This document shows, piece after piece, positions 1 through 47,712 of a stretch of 47,712 bases of DNA. Source of the DNA: an uncultured Gammaproteobacteria bacterium (GTDB taxonomy: Bacteria > Patescibacteriota > Patescibacteriia > Magasanikbacterales > UBA922); the NCBI GenBank assembly GCA_964418775.1, contig CAYQNA010000006.1, forward strand, positions 1-47,712. The letters are read 5' to 3'. The notes beneath the pieces were generated by a model. The model was not told where the DNA came from. It did no database searches and worked only from the letters and a program-made list of their open reading frames with translations. Position 1 is the first letter of the stretch. Each line of letters starts with the position of its first letter. The position numbers were made by a program, and so were the translations under genes.

Positions 1-134
1 CGCAAAATACCAGCATCAAGCGCACTTGCACCACCTGGCATGGCATCGGCACCAGCCAACATGTCGTCTGGTTCATTTGTAGGAAGATTGCCAGGAACTT
101 GTCCTGGCTTGGCCAACGAATTGTCGTCAAACAT
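1..134 (-). CDS. Partial ORF (first 44 codons, continues past the left edge); low-complexity Pro/Gly/Asp-rich hypothetical protein
   Basis: ATG at 134-132 on the minus strand, open to position 1 (MFDDNSLAKPGQVPGNLPTNEPDDMLAGADAMPGGASALDAGIL...). It begins 15 nt after the stop of the upstream gene. It is below the ORF-track length cutoff and has no clear SD. Confidence 0.25.
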   Translation of the reverse strand, partial: MFDDNSLAKPGQVPGNLPTNEPDDMLAGADAMPGGASALDAGIL

Positions 135-148
135 AGGCGTGTTAAGAC

Positions 149-550
149 TTAGGGTTTGGTGGAGGTTGGAATCCGACCTGGACCAAGTGGGTTGTAACCG
201 TTTAATAACTCATTACCATCCCAAAATGTATCGCCATCGCTGTCTGCTTTTTTAGGGTCAGTTTTGTACTGTTCAATTTCGGCTTTGTCCGAAAGGCCAT
301 CACCATCAGTGTCGTACTCGGCCGGATTAAGGCCTTGGGCCTTTTCCTCTGCATCCAGAATACCATCGCTGTCTGCATCATTTGGGCGACCTTCGGCCAG
401 AGGTTCGTTGCTAACCTCGCCAGTATTTGTGCCCGCATTGCCTGTGTTATCGGCACAGCAGCCGGTAAAATACTTTTGGTACGCCCACCACCCGGCTCCC
501 CCAACGAGAGCCAGGGCTACCACTGTGATGAGAATTTTTTTAACAGACAT
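149..550 (-). CDS. Small membrane-anchored protein with three thrombospondin type-3-like (DxDxDG) calcium-binding repeats
   Basis: ORF track 149..562. The ATG at 550 (MSVKKILITVVALALVGGAGWWAY, one N-terminal TM helix) is preferred over 562. Repeats are DADSDGILDAEE, DTDGDGLSDKAE and DSDGDTFWDGNE. It starts 13 nt after the giant gene's stop. Confidence 0.7.
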   Translation of the reverse strand: MSVKKILITVVALALVGGAGWWAYQKYFTGCCADNTGNAGTNTGEVSNEPLAEGRPNDADSDGILDAEEKAQGLNPAEYDTDGDGLSDKAEIEQYKTDPKKADSDGDTFWDGNELLNGYNPLGPGRIPTSTKP

Positions 551-562
551 AGTATACCACAA

Positions 563-3500
563 TTAGTTTGTAACTTCACATGGTGCTACGCCCGGCATAT
601 TAGCCTTGACGCGACACAGGTCAGTTTCAATGGAACCATTGCCATTGCCCACTGGTGCAATCTTGTATTGACCATTGCCTTGATACACAAAGTTAAACAC
701 GTGCCAGTATGGTGCAAGCGGATTTGCACTACTACCGCCTGCGCCTTTGATTGTGAACGCAAACTTAGGATTTTGATTGTCGTATGGAGGAAGTGGCATC
801 GGTTTGTAGACCGAATACAACGAAGATTGACCGTCGTGGTAATTGTAAACCTCGACAGTGATGTTGCGAGTCGCGGCGTTCGCAATTGTTTGTTGCAAGC
901 CTTTTACATAGAAGGCCACAGCTTTGTGTGAATTTGAACTACCAAGTTGAGCGGTGTTAATAGTCATAGCCTGAACAAATGTCTTATCAAGACCCGTGGC
1001 TTGGTGCATGTACACACCCGAAACTGGATTACACGAACTCTTGCCCATGCCAGTTGGCCACCAATATGGTGCACCACTAATTGTCGTTGTGTTCATAGCA
1101 TTGCACCACACATTGTTGCCATTTTGGTTGTACGAATCCAGGTAGAAGTTGTTTGTGGCCGTGTTAGCGTTATACACACCACCAGCAAACGAGAGGCCGG
1201 CTTTTTGTTCAGCTTCGGTCCAGCGGATAACGACACGGTATGTGTTTGGCGGCACAGCTGGCGAGTAGATAAGCTGAGTATCAACCTGACCAACTTGGCC
1301 AGACACTGGGAAGCTAAACACATCGCCCATTTCTGGATGGTTGGTTAAGTCTGTTTCCAGGCTACCGTCCCCTGCCCAATTTCCAAATGGCGAGGTGGCA
1401 TTCTTGAGACCGCGGTGGTTAAAGAACAAATTGTAATCTGCAGTACACTGTGGATTTGTTTCTAAACCATTAATAAGGTCCGCGCGTTCGAGATTGTCAT
1501 ACCACAGACTCTTGTACAATAACGGTGTTTTGCCACCTTCCACCGTAAAGGTGGCAGGACCAGTCGACACCCGGACAAAGTCATGTATCTTGCTATACCC
1601 AAGGTACTTATACTTCTGACTACCGACGCTAGCAAAGGTTGATACCATGAACCCCTCTTTATCGTAGTTGTCTTTAGTAAATGGCCATGAAGCATCTGGA
1701 CCAACCATAGGGTTAACCACAGAAATACGTGGTACTGGTTTGCCTTCAAATTTGCCACAACTAACGCAACTGTCCGTAAGTACCCGACAGTCAGTGCTAC
1801 ACTGGTACGCACCACGCTGAGTAGACTCACAACTTTTTGTTCGTAAATCAACTGTACCATTTAGAGATGCAAATGGAACCTTAGCCACGCCACCGACAGT
1901 CTCACAGACCTCTGGTGAACCTTCATCGATTTTACTATTGCCGCAGAAATTTGCTGTGTCAACAGTGAGCACATTCTTACAATCGTTCGAGCAGTATTGG
2001 CACGAAACGCCGTAGCCTGGAGTACATGGCTTGCCGTTAGCTGAACCCAAATCACAGGCCTCACCAACGTCTTTTTTGCTATTACCACATTGGCCGACTG
2101 GCGCACTCGATGACTCACTCGAAATTGCACCGTCACAACGCACCCGTAGGCCTGTAAACAGACTGCCCAGTGCACTTTTTTGTTCAGCAAAATGCTGTGC
2201 CATTGTTTTGGAATCTTGACTGCCCGTGCACGAACTAATCATCGTTCCATTTTTAGACTCAACGTCGATCCTTAGACAATTGGATTCATCGAAAACAGCC
2301 CCAGGAATCTTGACTTTCATGGCTCTACAAATATCATCGGGAATTGCGGATGTGCCTACACACGAAGCATTTACAGGTTGACTGTTCTCCATTACAAACA
2401 CATCAACATATGGAGTTTCCTTCGTAGCACCAGGTTTCACAGCCGTGCCAGCCACGGTTTTTGGTTTACCTAAGGCACACATTTTCGCATCTTCTCGCTG
2501 GCATAATGAACTGCAGTTGTCATCATCGGCTGTATTACCATCATCACACTGCTCACCACTCTCTGTCTGTACTAATTTATCACCGCAAAAACCACCAGTC
2601 GCTTTGCAATCGTAAGCACACGAAAAATCTTTGTTAAGATTGTATGATGTACCAATTAAACCTGGTTTAGCAACACAGGAACCCAAATCAGTCGGTGCAT
2701 ATACCACCGCATCGCTTAAATTTGTCCCCAAATCCCATAATTGTGAACTTTGTGGCGCAACACAGTCGCTGTTTGTTTCGCACAGCAAGGTGCTATCTTT
2801 ACTGCAGTACTTGTTGGCGGCCACAATTCTTAGTACATCAGGATTTCCCTTCAGAACAAGGAAATTATTGATATTACTTATCGATGAATCGGTTCCGTAC
2901 TTAAAACGATATTTACTACCATCGAATGACGCGGCTACATGGACATCAGGGACTTTTTCGCAATACTCGGCAGGTTTTTCGAGAGTGCCATTGCCGCAAG
3001 CAATTGCGCTGTAACCAGAGCATTGCTTATTACAGTGTCCGTCTTGGCCATTAACACTGCCTTCATCACACTTTTCACCACCCTCAACCTTGCCATTGCC
3101 ACATTGGCCAGCCGCGACACAAGCAGAGTCAGTCCACTGGCACGACGCACTGCAGGTACGAGTTTTGGTCTCATTTGGTGAGCAACTCACGACGACGCTT
3201 GTGCCTGGCGGGTCACATTGTTCGCCTGGACCAACTGCGCCATCGCCACACTTGGCGCTAAACGGACTGACTTTGGCGTTATTTACGCATTGCTGCCATG
3301 GTGACGAACTGAATTTACTTACATCAATGAATTGGTTCGTGGCCGTATCACTGGTGTTAAAGAATTCGAGCGGAGCATGGAACAAATATTTCCCAGTACT
3401 GCTTACATATTCATACTCATACACACGCGAGACTTTTGGACACGAGAATTCATTGGTGGTGGCATTCCAGCAGGTTTGTCCGTCGGTCGAATCACAACCA

Positions 3501-6500
3501 ACCCAATTGTTAATTGGATCAACTGGCAAACCGCCTACCAAGCCACCCAGCGTACCCCACGATGGCCAGCGGCTCGAAGTGTAGCCAGGGATAAATGTAC
3601 CACTCTTAAGGTCGGCTTTGAAGTTTAAAACTTTATCAACTGTGGCATAGTAAGCGTCTAAGCTGTCCTGAGCCAACTGTACGTCGTGCAAACGTTGCCA
3701 ATCACGGAAGAATTTGGTTTTGGCATTTGAACAAATACCATTCGTCCCACTCATGGCCTGACCAGTGGCGGTAACACACTGCAAGTCAGTTGTACATGGA
3801 ACGCTTGTGATCTTGTTAACATCGGCCGAACGGACACTCAAACCAGCCTTGTCACTAAGACAATACCCGTAGTCCGTTAAGTTAGTATTAAAGCGGAGTG
3901 AAGCCAGTAATTTCTCGAAGACGGTACGCGAAGCAACCTGCGGATTAGCATTGATACTGAACAAATAAATGTTCTGGTAAACATTGGCGCCGGTGTAATT
4001 AAGTGCGCTAATGTAATAATTAGTGCCATCACTCAAGGCTTCATAGCCTGACACTGTCACTGGCTTCATGCTGCCCAATGATTGGAATTTTTCCTGATAC
4101 CATTGTGTCAAACTCTTCACTGCGCCATTAGCATCGGCATCGTTACGGAAGACCTGAATACCAATTACATCGTCATTCTGGTTATTGAAGAACAGGTATT
4201 TTTTGAGTGTATCCAGCGGTACCGGAGGAGTACTTGTGGCTGTGTAGACACTTGGGGCGTTGAAGTATGGCAAGTCATCGGTATCAACACCAGTCTTGCC
4301 AGCATCCGCACAATACATCATGGCAAAATTAAAGTCTTTGTCGCGGAATGGATTACTGCCTGCGGCTGGCCATGGGCGTTCACAGAAGAACGCAACCAAC
4401 TCAAATGGCGCACCAAATACTTGGCCCTGTTGGTTGTTGGTCTCAGACAAATCACGTGTGACCGAAGCCTGAGCCACGGCAGTGATCTGACCCTGAACAT
4501 CTTTGGAAGAAATTGAGTTATCCTGAGTAGTTACATCGGGAATATCAAAGACTGGGGTGCCAATTGGTTTCCATGACCACACCCAATCGTAGGCTGGCGT
4601 TGGCACAATTTGTTGATTGTTTGGAGTACGGCCAATAGCGATAAAGGCGGTGCTTGTGTTTGGTCGCGAGAATGTGTGGCTAGTCGGGAGCACGGCCACT
4701 TCGGACAAACGACAGAGTTCTGCGCCAGTGCGGAAGAACCAAATATCATCAGGAGTAGCCGGGTGGCTGTCTGGTGAACCAACCGAAACACCCGTACTGT
4801 CGGCCACACCGTTTTTACCACCACGAACCCATACACCATAAGTAGCATTAGCGTCGAGCGCCTTGTCAATTGCAAGCGAAACTGTGCTGGTGGCATTTGC
4901 ACCCGCACCAGCATATGCCGTGGTTGGGCTCAGTGCCACACCAGCCGTGCACCATAGGGAGAAACCACTAATTGTATTCTTGTAGTCAGTTGCCACGGCC
5001 CCATCACGGCCAAACAAATTGTGGAAGAATGACTTAATATTTTTCCACAGGCCTTCCCAGAAACCAACTGGAGGAGTATCACCGGCCGAAGTCGCCACAA
5101 AACGCTGCATGTCACTAGTCACATTTAATGTACCTTGTGGACAAGTTGTCGTGTCATTGGTGTAACCACGCACCAACACCACATTGTCCTTCAGACTGTC
5201 TTGACGAATGCGGCGTGGGAATACAGCTTCGATATAAGTATTGCGGCAAGCTGGCTCAGAGTTGGCAAGGCCTGTACCGTCTAATGGGTACTCGCTGGAA
5301 CGCTTGGCACGCAATGCACAGCAGCTACCACTATTCACGCCATATTCATTGCTCTCTGCCGAACCATTTTGTGGACAATCGTTAAACATGCCACTCACTG
5401 GGGCCAGGAATTCCTGGTAACCACATTGCAAACGATAATCGCCCACACCTTTGACTGTTGTAGTCACTAACAATTTTGCCTCAACATCAGTTTCCTGGAA
5501 TGTAGAACTAGCGGACACAGTCCCCTGCCCAACCGCTTCCACAATCTGTGTTGGACCAGCTGCCAAACCTGTGCCATTGGTTACATTTTCGCAACCCTGG
5601 AACTCACCCGTGCCAACCTTGCCGTCACCACACAAAGATTTGGCGCTATATGCTGGCGAAGAGCCGGCCAATGTACAACTACTCGTACACCCCTCTTGAG
5701 TCTTTGGGTCACATTGCTGCACTGGCGTACCACAAGTGTTCTGCCACAAGCACGTATTTGGGTTACAGGTCTTGCTGTCTGCGCCATTCAAACCCGGCTC
5801 ACACATTTCACCATTTTCAATTACATTATTGCCGCAAACTGCGATACTGTTCAAACAAGTAGCCTTGGTCTCGGCACTATCATTGGTGTGAGCTGCACAC
5901 CATGTAGCTGCCAGACTTGTGCCAGCACGCAAACACTGCGAAGTACAGCCGGCGTCGTTCTTAATATCACACGTTTCACCCTTGGTTACTTGGCCATCAC
6001 CACAGTATGATTGACCAGGTTTACTGCTATCAAATGCAGCAATTGGTGCAGAGCCAGTGTGGCCCAAGGTTTTACGTTTAGCCTCGTTATACACGCAGTT
6101 TAAGGCACATTGCGCCTTGCTGCCTTCATCAGCAATATCGCAATCTTCACCTGTGTCAATCTTGGCGTTGCCACACAAGGCCTGGTCTTTTTTGTTTGTA
6201 GTTGAACCAGTTGGCAAGCATGTCAAACTGCAGAATGGTTTAACCCCATAGCCAGTGGTTACATTTGAAACCGAAGCAACTTGCGTATCCAAAGTTTTCC
6301 ATTCATAGCCATAGGCCCATTTGCTGAGTGGTTGACCAGTTTGGCTGCAGGCATTTGGACTGCTGTATGGTTGAGCCGTATAAATTGTGCGCTGACCAAC
6401 AGCGGTCGCGGTAAATGGTTGCGGTGTGACGCGTACACTACCTGGTGCACACGGAGCTGGATTATTTTGCGTACGGAAAGTCCAGGTATACTCAGCCAAA

Positions 6501-9500
6501 CTTTTGCCTAATTTTGGCGGTTGAAGTGCATCCAACGCCTTGATACCACCACCAAGCGTAACTTTGTAATAGGTGTTTGGTTTAAGCAAACGACCCTGAC
6601 GTAACATTAACTCAAGGTGTGATGGAGTCGAAACATCGGTATCAACCGCAAACCAATCAGTAATTGTCACTGCGCTGCTGTCGTTGCAGGCGCCATCGGC
6701 ACTGGCCACACATTCTTTTACAATCCAGGCATTGGTAGCACCAAATGTACTTGTAGCCATTTGACGGTTAAATGTGGCCCACAAATTTGTATTTACGCAC
6801 GACTCAGCGCACGATGGACCCGCTTCTACAACGGCTGGGTCAAGCAAATTAATAAACAGGCTACTTGTGGCAACATAATTAGCCTCGGCATTTAAGCCTA
6901 AATAATCACGTACCTGTGTATCCGACATTGCCCCTGCTTTTATGGCAAATGTATTCCACACGTGTTGTACGTCTTTCTGGGCATCAGTGGTAATCTTCAA
7001 AAAATCAAGTGACTGAGGGAAAACCATATCCTTGGTCGCAGCCACAGAACCATCGGCGCGGTACCAAACTATCGTTTTGCCATCATAAGTCAAAACCGAA
7101 CGTTGTTCGCCAGTAACCGAAGGCACGTGCATTCGACTACACACGTTATCCCCAATCGTATCACCACTAAGCAAGCCTAAACACAGGCCAAATGTTTCGG
7201 CCGAAGAACCAGCCGTGTAATAAAATGCGTACGCATTTTTTTTGCGCAATAAGTTTTTAATCAAAGCATCCGGTTTACCGAGTTTGGCATCGACTATGCG
7301 GTAATTTAATTCTAAAGTAAATGGCTGATTGAAATTTAACAACGGCAATTGTGTGGTAGCAAGACTGACGCCAGTGCTGCCAACAACAGAGTAATCTTTT
7401 TTCGCGTTAAATGCGGCCCAGATATCGATAAAACCATTATTAGCGCCGGCCTTATTTGATTGTGATGTAGCGCTAATAATCGCCTTGTCTGGCACGGTTT
7501 GCTCTTTGGCAATTACTTTAGCGCGACTATCTGTGTACGTTAAACCATACTCAACTCCAGGAGCCATGATGACACCGGCTTTAGCCGTAGGTTCAGCCGC
7601 CCATTTCCAACCCATCCCATCCGCCGACATTACACTACACTCCTGGTCAGTTTTGCCCCACAAGTAGTAATACAATGGGTGTGTTGGGGCCATTGGGTCA
7701 CCGTTGGCTTCAAATGGGAAACTTGGGCTTTGGAGCATGCCCAAATAATTGACTGTATTAGTGATTGGTAAAATGTTGGCACCCGATAATTTACAAGTAT
7801 TATCACTGGTCTTAAAGTCAAAACAATATGCTGTGCCATCCCCACACGGTCGAGTTTTCTGCAATGGAAAACGTTGGGCCTTAGTTTCATTCAAGACCTG
7901 TTTATATTGCAGTGACTGGATCTTGTCACTGAGTTGTACACGGTACCAGGTGTTGGCCTGCATCAGACCTTGACCCGAGGTACGGATAATGAGTACAGCA
8001 CTGTCCAATTGATTTTGTAAACCAAGAACCAAATCTGTATCTTCCGTGGCCTTAGAGCAGTCTGGATTACCGTTGCTAGCCTGCGCACATTTCAGCACTT
8101 TAACACTGGTTGGGCTAATCGTGCTAGCATCCATTGGCGATGTAAACTTAACTGCAATACTGGCATTCGTACACGCCGAACGACCACGAGTAGTTTTTTC
8201 CCATGGAGTTGGCGATGGAAAATCGATTGCCGCACCCGGACTATTCCAGTTTACTTCGTTGCACTGTTCGGCGACACGTGGTAGCTCTGGAATTAGGCCA
8301 GTAGTAAAGCGCCACACATACCCTGCCTCACGCGTTTCGCCCGAACACTGCATGTTTGATGGCTTGAAAACGCCAGCATCTGGACCAACTGTACAGCACT
8401 GGTAACCTGTTATGCCTGGAGATTGTCGACAATCGTTAACTGTATACGTAACACCATTACTAAACGCACTAGTTTTTGAACGAACTTTAATTGGACCGCT
8501 GGTCATAGTCTGGCCCGAACCAGTCACTGGAATCAACGTATTAATTTCGCCATCATTACTGCTCTTAATTACTGAGGTACCGTTAAGTGTGTGCACATCA
8601 GAGTGCAGCCAAGTGTTTAGGTCAGTTGCACTAGAATTTTTTTGCCAAAAATACACTACTGGTGTGTCGGAAAAATTTACCCCCACTAGACGAAGTCCCG
8701 TACTCTCTTTGCCAAGTGGAGCTGGGCCCTGAGCCGGATTTATCGCGCAAATACTTGGTAATGGTGCACCATTCACAATCTGGAGACGAGCCTGACCATC
8801 GGTGCGCTGTTGGTCACCATTGCGGAGCAAAACAAAGTAATCACCAGCTGGTGTGCCATCAGGAATTTCGGCAATTACTTGGTTTGGATTCCAGGTTGTG
8901 CCACAGGCGGCTGGGAATGTGCTAACATTCAAACTACGACACGAAGGGTCAGAGCCCTGAGTAATACAGGTCTGAACTTTTTCTGCACTCGAAGCAATAA
9001 ACACTGTACCCTGAGTACTAAAACCCGAACCTTTGATCGTAATGTAACTGCGTGGCGTGACCGAAGCTGGGTCAATCGCACTAATCACTGGATTCTGTTG
9101 GCCATCAGTTGCTGACTGAACTGTAAACGGTACTGCGTTGCTGGTCTTACCGTCCACAGTCACACTCACCGGTACAACACCAGGTTGCAAATTCAAAGGC
9201 ACACGAGTGTTAATGCTTACATCAATCCAATTTGTGCCCTGAGCCGAAGCTGGACCAAACGCGATCGTTCCATTGCTACCCAAATTTGTACCACCAATTG
9301 TAACTGGTGTAGTCACTGGGGCTTTGCGTGCGCCTTTAATTACTTGAATTGAATTACTACCGACGGTAATTGTCGCATTATCCGTTACACTCACGCCACA
9401 TAACGCTGGGCGAGTTACATTGCTCTTGCGGAACAAACCATCACCACCCGGCTTAGGACCATACTCGTCATCTGAACGGTCAGATTGCGGCGCACTACCA

Positions 9501-11149
9501 GCTGCACCAGTAGTTAAACGAATTGCGTTAGTAGCTGCAATTCCATCTGGTACTTTAATAACCGCCCAGGTAGGACTCCAGGACAAAACACCACCGGTAC
9601 AGGCCACAATCCCAGCCTCTTTCCAAGCATTATTAACCAAAAATTCGACTTTACCCGGCACTGTACCAAAACCAACACCCGAAACAGTAATCCAACTCCC
9701 CTCAGCCCCATCCATTGGGTCAACGGCACGGATCTGAGGTGCAGCCGAACATTTATTATCAATACACTTGTTACCTGGCGCGCACTGGTTATCGGCCGTA
9801 CAAGAACCACCCGGGCCCACGCCACAACTACCGCCAGCGTCCACACTAGTTTCATCGCCATCTTGCACCCCATTATTACATGACGCTGCATACACGCGGA
9901 ACGTCAAAGTCGCAGTAGTCTTGTTGGTGGCAATATCAGTACCCGTGAATGTCGCACGATATTGTTTAAGCGCAGAAAATTTCGTGGCATCGATTGCGGT
10001 TTTGTACGTGGCCACAAAATCAGGCGATGAACCGACGCGTTGTGCTGGCGCCTGATAAGTTTCGGAAATCACCTGGTTACTACCAACCTCAGCAATCGCA
10101 ATTTTCACCAAACCAGTACCACCATATGGCGGGGTTTGGCCGCGATCGCGCACAGTTACGTTAAATGTGGCTGTTTGACCAATATAAATTGGCAGATCAG
10201 TACCGCCGGCACCATTTAAAGTTACCGATTCAAGGCGCGGCGCAGCCTCGTCATAAAAAGCACGGTCAACGCTAAAGTCAGCTGTCAATGGATATGTAAT
10301 ATTGCCGGCACGATAATTTGCTTCGAGCGCACCATTGTTAGTGTCTTTAATGTCTGGCGAAACAGTGATGGTATAATCACCCGGCTCAATTGTACCAGGT
10401 GGTAACTCTGGTTGAATATGCAATTCAAGGACGCGACCGTTTTCAACCAATTCGTTACGGGATTCTACCACGGCACCACCTTTTTTGTTCAAACGGACTG
10501 CTTGTGCAATGTTTGTGTTACTCGCAAGCGAATGACTGAATAGCACCCGAATGCGCGGCGCATTCATACCCGTTTTGTCCGAAGCATCAATCGTACTTGG
10601 GGTAATACTTTTTACGTAAAAAGCCGCGTCAACACAGGCTGAGTATGTTGGGTTAAGTGAACAAAAATTCGAACACTGACTAGGGTTATAATTTGGCGAA
10701 CTTGGATCACAGGCACTGCCCGGCACTGGACCGCCACTACTCAAGTCAACGGTACCCGAGCCAGTGGCTTCGGATAATTTCTTGAGCACAAATGTTGTAA
10801 TCCCCCATGATGAGAGGATAATTACCAGACCAATTACACCGTTTACCAAAATTTTGCGGGCAGTCGCCACTTTATCCTCGTTTCCACCCGCAGTCATGTA
10901 CACAAAACCACCGTACAGCACAATGCCAAGCGCAATTACCCCCAAAACACTGAGCCCAACCTGGATGAACTTAGCCACCGTTACGCGCAAATCGCTATTG
11001 CCTAGGGCAATTTCGCTATTAACCGGATTCAAACCAAACGTATCCGTGCCAGTGGCCGCAAAACTAATTGTTGGCGCCAGAATTAAAGCCAAGGCAGCCA
11101 AACTAGCACAAACAACGAGCGACTTTGCCAAAAAACGGTGAAAACGCAT
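563..11149 (-). CDS. Giant (~3,528 aa) secreted/membrane-anchored adhesin-like protein: signal peptide, VirB2/TrbC-like pilin module, Ig-like, IPT/TIG and Cys-rich repeat domains
   Basis: Uninterrupted 10.6-kb ORF (track 563..11164, which begins at a TTG). The ATG at 11149 gives MRFHRFLAKSLVVCASLAALALILAPTISFA, a typical signal peptide. Domain motifs are listed in the sub-features below. Confidence 0.9.
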   Translation of the reverse strand: MRFHRFLAKSLVVCASLAALALILAPTISFAATGTDTFGLNPVNSEIALGNSDLRVTVAKFIQVGLSVLGVIALGIVLYGGFVYMTAGGNEDKVATARKILVNGVIGLVIILSSWGITTFVLKKLSEATGSGTVDLSSGGPVPGSACDPSSPNYNPSQCSNFCSLNPTYSACVDAAFYVKSITPSTIDASDKTGMNAPRIRVLFSHSLASNTNIAQAVRLNKKGGAVVESRNELVENGRVLELHIQPELPPGTIEPGDYTITVSPDIKDTNNGALEANYRAGNITYPLTADFSVDRAFYDEAAPRLESVTLNGAGGTDLPIYIGQTATFNVTVRDRGQTPPYGGTGLVKIAIAEVGSNQVISETYQAPAQRVGSSPDFVATYKTAIDATKFSALKQYRATFTGTDIATNKTTATLTFRVYAASCNNGVQDGDETSVDAGGSCGVGPGGSCTADNQCAPGNKCIDNKCSAAPQIRAVDPMDGAEGSWITVSGVGFGTVPGKVEFLVNNAWKEAGIVACTGGVLSWSPTWAVIKVPDGIAATNAIRLTTGAAGSAPQSDRSDDEYGPKPGGDGLFRKSNVTRPALCGVSVTDNATITVGSNSIQVIKGARKAPVTTPVTIGGTNLGSNGTIAFGPASAQGTNWIDVSINTRVPLNLQPGVVPVSVTVDGKTSNAVPFTVQSATDGQQNPVISAIDPASVTPRSYITIKGSGFSTQGTVFIASSAEKVQTCITQGSDPSCRSLNVSTFPAACGTTWNPNQVIAEIPDGTPAGDYFVLLRNGDQQRTDGQARLQIVNGAPLPSICAINPAQGPAPLGKESTGLRLVGVNFSDTPVVYFWQKNSSATDLNTWLHSDVHTLNGTSVIKSSNDGEINTLIPVTGSGQTMTSGPIKVRSKTSAFSNGVTYTVNDCRQSPGITGYQCCTVGPDAGVFKPSNMQCSGETREAGYVWRFTTGLIPELPRVAEQCNEVNWNSPGAAIDFPSPTPWEKTTRGRSACTNASIAVKFTSPMDASTISPTSVKVLKCAQASNGNPDCSKATEDTDLVLGLQNQLDSAVLIIRTSGQGLMQANTWYRVQLSDKIQSLQYKQVLNETKAQRFPLQKTRPCGDGTAYCFDFKTSDNTCKLSGANILPITNTVNYLGMLQSPSFPFEANGDPMAPTHPLYYYLWGKTDQECSVMSADGMGWKWAAEPTAKAGVIMAPGVEYGLTYTDSRAKVIAKEQTVPDKAIISATSQSNKAGANNGFIDIWAAFNAKKDYSVVGSTGVSLATTQLPLLNFNQPFTLELNYRIVDAKLGKPDALIKNLLRKKNAYAFYYTAGSSAETFGLCLGLLSGDTIGDNVCSRMHVPSVTGEQRSVLTYDGKTIVWYRADGSVAATKDMVFPQSLDFLKITTDAQKDVQHVWNTFAIKAGAMSDTQVRDYLGLNAEANYVATSSLFINLLDPAVVEAGPSCAESCVNTNLWATFNRQMATSTFGATNAWIVKECVASADGACNDSSAVTITDWFAVDTDVSTPSHLELMLRQGRLLKPNTYYKVTLGGGIKALDALQPPKLGKSLAEYTWTFRTQNNPAPCAPGSVRVTPQPFTATAVGQRTIYTAQPYSSPNACSQTGQPLSKWAYGYEWKTLDTQVASVSNVTTGYGVKPFCSLTCLPTGSTTNKKDQALCGNAKIDTGEDCDIADEGSKAQCALNCVYNEAKRKTLGHTGSAPIAAFDSSKPGQSYCGDGQVTKGETCDIKNDAGCTSQCLRAGTSLAATWCAAHTNDSAETKATCLNSIAVCGNNVIENGEMCEPGLNGADSKTCNPNTCLWQNTCGTPVQQCDPKTQEGCTSSCTLAGSSPAYSAKSLCGDGKVGTGEFQGCENVTNGTGLAAGPTQIVEAVGQGTVSASSTFQETDVEAKLLVTTTVKGVGDYRLQCGYQEFLAPVSGMFNDCPQNGSAESNEYGVNSGSCCALRAKRSSEYPLDGTGLANSEPACRNTYIEAVFPRRIRQDSLKDNVVLVRGYTNDTTTCPQGTLNVTSDMQRFVATSAGDTPPVGFWEGLWKNIKSFFHNLFGRDGAVATDYKNTISGFSLWCTAGVALSPTTAYAGAGANATSTVSLAIDKALDANATYGVWVRGGKNGVADSTGVSVGSPDSHPATPDDIWFFRTGAELCRLSEVAVLPTSHTFSRPNTSTAFIAIGRTPNNQQIVPTPAYDWVWSWKPIGTPVFDIPDVTTQDNSISSKDVQGQITAVAQASVTRDLSETNNQQGQVFGAPFELVAFFCERPWPAAGSNPFRDKDFNFAMMYCADAGKTGVDTDDLPYFNAPSVYTATSTPPVPLDTLKKYLFFNNQNDDVIGIQVFRNDADANGAVKSLTQWYQEKFQSLGSMKPVTVSGYEALSDGTNYYISALNYTGANVYQNIYLFSINANPQVASRTVFEKLLASLRFNTNLTDYGYCLSDKAGLSVRSADVNKITSVPCTTDLQCVTATGQAMSGTNGICSNAKTKFFRDWQRLHDVQLAQDSLDAYYATVDKVLNFKADLKSGTFIPGYTSSRWPSWGTLGGLVGGLPVDPINNWVGCDSTDGQTCWNATTNEFSCPKVSRVYEYEYVSSTGKYLFHAPLEFFNTSDTATNQFIDVSKFSSSPWQQCVNNAKVSPFSAKCGDGAVGPGEQCDPPGTSVVVSCSPNETKTRTCSASCQWTDSACVAAGQCGNGKVEGGEKCDEGSVNGQDGHCNKQCSGYSAIACGNGTLEKPAEYCEKVPDVHVAASFDGSKYRFKYGTDSSISNINNFLVLKGNPDVLRIVAANKYCSKDSTLLCETNSDCVAPQSSQLWDLGTNLSDAVVYAPTDLGSCVAKPGLIGTSYNLNKDFSCAYDCKATGGFCGDKLVQTESGEQCDDGNTADDDNCSSLCQREDAKMCALGKPKTVAGTAVKPGATKETPYVDVFVMENSQPVNASCVGTSAIPDDICRAMKVKIPGAVFDESNCLRIDVESKNGTMISSCTGSQDSKTMAQHFAEQKSALGSLFTGLRVRCDGAISSESSSAPVGQCGNSKKDVGEACDLGSANGKPCTPGYGVSCQYCSNDCKNVLTVDTANFCGNSKIDEGSPEVCETVGGVAKVPFASLNGTVDLRTKSCESTQRGAYQCSTDCRVLTDSCVSCGKFEGKPVPRISVVNPMVGPDASWPFTKDNYDKEGFMVSTFASVGSQKYKYLGYSKIHDFVRVSTGPATFTVEGGKTPLLYKSLWYDNLERADLINGLETNPQCTADYNLFFNHRGLKNATSPFGNWAGDGSLETDLTNHPEMGDVFSFPVSGQVGQVDTQLIYSPAVPPNTYRVVIRWTEAEQKAGLSFAGGVYNANTATNNFYLDSYNQNGNNVWCNAMNTTTISGAPYWWPTGMGKSSCNPVSGVYMHQATGLDKTFVQAMTINTAQLGSSNSHKAVAFYVKGLQQTIANAATRNITVEVYNYHDGQSSLYSVYKPMPLPPYDNQNPKFAFTIKGAGGSSANPLAPYWHVFNFVYQGNGQYKIAPVGNGNGSIETDLCRVKANMPGVAPCEVTN
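1900..2089 (-). repeat. Cys-rich repeat cluster D in the giant protein (2 copies)
   Basis: CGNSKKDVGEACD... and CGNSKIDEGSPEVCE. The TGT of the first Cys was mapped to 2089-2087. Confidence 0.7.
2497..2587 (-). repeat. Cys-rich repeat C in the giant protein (1 copy)
   Basis: CGDKLVQTESGEQCDDGNTADDDNCSSLCQ. The first Cys codon is at 2587-2585. This copy is closest to the myxococcal cysteine-rich repeat consensus CGNG..E.GE.CDDGN. Confidence 0.7.
2953..3250 (-). repeat. Cys-rich repeat cluster B in the giant protein (3 copies)
   Basis: CGDGAVGPGEQCD, CGNGKVEGGEKCDEG and CGNGTLEKPAEYCE. Cys codons were mapped at 3250-3248 and 3103-3101. Confidence 0.7.
5575..6175 (-). repeat. Cys-rich repeat cluster A in the giant protein (4 copies within ~200 aa)
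   Basis: CGNAKIDTGEDCD, CGDGQVTKGETCD, CGNNVIENGEMCE and CGDGKVGTGEFQGCE. The first Cys codon is at 6175-6173. Confidence 0.7.
8435..9739 (-). repeat. Array of four IPT/TIG-like Ig-fold domains in the giant protein
   Basis: Four modules begin PQIRAVDPMDGAEGSWITVSGVGFG, PALCGVSVTDNATITVG..GGTNLG, PVISAIDPASVTPRSYITIKGSGFS and PSICAINPAQGP..LRLVGVNFS. This is the P-x-I-x-x-I/V-x-P ... I-x-G-x-G/N-F signature of IPT/TIG domains. Confidence 0.65.
10769..11044 (-). other. VirB2/TrbC-like (T4SS-type) pilin module at the N-terminus of the giant protein
   Basis: Sequence DTFGLNPVNSEIALGNSDLRVTVAKFIQVGLSVLGVIALGIVLYGGFVYMTAGGNEDKVATARKILVNGVIGLVIILSSWGITTFVLKKLSEA. It has two hydrophobic helices flanking a GGNEDKV loop, and 58/93 residues are identical to the module of the neighbouring 714-aa protein (hand count). 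Confidence 0.6.
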
Positions 11150-11168
11150 ACAAGCAGTAAGCAATTAC

Positions 11169-13313
11169 TTATTTGGGGGTTTGGGGACTAACACCTGGTG
11201 TCCGCAACTGACCAAGGCAACTTTCCACGGTATCCTGCGCCACAGGCACAGCTCCATTGGCAGTTACACATGCAGTATCGCGATCAGCGGACAATTGTAA
11301 TGGGGCGCAATTACTCGTACTAATAATCGTACCATCCGCATCGTACCCAATCGTACACACTGGTGACGGGCCGGCGTTTTTCGTTGGACTAACTGGACCA
11401 AACCCTGGATACAGACAATTTTGATTATCACTCATGGCTGAGCTGGAAACTGAGGTAAAGTAATACAAATCCAAGCCATTGGCACCGAGTTCTCGTGTAC
11501 CTTTGGTTAGAAGCTTTGTGCCACCATTCAAGCTCGAAATTGCCGCACTACTGAAACCGATTTTATCCATTGGTTGACCATCAGCGCCCTTACTACCCGC
11601 AGGATATTCTTCGAGTTTAATACCGCCGCCAGCCAAACTAGCCAGCCACATCTTGCGACTAAACTCAGTCTGAATACCCACATCACGCGCCACACCTTCG
11701 TTATCAATACCCGGTGTTACTTGGCGAATGTAGGGTGCCTCGCGATCCACAAAATTGCGAACCACAAAATCCATCCAGAAGTTATCTGGATTACGTTCTT
11801 CGTCACCAACGGTTTTAAGGTTGTTTGGTTGTGTTGGTTGGTGGCGCCATTTTGCACCGAGTTGTGATTCTAATTTACCATCACCCTTGCCTTCACTGCT
11901 ACTATCGAGTGCATTGCCAGCCATGTCCATGACACCGCTGAATGGTCGGGCAATGAAATTGCTCTGAGCATTATCGAGGAGTGCGGCAGTGCGCACCAAA
12001 GCTGTAAGTGGACGAGCGCACGAAGTATCACCTTCTGGGCAGTCAACCGGCAAACAATACATTGGCTGACCACATGTATTTACGCCACAAGGAATGTCTG
12101 GTACAAATTCAATTGTGCGGTAGCCGTTTGTAATTTTCCACTGTCCGCTAACTCTAATATCGTCAAAAATAACGTGTGTAAATAAACTAGACTTATTTAA
12201 CACACCCTGAACAACCGTTGGGTCAACTGCTTCAGTAAATGAAATCTGAATAATTTTATTGCGTGGGATTGTTTGACCAGGCAATGGCGAGGTCAGACTT
12301 AAATCAACCGATGGTGGCGTGTAGTCAATCGTGGTATTGGTTTCAAATTCCCACACATAGCGCTTGTAATACAGCGCGTCAAATGCACCCTTGCCATCAG
12401 CTTTTTTAATGCCTGACAAAAGTTCAACGGTGTGCCACACATTAGCGGCGCTGTCACCCAAATTTTCTACTGGTTTAAATACGAACAAACGTGCAGTGCC
12501 ATCGGCTTCATAATTAGCCATGGCCGCGGCAGCATACAGTGGAACTGGGTTAGCCGCTTTATTGGCGCTTTGAAAAATGCGAACGGACGAAGTCGCCAAC
12601 TGGTCGCACTCACTAGCCCAGTCAAGTGCTTTATCACCATTCAAATCAACACAATCACCATAATACGGCTTGGCATTGGCTTGCGAACAGGCAGCAACGG
12701 TACCACTACCATCAGCGGCCCAGCAGGTACCGTTGGTATTTTTGATTAAACTGCTTGGGTCAATCGGTTCGGCAAATGTCACGGCAATCTTGGTGTTGCG
12801 TGGTACATCGCGCTGTTTAACGGTTGGATAATGGTCGCGCACGACATCACCAAGCGCACCCGTGCCCGAAAAAGTATTAAAATCTGGCGCTCCCCCACCC
12901 AGTTGTTCATTGCCTGGGTTAATTGCTTCTTGCAACTTGCCTAATACAAATTGCACAATGCCAAATGAAGCCAAAATAATAGTGAGCCCAATGACTGAAT
13001 TTGTTAAAATCTTTTTGCCTTCGGCAACTTTGTCCTCGTTCCCCTGCGAGGTCATGATTGTAAAACCAGCGTATAAAATGAGCCCGAGCGAAATTACACC
13101 AAGCAATCCGAGCACAGCCCGGATAACTTTGGCCACAATGATACGAATATCATCGTTTGCCAAGGCAATAGTATTATCAATTGGGTTTAAGCCAAAGGTG
13201 TCGGCCTGAGCACCGGCTTGTTGAACCCCAAATAAAAACACAAAAACTGTCGCGGCCAAGAATGTGGCAGCCACAGTTCTGTGTAAACGATGAGACCGAA
13301 TCCAAGGAAGCAT
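11169..13313 (-). CDS. 714-aa secreted/membrane-anchored protein: signal peptide, VirB2/TrbC-like pilin module and SbsA/Big_5-like Ig domains (paralogous N-terminus to the giant protein)
   Basis: ATG at 13313. Signal peptide MLPWIRSHRLHRTVAATFLAATVFVFLFGVQQAGAQA. Repeated motifs resemble SbsA-type Ig domains (PRNTKIAVTFAEPIDPSSL, PRNKIIQISFTEAVDPTVV, VARDVGIQTEFSRKMW). Confidence 0.85.
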   Translation of the reverse strand: MLPWIRSHRLHRTVAATFLAATVFVFLFGVQQAGAQADTFGLNPIDNTIALANDDIRIIVAKVIRAVLGLLGVISLGLILYAGFTIMTSQGNEDKVAEGKKILTNSVIGLTIILASFGIVQFVLGKLQEAINPGNEQLGGGAPDFNTFSGTGALGDVVRDHYPTVKQRDVPRNTKIAVTFAEPIDPSSLIKNTNGTCWAADGSGTVAACSQANAKPYYGDCVDLNGDKALDWASECDQLATSSVRIFQSANKAANPVPLYAAAAMANYEADGTARLFVFKPVENLGDSAANVWHTVELLSGIKKADGKGAFDALYYKRYVWEFETNTTIDYTPPSVDLSLTSPLPGQTIPRNKIIQISFTEAVDPTVVQGVLNKSSLFTHVIFDDIRVSGQWKITNGYRTIEFVPDIPCGVNTCGQPMYCLPVDCPEGDTSCARPLTALVRTAALLDNAQSNFIARPFSGVMDMAGNALDSSSEGKGDGKLESQLGAKWRHQPTQPNNLKTVGDEERNPDNFWMDFVVRNFVDREAPYIRQVTPGIDNEGVARDVGIQTEFSRKMWLASLAGGGIKLEEYPAGSKGADGQPMDKIGFSSAAISSLNGGTKLLTKGTRELGANGLDLYYFTSVSSSAMSDNQNCLYPGFGPVSPTKNAGPSPVCTIGYDADGTIISTSNCAPLQLSADRDTACVTANGAVPVAQDTVESCLGQLRTPGVSPQTPK
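12924..13208 (-). other. VirB2/TrbC-like pilin module at the N-terminus of the 714-aa protein
   Basis: Sequence DTFGLNPIDNTIALANDDIRIIVAKVIRAVLGLLGVISLGLILYAGFTIMTSQGNEDKVAEGKKILTNSVIGLTIILASFGIVQFVLGKLQEA. Confidence 0.6.
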
Positions 13314-13341
13314 GGGACCGAGGATTCAAAAGTTAAATTGA

Positions 13342-13779
13342 CTAAGTAAGTCGTTTGCTTAGCAAATCGCGCACCTGCGCGCCATCGGCCCGCCCTTTGA
13401 CTTTGGCCATAACCTGTCCGGTTAATTGACCAAGGTTTGGGTTTGGACCAGTCTGACTTAACACCTCATCCACAATTGCCGATAGTTCGGCTTCACTTAA
13501 AGCCTGGGGCAAATATGCTTCCAGTACTTTAATTTCCTGTTCGGTTTTACTACTCAAATCCGTGCGCCCGGCCCGGACAAAGTCCTGGTTAGCATCACGA
13601 AGTTGCTTGACCTGACGCCGAATGATTTGTTCACCATCGGCATCAGTCATTTCACGGCCCAGTGTGATGCGTTCGTTTTTGAGCGCAGCTAGTACCAATT
13701 GCAGGGTACCAAGCGTGGCTTCGTCGTGGTTACGACGAGCAGCTTGCTGGTCAGCCGTTAATTTTTCAAGCAAGGTCAT
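13342..13779 (-). CDS. yqeY: GatB/YqeY domain protein
   Basis: 145 aa. It is collinear with the YqeY family (LLAALKNERI, AGRTDL, EIKVLEAYLP, KVKGRADG). Confidence 0.8.
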   Translation of the reverse strand: MTLLEKLTADQQAARRNHDEATLGTLQLVLAALKNERITLGREMTDADGEQIIRRQVKQLRDANQDFVRAGRTDLSSKTEQEIKVLEAYLPQALSEAELSAIVDEVLSQTGPNPNLGQLTGQVMAKVKGRADGAQVRDLLSKRLT

Positions 13780-13783
13780 AGGC

Positions 13784-14035
13784 TTAGCGGCGAGTGCGGC
13801 TTAGCTTTACTTTTTCTTCTGCAGACAAACGACCGGTTTTCTTGCGGTGGTCGAACTGCGCTCTCATCTTAAGACGAGAGACCGTAGAAGTACGGCGGCG
13901 GTTCTTGCTCGGCTTGGAGGCAAAGACTTGGCCTTTGCGAACTTCCAAAATCCGGCCTGATTTCTGCCAATTTTGTTTGACACGGCGCAAAAACGATTCA
14001 AAAGATTCGTTGCGCTTACGTTTAATTTCTGACAC
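13784..14035 (-). CDS. rpsU: 30S ribosomal protein S21
   Basis: 83 aa, basic, with S21-like NESFESFLRRVKQNWQKSGRILEVRK. GTG start preceded by GGGAGGTGA 6 nt upstream. Confidence 0.8.
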   Translation of the reverse strand: MSEIKRKRNESFESFLRRVKQNWQKSGRILEVRKGQVFASKPSKNRRRTSTVSRLKMRAQFDHRKKTGRLSAEEKVKLSRTRR

Positions 14036-14107
14036 AAAATTTCACCTCCCGAATAGTTTTATAAGTAATCGTCAGCACCCTATTCGAGGCAATGCTTACG
14101 TGGCTGG

Positions 14108-14136
14108 AGTATACACACTTTTTGGCCAAACGTCAA
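14108..14136 (-). promoter_or_regulatory. Putative sigma-70-type promoter upstream of rpsU (TTGACG-N17-TATACT)
   Basis: On the minus strand the -35 is at 14136-14131 and the -10 at 14113-14108, with an exactly 17-nt spacer. It lies just downstream of the hisS stop. Confidence 0.5.
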
Positions 14137-14146
14137 ATAATTTTGG

Positions 14147-15580
14147 CTAGGTAGCGGATTCATTGTCCAAAATGCGGCGGAGGGCAGTTTTGATTTTTTT
14201 CTGGTCCACAATTTCCTGGATACCCGACTCCATGTTGCGGATCAAAACCGTGCCGTCCTGGACCTCTTTTTGGCCCAAAATCAAGGTGTGAGTAGCGCCG
14301 TATTTATTGGCCAGTTCAAGCTGAGCTTTGAGCGAAGATTTGGCCAGGTTATGAAAAACCGTAATCCCCTCACGACGCATTTCTTCTACCAAGAAGAGGG
14401 CGCGGCGGCGGGCCTGTTCGCCAAGCTGAGCAAAGAAAACACTATTGCCTTTTTTAGCACCTTCCACCACTGGCTTGCGCTCAACGGCAAGCATAAGACG
14501 TTCAGCACCCAACGCAAACCCAGCAGCTGGAGTTGGTTGACCACCAAGCTGCTCAATAAGCAAATCATAGCGACCTCCGCCACCCAGCGCCATTTGTGCA
14601 GTTTCAGTAGCAATATTTTCTTCGTACAATTCAAATACCGTGTGAGTATAATAATCCAAACCACGCACGAGTGTTGGCGTGAGCACGTATGGAATACTCA
14701 TTTCATCGAGGTATTCGAGCACACTCATGAAGAATGATTTGGATTCTTCGGACAACCAGTCAACAATTTGTGGAGCCTCGGCAAGCACAGTAACACAACC
14801 TTCGACTTTACAATCAAGCACGCGCATTGGGTTTTTTACCAAACGCTTTTTGCAATCCTCACACAAATACGCGCGTTTGGTGCGGAGGTAGCCGACCAAT
14901 TCAACCAAATAGTTTTCGCGATCAGCCGGTGTGCCCAAACTGTTCACACGAACAACAACATCAAGGCCGAGGTCACGGCAGAAGTTATACGCCACAGCAA
15001 TTAATTCCGCATCAATCACGGGCGCTTTTTCACCAAGTGTTTCAAAATCAAACTGGTGGAACTGGCGCTGGCGACCAGCCTGTGGACGATCATAACGGAA
15101 AAGCGGGCCAAAGTTCCACAACTTTACTGGCTGTGGCAACTGTTGCAAACCATGCATGATATAGGCACGGGCCACTGACGCAGTCATTTCGGGACGGAGC
15201 GCCAACTTACCACCGTCGCGGTCTTCGAACACATACATTTCTTTATCAACCACATCGGTCCCGCGACCAACAGCGCGCACAAAGAGTGACGAAGCTTCGA
15301 CAATCGGCGTACCAAAATAATCAAAGCCGTACGCATCGGACAGATTCTGCGCAATGCGCTGAGCCTGCTGCCACAACTTGCTTTGTGGTGGCAAAATATC
15401 TTTCATGCCGCGCACAAGCATCAAACTGCCCGCGGCTTTTTTGTTTTCAGCCTCGTCTTTTTTTTCTTTCTTTTCCTTAACCTCTTTTGGTGCTGGTGTT
15501 GATTTAGCAACCGGTTTTTTAACTGGTTTAGGGGCCGGTTTTGCGGCTGGTTTTTTCTTTACGTCTTTTTTAGTAGCCAT
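14147..15580 (-). CDS. hisS: Histidine--tRNA ligase with a ~55-aa Lys/Ala/Pro-rich N-terminal extension
   Basis: Class II aaRS/HisRS motifs are present (LVRGMKDILP, LRPEMTASVARA, GPLFRYDRPQAGRQRQFHQFDFE, GGGGRYD), followed by an anticodon-binding domain. The ATG at 15580 (MATKKDVKKKPAAKP...) is preferred to the track start at 15658. Confidence 0.9.
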   Translation of the reverse strand: MATKKDVKKKPAAKPAPKPVKKPVAKSTPAPKEVKEKKEKKDEAENKKAAGSLMLVRGMKDILPPQSKLWQQAQRIAQNLSDAYGFDYFGTPIVEASSLFVRAVGRGTDVVDKEMYVFEDRDGGKLALRPEMTASVARAYIMHGLQQLPQPVKLWNFGPLFRYDRPQAGRQRQFHQFDFETLGEKAPVIDAELIAVAYNFCRDLGLDVVVRVNSLGTPADRENYLVELVGYLRTKRAYLCEDCKKRLVKNPMRVLDCKVEGCVTVLAEAPQIVDWLSEESKSFFMSVLEYLDEMSIPYVLTPTLVRGLDYYTHTVFELYEENIATETAQMALGGGGRYDLLIEQLGGQPTPAAGFALGAERLMLAVERKPVVEGAKKGNSVFFAQLGEQARRRALFLVEEMRREGITVFHNLAKSSLKAQLELANKYGATHTLILGQKEVQDGTVLIRNMESGIQEIVDQKKIKTALRRILDNESAT

Positions 15581-15594
15581 ATAAGGATGAGAAA

Positions 15595-16197
15595 TTAGAG
15601 GTTGTAGCCTGGGGGTGTAAAAGTGCCAACACGTGCAAATGGCCACCCACGCAACCACACACGGCCTACGATTGCGGTTTCATTAATTGGACCAAAGCGG
15701 CGCGAGTCATAACTCGCATCGCGATTGTCCCCCATTACAAAATATTCGTTTTCATTAAGGGTGTACGTAACTGAACCCGGCGTTTCTTCGACCAAATATT
15801 TTTCTTCTAATACTTTGCCGTCCAGATGCTCGTCGTTGTACACGATAACTTTGTTGCCGTCAACCTTTACACGCTCGCCTGGCAAGGCAATCACGCGCTT
15901 CAGGTAAAAATCATTATTAATCGGGGAATGGAACACCACGACCTCGCCACGTTCTGGGGCTCGGAAGCGGTAGGACAATTCATCAATAATTAAATAATCA
16001 TGTTCTTCAAAATTTGGTTCCATTGACTGGCCTTTTACGTAAAAAGGCTTAAACAAAAAATAACGCACGAGCGCAATCGTAATACCAGCCAAAAAAGCGA
16101 TTTTAATCGCTTCCAGGAAAAAACTACCCACGCGGCTAACCCAGCTTTGCTCCACGACAACCTCTTCTGGCGGCACCTGATCTTCAGGGGTATTCAT
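15595..16197 (-). CDS. lepB: Signal peptidase I
   Basis: S26 motifs GQSMEPNF, YLKRVIALPGE and GDNRDASYDSR. The ATG at 16197 is preferred to the TTG at 16212 because the predicted -10 ends at 16224. Confidence 0.85.
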   Translation of the reverse strand: MNTPEDQVPPEEVVVEQSWVSRVGSFFLEAIKIAFLAGITIALVRYFLFKPFYVKGQSMEPNFEEHDYLIIDELSYRFRAPERGEVVVFHSPINNDFYLKRVIALPGERVKVDGNKVIVYNDEHLDGKVLEEKYLVEETPGSVTYTLNENEYFVMGDNRDASYDSRRFGPINETAIVGRVWLRGWPFARVGTFTPPGYNL

Positions 16198-16223
16198 AAC
16201 AAAAAAAGTCAATAACTAAGGCC

Positions 16224-16252
16224 AGTATAGCCGTTCTTTTGGGAAAAAGCAA
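16224..16252 (-). promoter_or_regulatory. Putative promoter of lepB (TTGCTT-N17-TATACT)
   Basis: On the minus strand the -35 is at 16252-16247 and the -10 at 16229-16224, with a 17-nt spacer. Confidence 0.4.
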
Positions 16253-16417
16253 TGCCTTTCGAACAGGGCAATGGAGGCGAGGCAAGATTCATAAAACAAA
16301 AAACTTTAATCCAGTTTATTGCAAAACCGAACTAAAGTTTTTCCTCCTTATCTTTCAGACAACGGTCCACTGCGCCCACGCGCTCGTGCCACTCCGTTGT
16401 CTGTTCGCGCTCACCCT

Positions 16418-16723
16418 TCACGCTCCCGGGTACCGATCCCGGGCCTCCGTGTCCGAGAGGGTGTCCTGACGCCGGAACAGATCGCCCCCCGCCCCGTCAA
16501 TAGGGGCGATGACCGCGTCCGGTGGCCGGCGCTCCACCTTGGTGGCACCATCCCGATGGTTGATGTACCACACGCCGTGGCCATCGATCTGGACCTTGAA
16601 GTGGGTCCAACCAAGATCCGGCACATACGCGTAGACTCCAGAATCTCGACACGTCGACAAGTCGACGTCCGGATAATTGATCCAGTAATCATTGTACCGG
16701 AAATTCCTCCTCTGCCCATTCAT
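16418..16723 (-). CDS. Orphan 101-aa hypothetical protein encoded in a GC-rich islet
   Basis: The ATG at 16723 is preceded by GGGAGG with a 6-nt spacer. Third codon positions are mostly G/C in this frame. There is no signal peptide and no family was recognised (MNGQRRNFRYNDYWINYPDVDL...). Other frames are also open, as expected for GC-rich DNA. Confidence 0.5.
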   Translation of the reverse strand: MNGQRRNFRYNDYWINYPDVDLSTCRDSGVYAYVPDLGWTHFKVQIDGHGVWYINHRDGATKVERRPPDAVIAPIDGAGGDLFRRQDTLSDTEARDRYPGA

Positions 16724-16843
16724 CACAGACCTCCCACGTCGCCAATAGCGACACCGAAAAAGACAAAGAAATACAATCACACTACGCAATTAATGTCAAT
16801 ACAAAAACAACCCCGATTAGGGGTGCTTTATTTTTATAAAATG

Positions 16844-16917
16844 TGGGCGTGCCAAGAGTCGAACTTGGGACCTTTACATTATCAGTGTAACGCTCTAACC
16901 AACTGAGCTACACGCCC
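16844..16917 (-). tRNA. tRNA-Ile (anticodon GAT)
   Basis: The reverse complement folds as a cloverleaf: GGGCGTG/TA/GCTC-AGTTGGTTA-GAGC/G/TTACA-CTGATAA-TGTAA/AGGTC/CCAAG-TTCGACT-CTTGG/CACGCCC/A. The CCA is not encoded. Confidence 0.9.
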
Positions 16918-16961
16918 GTAATAGGCAACAGTGTAACGCACTAAGTGCGTTTTGTCAACCG

Positions 16962-17035
16962 TGGACCAAAGAGGATTCGAACCTCTGACCTTCACAATGT
17001 CAATGTGACGCTCTAACCAACTGAGCTATTGGTCC
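16962..17035 (-). tRNA. tRNA-Val (anticodon GAC)
   Basis: The reverse complement folds as a cloverleaf: GGACCAA/TA/GCTC-AGTTGGTTA-GAGC/G/TCACA-TTGACAT-TGTGA/AGGTC/AGAGG-TTCGAAT-CCTCT/TTGGTCC/A. The CCA is not encoded. Confidence 0.9.
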
Positions 17036-17062
17036 CTACCCCGCCATTGGCGGGGTTTTGTT

Positions 17063-17446
17063 TTAGAAGTCGAGACCGTCGATGGCGCTGGTATCAACGT
17101 CGTCGAGGTTGGTGGCATTATTCTGCTGCTGAGCCTGTGGCTGAGCTGGGCGCTGTGAGCGGTCCTCACTGCGGTCGCGTTCAAAGCGTGGGCCACGACC
17201 ACCTTCTGGTTCATTAATTTTGAGGTTAACACTGGCATTGTTCTTGGCACCAACGACACGGAGCAAGGTGCGGATAGCGCGCACAGTCTGACCTTGACGG
17301 CCAATTACGTAACCGATATCACCGGCAGCCACATCGAGAGTGATAAGTACGCCGCGTTCGTCCACAGTGCGCGTGGTTTTAACGCCGTCTGGGTTATTTA
17401 CAATTGATTTCACTACGAATTCCAGAAACTGCTGATCTTGGTTCAT
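17063..17446 (-). CDS. khpA: KH-domain RNA-binding protein (KhpA/YlqC-like) with an acidic/Gln-rich C-terminal tail
   Basis: LEFVVKSIVNNPDGVKT...LDVAAGDIGYVIGRQGQTVRAIRTLLRV contains the GxxG KH motif. The ~50-aa tail is not typical of the family. Confidence 0.8.
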   Translation of the reverse strand: MNQDQQFLEFVVKSIVNNPDGVKTTRTVDERGVLITLDVAAGDIGYVIGRQGQTVRAIRTLLRVVGAKNNASVNLKINEPEGGRGPRFERDRSEDRSQRPAQPQAQQQNNATNLDDVDTSAIDGLDF

Positions 17447-17507
17447 ATCAAACTTACTTAATAAATACGTTGGGCCTGAGTGCGCTCCCGGGCCGCAATG
17501 TCAGCTT

Positions 17508-17536
17508 AGAATAGCAGAAGGTTGGCTCTGCGTCAA
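17508..17536 (-). promoter_or_regulatory. Putative promoter of the KH-domain gene (TTGACG-N17-TATTCT)
   Basis: On the minus strand the -35 is at 17536-17531 and the -10 at 17513-17508. It lies immediately after the rpsP terminator. Confidence 0.35.
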
Positions 17537-17561
17537 GAAAAAACTGCCCCGGGTGGGACAG
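17537..17561 (-). terminator. Intrinsic terminator after rpsP
   Basis: The minus strand reads CTGTCCC-ACCC-GGGGCAG followed by six U. The stem contains a U-G pair, so it only forms on the minus-strand RNA. Confidence 0.5.
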
Positions 17562-17574
17562 CTTTTCAGAAGTA

Positions 17575-17937
17575 TTAAGCGGCAGCTTCGGCTGGAGCCT
17601 CGGCGGCTTTGGCCTTTGCTTCGGCTTCGGCAGCCTTTTTGTCAGCCAGCTTCTTGCGACGCTTGGCATTCAAGGAAACAGGACCCTGTTTCTTGCCTTC
17701 GATCACACCCTGCGAAATGAGGAGGTTACTGACGGTTGGAGACATTTGCGCCCCGACCGAAATCCAGTGCTTAATGCGTTCTGGTTTCAGGTTAACGAGC
17801 GGTGGATTTTGCACTGGGTTGTAATTGCCCAGAATTTCCAAACTGCCGTATTGAGTGTCGCGGTGTTTTTCCGAAACAATCAAACGGTAGGTTGGCTGCT
17901 TGAGCTTACCCAAGCGCTGTAAACGAATCATCAACAT
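17575..17937 (-). CDS. rpsP: 30S ribosomal protein S16 with a Lys/Ala/Glu-rich C-terminal tail
   Basis: MLMIRLQRLGKLKQPTYRLIVSEKHRDTQYGSLEILGNYNP is canonical S16. The tail is KRRKKLADKKAAEAEAKAKAAEAPAEAAA. Confidence 0.9.
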   Translation of the reverse strand: MLMIRLQRLGKLKQPTYRLIVSEKHRDTQYGSLEILGNYNPVQNPPLVNLKPERIKHWISVGAQMSPTVSNLLISQGVIEGKKQGPVSLNAKRRKKLADKKAAEAEAKAKAAEAPAEAAA

Positions 17938-17984
17938 ACCAAAGGTTTAATAAAAGCAGAGCGTGTGACGGACTCATGGGGCCT

Positions 17985-18013
17985 ATAATAGCCCAAAGCC
18001 AGGGTTTTGTCAA
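17985..18013 (-). promoter_or_regulatory. Putative promoter of rpsP (TTGACA-N17-TATTAT), overlapping the smc stop codon
   Basis: On the minus strand the -35 is at 18013-18008 and the -10 at 17990-17985, with a 17-nt spacer. Confidence 0.5.
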
Positions 18014-21000
18014 GCTTTGACCGGCGTTGCGGCCTGGGCTGCCTCGGCCATATTCACGCTTACCAGGCGACTAACCCCGTCGTTGCCCATGGTGACGCCA
18101 TAAAGGACGTCAGCCGCGTGCATGGTGGTGCGGTTGTGGGTAATCAGGATGAACTGGGAACGGGTGGCGAGTTCTTGCAAAATGCGGGTAAAGCGGAGCG
18201 TATTGGCCTCGTCCAAAGCCGCCTCAACTTCGTCCAAAAAGACAAATGGCGGCGGGTTGGTGTGGAGGATGGCGCAAACCAAGGCAATCGAGGTCAGGGT
18301 GCGCTCACCACCCGAGAGGGCTGCCAGGTTCGTAATTTTCTTACCTGGTGGACAGGCAGTGACTTCAATCCCAGTCAAAATCTTGGTTTTAGCCGGACCA
18401 GTCGCTTCCACTTCCTCGACCACTTCCCCACCATCTTCGCCTTCAACTGCTTTTTCGTCTGGCGTGCTATACACCTCAATCAATTCCGCCTTACCGCCCT
18501 CAAACAAAATACTAAAGTAACGACTAAATTCTTTTTTAATTTTACTAAACGCCTGCGCGTGTTTTTTCTTCATCACTTCATCAAGCTCAGCAATTAATTG
18601 TGTAATGTCGGCCGCGGCTTTTTTCAAATCATTTAATTCTGTAGTCAAACCTTCAAAGCGCGCATTCGCAGTTTCATACTCGCGTAAGACCTCTTCATCA
18701 ATGCCACCAATTTGACTGAGTTTGTATTTTAATTTCTCAATCTCATCTTTAGCTTCGCGCAATTCTTCGGCTGACAAAACTCCACCAACACGTTGCTCGA
18801 GAATGCCTGGCTGTTCTTTTAATTCATTGAAAATTTCATTGGCCAAATCTTCGCGACGCGTTTGTAATTTAACTAATTCAATTTGCACGGCGTTTTTGTC
18901 ACCCGCAACTTTGTTTAAATCTGCTTGCGCAATTTGCATTTCGTCTTGGAGCGTAAACACGCGCTGGCGCTTGTGTTCGGCCGCCGCATTCAATGACGCA
19001 ATTTCCGCTGCCACCGCAGCCACATCAGCTTCGGCCTGCGCAATCTTGGTTGCTACAGCTTCTTTTTCCTCGGCCAAACGTGCCATGAGTGTGCTATATT
19101 CCTCGGGGTTGAGTGAATACATGGACAACTCGGATTCGAGCGCGGAAATTTCTTGAGCCGAGGCAACATCTTGCGCCACCAATAATTCAATCCGCTGCTG
19201 ACGCGTGGTCGCATTGGTTTGGGCTGTAAATACAGCCTGTTGTGCGGCCGTGCGTGCGGTTTCAATTTCACTTAATTCTCGTTGAATGCTCGCAATTTCT
19301 TGTTGGAATGTTTCCGCACTATCCGAAATTGCGGTGCCAGCGCTGGCCGCAAAATGCAAACCAACGGCCGTGCGACGACGGAAGCCACCTTTCATTGAAC
19401 CACTGGTTTCGAGCAAATCACCATCGAGCGTGACCATACGCACGCGGCCAATCCCCACGTTGCGCGCCACCTCAATATCATCCACGACAATCGTGGCGCC
19501 ATAAATAAATGTAAAAATATCTTTAAATTCCTGGCGATATTTCAAAAGGTCAGTGGCCAAACCGCGCACGCCAGGCTGGTGCAAAATATAATCAATATCA
19601 TGCGGTAGTGGACGGGGGCGAATTTTATTGAGTGGCAAAAATGTGGCCACACCAAGTTGCGCTTGTTTCAAAAAATTAATCGCGCGTTCGGCCACTCGGT
19701 CGTCTTCTACAACTAATGATGAGAGGTGCGAACCAGCCGCAACTTCAAGCGCCAAACGCAATTCTTCGCGCGCAGTCGCGAGTTGCGCCACAAGTCCATG
19801 CACAGTGCCACCAAATTGATGTTGGTGCTGCAACACTGCTTGCGCACTGCGGAGTCCAGTCAGTGACAGATCCTGTTCAGTTTGGCGTGCGTCAAATAAT
19901 TTCTTTTCCGCTGCGCTGCGACGCGTTTCGGCCGCTAATTTTTTGGTTTCCAAATCAGCGAGCAAATTTGTTTTGGCCTGAGCTTCGGCCTGGGCCGCAG
20001 CCAATTGTTTTTTGGCCGCTTCTAAATCGGTTCGGCTAATGGCCGCACGTTGCTGCAAATCCGCAATTTTCTGCTCCAACCAAGCCACATTGTGGCGACC
20101 AGCTTTGGCATATTCGGTTTGCAATTTACCAGCCAACACCGAACGCTCGCGCTCAAACTCATTTTTTTGATTTACCAAATTTTGGTGCTTGTTTTGCAAG
20201 TCATTAAATTGTTCTTGTTGCGAAGCTTCGCGCGCTAACTCGGCGAGCTCGCCCTGAATGCGCGCTAATTTTTCGTGCGCCGCCGCATACCCGCGGTCCA
20301 GCACGGTTATTTTTTGATCATATTCAGCCATGTGCACGGACAGGCTGCGATATTGATTCGCATAATAGCGCTCTTGTGTTTCGCGCAGTGCCACCTCAAC
20401 TTCCTGACGTTCCTCGAGCTTTTTGACCTGACGACGCAAACTCTTTAGATGCGGTTCAACTTCTTGGAGCAAACGATCCGCCTCGCGAATATGTTCGTGC
20501 GTGCGCGTTAATTTTAAATACGCGTGATGACGCTTGAGCTGGAATTCCTTAATTCCAACTGCTTCGTCAAAAAATGATTTACGCTCGGTCGCGGTCTGCA
20601 AGAGTAACCGATCGATCATGCCCTGCCCGACCACACCATACGAGGAGTGACCAAACTGGGCCTGCGCGAGCACAATTTGCAAATCAAGCAAACGAACTGG
20701 ATTACCATTAATCAAATATTCACTTTCGCCCGTGCGGTACAAACGACGCGTTAATACGAGCTCTTCGTAATCAAGGCCGGCACGCTTGTCACTGTTGTCG
20801 AGCACCATGCTAACGCTGGCCAAACTCATTTTGCCGCGCCCCTCAGACCCGCCAAAAATCACGTCCTCGCTTTTCTTGCCGCGCAATTGCTTTAAACTCT
20901 GTTCACCGAGCACCCAACGAATCGCGTCGGCGGTATTACTTTTACCACTGCCATTTGGCCCCACAATGCCCGTAATACCAAAACGCCCGTCAGCTGGAGC

Positions 21001-21069
21001 GGGAAAGGTCAGTGTAGTGGTATTGGCAAACGACTTAAAGCCGGCGATTTCCAATTTCTTGAGGTACAT
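18010..21069 (-). CDS. smc: Chromosome segregation protein SMC (short form, ~1,019 aa)
   Basis: Contains the N-terminal Walker A GPNGSGKSN, long coiled coils, a hinge (GLATDLL...), the C-terminal signature LSGGERTL and Walker B FVFLDEVEAALD. The ATG at 21069 (MYLKKLEIAGFKSF) is preferred to the track start at 21111. Confidence 0.9.
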   Translation of the reverse strand: MYLKKLEIAGFKSFANTTTLTFPAPADGRFGITGIVGPNGSGKSNTADAIRWVLGEQSLKQLRGKKSEDVIFGGSEGRGKMSLASVSMVLDNSDKRAGLDYEELVLTRRLYRTGESEYLINGNPVRLLDLQIVLAQAQFGHSSYGVVGQGMIDRLLLQTATERKSFFDEAVGIKEFQLKRHHAYLKLTRTHEHIREADRLLQEVEPHLKSLRRQVKKLEERQEVEVALRETQERYYANQYRSLSVHMAEYDQKITVLDRGYAAAHEKLARIQGELAELAREASQQEQFNDLQNKHQNLVNQKNEFERERSVLAGKLQTEYAKAGRHNVAWLEQKIADLQQRAAISRTDLEAAKKQLAAAQAEAQAKTNLLADLETKKLAAETRRSAAEKKLFDARQTEQDLSLTGLRSAQAVLQHQHQFGGTVHGLVAQLATAREELRLALEVAAGSHLSSLVVEDDRVAERAINFLKQAQLGVATFLPLNKIRPRPLPHDIDYILHQPGVRGLATDLLKYRQEFKDIFTFIYGATIVVDDIEVARNVGIGRVRMVTLDGDLLETSGSMKGGFRRRTAVGLHFAASAGTAISDSAETFQQEIASIQRELSEIETARTAAQQAVFTAQTNATTRQQRIELLVAQDVASAQEISALESELSMYSLNPEEYSTLMARLAEEKEAVATKIAQAEADVAAVAAEIASLNAAAEHKRQRVFTLQDEMQIAQADLNKVAGDKNAVQIELVKLQTRREDLANEIFNELKEQPGILEQRVGGVLSAEELREAKDEIEKLKYKLSQIGGIDEEVLREYETANARFEGLTTELNDLKKAAADITQLIAELDEVMKKKHAQAFSKIKKEFSRYFSILFEGGKAELIEVYSTPDEKAVEGEDGGEVVEEVEATGPAKTKILTGIEVTACPPGKKITNLAALSGGERTLTSIALVCAILHTNPPPFVFLDEVEAALDEANTLRFTRILQELATRSQFILITHNRTTMHAADVLYGVTMGNDGVSRLVSVNMAEAAQAATPVKA

Positions 21070-21141
21070 AGCGTAGGGCCTAGTATAGCAACTTGCCGCC
21101 CTGATTGGCAAGGTATATCATTCCCTCATAACTTTATCCTT

Positions 21142-22242
21142 ATGCCTGAACAATCTCGTGAAATTAGAAGAATAGTAGCCGAAGTCGGTGCTGAATCTGT
21201 CGCACGTTGGCAGGAACAAATTGTTAATCCGGAATTAACTGAAGCTCCACACCTGGAATTGAGTCCCCGTGCCCAAGCACAGCTAGCCGAGCTTATAAAC
21301 AAACTAAACCAAAACGACCGTCCTGCTGTCATCGCTGTCATTCGTTGTTGGAATAAAAGCGAAGGCGACCTAAAAGCACTCCAAACCAAATTGAAAACCA
21401 TGCGTGCGCAAATACCTGAACTAGCCGGTGCGCTTATTGCCATTAATGCGGACCAAGATATAAAAAATACCGCCGCAACAATTGAATCACTGGAACAAGA
21501 TCAAATCCCTTTAATTACCGCCCCAGTGCGCGGGTATAGCTGGACTGCTGGTTTGAATGGTCCGGCTGCTCTACTTCATGCGGGCCTCAAAAGCAGCCCA
21601 CAAACTCTGGCAAAAACCGAAATCCTAAATGTATCGTTTGACGCTGACATTCCTGACAGCAGTTTGAAAGTGCTTCACACTGCAGCGGCCAATAGTGAGC
21701 CCGCCTTATCAGTACGTATCGAAGAGTCTGTTACTGATCCAGAACACGCAGCCATTGTAAAAGAAGAATATGAAGAAGAAATTAAAGCCTTGTTTAGAAC
21801 AACACGTGATTTAATTACAAACAAGGACACCTCTGACGAGGATCGAGCCCGGGTCATTGAACTCCAAGGAAAAGCCTTGGCCATCCTTTGTCGGAATACC
21901 AATCTAATGGCTCCCTTGGCCGACATTGCCAAAGCCGGTGGTTTTGACCCATTTTGCAATGGTGCAGGCGGCATGGAAGACCACGACTTTTTGTGGCGCC
22001 TTAGTTTTGCCTCTGACCCAAATACCCAACAGGCATACCGCAACGCTCTGCAAGACCCGGTTTTCTTTCAAGACACAGCCTGGAATGCCACCGATGAGTC
22101 CAAGCAGGATAAACGTGATTTTAAATATGGCCACGAAGTAAAGGCTTTACAGACAATTGTAGCCCGACTTGCTCGCTCTATCCAAGCCGGCAATATAGAG
22201 GGGCTGCGAGTTGCTCAAAATCAGCAGGACTTCCGGTTCTAA
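21142..22242 (+). CDS. Hypothetical protein, possibly a divergent GT-A-fold (GT2-like) glycosyltransferase
   Basis: 366-aa ORF. The layout is weakly GT-A-like: beta-strand VIAVIRCWNKSEGDL, then INADQD, then GYSWTAGLNGPAA, then a DxD-like SFDADI, then GGMEDHDFLWRL (compare the common GT2 motif gEDxDLxxRl). No search was run. Confidence 0.55.
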   Translation: MPEQSREIRRIVAEVGAESVARWQEQIVNPELTEAPHLELSPRAQAQLAELINKLNQNDRPAVIAVIRCWNKSEGDLKALQTKLKTMRAQIPELAGALIAINADQDIKNTAATIESLEQDQIPLITAPVRGYSWTAGLNGPAALLHAGLKSSPQTLAKTEILNVSFDADIPDSSLKVLHTAAANSEPALSVRIEESVTDPEHAAIVKEEYEEEIKALFRTTRDLITNKDTSDEDRARVIELQGKALAILCRNTNLMAPLADIAKAGGFDPFCNGAGGMEDHDFLWRLSFASDPNTQQAYRNALQDPVFFQDTAWNATDESKQDKRDFKYGHEVKALQTIVARLARSIQAGNIEGLRVAQNQQDFRF

Positions 22243-22252
22243 GGGCACAGGC

Positions 22253-22281
22253 TTGACAGGGGTCGCAAATCTAGCTATACT
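22253..22281 (+). promoter_or_regulatory. Putative promoter of the DHH phosphoesterase gene (TTGACA-N17-TATACT)
   Basis: -35 at 22253-22258 and -10 at 22276-22281, with a 17-nt spacer. Confidence 0.5.
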
Positions 22282-22302
22282 GGCCAGCTTGCTCGACCTC
22301 TT

Positions 22303-23283
22303 ATGCACCGTTTATTTCGCCAAATTCACACCCACCTCCGGGGCGCCACGCGGGTCCTGATTATCCCGCACCAAAACCCGGACGGCGATGCCCTGGGCGC
22401 AGCCACGGCCCTGGCTGAGTTTTTGCACCTGCACAATATTCCGCGCCGGATTTTTTGTGCCACCCCAGCCAGTACGCATTTTGACTATCTCCCCCACATC
22501 GAAATTTTGACTAATGACCCGGCCGTGTGGCAGGAAGAATTTTCGCATATTGTGGTGGTGGACTCAGGCGACCCAATCTACGCTGGCATTGCCGATCACT
22601 TGGCCGCTCTAACAATCCGCCCCACTATTATCAACATTGACCACCACCCTACTAACCAACATTACGGCGACGTGAATTTGGTTGTACCGACGGCCTCATC
22701 AACCAACGAAATTTTATACCAACTATTCACTCACAACCGCGTCCCAATTACGGCCCACATGGCCACCTCGCTCATGACTGGTCTGCTCACGGACACCGGC
22801 ACATTTACCAATGGCGGTACTACCAAACTCGCCTTATGGATCGGCAGTGAGCTGATCAAAAAAGGTGCTGACTGGGCCCAAATTAAAAATTACGTTATCC
22901 GCGACAAAAATTTACCCACATTAAAATTGTGGGGTGAAGTGCTGACACGCCTCACACATGACGAAGCGAGCGACGTAGTGTACACGTGGATCACCCAAGA
23001 CGATTATAAAAAATTTGACGTAGCCCCAGGTGCGAGCGAAGGGATGTCGAATTTGTTGAACTATTTAAGCGATGGTTCGGCTGCACTAGTGGTCGAAGAA
23101 CGTGCCGATGGTCAAGTTAAGGGCAGCTTCCGCACCACGCACGAGGGCGTGAACGTGGCTGCCTGGGCCAAAGCCCTTGGTGGTGGCGGACACATCAAAG
23201 CGGCTGGCTTCCGCACCCCTGGCCCACTTGCCGAGGCCATCCCCCGCATTCTGGCAATCGCTACCGCCTCCCGCCAATCATAA
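22303..23283 (+). CDS. nrnA: DHH/DHHA1 family phosphoesterase (NrnA-like oligoribonuclease / pAp phosphatase)
   Basis: Motifs HQNPDGDALGA, VVDSGD, NIDHHPTN, LLTDTGTF and the DHHA1 motif GGGHIKAAGF. Confidence 0.85.
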   Translation: MHRLFRQIHTHLRGATRVLIIPHQNPDGDALGAATALAEFLHLHNIPRRIFCATPASTHFDYLPHIEILTNDPAVWQEEFSHIVVVDSGDPIYAGIADHLAALTIRPTIINIDHHPTNQHYGDVNLVVPTASSTNEILYQLFTHNRVPITAHMATSLMTGLLTDTGTFTNGGTTKLALWIGSELIKKGADWAQIKNYVIRDKNLPTLKLWGEVLTRLTHDEASDVVYTWITQDDYKKFDVAPGASEGMSNLLNYLSDGSAALVVEERADGQVKGSFRTTHEGVNVAAWAKALGGGGHIKAAGFRTPGPLAEAIPRILAIATASRQS

Positions 23284-23287
23284 ACCT

Positions 23288-23316
23288 TTGACTAAATTAC
23301 CAAAAAACCATACTAT
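23288..23316 (+). promoter_or_regulatory. Putative clpP promoter (TTGACT-N17-TACTAT)
   Basis: -35 at 23288-23293 and -10 at 23311-23316. The -10 lies inside the upstream terminator hairpin. Confidence 0.4.
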
Positions 23317-23332
23317 AGACGTATGGTTTTTT
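23302..23332 (+). terminator. Intrinsic terminator after the DHH phosphoesterase gene
   Basis: ACCATAC-(7-nt loop)-GTATGGT followed by TTTTT. Confidence 0.5.
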
Positions 23333-23348
23333 AATTTCTGATTTGCGT

Positions 23349-23942
23349 ATGTCTGATATCTCGGCCAACTATTTAATTCCAACCGTAATTGAAAAAACCA
23401 ATTACGGCGAACGTGCCTACGATATTTACTCGCGCCTACTCAAGGACCGGATTATTTTTCTAGGCACAGCGATCGATGACCAGGTTGCCAACGCCGTCAT
23501 TGCCCAGCTCCTGTTCCTGGCGAACCAAGATCCAGAAAAAGATATTAAATTGTATATCAACTCGCCTGGTGGCTCGGTGACAGCGGGCATGGCGATTTAC
23601 GACACCATGCAGCACATTAAGCCAGATGTTTCGACCACAGTCGTTGGCCTCGCCGCTAGCATGGCTTCGGTCCTCCTGGCCGCTGGTGCCAAAGGCAAAC
23701 GCTTCTGCCTCCCAAACAGCGAAGTGATGATTCACCAAGTCCTTGGCGGTGCCCAAGGCCAAGCCAGTGATATCAAAATTCACGCTGAACGAATCCTTAA
23801 AATCAAGGACCACCTTAACGCCATCTTAGCCAAACACACTGGCCAACCACTCGACAAAATCGAACGCGACACTGACCGTGACAACTTTATGAGCAGTACC
23901 GAAGCCGTAGCCTATGGCTTGGCTGACCAGGTGATTGAATAA
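23349..23942 (+). CDS. clpP: ATP-dependent Clp protease proteolytic subunit
   Basis: [30 protein letters not shown], the active-site context GLAASMAS, and MIHQ. The ATG at 23349 is preferred to the TTG at 23343. Confidence 0.9.
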
Positions 23943-23950
23943 TTAAAATC

Positions 23951-23973
23951 AAAAAACCACCCTATAGTGGTGG
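23951..23973 (-). terminator. Hairpin with a U-run on the minus strand only (possible second minus-strand terminator)
   Basis: The minus strand reads CCACC-ACTATAG-GGTGG-TTTTTT. On the plus strand the hairpin is followed by CTCTTGCG, which is a poor terminator. Confidence 0.3.
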
Positions 23974-24065
23974 CTCTTGCGACGTTTAGTAAGCGTAGTA
24001 GCGGCGAGTGTCGTGCGTCAAAAATAGGTGTTCAGTCTACTCGGCTGGGCTTACATTGCATTGTA

Positions 24066-24101
24066 AAAATAAAACATCCCGACATGAATCGGGATGTTTT
24101 T
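24066..24101. terminator. Bidirectional intrinsic terminator
   Basis: 9-bp stem ACATCCCGA / TCGGGATGT (24074-24082 / 24089-24097) with a 6-nt loop. An A-run lies on the left and a T-run on the right. It probably ends the clpP transcript (+) and the candidate ncRNA (-). Confidence 0.6.
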
Positions 24102-24275
24102 ATGGTTAGGATTGGACCTACCCGTACCCAAGAAGGTGTGTTTTAGGCGAAAGACGAGCCGTAGCCTGTGCTACCCTACTACACACCCCCATGCTTGTCG
24201 TGGATACAGGGCGCTTGGCACAAACTAGTATGCCGACTGCTCTATAACCTCGAAACCACAGGATATCACGATTAA
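24066..24275 (-). ncRNA. Candidate ~210-nt non-coding RNA of unknown class
   Basis: It is bounded by a perfect consensus promoter (24282..24310) and the terminator at 24066..24101. There is no ORF of 60 aa or more, and the only ATG ORF is 24 codons without an SD. Internal helices are visible, for example GGUGUGU...ACACACC enclosing the hairpin GUAGC-ACAG-GCUAC. Confidence 0.35.
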
Positions 24276-24281
24276 CGGCGC

Positions 24282-24310
24282 ATTATAATACTAAAAAGCC
24301 CTTTTGTCAA
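24282..24310 (-). promoter_or_regulatory. Perfect consensus sigma-70 promoter TTGACA-N17-TATAAT
   Basis: On the minus strand the -35 TTGACA is at 24310-24305 and the -10 TATAAT at 24287-24282, with an exactly 17-nt spacer. No protein gene lies downstream. Confidence 0.55.
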
Positions 24311-24316
24311 GGGCTG
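24292..24316 (-). terminator. Intrinsic terminator after the VanW-domain gene
   Basis: The minus strand reads AGCCCTT-GACAA-AAGGGCT-TTTTT. The hairpin contains the -35 box of the next promoter. Confidence 0.5.
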
Positions 24317-24372
24317 ATGGGGGGAAAATAAGGTATTTTGGCTAATCTAAGCCAATAAATTATCCACAGGGC

Positions 24373-26427
24373 CTAGTTGGCTGGGGCAGTTTGAGTGCCA
24401 GTAGTTGGGGCCTGGGCATCAATAATAGTCACTGGCGGCACATCAGCCGGGGCACCAGACGCTGGGGTCGTAGCCGGCGTGCTACTGGCCGGACCCTGGT
24501 AATTGGTCACATTGCAAACTGCCGTACCCTCTGGGCAACGCGGGTTGGCTGGGTCACGACCCACAAAACAGCGAGCCGAGACGGCGCGATACGTACTCTT
24601 GTAGGTCACGACTTTCTTCTCACCATTTGGCATGGTACGAGTATAGTCAAATGAAGTCACAGCCCCAGGGTGAGCGCCCTGGCACTCCTTTTTGCCTGGC
24701 GGTAAGTCATTAGTTTCAAACGTCAGCGCTGGACCAGTTGGAACCCATGAGAGCACAGCTGGTGGATTATACGAACCCTTACGACCATCTTTAGTTCCCC
24801 ACAAATGGAATTCCAGGTGACCATTACTCGTATTCATTTCAGTTGTCACCAGAACATAGTGACCCGTATCATTGCGGAATTTAAAATCTGGGTTTGGTTC
24901 GTAAATCGTCGCGTCAGTGCCCGGATTACCATTACTTGGGTCATTGTAGTACGAAATTACCATGCCATGATTGGTACGAGCCGTGACCTCCAAACCAGAA
25001 TTCATAACCGTGCGGAACATGGTTGTACCAACTTGACACAAACCGCCCGCAATTTCTGGCGTAATACGGTCACCCAAAATTACGAGCTCTGGCAAGTAAC
25101 CGGCCGCAAGTGTGAATGGCTTGAGCGTGTTTACAAGTGAAAATTCTGCACCTGGTGCAACAAGTGTGCCATTCAATTTATTTTGAACAGCATTTTTGAT
25201 ATTCAAAATACGATTGCGTGGACTACCGGAAAAGTTTGAAAAACCAGAACCTAACTCTTCCGCAATCCCCAAATTATTACTACCGGCTGTGGTCACTGTT
25301 GGCAAAACTTCGGCCGCAATCATTGGGGTCGAGGTAACGGTCTGACCAGCGACACGGTTGTTGAACGCTTCGCTCATAGCCGCGCGAGTTTTATCCCAAT
25401 CAACGGTCAAACCCGAACGACCTGGCACAAATTTGGTTACTTTGGTCGTACTTGAATTAACTTCGAACACGGCGTTCTGCGGTTCGTTTTGCACTGATGG
25501 TTGTACTGTTGTAGTTAAAAATTCATTGATGGCTTCGGGTCGAATTGAGAGTGCAATAATGCCATCTTTTTTCTCAAACGTTACCCACTGCGCCATATCG
25601 GTTGGGGTAATATTCCAACGACGAGCCACATGTCCCTGGCCACCGGAAAATTGTAAATTTAAACTGCCGCCGGCAAATAATTTTGGCAGTGCAGCGTCCG
25701 CCACTGGTTTGATTTCACTTTCTACGAGCACAGGCATGGCAATTTCTTTGGTAATAGAAACTGCCGGGGCTTCGAGTTTACTCCAGGCTTTGGCTACGGT
25801 CTCGGCCACCCCTGTTAAATCCAAAACCTGGCCCGGACTAGAAGTCGTGATCGTATAAGCAATCGGAGAGATATTGGTTACAGTCACGCTTGAATTTACT
25901 GGCGCTTGATCAACGCCAACACGAGCGCGAACAGCTTGTTCCAGCGCTGTCTCGTCAACCTGAACAGTGGCCAAGGTGGTGCGAGCACGACCACTAGCGC
26001 CCATGAGCGCATGCCAACCACGTGAATACCAGGCATCGCGTTTGCCATACTCGACCAAACGCCTTACTTCGGCCGCCCGGTCAATCATCACGGGTTTTAC
26101 ACCCGTTAAGGCTTCAATTTCTTGAAAATTAAGAGTGTACGTTTGAGTACTTGTACCAACGACATTTAAAACTAAATCTGTGTTTTGTAGTTTTACTTCG
26201 GCTTTGGCGAGCAGCGCGTCAAGCTCGGGCACAGTCATTTGTCCAATTGGCAAACTACCCACATACATACCTGGCCAAGTCTTGCCTTCGTAAGCCGAAG
26301 CAGCCCATACGAGCAAACTCGCACCAGCCACCACAATAAAAAGACCAACCCCACCAGCAATGGCCCAGGGTCGCCACGAACGAGTTGTTGTTTCTTCTTC
26401 CGTTTCCATATCACTCTTCGACAACAA
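24373..26427 (-). CDS. VanW domain-containing membrane-anchored protein (YoaR-like)
   Basis: N-terminal TM helix (WAIAGGVGLFIVVAGASLLVWAA) and a VanW core (GAEFSLVNTL...GGLCQVGTTMFRTVMNSGLEVTARTNHGMVISYY). The C-terminus is Pro/Thr-rich. Confidence 0.85.
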   Translation of the reverse strand: MLSKSDMETEEETTTRSWRPWAIAGGVGLFIVVAGASLLVWAASAYEGKTWPGMYVGSLPIGQMTVPELDALLAKAEVKLQNTDLVLNVVGTSTQTYTLNFQEIEALTGVKPVMIDRAAEVRRLVEYGKRDAWYSRGWHALMGASGRARTTLATVQVDETALEQAVRARVGVDQAPVNSSVTVTNISPIAYTITTSSPGQVLDLTGVAETVAKAWSKLEAPAVSITKEIAMPVLVESEIKPVADAALPKLFAGGSLNLQFSGGQGHVARRWNITPTDMAQWVTFEKKDGIIALSIRPEAINEFLTTTVQPSVQNEPQNAVFEVNSSTTKVTKFVPGRSGLTVDWDKTRAAMSEAFNNRVAGQTVTSTPMIAAEVLPTVTTAGSNNLGIAEELGSGFSNFSGSPRNRILNIKNAVQNKLNGTLVAPGAEFSLVNTLKPFTLAAGYLPELVILGDRITPEIAGGLCQVGTTMFRTVMNSGLEVTARTNHGMVISYYNDPSNGNPGTDATIYEPNPDFKFRNDTGHYVLVTTEMNTSNGHLEFHLWGTKDGRKGSYNPPAVLSWVPTGPALTFETNDLPPGKKECQGAHPGAVTSFDYTRTMPNGEKKVVTYKSTYRAVSARCFVGRDPANPRCPEGTAVCNVTNYQGPASSTPATTPASGAPADVPPVTIIDAQAPTTGTQTAPAN

Positions 26428-26863
26428 TAATTGGCACGCGCGCTTCGGACGTGCGCTTTGGGATCGTGACTAATAAAATGCCGTTGCGATATTCAGCGCG
26501 AGCTGCCTCGCCACGAACTGGCGCAGGCAAAACCACAGTGCGGGAAAACCGGCCCCAGTAACATTCTTGTACCATGTACGCAATGTCTGGACGTGATGGC
26601 AAGGGCGACTGGCGGGTGCCGCGGATCGTAAGTACATCGTCGTGCACATGTACTTCAAGCTCCTCGTACACTGCACCGGCCAGGGTCGAAATAACAATAA
26701 TCCCCTGCTCGGTTTCGGCTACATCAATGGCCAACTTACCATCTTGAGCGTCTTGTGTCCAGTCCTCGGTCTCGGACGCCAAACGAGCCTCGGCCGAGGC
26801 GTCAGTAGCTAAGTCCTGAAAGGCAATAGTATAGGTAGGAGTTTTGCGTGCAAATAAACCCAT
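26411..26863 (-). CDS. Hsp20/alpha-crystallin family small heat-shock protein
   Basis: Alpha-crystallin domain: LAIDVAETEQGIIVISTLAG...LTIRGTR...GRFSRTVVLPAPV...AEYRNGILLVTIPK. It overlaps the start of the downstream gene by 17 nt. Confidence 0.85.
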   Translation of the reverse strand: MGLFARKTPTYTIAFQDLATDASAEARLASETEDWTQDAQDGKLAIDVAETEQGIIVISTLAGAVYEELEVHVHDDVLTIRGTRQSPLPSRPDIAYMVQECYWGRFSRTVVLPAPVRGEAARAEYRNGILLVTIPKRTSEARVPIIVVEE

Positions 26864-26889
26864 AATGGGTACAGTATAGCACAGTTCCG

Positions 26890-27441
26890 TTAAATTGTAT
26901 TGATTTCTTTTTCTTTTTCTTCGCCAATCATGCGAATTTTCTCGTTGTACTCTTTAACGCTCTTTTCGATTTCATCAAAGAATTTAAATTTTTCGTCCTC
27001 GCCCATTTCTTTGGCTTTTTCCATTTTTTCAATTGTACTGCGACTGTCTTCGCGTACTTTGCGAAGTGAGATTTTGGCAGCTTCTAATTTTTGGTGTAAA
27101 ACTTTGATGAGTTCAGCACGGCGCTCGGATGTAAGTGTTGGTAATGGCAAACGAATCAGTTTGCCATCATTAACCGGATTAATGCCCAGTGATGAATTGC
27201 GTAAACCAATTTCAACCGCCTGCATGAGTGACTTATCCCAAGGGTCAATATTGAGTGTTTTGGCATCGGCCACAGAAATCGAAGCCACATTTTTAAGTGG
27301 CTGGCGCGAACCATAGGCTTCGACCATTATGTCTTCAACAATTGCAGGAGTAGCGCGACCTGTGCGGAGCGCCGTAATATCTTGTTTAAAATGGTCAACA
27401 ACTTTTTCGCTTTGTTCTTTGTGTTCGGTAACAACGTGCAT
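26890..27441 (-). CDS. frr: Ribosome recycling factor
   Basis: Canonical RRF: LRTGRATPAIVEDIMVEAYGSRQPLKNVASISV...LIRLPLPTLTSERRAELIK. Confidence 0.9.
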   Translation of the reverse strand: MHVVTEHKEQSEKVVDHFKQDITALRTGRATPAIVEDIMVEAYGSRQPLKNVASISVADAKTLNIDPWDKSLMQAVEIGLRNSSLGINPVNDGKLIRLPLPTLTSERRAELIKVLHQKLEAAKISLRKVREDSRSTIEKMEKAKEMGEDEKFKFFDEIEKSVKEYNEKIRMIGEEKEKEINTI

Positions 27442-27455
27442 ACAAAAATTAACTT

Positions 27456-28541
27456 TTAATTACTTGCGGCGGCAAAACCCATAAACAGGGCGCCTGTGTC
27501 TGGATGGACACGGAGTGTGGTTGGAACTTGTGTGGTTGGAAGCTTACGCGAAATCCAGCTTTGGCCACCATCAATGCTGCGGTAGAACACCGAACGATTG
27601 TTGGCTGTAGTGGTCAAATACAGTTCTTTGTTGTTCTTTGGGTTAACGGCGAACGCGTAAATCGACACACTGCCTGGGGCCGGAACAAGGCTGATCGCTT
27701 CCCAATCCTGACCAGCGTTGCGCGAAACAAGTACGCCGTACTTGGAAATCCAGTATACATTTTCGGCAGCCCCTGGGTAGACATACAAGCGGCGGTATTC
27801 TTTAGCGCCCGTAAAATCTTTCATGTTGTCCGAAACATTTTCCCAGGTAACAGCGTTGTCGCGTGAACGCATGAGGCCGTCTTTGCGAGTAGCCAAATAG
27901 ACGAGACCTTCTTTTTGTGGGTCAAAGACCATCCGCTGGAGCTGCTCACCAAAACGATGGGTCACGCGCCAGCTAATCCCACTGTCCTCACTCATCAGGA
28001 GTTCGCCGCTGTCCTGGCCAATATATACACGATTAGGGGCGGCTGGGTCAAGGGCAATGGTACGCATGACTTCCCCACTACCAGTTACGCGACGCATTTC
28101 AGACCAGGTACGAGTACAGTCTTCAGACTTAAACAATTGGCTGCCATTGGTGGCGTAAATTGTACAACGGTCCTTCGGGTGGACAGCCAAGGAGTAAATA
28201 AAGCCCGTGTTAAGTGGGGCACCAGCTTGGTCCCAAGTTGAGCCATCGTTATTAGTAAAGAAAATACCCTTGCCACGCGAGGCCCAGTACATGGTCTTTG
28301 GGTCAGTTGGGTCTTCCACCACACTGAATACACCCACGTCGGTTAATTGACGGTCAACGTTTGGCTGGAGTAAAAGTGACGAGACTTTCCACGAGTCACC
28401 CTTATCAGCCGAGGTATAAATACCCATTGGACCAGTTGTGGCTGCATCCTTACTGCCACTTAACGAAACACAGCTGGCACCTGTGAGCACCAAAGCTGTG
28501 GCCAAAGCACCTTGCGCTACCCAGCGAGAAATTGTTTTCAT
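27456..28541 (-). CDS. Secreted (possibly lipoprotein) BNR/Asp-box repeat beta-propeller protein (Ycf48/sialidase-like fold)
   Basis: Seven Asp-box-like motifs are present: SADKGDSW, TNNDGSTW, SEDCTRTW, SEDSGISW, SRDNAVTW, SRNAGQDW and SIDGGQSW. The ATG at 28541 gives the signal peptide MKTISRWVAQGALATALVLTGASC. Confidence 0.75.
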   Translation of the reverse strand: MKTISRWVAQGALATALVLTGASCVSLSGSKDAATTGPMGIYTSADKGDSWKVSSLLLQPNVDRQLTDVGVFSVVEDPTDPKTMYWASRGKGIFFTNNDGSTWDQAGAPLNTGFIYSLAVHPKDRCTIYATNGSQLFKSEDCTRTWSEMRRVTGSGEVMRTIALDPAAPNRVYIGQDSGELLMSEDSGISWRVTHRFGEQLQRMVFDPQKEGLVYLATRKDGLMRSRDNAVTWENVSDNMKDFTGAKEYRRLYVYPGAAENVYWISKYGVLVSRNAGQDWEAISLVPAPGSVSIYAFAVNPKNNKELYLTTTANNRSVFYRSIDGGQSWISRKLPTTQVPTTLRVHPDTGALFMGFAAASN

Positions 28542-28564
28542 ACAAAAAATAAAAGATGGGTCTA

Positions 28565-29464
28565 TTATACACGATAATGGCCAGTAGCCGCTAGACATAC
28601 CTGCTCGAGTGCTAGGCGAGGCGTTACATTGCGGCGCAAAGCTTGCTCGGCCGTGCGTAGTGCTGGCGCGAGGCGCTGCAATAAATCTGACGGGGCGCTG
28701 AGCTGACCTATGGCCGCCAAATGCAATGCTTGCCAGCCAGTGTCAATCCACGAGTAAAAATACGCGCGGCTGTCTTCGGGCGCAGCTTCACACCAGGCTT
28801 CGAGCGCAGCCCATTGTTTAGCCAATGGCTCCTGGCGTTCGGCCAGCCACGTGCGCACATTTTTTTCGACGACTTGCCAGGCCTCGGTATCGAGCAGCCA
28901 CTCTGCAAGCAGACCAGGCCGACCAGCCGCAGCAGCAATCATAAATGGGGTGGTGGTTGAAAACGCCGCGGTTAATTCCCGGTCAGGTACTGGACGCAAA
29001 CGAACCAATTGGCAACGTGAACGAATCGTTGGCATGATTGCGGCCTCATCGTCAGCGAGCAAAAATAATACGGTGTGCATGCCCGGCTCTTCAAGTGTTT
29101 TTAGAAGCGCATTAGCTGCCCCACGACTCATACGGTCAGCTTCGCGAATTATGACCACGCGCCACCCATCGCGGTAAAACGCACTCTCATGCGTAAATTG
29201 GCTGACCATGCGCGCTTGTTCAATACTAATTTCCTTTTTTGTTTTACTGGTTTTTTCATCAACCAAACGTTCGAGCCAATGAACATCGGGATGGGTCAAC
29301 ACTTTTTCAGGTGTGATTTTTAATAATTGTGCCACTGCATCGAGCACGAGCGTAGTCTTACCACTGTGCGCTGGACCCACAACCAAATACGCGTGGTGTA
29401 ACGTGCCCGCAGTAATTACGTCAGTAAAAAATTGTTGCCACACAGTTTGACCAATGACATGCAT
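28565..29464 (-). CDS. holB: DNA polymerase III subunit delta'
   Basis: AAA+ clamp-loader motifs HAYLVVGPAHSGKTT and IIREADRMSRGAANALLKTLEEP, plus the sensor TIRSRC. Confidence 0.8.
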   Translation of the reverse strand: MHVIGQTVWQQFFTDVITAGTLHHAYLVVGPAHSGKTTLVLDAVAQLLKITPEKVLTHPDVHWLERLVDEKTSKTKKEISIEQARMVSQFTHESAFYRDGWRVVIIREADRMSRGAANALLKTLEEPGMHTVLFLLADDEAAIMPTIRSRCQLVRLRPVPDRELTAAFSTTTPFMIAAAAGRPGLLAEWLLDTEAWQVVEKNVRTWLAERQEPLAKQWAALEAWCEAAPEDSRAYFYSWIDTGWQALHLAAIGQLSAPSDLLQRLAPALRTAEQALRRNVTPRLALEQVCLAATGHYRV

Positions 29465-29465
29465 A

Positions 29466-30575
29466 CTAGGAAACTAAAACTTTGGCTGTTTGTTTGGCAG
29501 CCTCGGCCCATGTGTATGACAAGGCTTTGGCACGCGCAGCTTGCAATTGAACAATTGACGTATTCACTGTGCTTGCGAGCGCGGCGGCAATATCTTTTGG
29601 CGCCACAGACTCGGCATACGAAAATTGTTCGCCGCCAATTTCTTCAACTGCATGGCCACGAAGCGCCACGACTGGAACATTAAATGCGGCCGCCTCTAGG
29701 GCTGGCAAGCCAAATCCTTCGTAGCTACTAGGAAATACCAGGGTTTTTGCGCCCGCGACTAAAGCTGCCGTAACTTTGTCCCCAAGCCAACCCAAGCACT
29801 TAATATCAGCCCGTGATTCGTTGGTGTTTAATATTTTTAAAACTTCGTCATACCCATAGCCTGGTTTACCAACCAGCACCAATTGATACGACTTACCAAC
29901 CTCAGTTTTTTTAAATTCAGAAAACGCGTTGATAAGCGCGGCTGTATTTTTTTTCGTTTCCAAACGTCCGACTGAAATTAGATATGGTGCACGAATATTG
30001 TTGACACGTTGTGCTTCGGCAATTTCAGAGGCTAGCGGACTGACCCGATATTCGGGATTCAAACCATGCGGCACAATTGTCACGCGACCAATTGGCACTT
30101 GTGGAAATAATTCTAATAATTCTTGAGCGGTAAATTTACTTGGCACCAATACACTGCCTCGCTGCAAAGCCCGACGTGTAGTCGACAGCGAATACCAACA
30201 CTCAAACCAATTGTACGCCACCGGAAAACGTGCGGCCGCCACATCGTGAATAGTTGTAACCGTGCGAACACTGGCCGGTAAGCAATCTGGTAGCACGTGC
30301 GCAGGCACAAATAGCACATCGGGCTTGTCGCGACACACCGCCCGCGCCAAACAAATTTGCGTCCACAAACGACGCGGTGGCCAGCGCAATATTTTGACAC
30401 GCCAATTCGGTGGTAACTTGGCAAGGGCACCAGTTAGTGGAACATCAGTGTACAAAATCACCTGCACATGGTCTGGCAGCGCGGTTTTTAAACCTTCAAT
30501 AATATGATACGCGTACCACTCGACACCGGTTTTTTGGTCCCGCGCGGCTCGCGACGCATCAATGGCCACGAGCAT
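29466..30575 (-). CDS. Glycosyltransferase family 4 (GT-B fold)
   Basis: C-terminal signature LVFPSSYEGFGLPALEAAAFNVPVV (E-x7-E). The N-terminus is GT4-like. Confidence 0.85.
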   Translation of the reverse strand: MLVAIDASRAARDQKTGVEWYAYHIIEGLKTALPDHVQVILYTDVPLTGALAKLPPNWRVKILRWPPRRLWTQICLARAVCRDKPDVLFVPAHVLPDCLPASVRTVTTIHDVAAARFPVAYNWFECWYSLSTTRRALQRGSVLVPSKFTAQELLELFPQVPIGRVTIVPHGLNPEYRVSPLASEIAEAQRVNNIRAPYLISVGRLETKKNTAALINAFSEFKKTEVGKSYQLVLVGKPGYGYDEVLKILNTNESRADIKCLGWLGDKVTAALVAGAKTLVFPSSYEGFGLPALEAAAFNVPVVALRGHAVEEIGGEQFSYAESVAPKDIAAALASTVNTSIVQLQAARAKALSYTWAEAAKQTAKVLVS

Positions 30576-30576
30576 A

Positions 30577-31584
30577 TTATTTAGTAGCCAAAATACTCCG
30601 CTTGTAATTATCTAAATTTTCGAGCGCAATACCGGTGCCTTTGGCCACACACAACAGCGGCTCGTCCGCTACATAACACGCCACGCCCGTAGCCTGTGCA
30701 ATCAGTTCATCCAAATTACGCAATTGACTTGAACCACCAGACATCACAATCCCCTTGTCCATCACATCAGCGGACAATTCTGGTGGTGTGCTGTGAAGCA
30801 CTTCCTTAACCGCATCAACTAAACCACCTAAATCATGTTGTAACGCTTCGGTAATGTCATCGGATTTGAGCGTGATAATGCGCGGCAAGCCCATAATCAT
30901 ATCGCGGCCTTTTACTTCCATAGTGAGTGGCTTGTCCATAAACATGGCCGAGCCAATGGTAATTTTTACTTCTTCGGCCGTGCGTTCACCAATCGCGAGT
31001 CCGTATTTCCGGCGAATAAATTCGGCAATTGATTGGTCAAACCGATTACCACCGATGCGCACTGAACCCCAAGCCACAATCCCACCAAGCGAAATCACGG
31101 CAATTTCGGCTGTGCCGCCACCAATATCAATAATCATGTGCCCGGACGCCGAGCCAATTGGAATATCTGCACCAATTGCGGCCACAACCGGTTCTTTAAT
31201 AATATAGGCCGCCCGCGCACCAGCAGCCAGCGCCGCGTCAATTACAGCACGACGTTCAGTTGACGTAATCCCAGCCGGCACAGCAATCATTACCTCGGGA
31301 CGAAATAAACGCACACCGCCAAGCGCTTTGTTAATGAAATAACGCAACATGGCTTCGGTCGTACTGTAACTCGCAATCACGCCGTCTTTGAGCGGACGCT
31401 CTGCCACAATTGTATCTGGCGTACGACCAATCATTTCTTTGGCCTCGGCACCCACGGCCAACACTTTTTTATCAGCTTTGGAAATCGCCACCACTGACGG
31501 CTCGTTAATTACAATCCCCCGCTTTGGCACGTGCACCAAAACATTCGTGGTTCCCAAATCAATTGCCACCTTTTTAATCCACAT
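30577..31584 (-). CDS. mreB: Rod shape-determining actin homologue MreB
   Basis: IDLGTTNVLVHVPKRGIVINEPSVVA, MIIDIGGGTAEIAVISLGG and GIVMSGGSSQLRNLDELI. Confidence 0.9.
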   Translation of the reverse strand: MWIKKVAIDLGTTNVLVHVPKRGIVINEPSVVAISKADKKVLAVGAEAKEMIGRTPDTIVAERPLKDGVIASYSTTEAMLRYFINKALGGVRLFRPEVMIAVPAGITSTERRAVIDAALAAGARAAYIIKEPVVAAIGADIPIGSASGHMIIDIGGGTAEIAVISLGGIVAWGSVRIGGNRFDQSIAEFIRRKYGLAIGERTAEEVKITIGSAMFMDKPLTMEVKGRDMIMGLPRIITLKSDDITEALQHDLGGLVDAVKEVLHSTPPELSADVMDKGIVMSGGSSQLRNLDELIAQATGVACYVADEPLLCVAKGTGIALENLDNYKRSILATK

Positions 31585-31586
31585 AC

Positions 31587-33035
31587 CTATAGGCCAATAG
31601 TAAACGTGCGGTCCAGTCGGAGGTCAGTCACGTGGTCGTAAATCGAGTTACCCCAGTTCTTTTGCTCTTCACCCGGCTGGGCACCTGTTATATTCTTACC
31701 AAAATCCAGGTGGAGCGTCAAACCATGGGCTATGGTCCCGGCTTGCTTTTGAACGGTCAGGGCATAGCGACCAACTTTTACTGCTTCACTCACGGTCGTA
31801 GGCAAAACATACGTAAAAGCAAGTCGGCGTGTATCACCAGGTTCAATTTGAATAAATGTTCCAAACCAGGTGCGTCCCAACTCATCACCTTGCTCTACTG
31901 ATGTGTTTTTATTTTTGGCATCACCAGATGCACTGACCAATTCCGAACCAGTTGGTACAAACACACGCGTATACGAACGGTACCGTGTGGTGCGCCAATC
32001 AAACACACCAGTGTGTTTGTATTCCATTGTCACATTCGCAACCAATCGTCCGTCAGCACGAGGTGTAATTTCATACCTCACATTGCGCTGTAAAGCATGG
32101 TCAGTTTTTAGGGCTGTCAAATTCGCATCAATCCACCACAGATAATCGAGCGAACTAGTGACTGTGGTCGCGTCCCAACCCAAGACCGCAATTTTAGTTT
32201 GCAATTCTGTGTTGGGGCTGTACAGCATTACATGGCGCTCAGCCGCTAAACGATAGGCCAAATCTACATAATCTTTGAAGCGCGTAACCATACTTGAACC
32301 CAAGCGTTGCATAATTGTGTGCATGAGTTCAGTCATAATTTGTTTACGGTCTGCCACACTAATACCGCGTTGCTGGTAACCATACTCAACTTCGTACTCT
32401 AATTTTTCAATAACGTTTTCAGGTGTAAAGGCAATTCCCTGTACAGCCACTGGACCAGACAGACGTAGCAAATCTTCGAGTACATCGGTCGTAATCCCAA
32501 CAACGCCATCAATCTCAGTGGCCGCCACCCCATTTTCGCGCGTGTAAAAATCAAGCGCCTGCTTGGCTGACACACTAAAATCAGGTGACCAGTTACTATC
32601 ACGGAAATACCAGCGGTCAACTTTCAAATAATCGGCCAATGGCTTTGGCGGAACTGGAATTTTTGTTTTATCAGCCGCCAAGTCCAATGTTTCCGTGCCA
32701 GAAATCATTTTAATATCAGTATGCCCATTTTCAACACGCACGACCGCATAACTACCAATAAAACCACCAGCTGGCCGCAATTCAGTGTTATTCAAAAACA
32801 ACACCAGGTACGTATGAGGTCCATTAAACCCAAGAAATTCGGGCACATTATTAATCGCGACCATGTGCTCGTCACCGACTTGGCGCCGAATTTCACGCTG
32901 CACTGCAGGCGCAGCCAAAATTCTTTCCGCTGGTAATTGGCGAACAAACACATAGGCCAACACAGTAGCGCCACCAACAAACGCAAAAAACAAGAGGAAC
33001 AAAGCCAAACAACACCCGCGTCTTCGTCGTGCCAT
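31587..33035 (-). CDS. DUF4012 domain-containing membrane-anchored protein
   Basis: N-terminal TM helix, then FLGFNGPHTYLVLFLNNTELRPAGGFIGSYAVV. This matches the DUF4012 hallmark (..YLllfqNnaE.R.tGGfiGsy..) as I recall it. Confidence 0.7.
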   Translation of the reverse strand: MARRRRGCCLALFLLFFAFVGGATVLAYVFVRQLPAERILAAPAVQREIRRQVGDEHMVAINNVPEFLGFNGPHTYLVLFLNNTELRPAGGFIGSYAVVRVENGHTDIKMISGTETLDLAADKTKIPVPPKPLADYLKVDRWYFRDSNWSPDFSVSAKQALDFYTRENGVAATEIDGVVGITTDVLEDLLRLSGPVAVQGIAFTPENVIEKLEYEVEYGYQQRGISVADRKQIMTELMHTIMQRLGSSMVTRFKDYVDLAYRLAAERHVMLYSPNTELQTKIAVLGWDATTVTSSLDYLWWIDANLTALKTDHALQRNVRYEITPRADGRLVANVTMEYKHTGVFDWRTTRYRSYTRVFVPTGSELVSASGDAKNKNTSVEQGDELGRTWFGTFIQIEPGDTRRLAFTYVLPTTVSEAVKVGRYALTVQKQAGTIAHGLTLHLDFGKNITGAQPGEEQKNWGNSIYDHVTDLRLDRTFTIGL

Positions 33036-33038
33036 AGG

Positions 33039-34562
33039 TTAGGTAGTACGTCGCTTTTTCTGCGACACGTTAAAGCCTAGATATTTACCCATCATCAAAT
33101 GCGTCACGGCATCGATCGCCGGCAAAGCACTAATTGCAATCATGGTCATAGGCAACAAGAGCCACTGGAACACCATCATGACGTAGCGATGACGCGGGTG
33201 CGAACGCGGTCGACTTGGCAACAGCGGAAAACTGAGCGAGGCCGAAAGCAACAAACCAACCATCGCAATTGTCATTAAGGTTTCGAGCACGTGTGGCGCA
33301 TTGAAGTACAGCGCACTTTGACGCACCGACTCCGGCGCCACATACATTGGCAAACGTCCCAAAATTGTCACGAGGAGCGACACCAAACACCATGACCATT
33401 TACCTTCCCATTCGACAAACAACCACTTCACTTTTTTCCACCATGGAATCAGGCGGCCTTTTTTGCGAAACTCCCACAACAAAAACGGTACATGCTCCAC
33501 ACCCCAGGCCCAACGCCGTTGTTGTCGATACAAATTTTTAATACTCTGCCACCACCGGTCATCACGCACCGTATCCATGGACACCGGCAAATATAGTGGC
33601 GTGACTTCGTACTCGCCATTATACGCCAAAAAACACTGGTAAAAAATACGTGAATCCTCGCTAACAATACGCTTATCATGAAAACCCGCATCCACAATTG
33701 CGCGAAAACTCATGGAATGCGATGAAAAAGTCACAAGCGCATCCTGGCGCGCCAGCATTGTAAAGGTCCAGAATGTTGTACCAAACGCCATTAATCGCAA
33801 AATTGCGGGCGAATCCCACAAGTTGTTGTTGTACATGGCAATTGGTTGGTATGATGAACGGGTTGGCCGTGGGTGCGTGGCGTACACATACGTTAGATAA
33901 CTAAAATACTGCGCGTGTACAACCGTATCAATGTCGCACATGGTCGCAATAATCGTGTCATAATTCCAACCGCGACGGTCAATTTCGGCCTTCATCGTGC
34001 GCTCGGCATAATGTAAATTCGAGCCCTTGCCCGGAATTTCATCAGGCAAATTAGCCGGGTGCACGGTCCCCACGATTTCACCAAGACTCTCGCCAAAATC
34101 AGCCTTGGCGCGTTTTAAAATTTGTTCATAATGATCACGTTTGCGCTCCTCCCCGGCAATCACGATGGTAAACGCGCGCGGGTCATATACACCAGCAGCA
34201 ATACTTTGCAGTGAGGTTTTTACAACAGCCCACTCCTCGTTATATAAAGTCAAAAAAATCACGTGGTGATATTGCTTTGCGTTCGTAATATCGGCGAGCA
34301 ATCGTTCGCGCCAATTGATTTTACCCACCCGACGATATCGGAACCAGGCGACAATTAAATAAAGCGAAAAATTGAGCACTTTAAGTACCCAATAAACGTC
34401 AAACACAATGACCGCATAAATCATGGCCACTGGATTCGTAAACGACAGGACGAGTGCCAAAATCAACGGCACCCAAACAGACAAACCAGGCAAAATTTCG
34501 TAAAACCGATAACGCTGGTAGTCTGTGAGCATACTAAGACTTGCCAATAGCGGGCGTGCCAC
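33039..34562 (-). CDS. Integral-membrane processive family-2 glycosyltransferase (QxxRW type)
   Basis: GT-A core (IFLTLYNEE, MCDIDT, SEDSRIF), the QQRRWAWG motif, and multiple TM helices at both ends. An alternative ATG at 34532 would remove the 29-nt overlap with the upstream gene. Confidence 0.75.
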   Translation of the reverse strand: MARPLLASLSMLTDYQRYRFYEILPGLSVWVPLILALVLSFTNPVAMIYAVIVFDVYWVLKVLNFSLYLIVAWFRYRRVGKINWRERLLADITNAKQYHHVIFLTLYNEEWAVVKTSLQSIAAGVYDPRAFTIVIAGEERKRDHYEQILKRAKADFGESLGEIVGTVHPANLPDEIPGKGSNLHYAERTMKAEIDRRGWNYDTIIATMCDIDTVVHAQYFSYLTYVYATHPRPTRSSYQPIAMYNNNLWDSPAILRLMAFGTTFWTFTMLARQDALVTFSSHSMSFRAIVDAGFHDKRIVSEDSRIFYQCFLAYNGEYEVTPLYLPVSMDTVRDDRWWQSIKNLYRQQRRWAWGVEHVPFLLWEFRKKGRLIPWWKKVKWLFVEWEGKWSWCLVSLLVTILGRLPMYVAPESVRQSALYFNAPHVLETLMTIAMVGLLLSASLSFPLLPSRPRSHPRHRYVMMVFQWLLLPMTMIAISALPAIDAVTHLMMGKYLGFNVSQKKRRTT

Positions 34563-34902
34563 TGTAGGTGGCAGACAAAAATCGTGACGAGTGTTTAAAT
34601 TTCTCTACTAATTCTGCTCCAACTAAAATTTCATTCGGCCCAACCCCAATCACTGGCACACCATGCACATAGGCCCAAGCATTTGCAATGGTCGTAGCCA
34701 CACGCGTGGCCGTAAACGCCCCCACACCTACAACCACGGCGATTCCCTGTACGTCAGCAGGGGCTACCCCCCACTCTTTTAGAGCATCGGCAATCACACC
34801 TAATGCTTGGGGATGCGGTACAGGCATCACAACCTCAGCAGCTGAATTCAGCTGCTGTACAGTCACTTGATTGCGCACCGACAAATCAAGTCGCACATAC
34901 AT
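34534..34902 (-). CDS. tsaB: Half-size TsaB/YeaZ-like protein (N-terminal ASKHA subdomain only)
   Basis: 122 aa from the ATG at 34902. DVQGIAVVVGVGAFTATRVATTIANAWAYVHGVPVIGVG matches the TsaB core (iavg.GPGSFTGlRig.a.akgla...piigv). Confidence 0.6.
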   Translation of the reverse strand: MYVRLDLSVRNQVTVQQLNSAAEVVMPVPHPQALGVIADALKEWGVAPADVQGIAVVVGVGAFTATRVATTIANAWAYVHGVPVIGVGPNEILVGAELVEKFKHSSRFLSATYSGTPAIGKS

Positions 34903-34903
34903 A

Positions 34904-35506
34904 TTACCGCGAAAAATCAAGATGATTGACAGCCAAAACATGATTGGCTTCGAACAGCGAGAAGATAAACTTGTCCATTACATACCGACGGTCCTGGAAT
35001 TCTTGGCGTGACATAATCGTGTAACGAATTTGGAAACCTAATTTCTTCTCATACTCGGCGACCAATTTATCGAGCACTCGTTCTTTGACCACACCAACCA
35101 ACAAAATATCAGTTGGCGCATTTGTGTCGCGTGTAAACCGACCAGTAACCAAGAGTAAATCCAAGTTACCGACCTTGGCCTCGACTTCGCGCGCAAAATC
35201 ACCCTCGCCTGTGAGCTGTTCTTTGGCCAGCAAAGCCTGCAGCTCTAAATAAATCGGACATTCGGTATTCACGCGGTAGTATTTACGCAGCGTAGCCCCA
35301 GCTTTGACCGTGGACTCTGGTTTACCCTCCACCTCAAGCAAAAGACCGGCAATAGCCAGGGTTTCAATCTCACGGCGGATCGCATTAATCTGAACTTCGA
35401 GCAGGCGGGCCAATTCGCGCACGTAAAATGAACGCTCGGGCGTGCGAAACAAAACCCGCAGCAGGCGCACTCGGGTTTTTGAACCAAATAAATGTTCAAG
35501 CAGCAT
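34904..35506 (-). CDS. Winged-helix (ArsR-like) transcriptional regulator with a C-terminal nucleotidyltransferase-like domain
   Basis: LFGSKTRVRLLRVLFRTPERSFYVRELARLLEVQINAIRREIETLAIAGLL is a wHTH. The C-terminal half (DLLLVTG...DILLVGV) resembles a minimal NTase fold. Confidence 0.6.
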   Translation of the reverse strand: MLLEHLFGSKTRVRLLRVLFRTPERSFYVRELARLLEVQINAIRREIETLAIAGLLLEVEGKPESTVKAGATLRKYYRVNTECPIYLELQALLAKEQLTGEGDFAREVEAKVGNLDLLLVTGRFTRDTNAPTDILLVGVVKERVLDKLVAEYEKKLGFQIRYTIMSRQEFQDRRYVMDKFIFSLFEANHVLAVNHLDFSR

Positions 35507-35561
35507 AGTTGCGAATAAACTTGTAAATATAGTATACTAGGCCTATCCAAAAGTCAAAAAT

Positions 35562-37703
35562 ATGATCGAAAAATTAGCGGTATTTGATTTCTTTACTGGT
35601 GGCCGAGATTTGGCTGCTGGACACGTGCTCATGCGAATTGCTGAACCAAGCGCGCCTCACGAAAAAGAACGTGGGTACTTTTTCGCCATTGCCGAAATTA
35701 CGGGAGGCACACGTGAGTACATTACCAAACTCCAAGCAGCGGTCGATGCTATCGAGACTGACTATTACGCTGAAAAAAATAAAGGCCGCGACATTTTCGA
35801 GCGTATCTTGGTCCGCGCGAATGAAACATACACCGAGCTATTACCGCGCGCCGGCGTTGGTCTGCATTTGGCCGTTGGCGCAATTCGCCCCCAAGGACTC
35901 ACCCTTGCCTACTATGGCGCACCACTGGCGCTCGCCTTTTACCCAAACAACAACGGCCTAGGTGTGGCCGATATTATTACCGAAAAAAACCAAAGCGATA
36001 ATTTGTTCAGCGACATTATTACCGGTAACCTAAACCGCGGCGACTTTTTCTTAATTACCAGTCCACGTGTCGAGGCAGTCTTGCCACGCACCGAATTTGC
36101 ACAAATTTTGGCTGCCAAATCCGGACGCTTTGGGGCCGCCCAAATTGAGAAAACCCTGACGGGCGCCAATGATGCTGGTGGTTTTGGCGGTTTTATTTTC
36201 TCTCTGGCCAACGAAGGTACCCCAAAAACCGGGACAAAGCCCAAGGAAACCACCGGCTCGGCCGCCTCTCTGGACTACCTTTTGGCCTCAACTAAATCCA
36301 CCGAAGAAACCCTGTCACCACCTCTCCTTGGCGACGCCAAATCAACCCTTAAAAACCTCCTCAAAGAACCAGGCGAACGCGTTCCCCACCCTGTTGGCGG
36401 TTGGCGCGGGCTATTCTCCAATTGGCTCCACGGCTTTGGACTCGTGTTCCGCGGTATTGGCCATGGTATTGCGATTGTGTTTGTCGGTATTGGTCGCGGC
36501 TTTACCAAACTATGGAGCGCTACATTTGGCCGCACCCCAACCGCGGGCGTAGCCGTACGCGACTGGCAGCGCAGCCCTTCGCGCGCTCGCCAAGTTTGGC
36601 GTATGATTCCGCTCTCCAGCAAACTCCTACTCGTAGGTGCAATCATTTTGGCTGTTGGTTTTTTTACCAGCCTGTGGTACATGCGTAAAAACGAAGCCAT
36701 TAACGCCACCCTAGAACGCGAGCGTAATTTAGTTACGGCAATCACAAACAAAAAAGACGCAGCCGAAGCACGCTTAATTTATGATGACAAAGCACAGGCC
36801 CGTCAATTGATTCGCGAAGCTGATCTTCTCGTCGCTGAATTACCCACTTCAACACCAGCTCAACAATCCAAAGCAACCGAACTCGCTCAATCGCTCACGG
36901 ATATTAAAAATCGTCTTGATGGTGTGAAAGTAATTGTACCCGATGTGTGGCTTGACCTAAACACGGTCGCTACCGGCGCCAAAACTTCGGCTCTCACTCG
37001 CGTTGGTTCCAGCCTTCTCGCATATGGACCAGATGACAGCAAACTTTACAGCATTAATGTTACAACGAAACAATTAACACCAGTGCCTCATGACACAATT
37101 GTCGGCCTACGCACCGCCGCAGTCACAACTGAAAACGACAAAGCCTTATTCTTGGCGACAGACAACACTATTGCTGAATATGCAGCTGACACGCGCGCCA
37201 TTGTCGCTCGTGGCACAGCCGCTTCGCCAGCCACTTCTCCACTCGCGGCTGCAGGAATTTACAGCCGTCGCCTATACACACTCGACCCGGCGGCTGGTCA
37301 AATTTACAAACACAACCAAACCCAATCTGGTTATGACCGCGGCACACAGTGGCTCAAAACTACTGAGGTTTTCCCTGACGCGCGCAGTCTCGCAATTGAT
37401 GGCGATGTATACGTGCTCACTGCCAGCGCGCTCCGAAAATACTACACGGGCGAACCACAAAACTTCACGCTCAATGTTTCTGAACCTGGCCTCAAAGAGG
37501 CACGCGTTCTGGCACTCACCAAAGACAACCTGTTCATTCTCGACAGTGGCAACCGCCGTGTCCTCGTGGCCGACAAAACCGGTAATGTTATCAACACTTA
37601 CACCAACCCAGGCTGGCAAACACCAACCGGCATGGCCATTTCCGATGATGGCAAAAACATTTTCGTGCTCGACAACAATGTCATTTATCAGTTCAAACGT
37701 TAA
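35562..37703 (+). CDS. Hypothetical 713-aa membrane protein with a cytoplasmic N-domain, TM segments, a coiled linker and a C-terminal NHL/beta-propeller-like repeat region
   Basis: TM segments are around GLVFRGIGHGIAIVFVGIG and LLLVGAIILAVGFFTSLWY. C-terminal repeats are of the type IYTLD, VYVLT, LFILDSGNRRVLVADKTGNVINTY and IFVLDNNVIYQF. Confidence 0.7.
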   Translation: MIEKLAVFDFFTGGRDLAAGHVLMRIAEPSAPHEKERGYFFAIAEITGGTREYITKLQAAVDAIETDYYAEKNKGRDIFERILVRANETYTELLPRAGVGLHLAVGAIRPQGLTLAYYGAPLALAFYPNNNGLGVADIITEKNQSDNLFSDIITGNLNRGDFFLITSPRVEAVLPRTEFAQILAAKSGRFGAAQIEKTLTGANDAGGFGGFIFSLANEGTPKTGTKPKETTGSAASLDYLLASTKSTEETLSPPLLGDAKSTLKNLLKEPGERVPHPVGGWRGLFSNWLHGFGLVFRGIGHGIAIVFVGIGRGFTKLWSATFGRTPTAGVAVRDWQRSPSRARQVWRMIPLSSKLLLVGAIILAVGFFTSLWYMRKNEAINATLERERNLVTAITNKKDAAEARLIYDDKAQARQLIREADLLVAELPTSTPAQQSKATELAQSLTDIKNRLDGVKVIVPDVWLDLNTVATGAKTSALTRVGSSLLAYGPDDSKLYSINVTTKQLTPVPHDTIVGLRTAAVTTENDKALFLATDNTIAEYAADTRAIVARGTAASPATSPLAAAGIYSRRLYTLDPAAGQIYKHNQTQSGYDRGTQWLKTTEVFPDARSLAIDGDVYVLTASALRKYYTGEPQNFTLNVSEPGLKEARVLALTKDNLFILDSGNRRVLVADKTGNVINTYTNPGWQTPTGMAISDDGKNIFVLDNNVIYQFKR

Positions 37704-37713
37704 TTAAACCAAA

Positions 37714-37746
37714 TAAAAAATCCTCCCACTCGGGAGGATTTTTTTG
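37714..37746. terminator. Bidirectional intrinsic terminator between convergent genes
   Basis: AAAAAATCCTCCC-ACTC-GGGAGGATTTTTTT. The 8-bp GC-rich stem is flanked by an A-run and a T-run. Confidence 0.75.
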
Positions 37747-37757
37747 ACTGAGGAAAA

Positions 37758-38162
37758 TTACTTGAGAGTAACTTTACCACCAGCTTCTTCGATTTTCTTT
37801 TTCATTTCTTCAGCCTCTTCCTTCTTAACACCTTCCTTTACCATCTTAGGAGCGCCGTCAACAAGAGCCTTAGCATCGGCGAGACCGAGGCCAGTGATTT
37901 CCTTCACAACCTTGATCACAGCGATTTTGTTGGCACCACCATCGGTGAGCTCAACGCCAAACTCTGTTTTTTCTTCTGCAGCGGCAGCAGCGCCACCAGC
38001 AGCTGGAGCAGCCATCATCATGGCAGGAGCAGCAGCCGATACGCCAAACTTTTCTTCCAAAACCTTTACCAATTCGGAAAGGTCGAGTACAGACATCTTT
38101 TCGATCTCTGCAACGAGAGCCTTGAATTTCTCAGGCACTACTACTGTTGTTTCTTCAGACAT
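37758..38162 (-). CDS. rplL: 50S ribosomal protein L7/L12
   Basis: Canonical: [23 protein letters not shown]...[56 protein letters not shown]. Confidence 0.95.
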
Positions 38163-38177
38163 ATAAGTAATAAATAA

Positions 38178-38702
38178 TTACGCTTTCTTGTCCTTGATGC
38201 CGTTAAGCACCGTAACAAGACCGCTCAAGTTGCCGCCCAACACACGGACAAAGCCGGAAATTGGAGCTTGCAATGTGCCAACCAACTGACCAAGGAGCTG
38301 TTGCTTGCTTGGGAGGCTGGAGAGCGCTTTGACTTTGGCTGCGTCAATGAATTGACCCTCCAAGATACCGCCGAAGATACTCAAAACATCGTGTGTTTTG
38401 GCGAATTCAGCGATAACCTGGGCTGGGGCCACTTCGTCGGACAGACCAAAGACTACAGCCACACTACCCTCGAATGCCTTTGGGTCAGTTGTAGCTACAC
38501 CTGCGTCCTGCAACGCTTTGCGGAGCAAGGTTTTCTTGGTAGCAACAAACTTAACGTTCTGCTCGCGGCATTTGCGACGGAGTTCTTCAGTTTCTTTGAC
38601 CTTAAGGCCACCGAAATTGGCGAACACAACCGATTTGGCCGATTGCAGACCAGACCCGAGCGTTTCGAGAGAGCTGGCTTTGATTTGCTTGGTTTTTGCC
38701 AT
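38178..38702 (-). CDS. rplJ: 50S ribosomal protein L10
   Basis: L10 family features (VVFANFGGLKVKETEELRRKCRE, GGILEGQFIDAAKVKALSSLPS). The ATG at 38702 is preferred to the GTG at 38732, which lies inside a leader hairpin. Confidence 0.9.
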   Translation of the reverse strand: MAKTKQIKASSLETLGSGLQSAKSVVFANFGGLKVKETEELRRKCREQNVKFVATKKTLLRKALQDAGVATTDPKAFEGSVAVVFGLSDEVAPAQVIAEFAKTHDVLSIFGGILEGQFIDAAKVKALSSLPSKQQLLGQLVGTLQAPISGFVRVLGGNLSGLVTVLNGIKDKKA

Positions 38703-38833
38703 AGCGAATAAAAAAAGTGGTTTCTCAACCACAGCATCCAGTGTCGACCTTTTGTCCTACCCCCTTAGGGGGAAGAAGAAGTCACCTCGGTAGCGTGTTT
38801 AATCCTTGCGGAAGCTACTGTCTGCGGTTTGAT
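38703..38833 (-). promoter_or_regulatory. rplJ 5' leader with terminator-like attenuator hairpin (candidate L10-leader autoregulatory element)
   Basis: ~130-nt untranslated leader containing the helix GUAGC...GCUAC. It ends with GUGGUU-GAGA-AACCAC followed by UUUUUUU (38709..38732), only 7 nt before the ATG. Confidence 0.45.
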
Positions 38834-38839
38834 GGGAGG

Positions 38840-38868
38840 AATATATCATGGTTTTAAGGGGTTGTCAA
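38840..38868 (-). promoter_or_regulatory. Putative rplJ-rplL promoter (TTGACA-N17-TATATT)
   Basis: On the minus strand the -35 is at 38868-38863 and the -10 at 38845-38840, with a 17-nt spacer. Confidence 0.5.
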
Positions 38869-38913
38869 GGGTAGTATTTACGCTCAACCCAGCCATTTCT
38901 ACCCCTAAATGAA

Positions 38914-38942
38914 TTGACAAAGAGGGCAAAAAGGAGTATACT
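38914..38942 (+). promoter_or_regulatory. Putative promoter of the small membrane-protein gene (TTGACA-N17-TATACT), divergent from the rplJ promoter
   Basis: -35 at 38914-38919 and -10 at 38937-38942. Confidence 0.45.
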
Positions 38943-38977
38943 TGGCTGTTCTCGATTCGCTACAGGAGGTGGAGAAT

Positions 38978-39169
38978 ATGGAGGGGGCAAAGTTTGTCCT
39001 GATGTTTCTGGCTGGCCTTGTCGTCTGGGGAATATTCACGTGGAGCAATCCCGTGAGCTTTCAGGACGTTCGAAGCCCGGCCGGGTTCATCGGACGGCTC
39101 ATCAAAATCTGGTTCAGGGGCGTGGGAGGAATGATCCTTCTCCTGCTCGTCCTGTACTGGGCGCGATGA
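38978..39169 (+). CDS. 63-aa two-TM small membrane protein (GC-rich island)
   Basis: The ATG at 38978 is preceded by AGGAGGTGGAG. MEGAKFVLMFLAGLVVWGIFTW...VGGMILLLLVLYWAR has two hydrophobic helices. It is a subset of track ORF 38942..39169. Confidence 0.5.
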   Translation: MEGAKFVLMFLAGLVVWGIFTWSNPVSFQDVRSPAGFIGRLIKIWFRGVGGMILLLLVLYWAR

Positions 39170-39262
39170 GCACGGTCGGCGGCGGTGCATTCGCATCGCC
39201 CCGGCCGCCAATAATCTTGACAGCAACCAGTTGTTTCATTATACTAACGCCACAAATTTAAT

Positions 39263-39334
39263 GGCACCATCGTCTAGTGGTTAGGACATCAGGTTTTCAT
39301 CCTGAGAACAGGGGTTCGATTCCCCTTGGTGCTA
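39263..39334 (+). tRNA. tRNA-Glu (anticodon TTC)
   Basis: Cloverleaf GGCACCA/TC/GTCT-AGTGGTTA-GGAC/A/TCAGG-TTTTCAT-CCTGA/GAAC/AGGGG-TTCGATT-CCCCT/TGGTGCT/A, with a G1-U72 wobble. The CCA is not encoded. A TTGACA box lies at 39216-39221 upstream. Confidence 0.9.
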
Positions 39335-39341
39335 CAACTGC

Positions 39342-39368
39342 AAAACAGCCGACCGCTGTTTTTGTTTA
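39342..39368 (+). terminator. Intrinsic terminator after tRNA-Glu
   Basis: AAAACAGC-CGACC-GCTGTTTT followed by TGTTT. Confidence 0.5.
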
Positions 39369-39395
39369 TTTACCAAAAACCACTCTGCAGAATAA

Positions 39396-39424
39396 TTGAC
39401 AAACCCTGTGTTTTGTGATGTAAT
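39396..39424 (+). promoter_or_regulatory. Putative promoter of the lipoprotein gene (TTGACA-N17-TGTAAT)
   Basis: -35 at 39396-39401 and -10 at 39419-39424. Confidence 0.45.
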
Positions 39425-39487
39425 CCATAGTCTTTATCACTCGATGAAGACTGTTCTTTCGACATTCTCTCGCACAAAAGGCCAAAC

Positions 39488-39832
39488 ATGAATCGCATCG
39501 TGATCCTGATAGTCGCACTCATTCTGAGCGCCTGCGCAACCACCCACGCTGACCAGCCGTCATCGCCCCCCGAGGCGGTGGCGGACCTCGTGGAACTGGC
39601 GACCGCGAACAACAAGGAAGAAGGAGATGACGCGCTCCGAGCCATCGCCAACCACTTCAACCGCCATGGTCGAGATGGATGGGTCCTACGCTTTCCGAAC
39701 GACCAGGAGCGAAAGAGGCTCACGGCGTGCAAGTGCGCCTGCGGATACCTGGTCTTGGCGCGCCAAGACCAGCGATGGCAGGTGACGGTGACCGGCTGCG
39801 CCGAGTCGCCGGTCATCTTCCCGCTCGAGTGA
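39488..39832 (+). CDS. 114-aa predicted lipoprotein, orphan (GC-rich island)
   Basis: Signal peptide with lipobox: MNRIVILIVALILSAC. No recognisable family. Four further Cys residues lie in the C-terminal half. Confidence 0.6.
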   Translation: MNRIVILIVALILSACATTHADQPSSPPEAVADLVELATANNKEEGDDALRAIANHFNRHGRDGWVLRFPNDQERKRLTACKCACGYLVLARQDQRWQVTVTGCAESPVIFPLE

Positions 39833-39970
39833 GAGACATGTCAACGCAACTGATTCGTGCCACCTGTTCAGGTGGTGCTCAGTGCGTTTGACGGGGCTCG
39901 TGCAATGCGCGCCCCCTCCGACTATTTTACTCTTTATAAAAGGGTGACATTAGGGAGAAGCTGTAAAACA

Positions 39971-40034
39971 AAAACCACCCGCCTCCTGCTAAAGCTCCGA
40001 TAATTCAGAGACTTAACAGGTTTGGGTGGTTTTT
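39971..40034. terminator. 10-bp perfect inverted repeat (AAAACCACCC ... GGGTGGTTTT) between convergent genes; possible bidirectional terminator
   Basis: The arms are at 39971-39980 and 40024-40033, separated by 43 nt, with A/T runs outside. The loop is unusually large for a simple terminator. Confidence 0.3.
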
Positions 40035-40094
40035 GCTTCATGCGACCCCCTCCCCTTCCAAGTAACGGCCTGTGGGACGTACGTCGCTGCCGAA

Positions 40095-40448
40095 CTACTT
40101 GGTGCGAGTGGTAAAGCTAGTCCCCGCGAGCGTGATCCGCCCGCAGACAATGAGCGCGACCTCGTCGCCATTCCGGTTACGTGCCGTAACCTGGAACTCG
40201 GCGTGGTCGTCCGCCTTGCACTGGCCGAACCAGCCACTGGCGAAGACGACCGACCGGCTGGTTACAACGACGTCGCTGTAACCCTCGACCTTCACTGCCT
40301 TGACCGCTTCATCCTTGCTGATGACGTAGCCAGGCATGGCGTAAAGGACAATGGCCGTGACGATGCTAACTATCACGGCCATGATGATGGCCCGAACCGC
40401 AAGGGTCTGCAGCCGATCCTTCCAACTGACTTTGTTTTTAGGGAGCAT
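40095..40448 (-). CDS. 117-aa N-terminally membrane-anchored orphan protein (GC-rich island)
   Basis: The ATG at 40448 (MLPKNKVSWKDRLQTLAVRAIIMAVIVSIVTAIVLYAM) is preferred because the track start at 40508 falls inside the predicted -35 box. An AAGGA lies upstream. Confidence 0.55.
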   Translation of the reverse strand: MLPKNKVSWKDRLQTLAVRAIIMAVIVSIVTAIVLYAMPGYVISKDEAVKAVKVEGYSDVVVTSRSVVFASGWFGQCKADDHAEFQVTARNRNGDEVALIVCGRITLAGTSFTTRTK

Positions 40449-40479
40449 ACTCCATCCTTTTTCTCTTTGTGGGGTATGC

Positions 40480-40508
40480 AGTATATAGGAAAAATCAAAA
40501 CTGTGCAA
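40480..40508 (-). promoter_or_regulatory. Putative promoter (TTGCAC-N17-TATACT) of the 117-aa anchored protein gene
   Basis: On the minus strand the -35 is at 40508-40503 and the -10 at 40485-40480. Confidence 0.45.
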
Positions 40509-40567
40509 GTGGCGCCCAATCTGTACAAAATCTCCCCATATGATAGGATTAGGAATATTTATTTTGT

Positions 40568-40891
40568 ATGTCTAAATCACTCAACGAAATCACCGAAGAG
40601 GTCATGGCCTTGGCCAAAGAAAAAGGCTTTGGCACCAAGCCAGAGGATATTAATTTGTACGAAAAACTCGCGTTGGTGCATAGCGAAGTGAGTGAAGCAA
40701 TTACGGCTCACCGCAAAAAAGTGACCGAAGGCCCCAGTAGTTTTGAGGCTGAATTAGCCGACATTATTATGCGCACCCTGCACATTGCTGGTATCTATGG
40801 CATTGATATGGAGGCTGCAGTTGCGGCAAAACTCGAACACAACAAAACCCGTGTTTGGAACTGGCGCAAACTCAACGAGCAACACACCTAG
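40568..40891 (+). CDS. MazG-like all-alpha nucleoside triphosphate pyrophosphohydrolase (small single-domain type)
   Basis: 107 aa. Metal-binding E-x-x-E (LVHSEVSEA) is followed by an E-x-x-D helix (ELADIIMRTLHIA), as in MazG/dimeric-dUTPase-like NTP-PPases. Confidence 0.65.
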   Translation: MSKSLNEITEEVMALAKEKGFGTKPEDINLYEKLALVHSEVSEAITAHRKKVTEGPSSFEAELADIIMRTLHIAGIYGIDMEAAVAAKLEHNKTRVWNWRKLNEQHT

Positions 40892-40893
40892 CT

Positions 40894-42009
40894 ATGGTGC
40901 CGGAACGAATTAAAATTTTTGATGCTGTGCGAGCAGCGGCCACGATTGCGGTTTTTGTTTTTCACGCCGGCTACTGGCTCCCATTTTCCGACCCTGGTGC
41001 CCTGAACCCTTTTTCTGCAAATGGTGCTATTAATTGGCATCACTTTGTTTACACCTTTGGCACGGTTGGGGTTAGTGTATTTTTTGTACTCAGTGGTTTC
41101 TTGTTGTTTTACCAAATGTATAAACACCAAGAAAAGTTAACTAAACAAGGCCTCAAAGATTACCTTAAAAAAAGATTGTTGCGCATTTTACCGCTCTATA
41201 TTTTTTCAATATTTTTTATTGTCCTGGTATTTAGACCTGAAATCCTGGGAGTAGACGGTGCGGTTAAGGCGATTATTTATAACCTGCTTTTTATTCGCGG
41301 CATCCATGCTGACGGAGCCAGCAAAATTACGATTAACCCAGTGTTCTGGTCACTAATTATCGAGGTGCACTTCTACGTCATTCTGCCAATTTTTTACGCC
41401 ATATTCTACAAATATCAACGCGCGTTTTGGTTTTTCTTGTTAGCCCTGCTTGGATTTGGATACCGTGTGGCTTTGGTTTCCCTGCTCGAAAATCCAACCA
41501 TGCAATTCCTACGTTTTACACCGGCTAATTTTGATTTTTTTGCCTTTGGCATGTTGGGTGCGTATTTGTTTATTCGATACAAAGACAAGTTGAAAAGATT
41601 TGGCCACCCGGCGGTGCAGTTTGGCTTAGTTGCTTTTTTCCTGGTGTTTATTCATGTATACGACCTGGACTTTGGGCCAACAACAGCATATCTGTTTGCC
41701 CCCACCCTGCTTGGCGCACTCACTGCAGCCACAATGTTGTCTTTCATGCTAAACCAGCATACCAAATTAGCGCGCGCAATTACTTGGGCACCAATTATGT
41801 TCATTGCTCAGATAAGTTTTAGTGTGTATATTTGGCACACCATGATTATTGAAGAAATTGAACCGTGGACCATGTCTGGGGTGGCAAAATTTGGCTTGGC
41901 CGCCGCGCTGACATTGATTTTTTCCACGATTACGTATTATGTAATTGAGGCGCCGTTTTTGAAGAAAAAAATTCCTAAACGCGAAACAGTAATTAATGAA
42001 GGTATGTAG
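40894..42009 (+). CDS. Acyltransferase family 3 (OatA/OafA-like) integral membrane O-acyltransferase
   Basis: FDAVRAAATIAVFVFHAGY and about 10 predicted TM helices. The ATG at 40894 lies 2 nt after the upstream stop. Confidence 0.85.
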   Translation: MVPERIKIFDAVRAAATIAVFVFHAGYWLPFSDPGALNPFSANGAINWHHFVYTFGTVGVSVFFVLSGFLLFYQMYKHQEKLTKQGLKDYLKKRLLRILPLYIFSIFFIVLVFRPEILGVDGAVKAIIYNLLFIRGIHADGASKITINPVFWSLIIEVHFYVILPIFYAIFYKYQRAFWFFLLALLGFGYRVALVSLLENPTMQFLRFTPANFDFFAFGMLGAYLFIRYKDKLKRFGHPAVQFGLVAFFLVFIHVYDLDFGPTTAYLFAPTLLGALTAATMLSFMLNQHTKLARAITWAPIMFIAQISFSVYIWHTMIIEEIEPWTMSGVAKFGLAAALTLIFSTITYYVIEAPFLKKKIPKRETVINEGM

Positions 42010-42010
42010 T

Positions 42011-43039
42011 ATGAAAATTCTTGGTATTGAATCATCATGCGATGACACTTCAGTGGCCCTGGTTGAGGCCAATGGCGATACGTTTACAGTGCTGGCGGAA
42101 AAAACTGCCAGTCAAATTGAGGTTCACAAGCAATACGGCGGTGTCGTGCCCGAAGTGGCTGGACGGCAACACGCCGAGGCGATTTTTCCCGTGATTGACG
42201 AGGTTATGCGCGGACAAGAGCGACCAGACGCAATTGCGGTGACGGCCGGGCCTGGTTTGATTACGGGCTTAGCAATTGGAGTTGAGGCTGCGCGCTCGTT
42301 GTCGTATTTGTGGGACATTCCACTAATCCGTACAAACCACATGGACGGACATGTACACTCGGTGCAAATTAAGCCCGAATCAACCCCACTCCAGTTCCCT
42401 GCCTTGGCCCTATTAGTATCCGGTGGACACACTGAATTGCTGTTGATGCACGACCATGGTCGCTACGAAAAACTAGGGGCAACACGCGATGATGCAGCTG
42501 GCGAATGTTTTGATAAAGTGGCAAAATTGTTGGGCTTGGAGTATCCAGGTGGACCAAAAATTTCGGCTTTGGCCAAAAACGGCAACACCCACGCAATTCC
42601 CTTGCCTCGCCCAATGATGCGCGAAGATAATTTTGATTTTAGTTTTGCCGGCTTGAAAACCGCGGCCCTATATTGGTTGCGTGACAATGAGCTCTCGGTT
42701 ACGCCACCTGGGCCAACCATGGAGGATTTTTGCGCGAGTCTGGAGCAAGCGATTACTGATGTAATTGTGAGCAAAACATGCCGAGCGGCCGAAGAATACA
42801 AACCAAAAACAATTATGCTTGGCGGCGGTGTGAGTGCCAATGAAAAAATCCGAGAGAGTTTGCGGGTAGCGTTGACTGAAGTTTTACCCGAGGCCACCTT
42901 CCTGGTACCTGATCGCCGCTACAGCATGGACAATGGGGCGATGATTGCGGTAGCTGGTTATTACCAAGCGCAAAAAAACAAGTTCACACCGTGGCGTGAA
43001 CTTGTGGCTGACCCTGCGTGGGAAGCGTACCTACCCTAA
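42011..43039 (+). CDS. tsaD: tRNA N6-adenosine threonylcarbamoyltransferase TsaD
   Basis: MKILGIESSCDDTSVAL, GGVVPEVAGRQH, LVSGGHTEL, DDAAGECFDKVAKLLGL.YPGGP and LGGGVSAN. Confidence 0.9.
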   Translation: MKILGIESSCDDTSVALVEANGDTFTVLAEKTASQIEVHKQYGGVVPEVAGRQHAEAIFPVIDEVMRGQERPDAIAVTAGPGLITGLAIGVEAARSLSYLWDIPLIRTNHMDGHVHSVQIKPESTPLQFPALALLVSGGHTELLLMHDHGRYEKLGATRDDAAGECFDKVAKLLGLEYPGGPKISALAKNGNTHAIPLPRPMMREDNFDFSFAGLKTAALYWLRDNELSVTPPGPTMEDFCASLEQAITDVIVSKTCRAAEEYKPKTIMLGGGVSANEKIRESLRVALTEVLPEATFLVPDRRYSMDNGAMIAVAGYYQAQKNKFTPWRELVADPAWEAYLP

Positions 43040-43482
43040 ACAGCAAGAGACAGACGACGAGTTGCTTTTGGAAATACAGCAACCTCGAGACGATCAAAAC
43101 GCTTATCCATGTCGGAAAATCGTTTATCCATCTCTGAAAAACGCTTGTTCATCTGTAAATCAAGCTGATAAAAATGATGCTCGTTTTTCGCAGCCAAAAC
43201 TTCCACATTGGCGAGACGATTATCTATATCATTAGCCTTTTTGACCAGAGAATCGTTGCTTGATTCCAACGACCCAACTCGCTCATCAAGACGATCAAGA
43301 TCTCGTTTTACTGCACCAAAGAACTCCATGGTTTCGGCATGATTGTCGTCTATTTTTTGTCCGAGTGAATCGAATCTTTGGTCTATTTTTTTGAATTGTG
43401 CACCAATAAACCCAAACTGGGTGTTGATTTGAGCAAAGCCAGCTTGCATTTCGCTTCTTAATGAAACTTTTTTTGTAGTCAT
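43036..43482 (-). CDS. 148-aa coiled-coil hypothetical protein with tandem (M)DKRF heptad-like repeats
   Basis: ORF with its own extended -10 promoter. The C-terminal motif is NKRFSEMDKRFSDMDKRFDRLE. There is a 4-nt convergent overlap with tsaD. Confidence 0.6.
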   Translation of the reverse strand: MTTKKVSLRSEMQAGFAQINTQFGFIGAQFKKIDQRFDSLGQKIDDNHAETMEFFGAVKRDLDRLDERVGSLESSNDSLVKKANDIDNRLANVEVLAAKNEHHFYQLDLQMNKRFSEMDKRFSDMDKRFDRLEVAVFPKATRRLSLAV

Positions 43483-43535
43483 ATTGTTTGATTGATATGA
43501 CCATTACCTACGGTCGGAGGGCGCTCCGGACTTTA

Positions 43536-43566
43536 ATTATAACACAGGCGTTTTAACGCGTGTCAA
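43536..43566 (-). promoter_or_regulatory. Putative extended -10 promoter (TTGACA-N19-[TGT]TATAAT) of the coiled-coil gene
   Basis: On the minus strand the -35 is at 43566-43561 and the -10 TATAAT at 43541-43536, preceded by TGT. A CGGAG-NNNN-CTCCG hairpin lies in the 5' UTR. Confidence 0.45.
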
Positions 43567-43569
43567 GAC

Positions 43570-46500
43570 CTAACTATCGACCGTCACGTGCCCTTCGCCA
43601 AGTAGTGTTTGTAATTCAGTTGAGGAAGCATCATTCCAGGCAATTTGCACACCGGCTTTAATTACACTGGCACCTACTTGCAAATACACGGCATAATTCC
43701 CGGTGTGACGCGCGAAAATTTGTTTGAGTCCCTCGGTGTGTTGTTTGAGTTCATCAGCCGTGAGGATAATACGCACATATTTCTCGGGCTCTGGGGGTGC
43801 ACTGGAGCGTGTTTGACTGCCACCATGACCAAGCTGCAATTGACGCGCCAAGTCTGCGGCCGACCGCGCGTCGAGTGCGTACGCATTTTCCACAAAAATT
43901 TTGTTGTCCCCTTCTTCGCGGGGTGTTTTGCCTACAATGCACACGACATTGCGCTCGGTCCACAGGGCTTTAGTTTTTTCAAATGTTTTTGGGAACACAA
44001 GCAATTCCATGGGCCCGCTCGTGTCCTGAACATTTACAAACAACATGATATCGCCCTTTTTGGTGATTTTTTTAGTAATTACTTCAACGACACCCAAGCA
44101 CACTACCCAACTGTCACGCGCAGCAAATTCCACTTCGCTTAGAGGTGTCACAACATTTTTAAAATAGCCAACAAATGGATCGAGTGGGTGCGCCGACAAA
44201 TACAGGCCTAGTAAATCTTTTTCCCACGTTAATTTTTCGTCAGTAGTCGCAAGTGGCGCTGGTTTCAAAGTTACGGCCGTAGCACTATCAAGCGTAGTGC
44301 CAGCAAACAAAGAATTCTGTTGACTCGTGGCCTGCTCGCGAATTGTGCGTGCAAAACCTAAAATATTTTCGACATTAGCGAGTAACAACCCCCGATCAAA
44401 GCCAAATCCACTAAAGGCACCAGTTTGAATTAAACTTTCGAGTGATTTTTTGTTTAAATCTTTGTCCTGAATGCGCGTCAAAAAATCTTCCAAACTCTGG
44501 TACTGCCCGTTTTCCTTGCGCTCGCGGTAAATCACGTCACAAATATGTTCGCCCACATTTTTGATCGCGTTTAAACCAAACCGAATGCGACCTGGTTCAC
44601 CTGGCTTACTAACCATCGCAAAGCTGCGGAAACTTTCGTTCACATCTGGAGGCAACACCTCGATTCCCATGCGTTTACATTCCTGCACAATTTCCGCGAC
44701 CTTGTCGAGGTCGCTAGCTTCGGCCTGCAAAATCGCGGTCATAAATTGAACCGGATAATGCGCCTTCATGTACGCAGTCTGATACGCCACAATCCCGTAA
44801 CTAGCCGCATGGGCTTTGTTAAAACCATACGCCGCAAACGGCTCAATTGCCTTCCACAGCTCATCAATCACTTCTTTTTTTACTTTACCAATTTTTTCGC
44901 ACCCATCGTAAAATTGAATTTTTTGCTTGGCCATTTCTTCGGGAATTTTTTTACCCATGGCTTTGCGGAATTTATCAGCTTCCATCCAGTCATAGCCAGC
45001 CAATTTAATGGCGGTCAACATAACATCATCCTGATACACCAACAGACCGTATGAGGCCCCCAAAATATCTTCCAAACGCGGGTCCAAAAACTTCACCGCC
45101 TCGGGGTGGTATTTACGGTTAATGTATTCGGGAATTGATTCCATTGGGCCTGGGCGGTACAACGCCACCATGGCCATAATGTCCTCGATGCGGTTTGGCT
45201 TAAGTTCTTTGAGCCACCGCGTCATACCCGAACCACCAAGCTGAAACACACCCATGGTTTCGCCGCGGGCTAACATTTCGTACACCTTTTTATCATCGAG
45301 CGGTAAATTATAAATATCCACCACATCGCCCGTAGTCTTTTTTACAAACTCAACGGCGTTTCCCAAAATCGCTAAGTTGCGAATTCCCAAAAAGTCGTTT
45401 TTGAGCACACCCGCAGTTTCAACTGATTTCATTTCGTATTGCGTGGTTAGGCGCGTACCACCAACTTCGTATTGCACGGGCGCAAAATCAGTGAGCGCAG
45501 TTGGGGCAATTACCACCCCAGCCGCATGAATCGAGGTGTGACGCGCACAACCCTCGACTTTTTGGGCCAGGTCTAGCAAACGCTTAACCTCGACATTGCT
45601 GTCGTACAATTTTTTTAAATCTGGTTCCTCTTGCAGCGCACGACCAATTGTCATGGGGAAACCCTGCGCCCCTGGGGGAATTAATTTGGCCACCTGGTCG
45701 CCAAATGAATACGAAAAACCAAGCGCGCGGTTAACATCACGCACACTGGCACGCGCAGCCATGGTTCCAAACGTAATAATTTGAGCCACTTTGTCTGACC
45801 CATATTTTTCAGTCACGTATTTAATCATGTCATCGCGACGGTCGTCGGCAAAGTCCGTATCAATATCTGGTGCGCTAGGGCGGAATGGATTCAAAAAGCG
45901 CTCGAACGGTAAGTTAAACCGCATCGGATCCACAGTCGTAATACCCATGACATACGACACCAACGAACCAGCGGCCGAACCACGTGTGGATTCTACAATC
46001 CCATTAGCTTTGGCATAACGCACATAATCAGCCACACAAATAAAATACGGCGAATACCCTTTTTTGCGAATAATATCAAGCTCGTAATCAATGCGGGTCT
46101 GTAACTCGGGTGTAACCTCGGGATAATACATGGTGATGCGACTATTGGCCTCTTCGGTCAACACATCATCCGCAGTTTTTCCGGGCGGCAAATCAACCGG
46201 TGCAAAGTGCCAAACGTTGAGTGGAATTTGAATATCCACGCGAGCCGCAATTTTGGCCGTGTTGGCAATGGCTTCGGGCACATGGCGAAAACGTGAGGCA
46301 ATATCATCACCATCAGCAAGCGAACGGTCAACGGCGCGGTAATCTTCGCGGTCAACTTGGTCCACTTTCCAACCATTCGCAATGCAGCGCAAAATATCTT
46401 GCGCCTCGGCATCGCCTGGTTCAAGATAATGTACATCGCGTGTAGCCACCAGTGGAATTCCGGTTTCTTTGGCTAATTGAATTAATTTAGTATTCACTTG

Positions 46501-47055
46501 CACTTGGCCGGGTATTGCCGGATGGTCTTCGAGTTCCAAATAAAAATAATCTGGCCCAAAAATTTCCTGGTACTCGAGCGCCGCCCTCTTGGCTTCTTCG
46601 TCGCGCCCTGACTTGTACAAGCTTGGTACCTCGCCGGCAATTGGACCCGATAGCGCAATGATTCCCGCATGGTACTTGCGGAGCAGCTCCTTGTCCACAC
46701 GCGGTTTATTGTTGGCAAAACCCTCCAAGTGCCCAAAAGAGGACAGTAGCATGAGGTTACGATAGCCTTCATAATTTTCGGCCAAAAGCACCAAATTGTA
46801 CGCCCCACCTGCGTCGCCATCTTTTTCAAACCGCGAACCCGGGGCCACATAGGCCTCGAACCCAATAATTGGCTTAATTTCCTGCTCCAAACAGGCCTGG
46901 TAAAACTCAATGGCCCCATACATAGAGCCATAGTCTGTAAGCGCCAAAGCGGAAAAACCGTGTTTTTTTGCTACTTTAGCCAAAACCTTGGCCTTGGTTA
47001 GGCCGTTTAAAAGCGAATAGTGCGAGTGGACGTGTAGGTGAACAAAATCACTCAT
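43570..47055 (-). CDS. dnaE: DNA polymerase III alpha subunit
   Basis: PHP domain FVHLHVHSHYSLLNG, polymerase core (FERFLNPFRPSAPDIDTDF) and a C-terminal OB-fold region. Length 1,161 aa. Confidence 0.95.
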   Translation of the reverse strand: MSDFVHLHVHSHYSLLNGLTKAKVLAKVAKKHGFSALALTDYGSMYGAIEFYQACLEQEIKPIIGFEAYVAPGSRFEKDGDAGGAYNLVLLAENYEGYRNLMLLSSFGHLEGFANNKPRVDKELLRKYHAGIIALSGPIAGEVPSLYKSGRDEEAKRAALEYQEIFGPDYFYLELEDHPAIPGQVQVNTKLIQLAKETGIPLVATRDVHYLEPGDAEAQDILRCIANGWKVDQVDREDYRAVDRSLADGDDIASRFRHVPEAIANTAKIAARVDIQIPLNVWHFAPVDLPPGKTADDVLTEEANSRITMYYPEVTPELQTRIDYELDIIRKKGYSPYFICVADYVRYAKANGIVESTRGSAAGSLVSYVMGITTVDPMRFNLPFERFLNPFRPSAPDIDTDFADDRRDDMIKYVTEKYGSDKVAQIITFGTMAARASVRDVNRALGFSYSFGDQVAKLIPPGAQGFPMTIGRALQEEPDLKKLYDSNVEVKRLLDLAQKVEGCARHTSIHAAGVVIAPTALTDFAPVQYEVGGTRLTTQYEMKSVETAGVLKNDFLGIRNLAILGNAVEFVKKTTGDVVDIYNLPLDDKKVYEMLARGETMGVFQLGGSGMTRWLKELKPNRIEDIMAMVALYRPGPMESIPEYINRKYHPEAVKFLDPRLEDILGASYGLLVYQDDVMLTAIKLAGYDWMEADKFRKAMGKKIPEEMAKQKIQFYDGCEKIGKVKKEVIDELWKAIEPFAAYGFNKAHAASYGIVAYQTAYMKAHYPVQFMTAILQAEASDLDKVAEIVQECKRMGIEVLPPDVNESFRSFAMVSKPGEPGRIRFGLNAIKNVGEHICDVIYRERKENGQYQSLEDFLTRIQDKDLNKKSLESLIQTGAFSGFGFDRGLLLANVENILGFARTIREQATSQQNSLFAGTTLDSATAVTLKPAPLATTDEKLTWEKDLLGLYLSAHPLDPFVGYFKNVVTPLSEVEFAARDSWVVCLGVVEVITKKITKKGDIMLFVNVQDTSGPMELLVFPKTFEKTKALWTERNVVCIVGKTPREEGDNKIFVENAYALDARSAADLARQLQLGHGGSQTRSSAPPEPEKYVRIILTADELKQHTEGLKQIFARHTGNYAVYLQVGASVIKAGVQIAWNDASSTELQTLLGEGHVTVDS

Positions 47056-47149
47056 AGTGGAGCCATTGTACGGGTTTTTTGATATACTGACAATAGTGAT
47101 TGACTCCTTTACAAAAGCCCTTTATAATCCCAATAAATAACTGTTTTCT

Positions 47150-47677
47150 ATGAAAAAATACATTGCCGTGGCCACCAGTCTTCTTTTAGTCGGTTGGGGC
47201 TGCACAAACAACGGTAACGCAAAAATACCAAAAAATGCTATCGAAGCGATAGGGCCGACTACAGTCATCGTTCAGGATCAGGAGGTAGTCAACGGATCAC
47301 TACAGATTGCCCGTGCTGAATTTTCACAGGATGTATGGGTTGTGGTCCAAGCCGATGACAATGGCCAACCAGGTGCAGTGGTCGCTCGTTCGACCTATTC
47401 AGGACACGTGTTATCAAATTTACAACTTGAGCTGGCCAGTGATACAAACTCGCCTATCTTACACATAAGTGTACGGGCTGACGATGGTTCAAAAGGTCAA
47501 TATGAACCTGAAGGCGAAGACAAACTATTGTACTATCAGGGTAGTCTAGTAACCACAAAAATTAAAGCTACCTATAAAGGCAGCAGTAATAAACCGACCG
47601 TTGAGCAAAATCCTCAGGTTTACAAACCAAGTACCAGCTCGATTGAAACCGAAATTAACTTAGATTTGAAGATTTAG
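47150..47677 (+). CDS. Secreted (possible lipoprotein) hypothetical protein
   Basis: The signal peptide MKKYIAVATSLLLVGWGC has a non-canonical lipobox. The rest is predicted beta-rich, and no family was recognised. Confidence 0.6.
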   Translation: MKKYIAVATSLLLVGWGCTNNGNAKIPKNAIEAIGPTTVIVQDQEVVNGSLQIARAEFSQDVWVVVQADDNGQPGAVVARSTYSGHVLSNLQLELASDTNSPILHISVRADDGSKGQYEPEGEDKLLYYQGSLVTTKIKATYKGSSNKPTVEQNPQVYKPSTSSIETEINLDLKI

Positions 47678-47712
47678 TTAACAATCGGCCAACGTGATTG
47701 TAGTGCAACTTT

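Follow-up and report, generated by a model that had tools for sequence, protein, structure and literature searches.

The window, a stretch of 47,712 nucleotides from an ultrasmall bacterium (Patescibacteria), carries on its minus strand two adjacent genes, here called A and B, each encoding a signal peptide, a pilin module and a large C-terminal ectodomain. The features below come from open reading frames and their translations, Pfam matches, hydropathy and an AF2 model of protein A.

149..550 (-), small protein with one TM segment and three bacterial TSP3 Ca-binding repeats, directly next to the B stop codon
563..11164 (-), gene B, 3,533 aa from a TTG start at 11164; Pfam PF18895, three Big_5 domains and TIG
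563-11149 (-), gene B in its ATG form, 3,528 aa, the publicly recorded version
566..3652 (-), B C-terminal separable module, residues ~2500-3528, Cys-rich, with DUF4215/myxo_disulf_rpt matches
3653..10732 (-), B ectodomain core, residues ~140-2499, Big_5 and TIG Ig-like domains
10766..11044 (-), B pilin module, residues 36-128 in ATG numbering (PF18895, hydropathy)
11057-11149 (-), B signal peptide, preceding the B pilin module
11169..13313 (-), gene A, 714 aa, ATG start (open reading frame and translation)
11172..12884 (-), A ectodomain, residues 144-714, predicted all-beta and Ig-like (AF2, Big_5), after a flexible linker at residues 132-143
12921..13202 (-), A pilin module, residues 38-131: DTFGL segment, helix 1, loop MTSQGNEDKV, helix 2
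13203..13313 (-), A signal peptide, residues 1-37 (hydropathy), predicted to be cut by signal peptidase I between AQA and DTFGL
15595..16212 (-), signal peptidase I (LepB, S26; Pfam), four genes upstream of A on the same strand

The genes are 4 nt apart if B starts at the TTG and 19 nt apart if it starts at the ATG; the reading frames, sizes and spacing first noticed in the sequence-only reading are confirmed. The two proteins resemble each other only at their N-termini, as had been claimed: BLASTP aligns 140 positions, 68 of them identical (E=8e-34), and finds no significant similarity in the rest. An earlier hand count of 58 identities in the ungapped 93-residue stretch from DTFGLNP to EA proved exact; shuffled sequences give 7.8±2.6 identities, with a maximum of 20 in 20,000 shuffles. 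Scans of the locus for promoters and terminators stayed at background level. The TSP3-repeat protein is possibly a third member of the cassette, and proteins with a TM segment and TSP3 motifs also lie downstream of B in three related loci (L013, L054 and L059).

Hydropathy of both proteins shows the h-region of a signal peptide and two hydrophobic helices, with a loop of the form MT(S/A)xGNEDKV...K between them, and detects no further TM segment after this hairpin in A or B. The leader of A would be removed between AQA and D, where A35, Q36 and D38 are nearly invariant among 60 A orthologues. A and B have the VirB2-type layout of a leader, two hydrophobic helices, a short charged loop and termini outside, with cleavage and orientation as predicted features. 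They are not small pilin-only proteins of about 70-150 aa, given their lengths of 714 and 3,528 aa and their C-terminal ectodomains. A type IV (T4P) pilin reading is out: the leaders are of Sec type with an AXA site, and there is no Pfam match to T4P pilins.

The family first named, Pfam T4SS_pilin, was the right one. PF18895 (gathering cut-off 26.6 bits) matches A at 29.4 bits, over residues 59-123, and B at 33.0 bits; the B module alone scores 39.9 bits, and reaches E=2e-40 against a purpose-built HMM of the module. All 60 A orthologues match PF18895. Neither window protein matches the classical TrbC/VirB2 family PF04956 at E<=0.1; matches at E<0.01 occur in 15 of the 60 A orthologues (best E=7.6e-8) and in 11 of 40 free relatives (best E=1.7e-7). 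NCBIfam NF045849, the Mbov_0395 family of pilin-like conjugal transfer proteins, scores 33.9 bits with A and 29.6 bits with B, below its cut-off of 40, and by these scores A and B are related to that family but are not its equivalogs.

Structure comparison adds little to this picture. The AF2 model of A (pLDDT 86.3) places helices at residues 56-87 and 93-131, i.e., a hairpin, followed by a disordered linker and a beta-rich ectodomain. A model of the module (pLDDT 76.5) searched with Foldseek against the PDB finds generic helical hairpins (best E=0.68), with no pilin of any kind among the top 50 matches, and the module profile has zero matches to PDB sequences; a two-helix hairpin discriminates poorly in such searches. 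The proposed likeness to VirB2/TrbC pilins thus has its support in HMMs, through PF18895, and it is the profiles that point to a VirB2 link.

The ectodomains had been described as adhesin-like, and this is borne out in that both are arrays of Ig, TIG or Cys-rich units. The A ectodomain is modelled as all-beta, with Foldseek matches to LdtMt2 BIg domains, protocadherin EC1-4 and CopC; the whole A model returns only Ig-like or cadherin-like folds at low TM-scores, and no enzymatic or lectin assignment. The B core contains two Cys-rich repeats of the pattern CGxGxxxxGExCD, at residues 1659 and 1716, and short B orthologues, those of loci L042 and L052, align with it up to residue 2497. Further Cys-rich repeats lie in the C-terminal module, at residues 2634, 2683, 2855 and 3021. 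In some lineages this module is a separate secreted protein, found by BLASTP against B in genes downstream (L024, L028, L042, L045 and L052).

The 10.6-kb reading frame of B, or the fusion itself, might be an assembly chimera or a frameshift, a possibility that had been raised at the outset. We regard it as extremely improbable. An independent assembly (Logan SRR12487046) has an identical A gene, the same junction and a B protein that is identical over its first 550 aa. An exhaustive phmmer search with B residues 1-1195 returns 483 cluster representatives at E<=1e-30, whose top-scoring members are mostly 3,000-5,300 aa long and for the most part align from their own N-terminus, and alignments of orthologues reach within 4 residues of the B C-terminus. 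We found nothing that favours an artefact; at 90% identity, B forms a singleton cluster.

The pair is also no isolated oddity. Full-length homologues of protein A with unchanged architecture number 211. Of 68 loci in related genomes, 67 have an A-type gene with a B-type giant directly behind it (median gap 5 nt), which again speaks against an artefact. The cassette occupies a fixed housekeeping position, in the order lepB-hisS-rpsU-yqeY-A-B, and lepB lies upstream of it in 73 related loci. The two-gene cassette is conserved across a whole class of Patescibacteria and is vertically inherited. Complete genomes that carry it include OZ246405.1, OZ246408.1 and CP129476.1. The sequence-only reading knew of no account of this mode of display, and our literature search likewise found no published description of the pair.

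Across the clade, the pilin module is 50-56% identical, close to the values for HisRS (58-60%), LepB (60-64%) and SMC (52%). A plain membrane anchor would not need such conservation, which argues for a pilin-type constraint on the hairpin. The ectodomains are 30-38% identical, like ordinary conserved proteins. They lack the hypervariability usual in host-specific adhesins; a conserved target or a structural role seems to fit this degree of conservation better than a fast-evolving adhesin of host specificity.

As had been supposed, the module has stand-alone relatives, and the close ones are pilins of 111-171 aa. Some apparently stand-alone relatives are B genes broken at contig ends (P0019, for example, is a fragment of the B gene of L071). 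P0001 is a genuine free pilin, complete, 68% identical and located inside an array. Fused modules and free pilins share 43-50% identity on average and up to 68-74%, and the fused modules retain every signature position of the free pilins (LG..D.R, LYGGF..MTAGGNE.KV and IGL.II). An NJ tree of the module (94 columns) intermixes A, B and free pilins without resolving them, so that the order of fusion and duplication is not inferable from it; this intermixing suggests one shared constraint or partner.

T4SS machinery is not encoded nearby. Profile and sequence checks agree with the first impression that the window has no VirB4, VirB6 or VirD4, and find no further pilin module in it. No T4SS gene of any kind lies in the window, and the four related loci whose neighbouring genes are annotated have none within 10 kb of A and B either; virB4 is likewise absent within 10 kb of the close free-pilin arrays in five of five loci. 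A published T4SS survey reports VirB4 in the cassette-bearing genomes GW2011_GWA2_56_11 and GWC2_37_14. The same survey found no PrgB-like adhesins in CPR, which leaves a niche for a contact function open. According to reviews, a T4SS pilus has not yet been visualised in any Patescibacterium.

Taking these observations together, we tentatively propose, at a little short of even odds, that A and B are modular VirB2-like pilins that dock with small pilins, as paired low-copy subunits that present surface-contact domains. In this scenario, A and B would be exported by Sec and their leaders removed by signal peptidase I (at AQA-DTFGL in A), and the ~95-aa module would insert into the cytoplasmic membrane as a hairpin of two helices whose ends both lie outside. 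The conserved GGNEDKV...K loop would stay inside, and the ectodomains, of 570 aa in A and ~3,400 aa in B, would be exposed outside the cell, tethered to the end of helix 2 by a flexible Gly/Pro linker. The hairpin may then dock into an assembly of small free pilins, either a T4SS-type pilus, on whose T4SS A and B would then depend, or a membrane-proximal pilin oligomer. Such docking seems most likely because the hairpin is under a pilin-type sequence constraint beyond mere hydrophobicity. A and B would form a fixed pair of low-copy subunits, at the tip or sparsely distributed. In a T-pilus cryo-EM preprint, both termini of VirB2 point outward, and the inter-helix loop, which includes a basic residue, lines the lumen and is essential; with outward termini, a C-terminal fusion could topologically be displayed. 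From the parameters of that preprint we compute ~6.4 nm2 of outer pilus surface per subunit, which argues against A and B as major subunits and for a low copy number.

The hairpin could instead have been co-opted simply as a two-helix membrane anchor, possibly self-oligomerising, with A and B as free-standing fibrillar envelope or surface proteins, outside any pilus and independent of a T4SS. We consider this account, both parts together, a serious alternative, with somewhat more than one chance in three. The fixed housekeeping neighbourhood to which T4SS genes are never adjacent, the very large size of the proteins, an ordinary rate of ectodomain evolution consistent with a core envelope structure, and a structure search that yields only a generic hairpin would all agree with it. 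However, a module that is conserved like essential enzymes and keeps the free-pilin loop signature exceeds the needs of anchoring, and the intermixing of A, B and free-pilin modules in the distance tree, with the shared constraint or partner that it suggests, also counts against an anchor alone. A and B have no other anchor: in agreement with the first reading, there is no LPXTG or other classical wall anchor near A and B. Both C-terminal tails are hydrophilic, with neither an LPXTG sortase motif nor a TM segment, which rules out a sortase-anchored adhesin, and a T1SS/RTX adhesin is out for lack of RTX or T1SS matches in A and B.

The position of lepB four genes upstream of A, which may reflect a functional tie to the pair, is also a point in favour of a pro-protein scheme, which we consider improbable. 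Here helix 2 would act as an internal signal sequence, and a cut after the EA/ATG segment would free a pilin and a secreted or wall-associated giant. The C-terminus of RP4 TrbC is trimmed by a LepB-like peptidase, small residues follow helix 2 (SEA, then TG, in B), and the separate secretion of the C-terminal third of B in some lineages indicates that covalent linkage is not obligatory throughout. Against such a cut, position -3 does not always hold a small residue (QEA in A), free pilins also carry the ATG motif at their C-terminal end, which makes it part of the pilin itself, and helix 2 runs through the proposed site in the AF2 model.

The nearest counterparts of A and B are the small VirB2-like pilins of Patescibacteria (PF18895), such as the arrays of Ca. 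Southlakia epibionticum and TM7x, which come from the same phylum and share the signal peptide, the two hydrophobic helices and the LYGGF..MTAGGNE.KV loop. Those pilins are 110-370 aa long and form variable tandem arrays, often near virB4, whereas A and B have large C-terminal ectodomains and are single-copy, orthologous across the class and encoded at a housekeeping locus. Members of the small-pilin arrays average 25% identity in the T4SS survey. The classical TrbC/VirB2/TraA pilins (PF04956) of T-pili and F-pili have the hairpin, outward termini and charged loop predicted for A and B, but they are small diderm proteins whose genes lie inside T4SS operons; we know of none with a large ectodomain. 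The same design logic is found in the modular type IV pilins of Streptococcus sanguinis, PilB with a vWA module and PilC with a lectin module, which are minor subunits in a monoderm that combine a pilin polymerisation module with a bulky C-terminal adhesive module. These belong to the unrelated superfamily of type 4 filaments, which uses a class III signal peptide and a prepilin peptidase, unlike the Sec-type leaders and VirB2-like hairpin of A and B, and B carries a roughly tenfold larger ectodomain. Giant Ig-repeat adhesins on the surface of monoderms and diderms (LPXTG-anchored proteins, Apilactobacillus Giant1-5, and T1SS substrates such as SiiE) share with A and B the multi-kilodalton extracellular Ig-like rods, but A and B would be anchored N-terminally through the pilin hairpin.

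A more specific possibility, which we think less likely than not, is that bacteria of this class assemble a VirB2-like pilus, of the conjugation type, on an envelope with a single membrane. The covalent A and B fusions would functionalise this pilus, stand in for the missing adhesins of the VirB5 or PrgB type and physically couple the T4SS filament to the host cell. They would then be the first modular pilins in the T4SS pilin superfamily, with bulky subunits permitted because monoderms lack an outer-membrane channel that would keep them out.

T4SS pilins are normally regarded as small, single-purpose subunits, and A and B would depart from that view. Their design has a parallel in the modular type IV pilins, which form an unrelated superfamily. 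The proposal predicts that peptides of the A and B pilin modules are present in extracellular filaments. Since B alone takes up about 1% of a ~1.2-Mb genome, a strongly selected function is implied. In the sole genetically tractable Patescibacterium, epibiotic life requires the T4SS and its pilin arrays, and these class-wide fusions of a pilin module to an ectodomain are named candidates for host contact and for surface contact structures.

Two adjacent genes, here called A and B, each encode a signal peptide, a pilin-like hairpin and a C-terminal ectodomain:

11169-13313, minus strand: gene A, 714 aa, ATG start
563-11164, minus strand: gene B, 3,533 aa from a TTG start, or 3,528 aa from the ATG at 11149 (the publicly recorded form)

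The genes are separated by 4 nt (TTG start of B) or 19 nt (ATG start). In BLASTP the two proteins resemble each other over their N-terminal ~140 residues only (68/140 identical, E=8e-34); beyond these they are unrelated. Hydropathy profiles show the h-region of a signal peptide, then two hydrophobic helices (A, 55-89 and 101-128; B, 54-89 and 94-123) with the loop MT(S/A)xGNEDKV...K between them, and no later hydrophobic segment. No LPXTG motif was found in A or B. The ORFs, BLASTP and hydropathy bear out in full what the sequence-only reading observed, a shared N-terminal hairpin followed by divergence; its hand count for the ungapped DTFGLNP...EA stretch, 58/93 identical positions, is exact (shuffled sequences gave 7.8±2.6, maximum 20).

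Compared with Pfam profiles, as that reading had proposed, both modules match the T4SS_pilin family PF18895. Given that A (29.4 bits), B (33.0 bits) and the module alone (39.9 bits) exceed the gathering score of 26.6, A and B are members, and the module itself belongs to this known Patescibacterial pilin family. Only cross-family HMM hits point to homology with classical VirB2: PF04956 is matched by 15/60 A orthologues and 11/40 free relatives (best E-values near 1e-7), with no match for the A or B of the window. Both also score under the cut-off of the NCBIfam Mbov_0395 pilin-like model. AF2 predicts a helical hairpin, for which Foldseek returned only non-significant generic hairpins from the PDB (best E=0.68), VirB2 and TraA not among them; the module profile had no PDB sequence match. 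A search with the module alone found 51 proteins of 111-171 aa, every one PF18895, with identities reaching 68%. Truncation of B genes at contig ends accounts for some of these, but P0001, P0016 and P0020 are small pilins, complete and set in tandem arrays.

The A-B pair is widely conserved. Full-length A has 211 homologues, almost all of 650-770 aa with PF18895 and Big_5, mostly from Candidatus Magasanikbacteria, where annotation goes no further than hypothetical, pilin or Ig-like domain-containing protein. With residues 1-1195 of B as query, exhaustive phmmer returned representatives of 483 clusters at E<=1e-30; of these, the best 150 are mostly 3,000-5,300 aa long, and most align from their own N-terminus. 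An A orthologue precedes a giant protein in the Magasanikbacteria genome GW2011_GWA2_56_11 (4,325 aa), the complete 1.23-Mb genome OZ246405.1 (3,683 aa) and a JGI contig (4,281 aa). All three giants carry T4SS_pilin, Big_5 and TIG, two also Laminin_G_3 or VWA, and the genes upstream of A are alike (SMC ... LepB-HisRS-S21-YqeY). A scan of GTDB species representatives yielded at least 79 loci from Magasanik-, Uhr- and Falkowbacteria and unclassified Patescibacteria, over which we ran a module HMM built in this analysis. Among the loci listed, 73 A genes are complete, 68 of them with 600 nt or more of downstream sequence; in 67 of the 68 a second module-bearing ORF directly follows (median gap 5 nt, 4-nt overlaps common). 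Complete B genes in these loci encode 1,668-3,459 aa, and a further 26, of at least 3,000 aa, are truncated by the end of the locus. Given this conservation, the pair is an ancient cassette of two genes, inherited vertically and fixed in its chromosomal position.

A chimeric or frameshifted 10.6-kb ORF, named by the sequence-only reading as a possible refutation, fails on these lengths, on the recurrence of the pair, and on an independent Logan assembly with an identical A gene and identical first 550 aa of B. An artefact is thus extremely improbable, more so than any of the readings weighed below.

The order lepB-hisS-rpsU-yqeY-A-B is kept clade-wide (window 13342-16212, minus strand, and ~73 related loci). 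LepB, signal peptidase I, is the enzyme expected to cut pilin leaders, and its tie to A and B may be synteny only. Public MAG records with the cassette (related loci L013, L020-L022, L024 and others) are often titled 'uncultured Gammaproteobacteria'; 'Candidatus Udaeobacter' is the title of one record, and a protein match is labelled 'Kapabacteria'. Such names look like taxonomic mislabels.

The AF2 model of A (pLDDT 86.3, pTM 0.78) has a disordered linker at residues 132-143 and then an all-beta ectodomain, which Foldseek matches to tandem Ig-like/cadherin-like domains (LdtMt2 BIg domains, protocadherin EC1-4, CopC). B has 123 cysteines, six copies of the repeat CGxGxxxxGExCD (DUF4215/myxo_disulf_rpt), and Big_5 and TIG domains, with no enzymatic Pfam match and no PDB sequence match. 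Two further features lie at its 3' end:

566-3652, minus strand: C-terminal region of B, its counterpart a separate gene in related loci L024, L028, L042, L045 and L052
149-550, minus strand: small TSP3 ORF abutting the B stop codon, with an N-terminal TM helix and three bacterial TSP3 Ca-binding repeats (PF18884)

In those five loci B is ~2,250-2,700 aa and the next gene, with its own signal peptide, encodes up to 1,195 aa (648 aa where the locus end cuts it) aligning to residues ~2,500-3,524 of the window's B, which places the fission/fusion breakpoint at about residue 2,497-2,514. Since this piece is a secreted protein with a gene of its own in some lineages, the last ~1,030 aa of B are a separable module, able to function without covalent linkage. 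Proteins with a TM helix and TSP3 motifs resembling the 149-550 product also come after B in L013, L054 and L059, so this product may be a third cassette member.

Modules of related loci are 50-56% identical to those of the window; across the same loci HisRS is 58-60%, LepB 60-64%, SMC 52% and YqeY 38% identical, and the ectodomains, at 30-38%, are comparable to YqeY. This ordinary ectodomain rate, together with 53 invariant columns in the A alignment, would fit a conserved partner better than a host receptor that varies. The ectodomains may bind a host or belong to the envelope of the cell itself. Fused modules keep all signature positions of the free pilins (LG..D.R, LYGGF..MTAGGNE.KV, IGL.II), and a distance tree does not separate A, B and free modules. 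Judged by sequence, the constraint on the inter-helix loop exceeds the needs of a simple membrane anchor, which argues against the main rival explanation, that the hairpin of A and B is an anchor and nothing more. That explanation draws support from the housekeeping position of the cassette and from the lack of T4SS genes next to it, and we regard it as quite possible, though less likely than not. In the T-pilus, according to a cryo-EM preprint, the equivalent loop faces the lumen and bears the essential phospholipid-binding Arg91, while VirB2 has its two termini on the outside.

As the sequence-only reading had stated, VirB4, VirB6 and VirD4 are absent from the window; none lies within 10 kb of the cassette in related loci with annotated neighbours, nor VirB4 within 10 kb of close free pilins (5/5 loci). 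In a published survey covering 3,035 genomes of Patescibacteria, VirB4 is reported for GW2011_GWA2_56_11 and GWC2_37_14, the cassette-bearing genomes that we cross-referenced (2/2). For GWC2_37_14 the survey gives a TrsD-VirB4 cluster, and for GWA2_37_8, a Magasanikbacteria genome outside the two cross-referenced, a TrsD-VirB4-VirB3 cluster; in GWC2_37_14 as in GWA2_37_8, VirB2-type genes lie far from virB4. The survey and reviews describe small pilins only, find no PrgB-like adhesins in CPR, and report a pilin array essential in Ca. Southlakia, yet no pilus seen. In two of our loci (L006 6219-14121, L088 8347-11642), PF18895 genes form tandem arrays, with as many as ~11 members, next to an SBP_bac_1 gene and S6-SSB-S18. 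In several array members the module is C-terminal in proteins of 177-373 aa, which thus have N-terminal extensions, so both polarities of modular pilins exist.

Elsewhere in the window, mreB is flanked by a DUF4012 protein and glycosyltransferases, and three other genes were noted, the last unrelated to A and B:

24373-26427, minus strand: 684-aa VanW + PG_binding_4 envelope protein
27456-28598, minus strand: 380-aa Sortilin-Vps10/BNR-repeat envelope protein
35562-37703, plus strand: 713-aa ORF without a Pfam family, with a soluble N-terminal domain, TM segments at ~290-370 and a faint C-terminal NHL/beta-propeller-like match

Our best reading, held tentatively at a little under an even chance, is that A and B represent VirB2-like pilins of modular build that co-assemble with small pilins. 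In this scenario, Sec would export both proteins and LepB would remove the leader between AQA and DTFGL, leaving the hairpin in the membrane with both ends outside. Helix 2 would restart translocation, so that the ectodomain would be extracellular on a flexible tether, and the hairpin would join an assembly with small pilins. That A and B are instead cleaved pro-proteins seems unlikely, more so than the pilin and anchor explanations. Taking the T-pilus values for diameter (76 Å), rise (13.4 Å) and subunits per layer (5), we compute ~6.4 nm2 of outer surface per subunit, about one Ig-domain cross-section; by this analogy A and B could only be low-copy or tip subunits of a pilus. As a monoderm, the cell would have no outer-membrane channel to shut out such bulky subunits.

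To our knowledge, the class that carries the cassette has no cultivated member. In function, the closest analogue of A and B is provided by S. sanguinis with its modular type IV pilins, which belong to a superfamily unrelated to the A/B pilin module. We found no description of pilin-ectodomain fusions in the searchable literature, nor of a conserved pair with C-terminal ectodomains of 570 aa and 3,400 aa on pilin modules, which is known here from computation alone. This architecture would come as a surprise to T4SS specialists, and it gives testable predictions.
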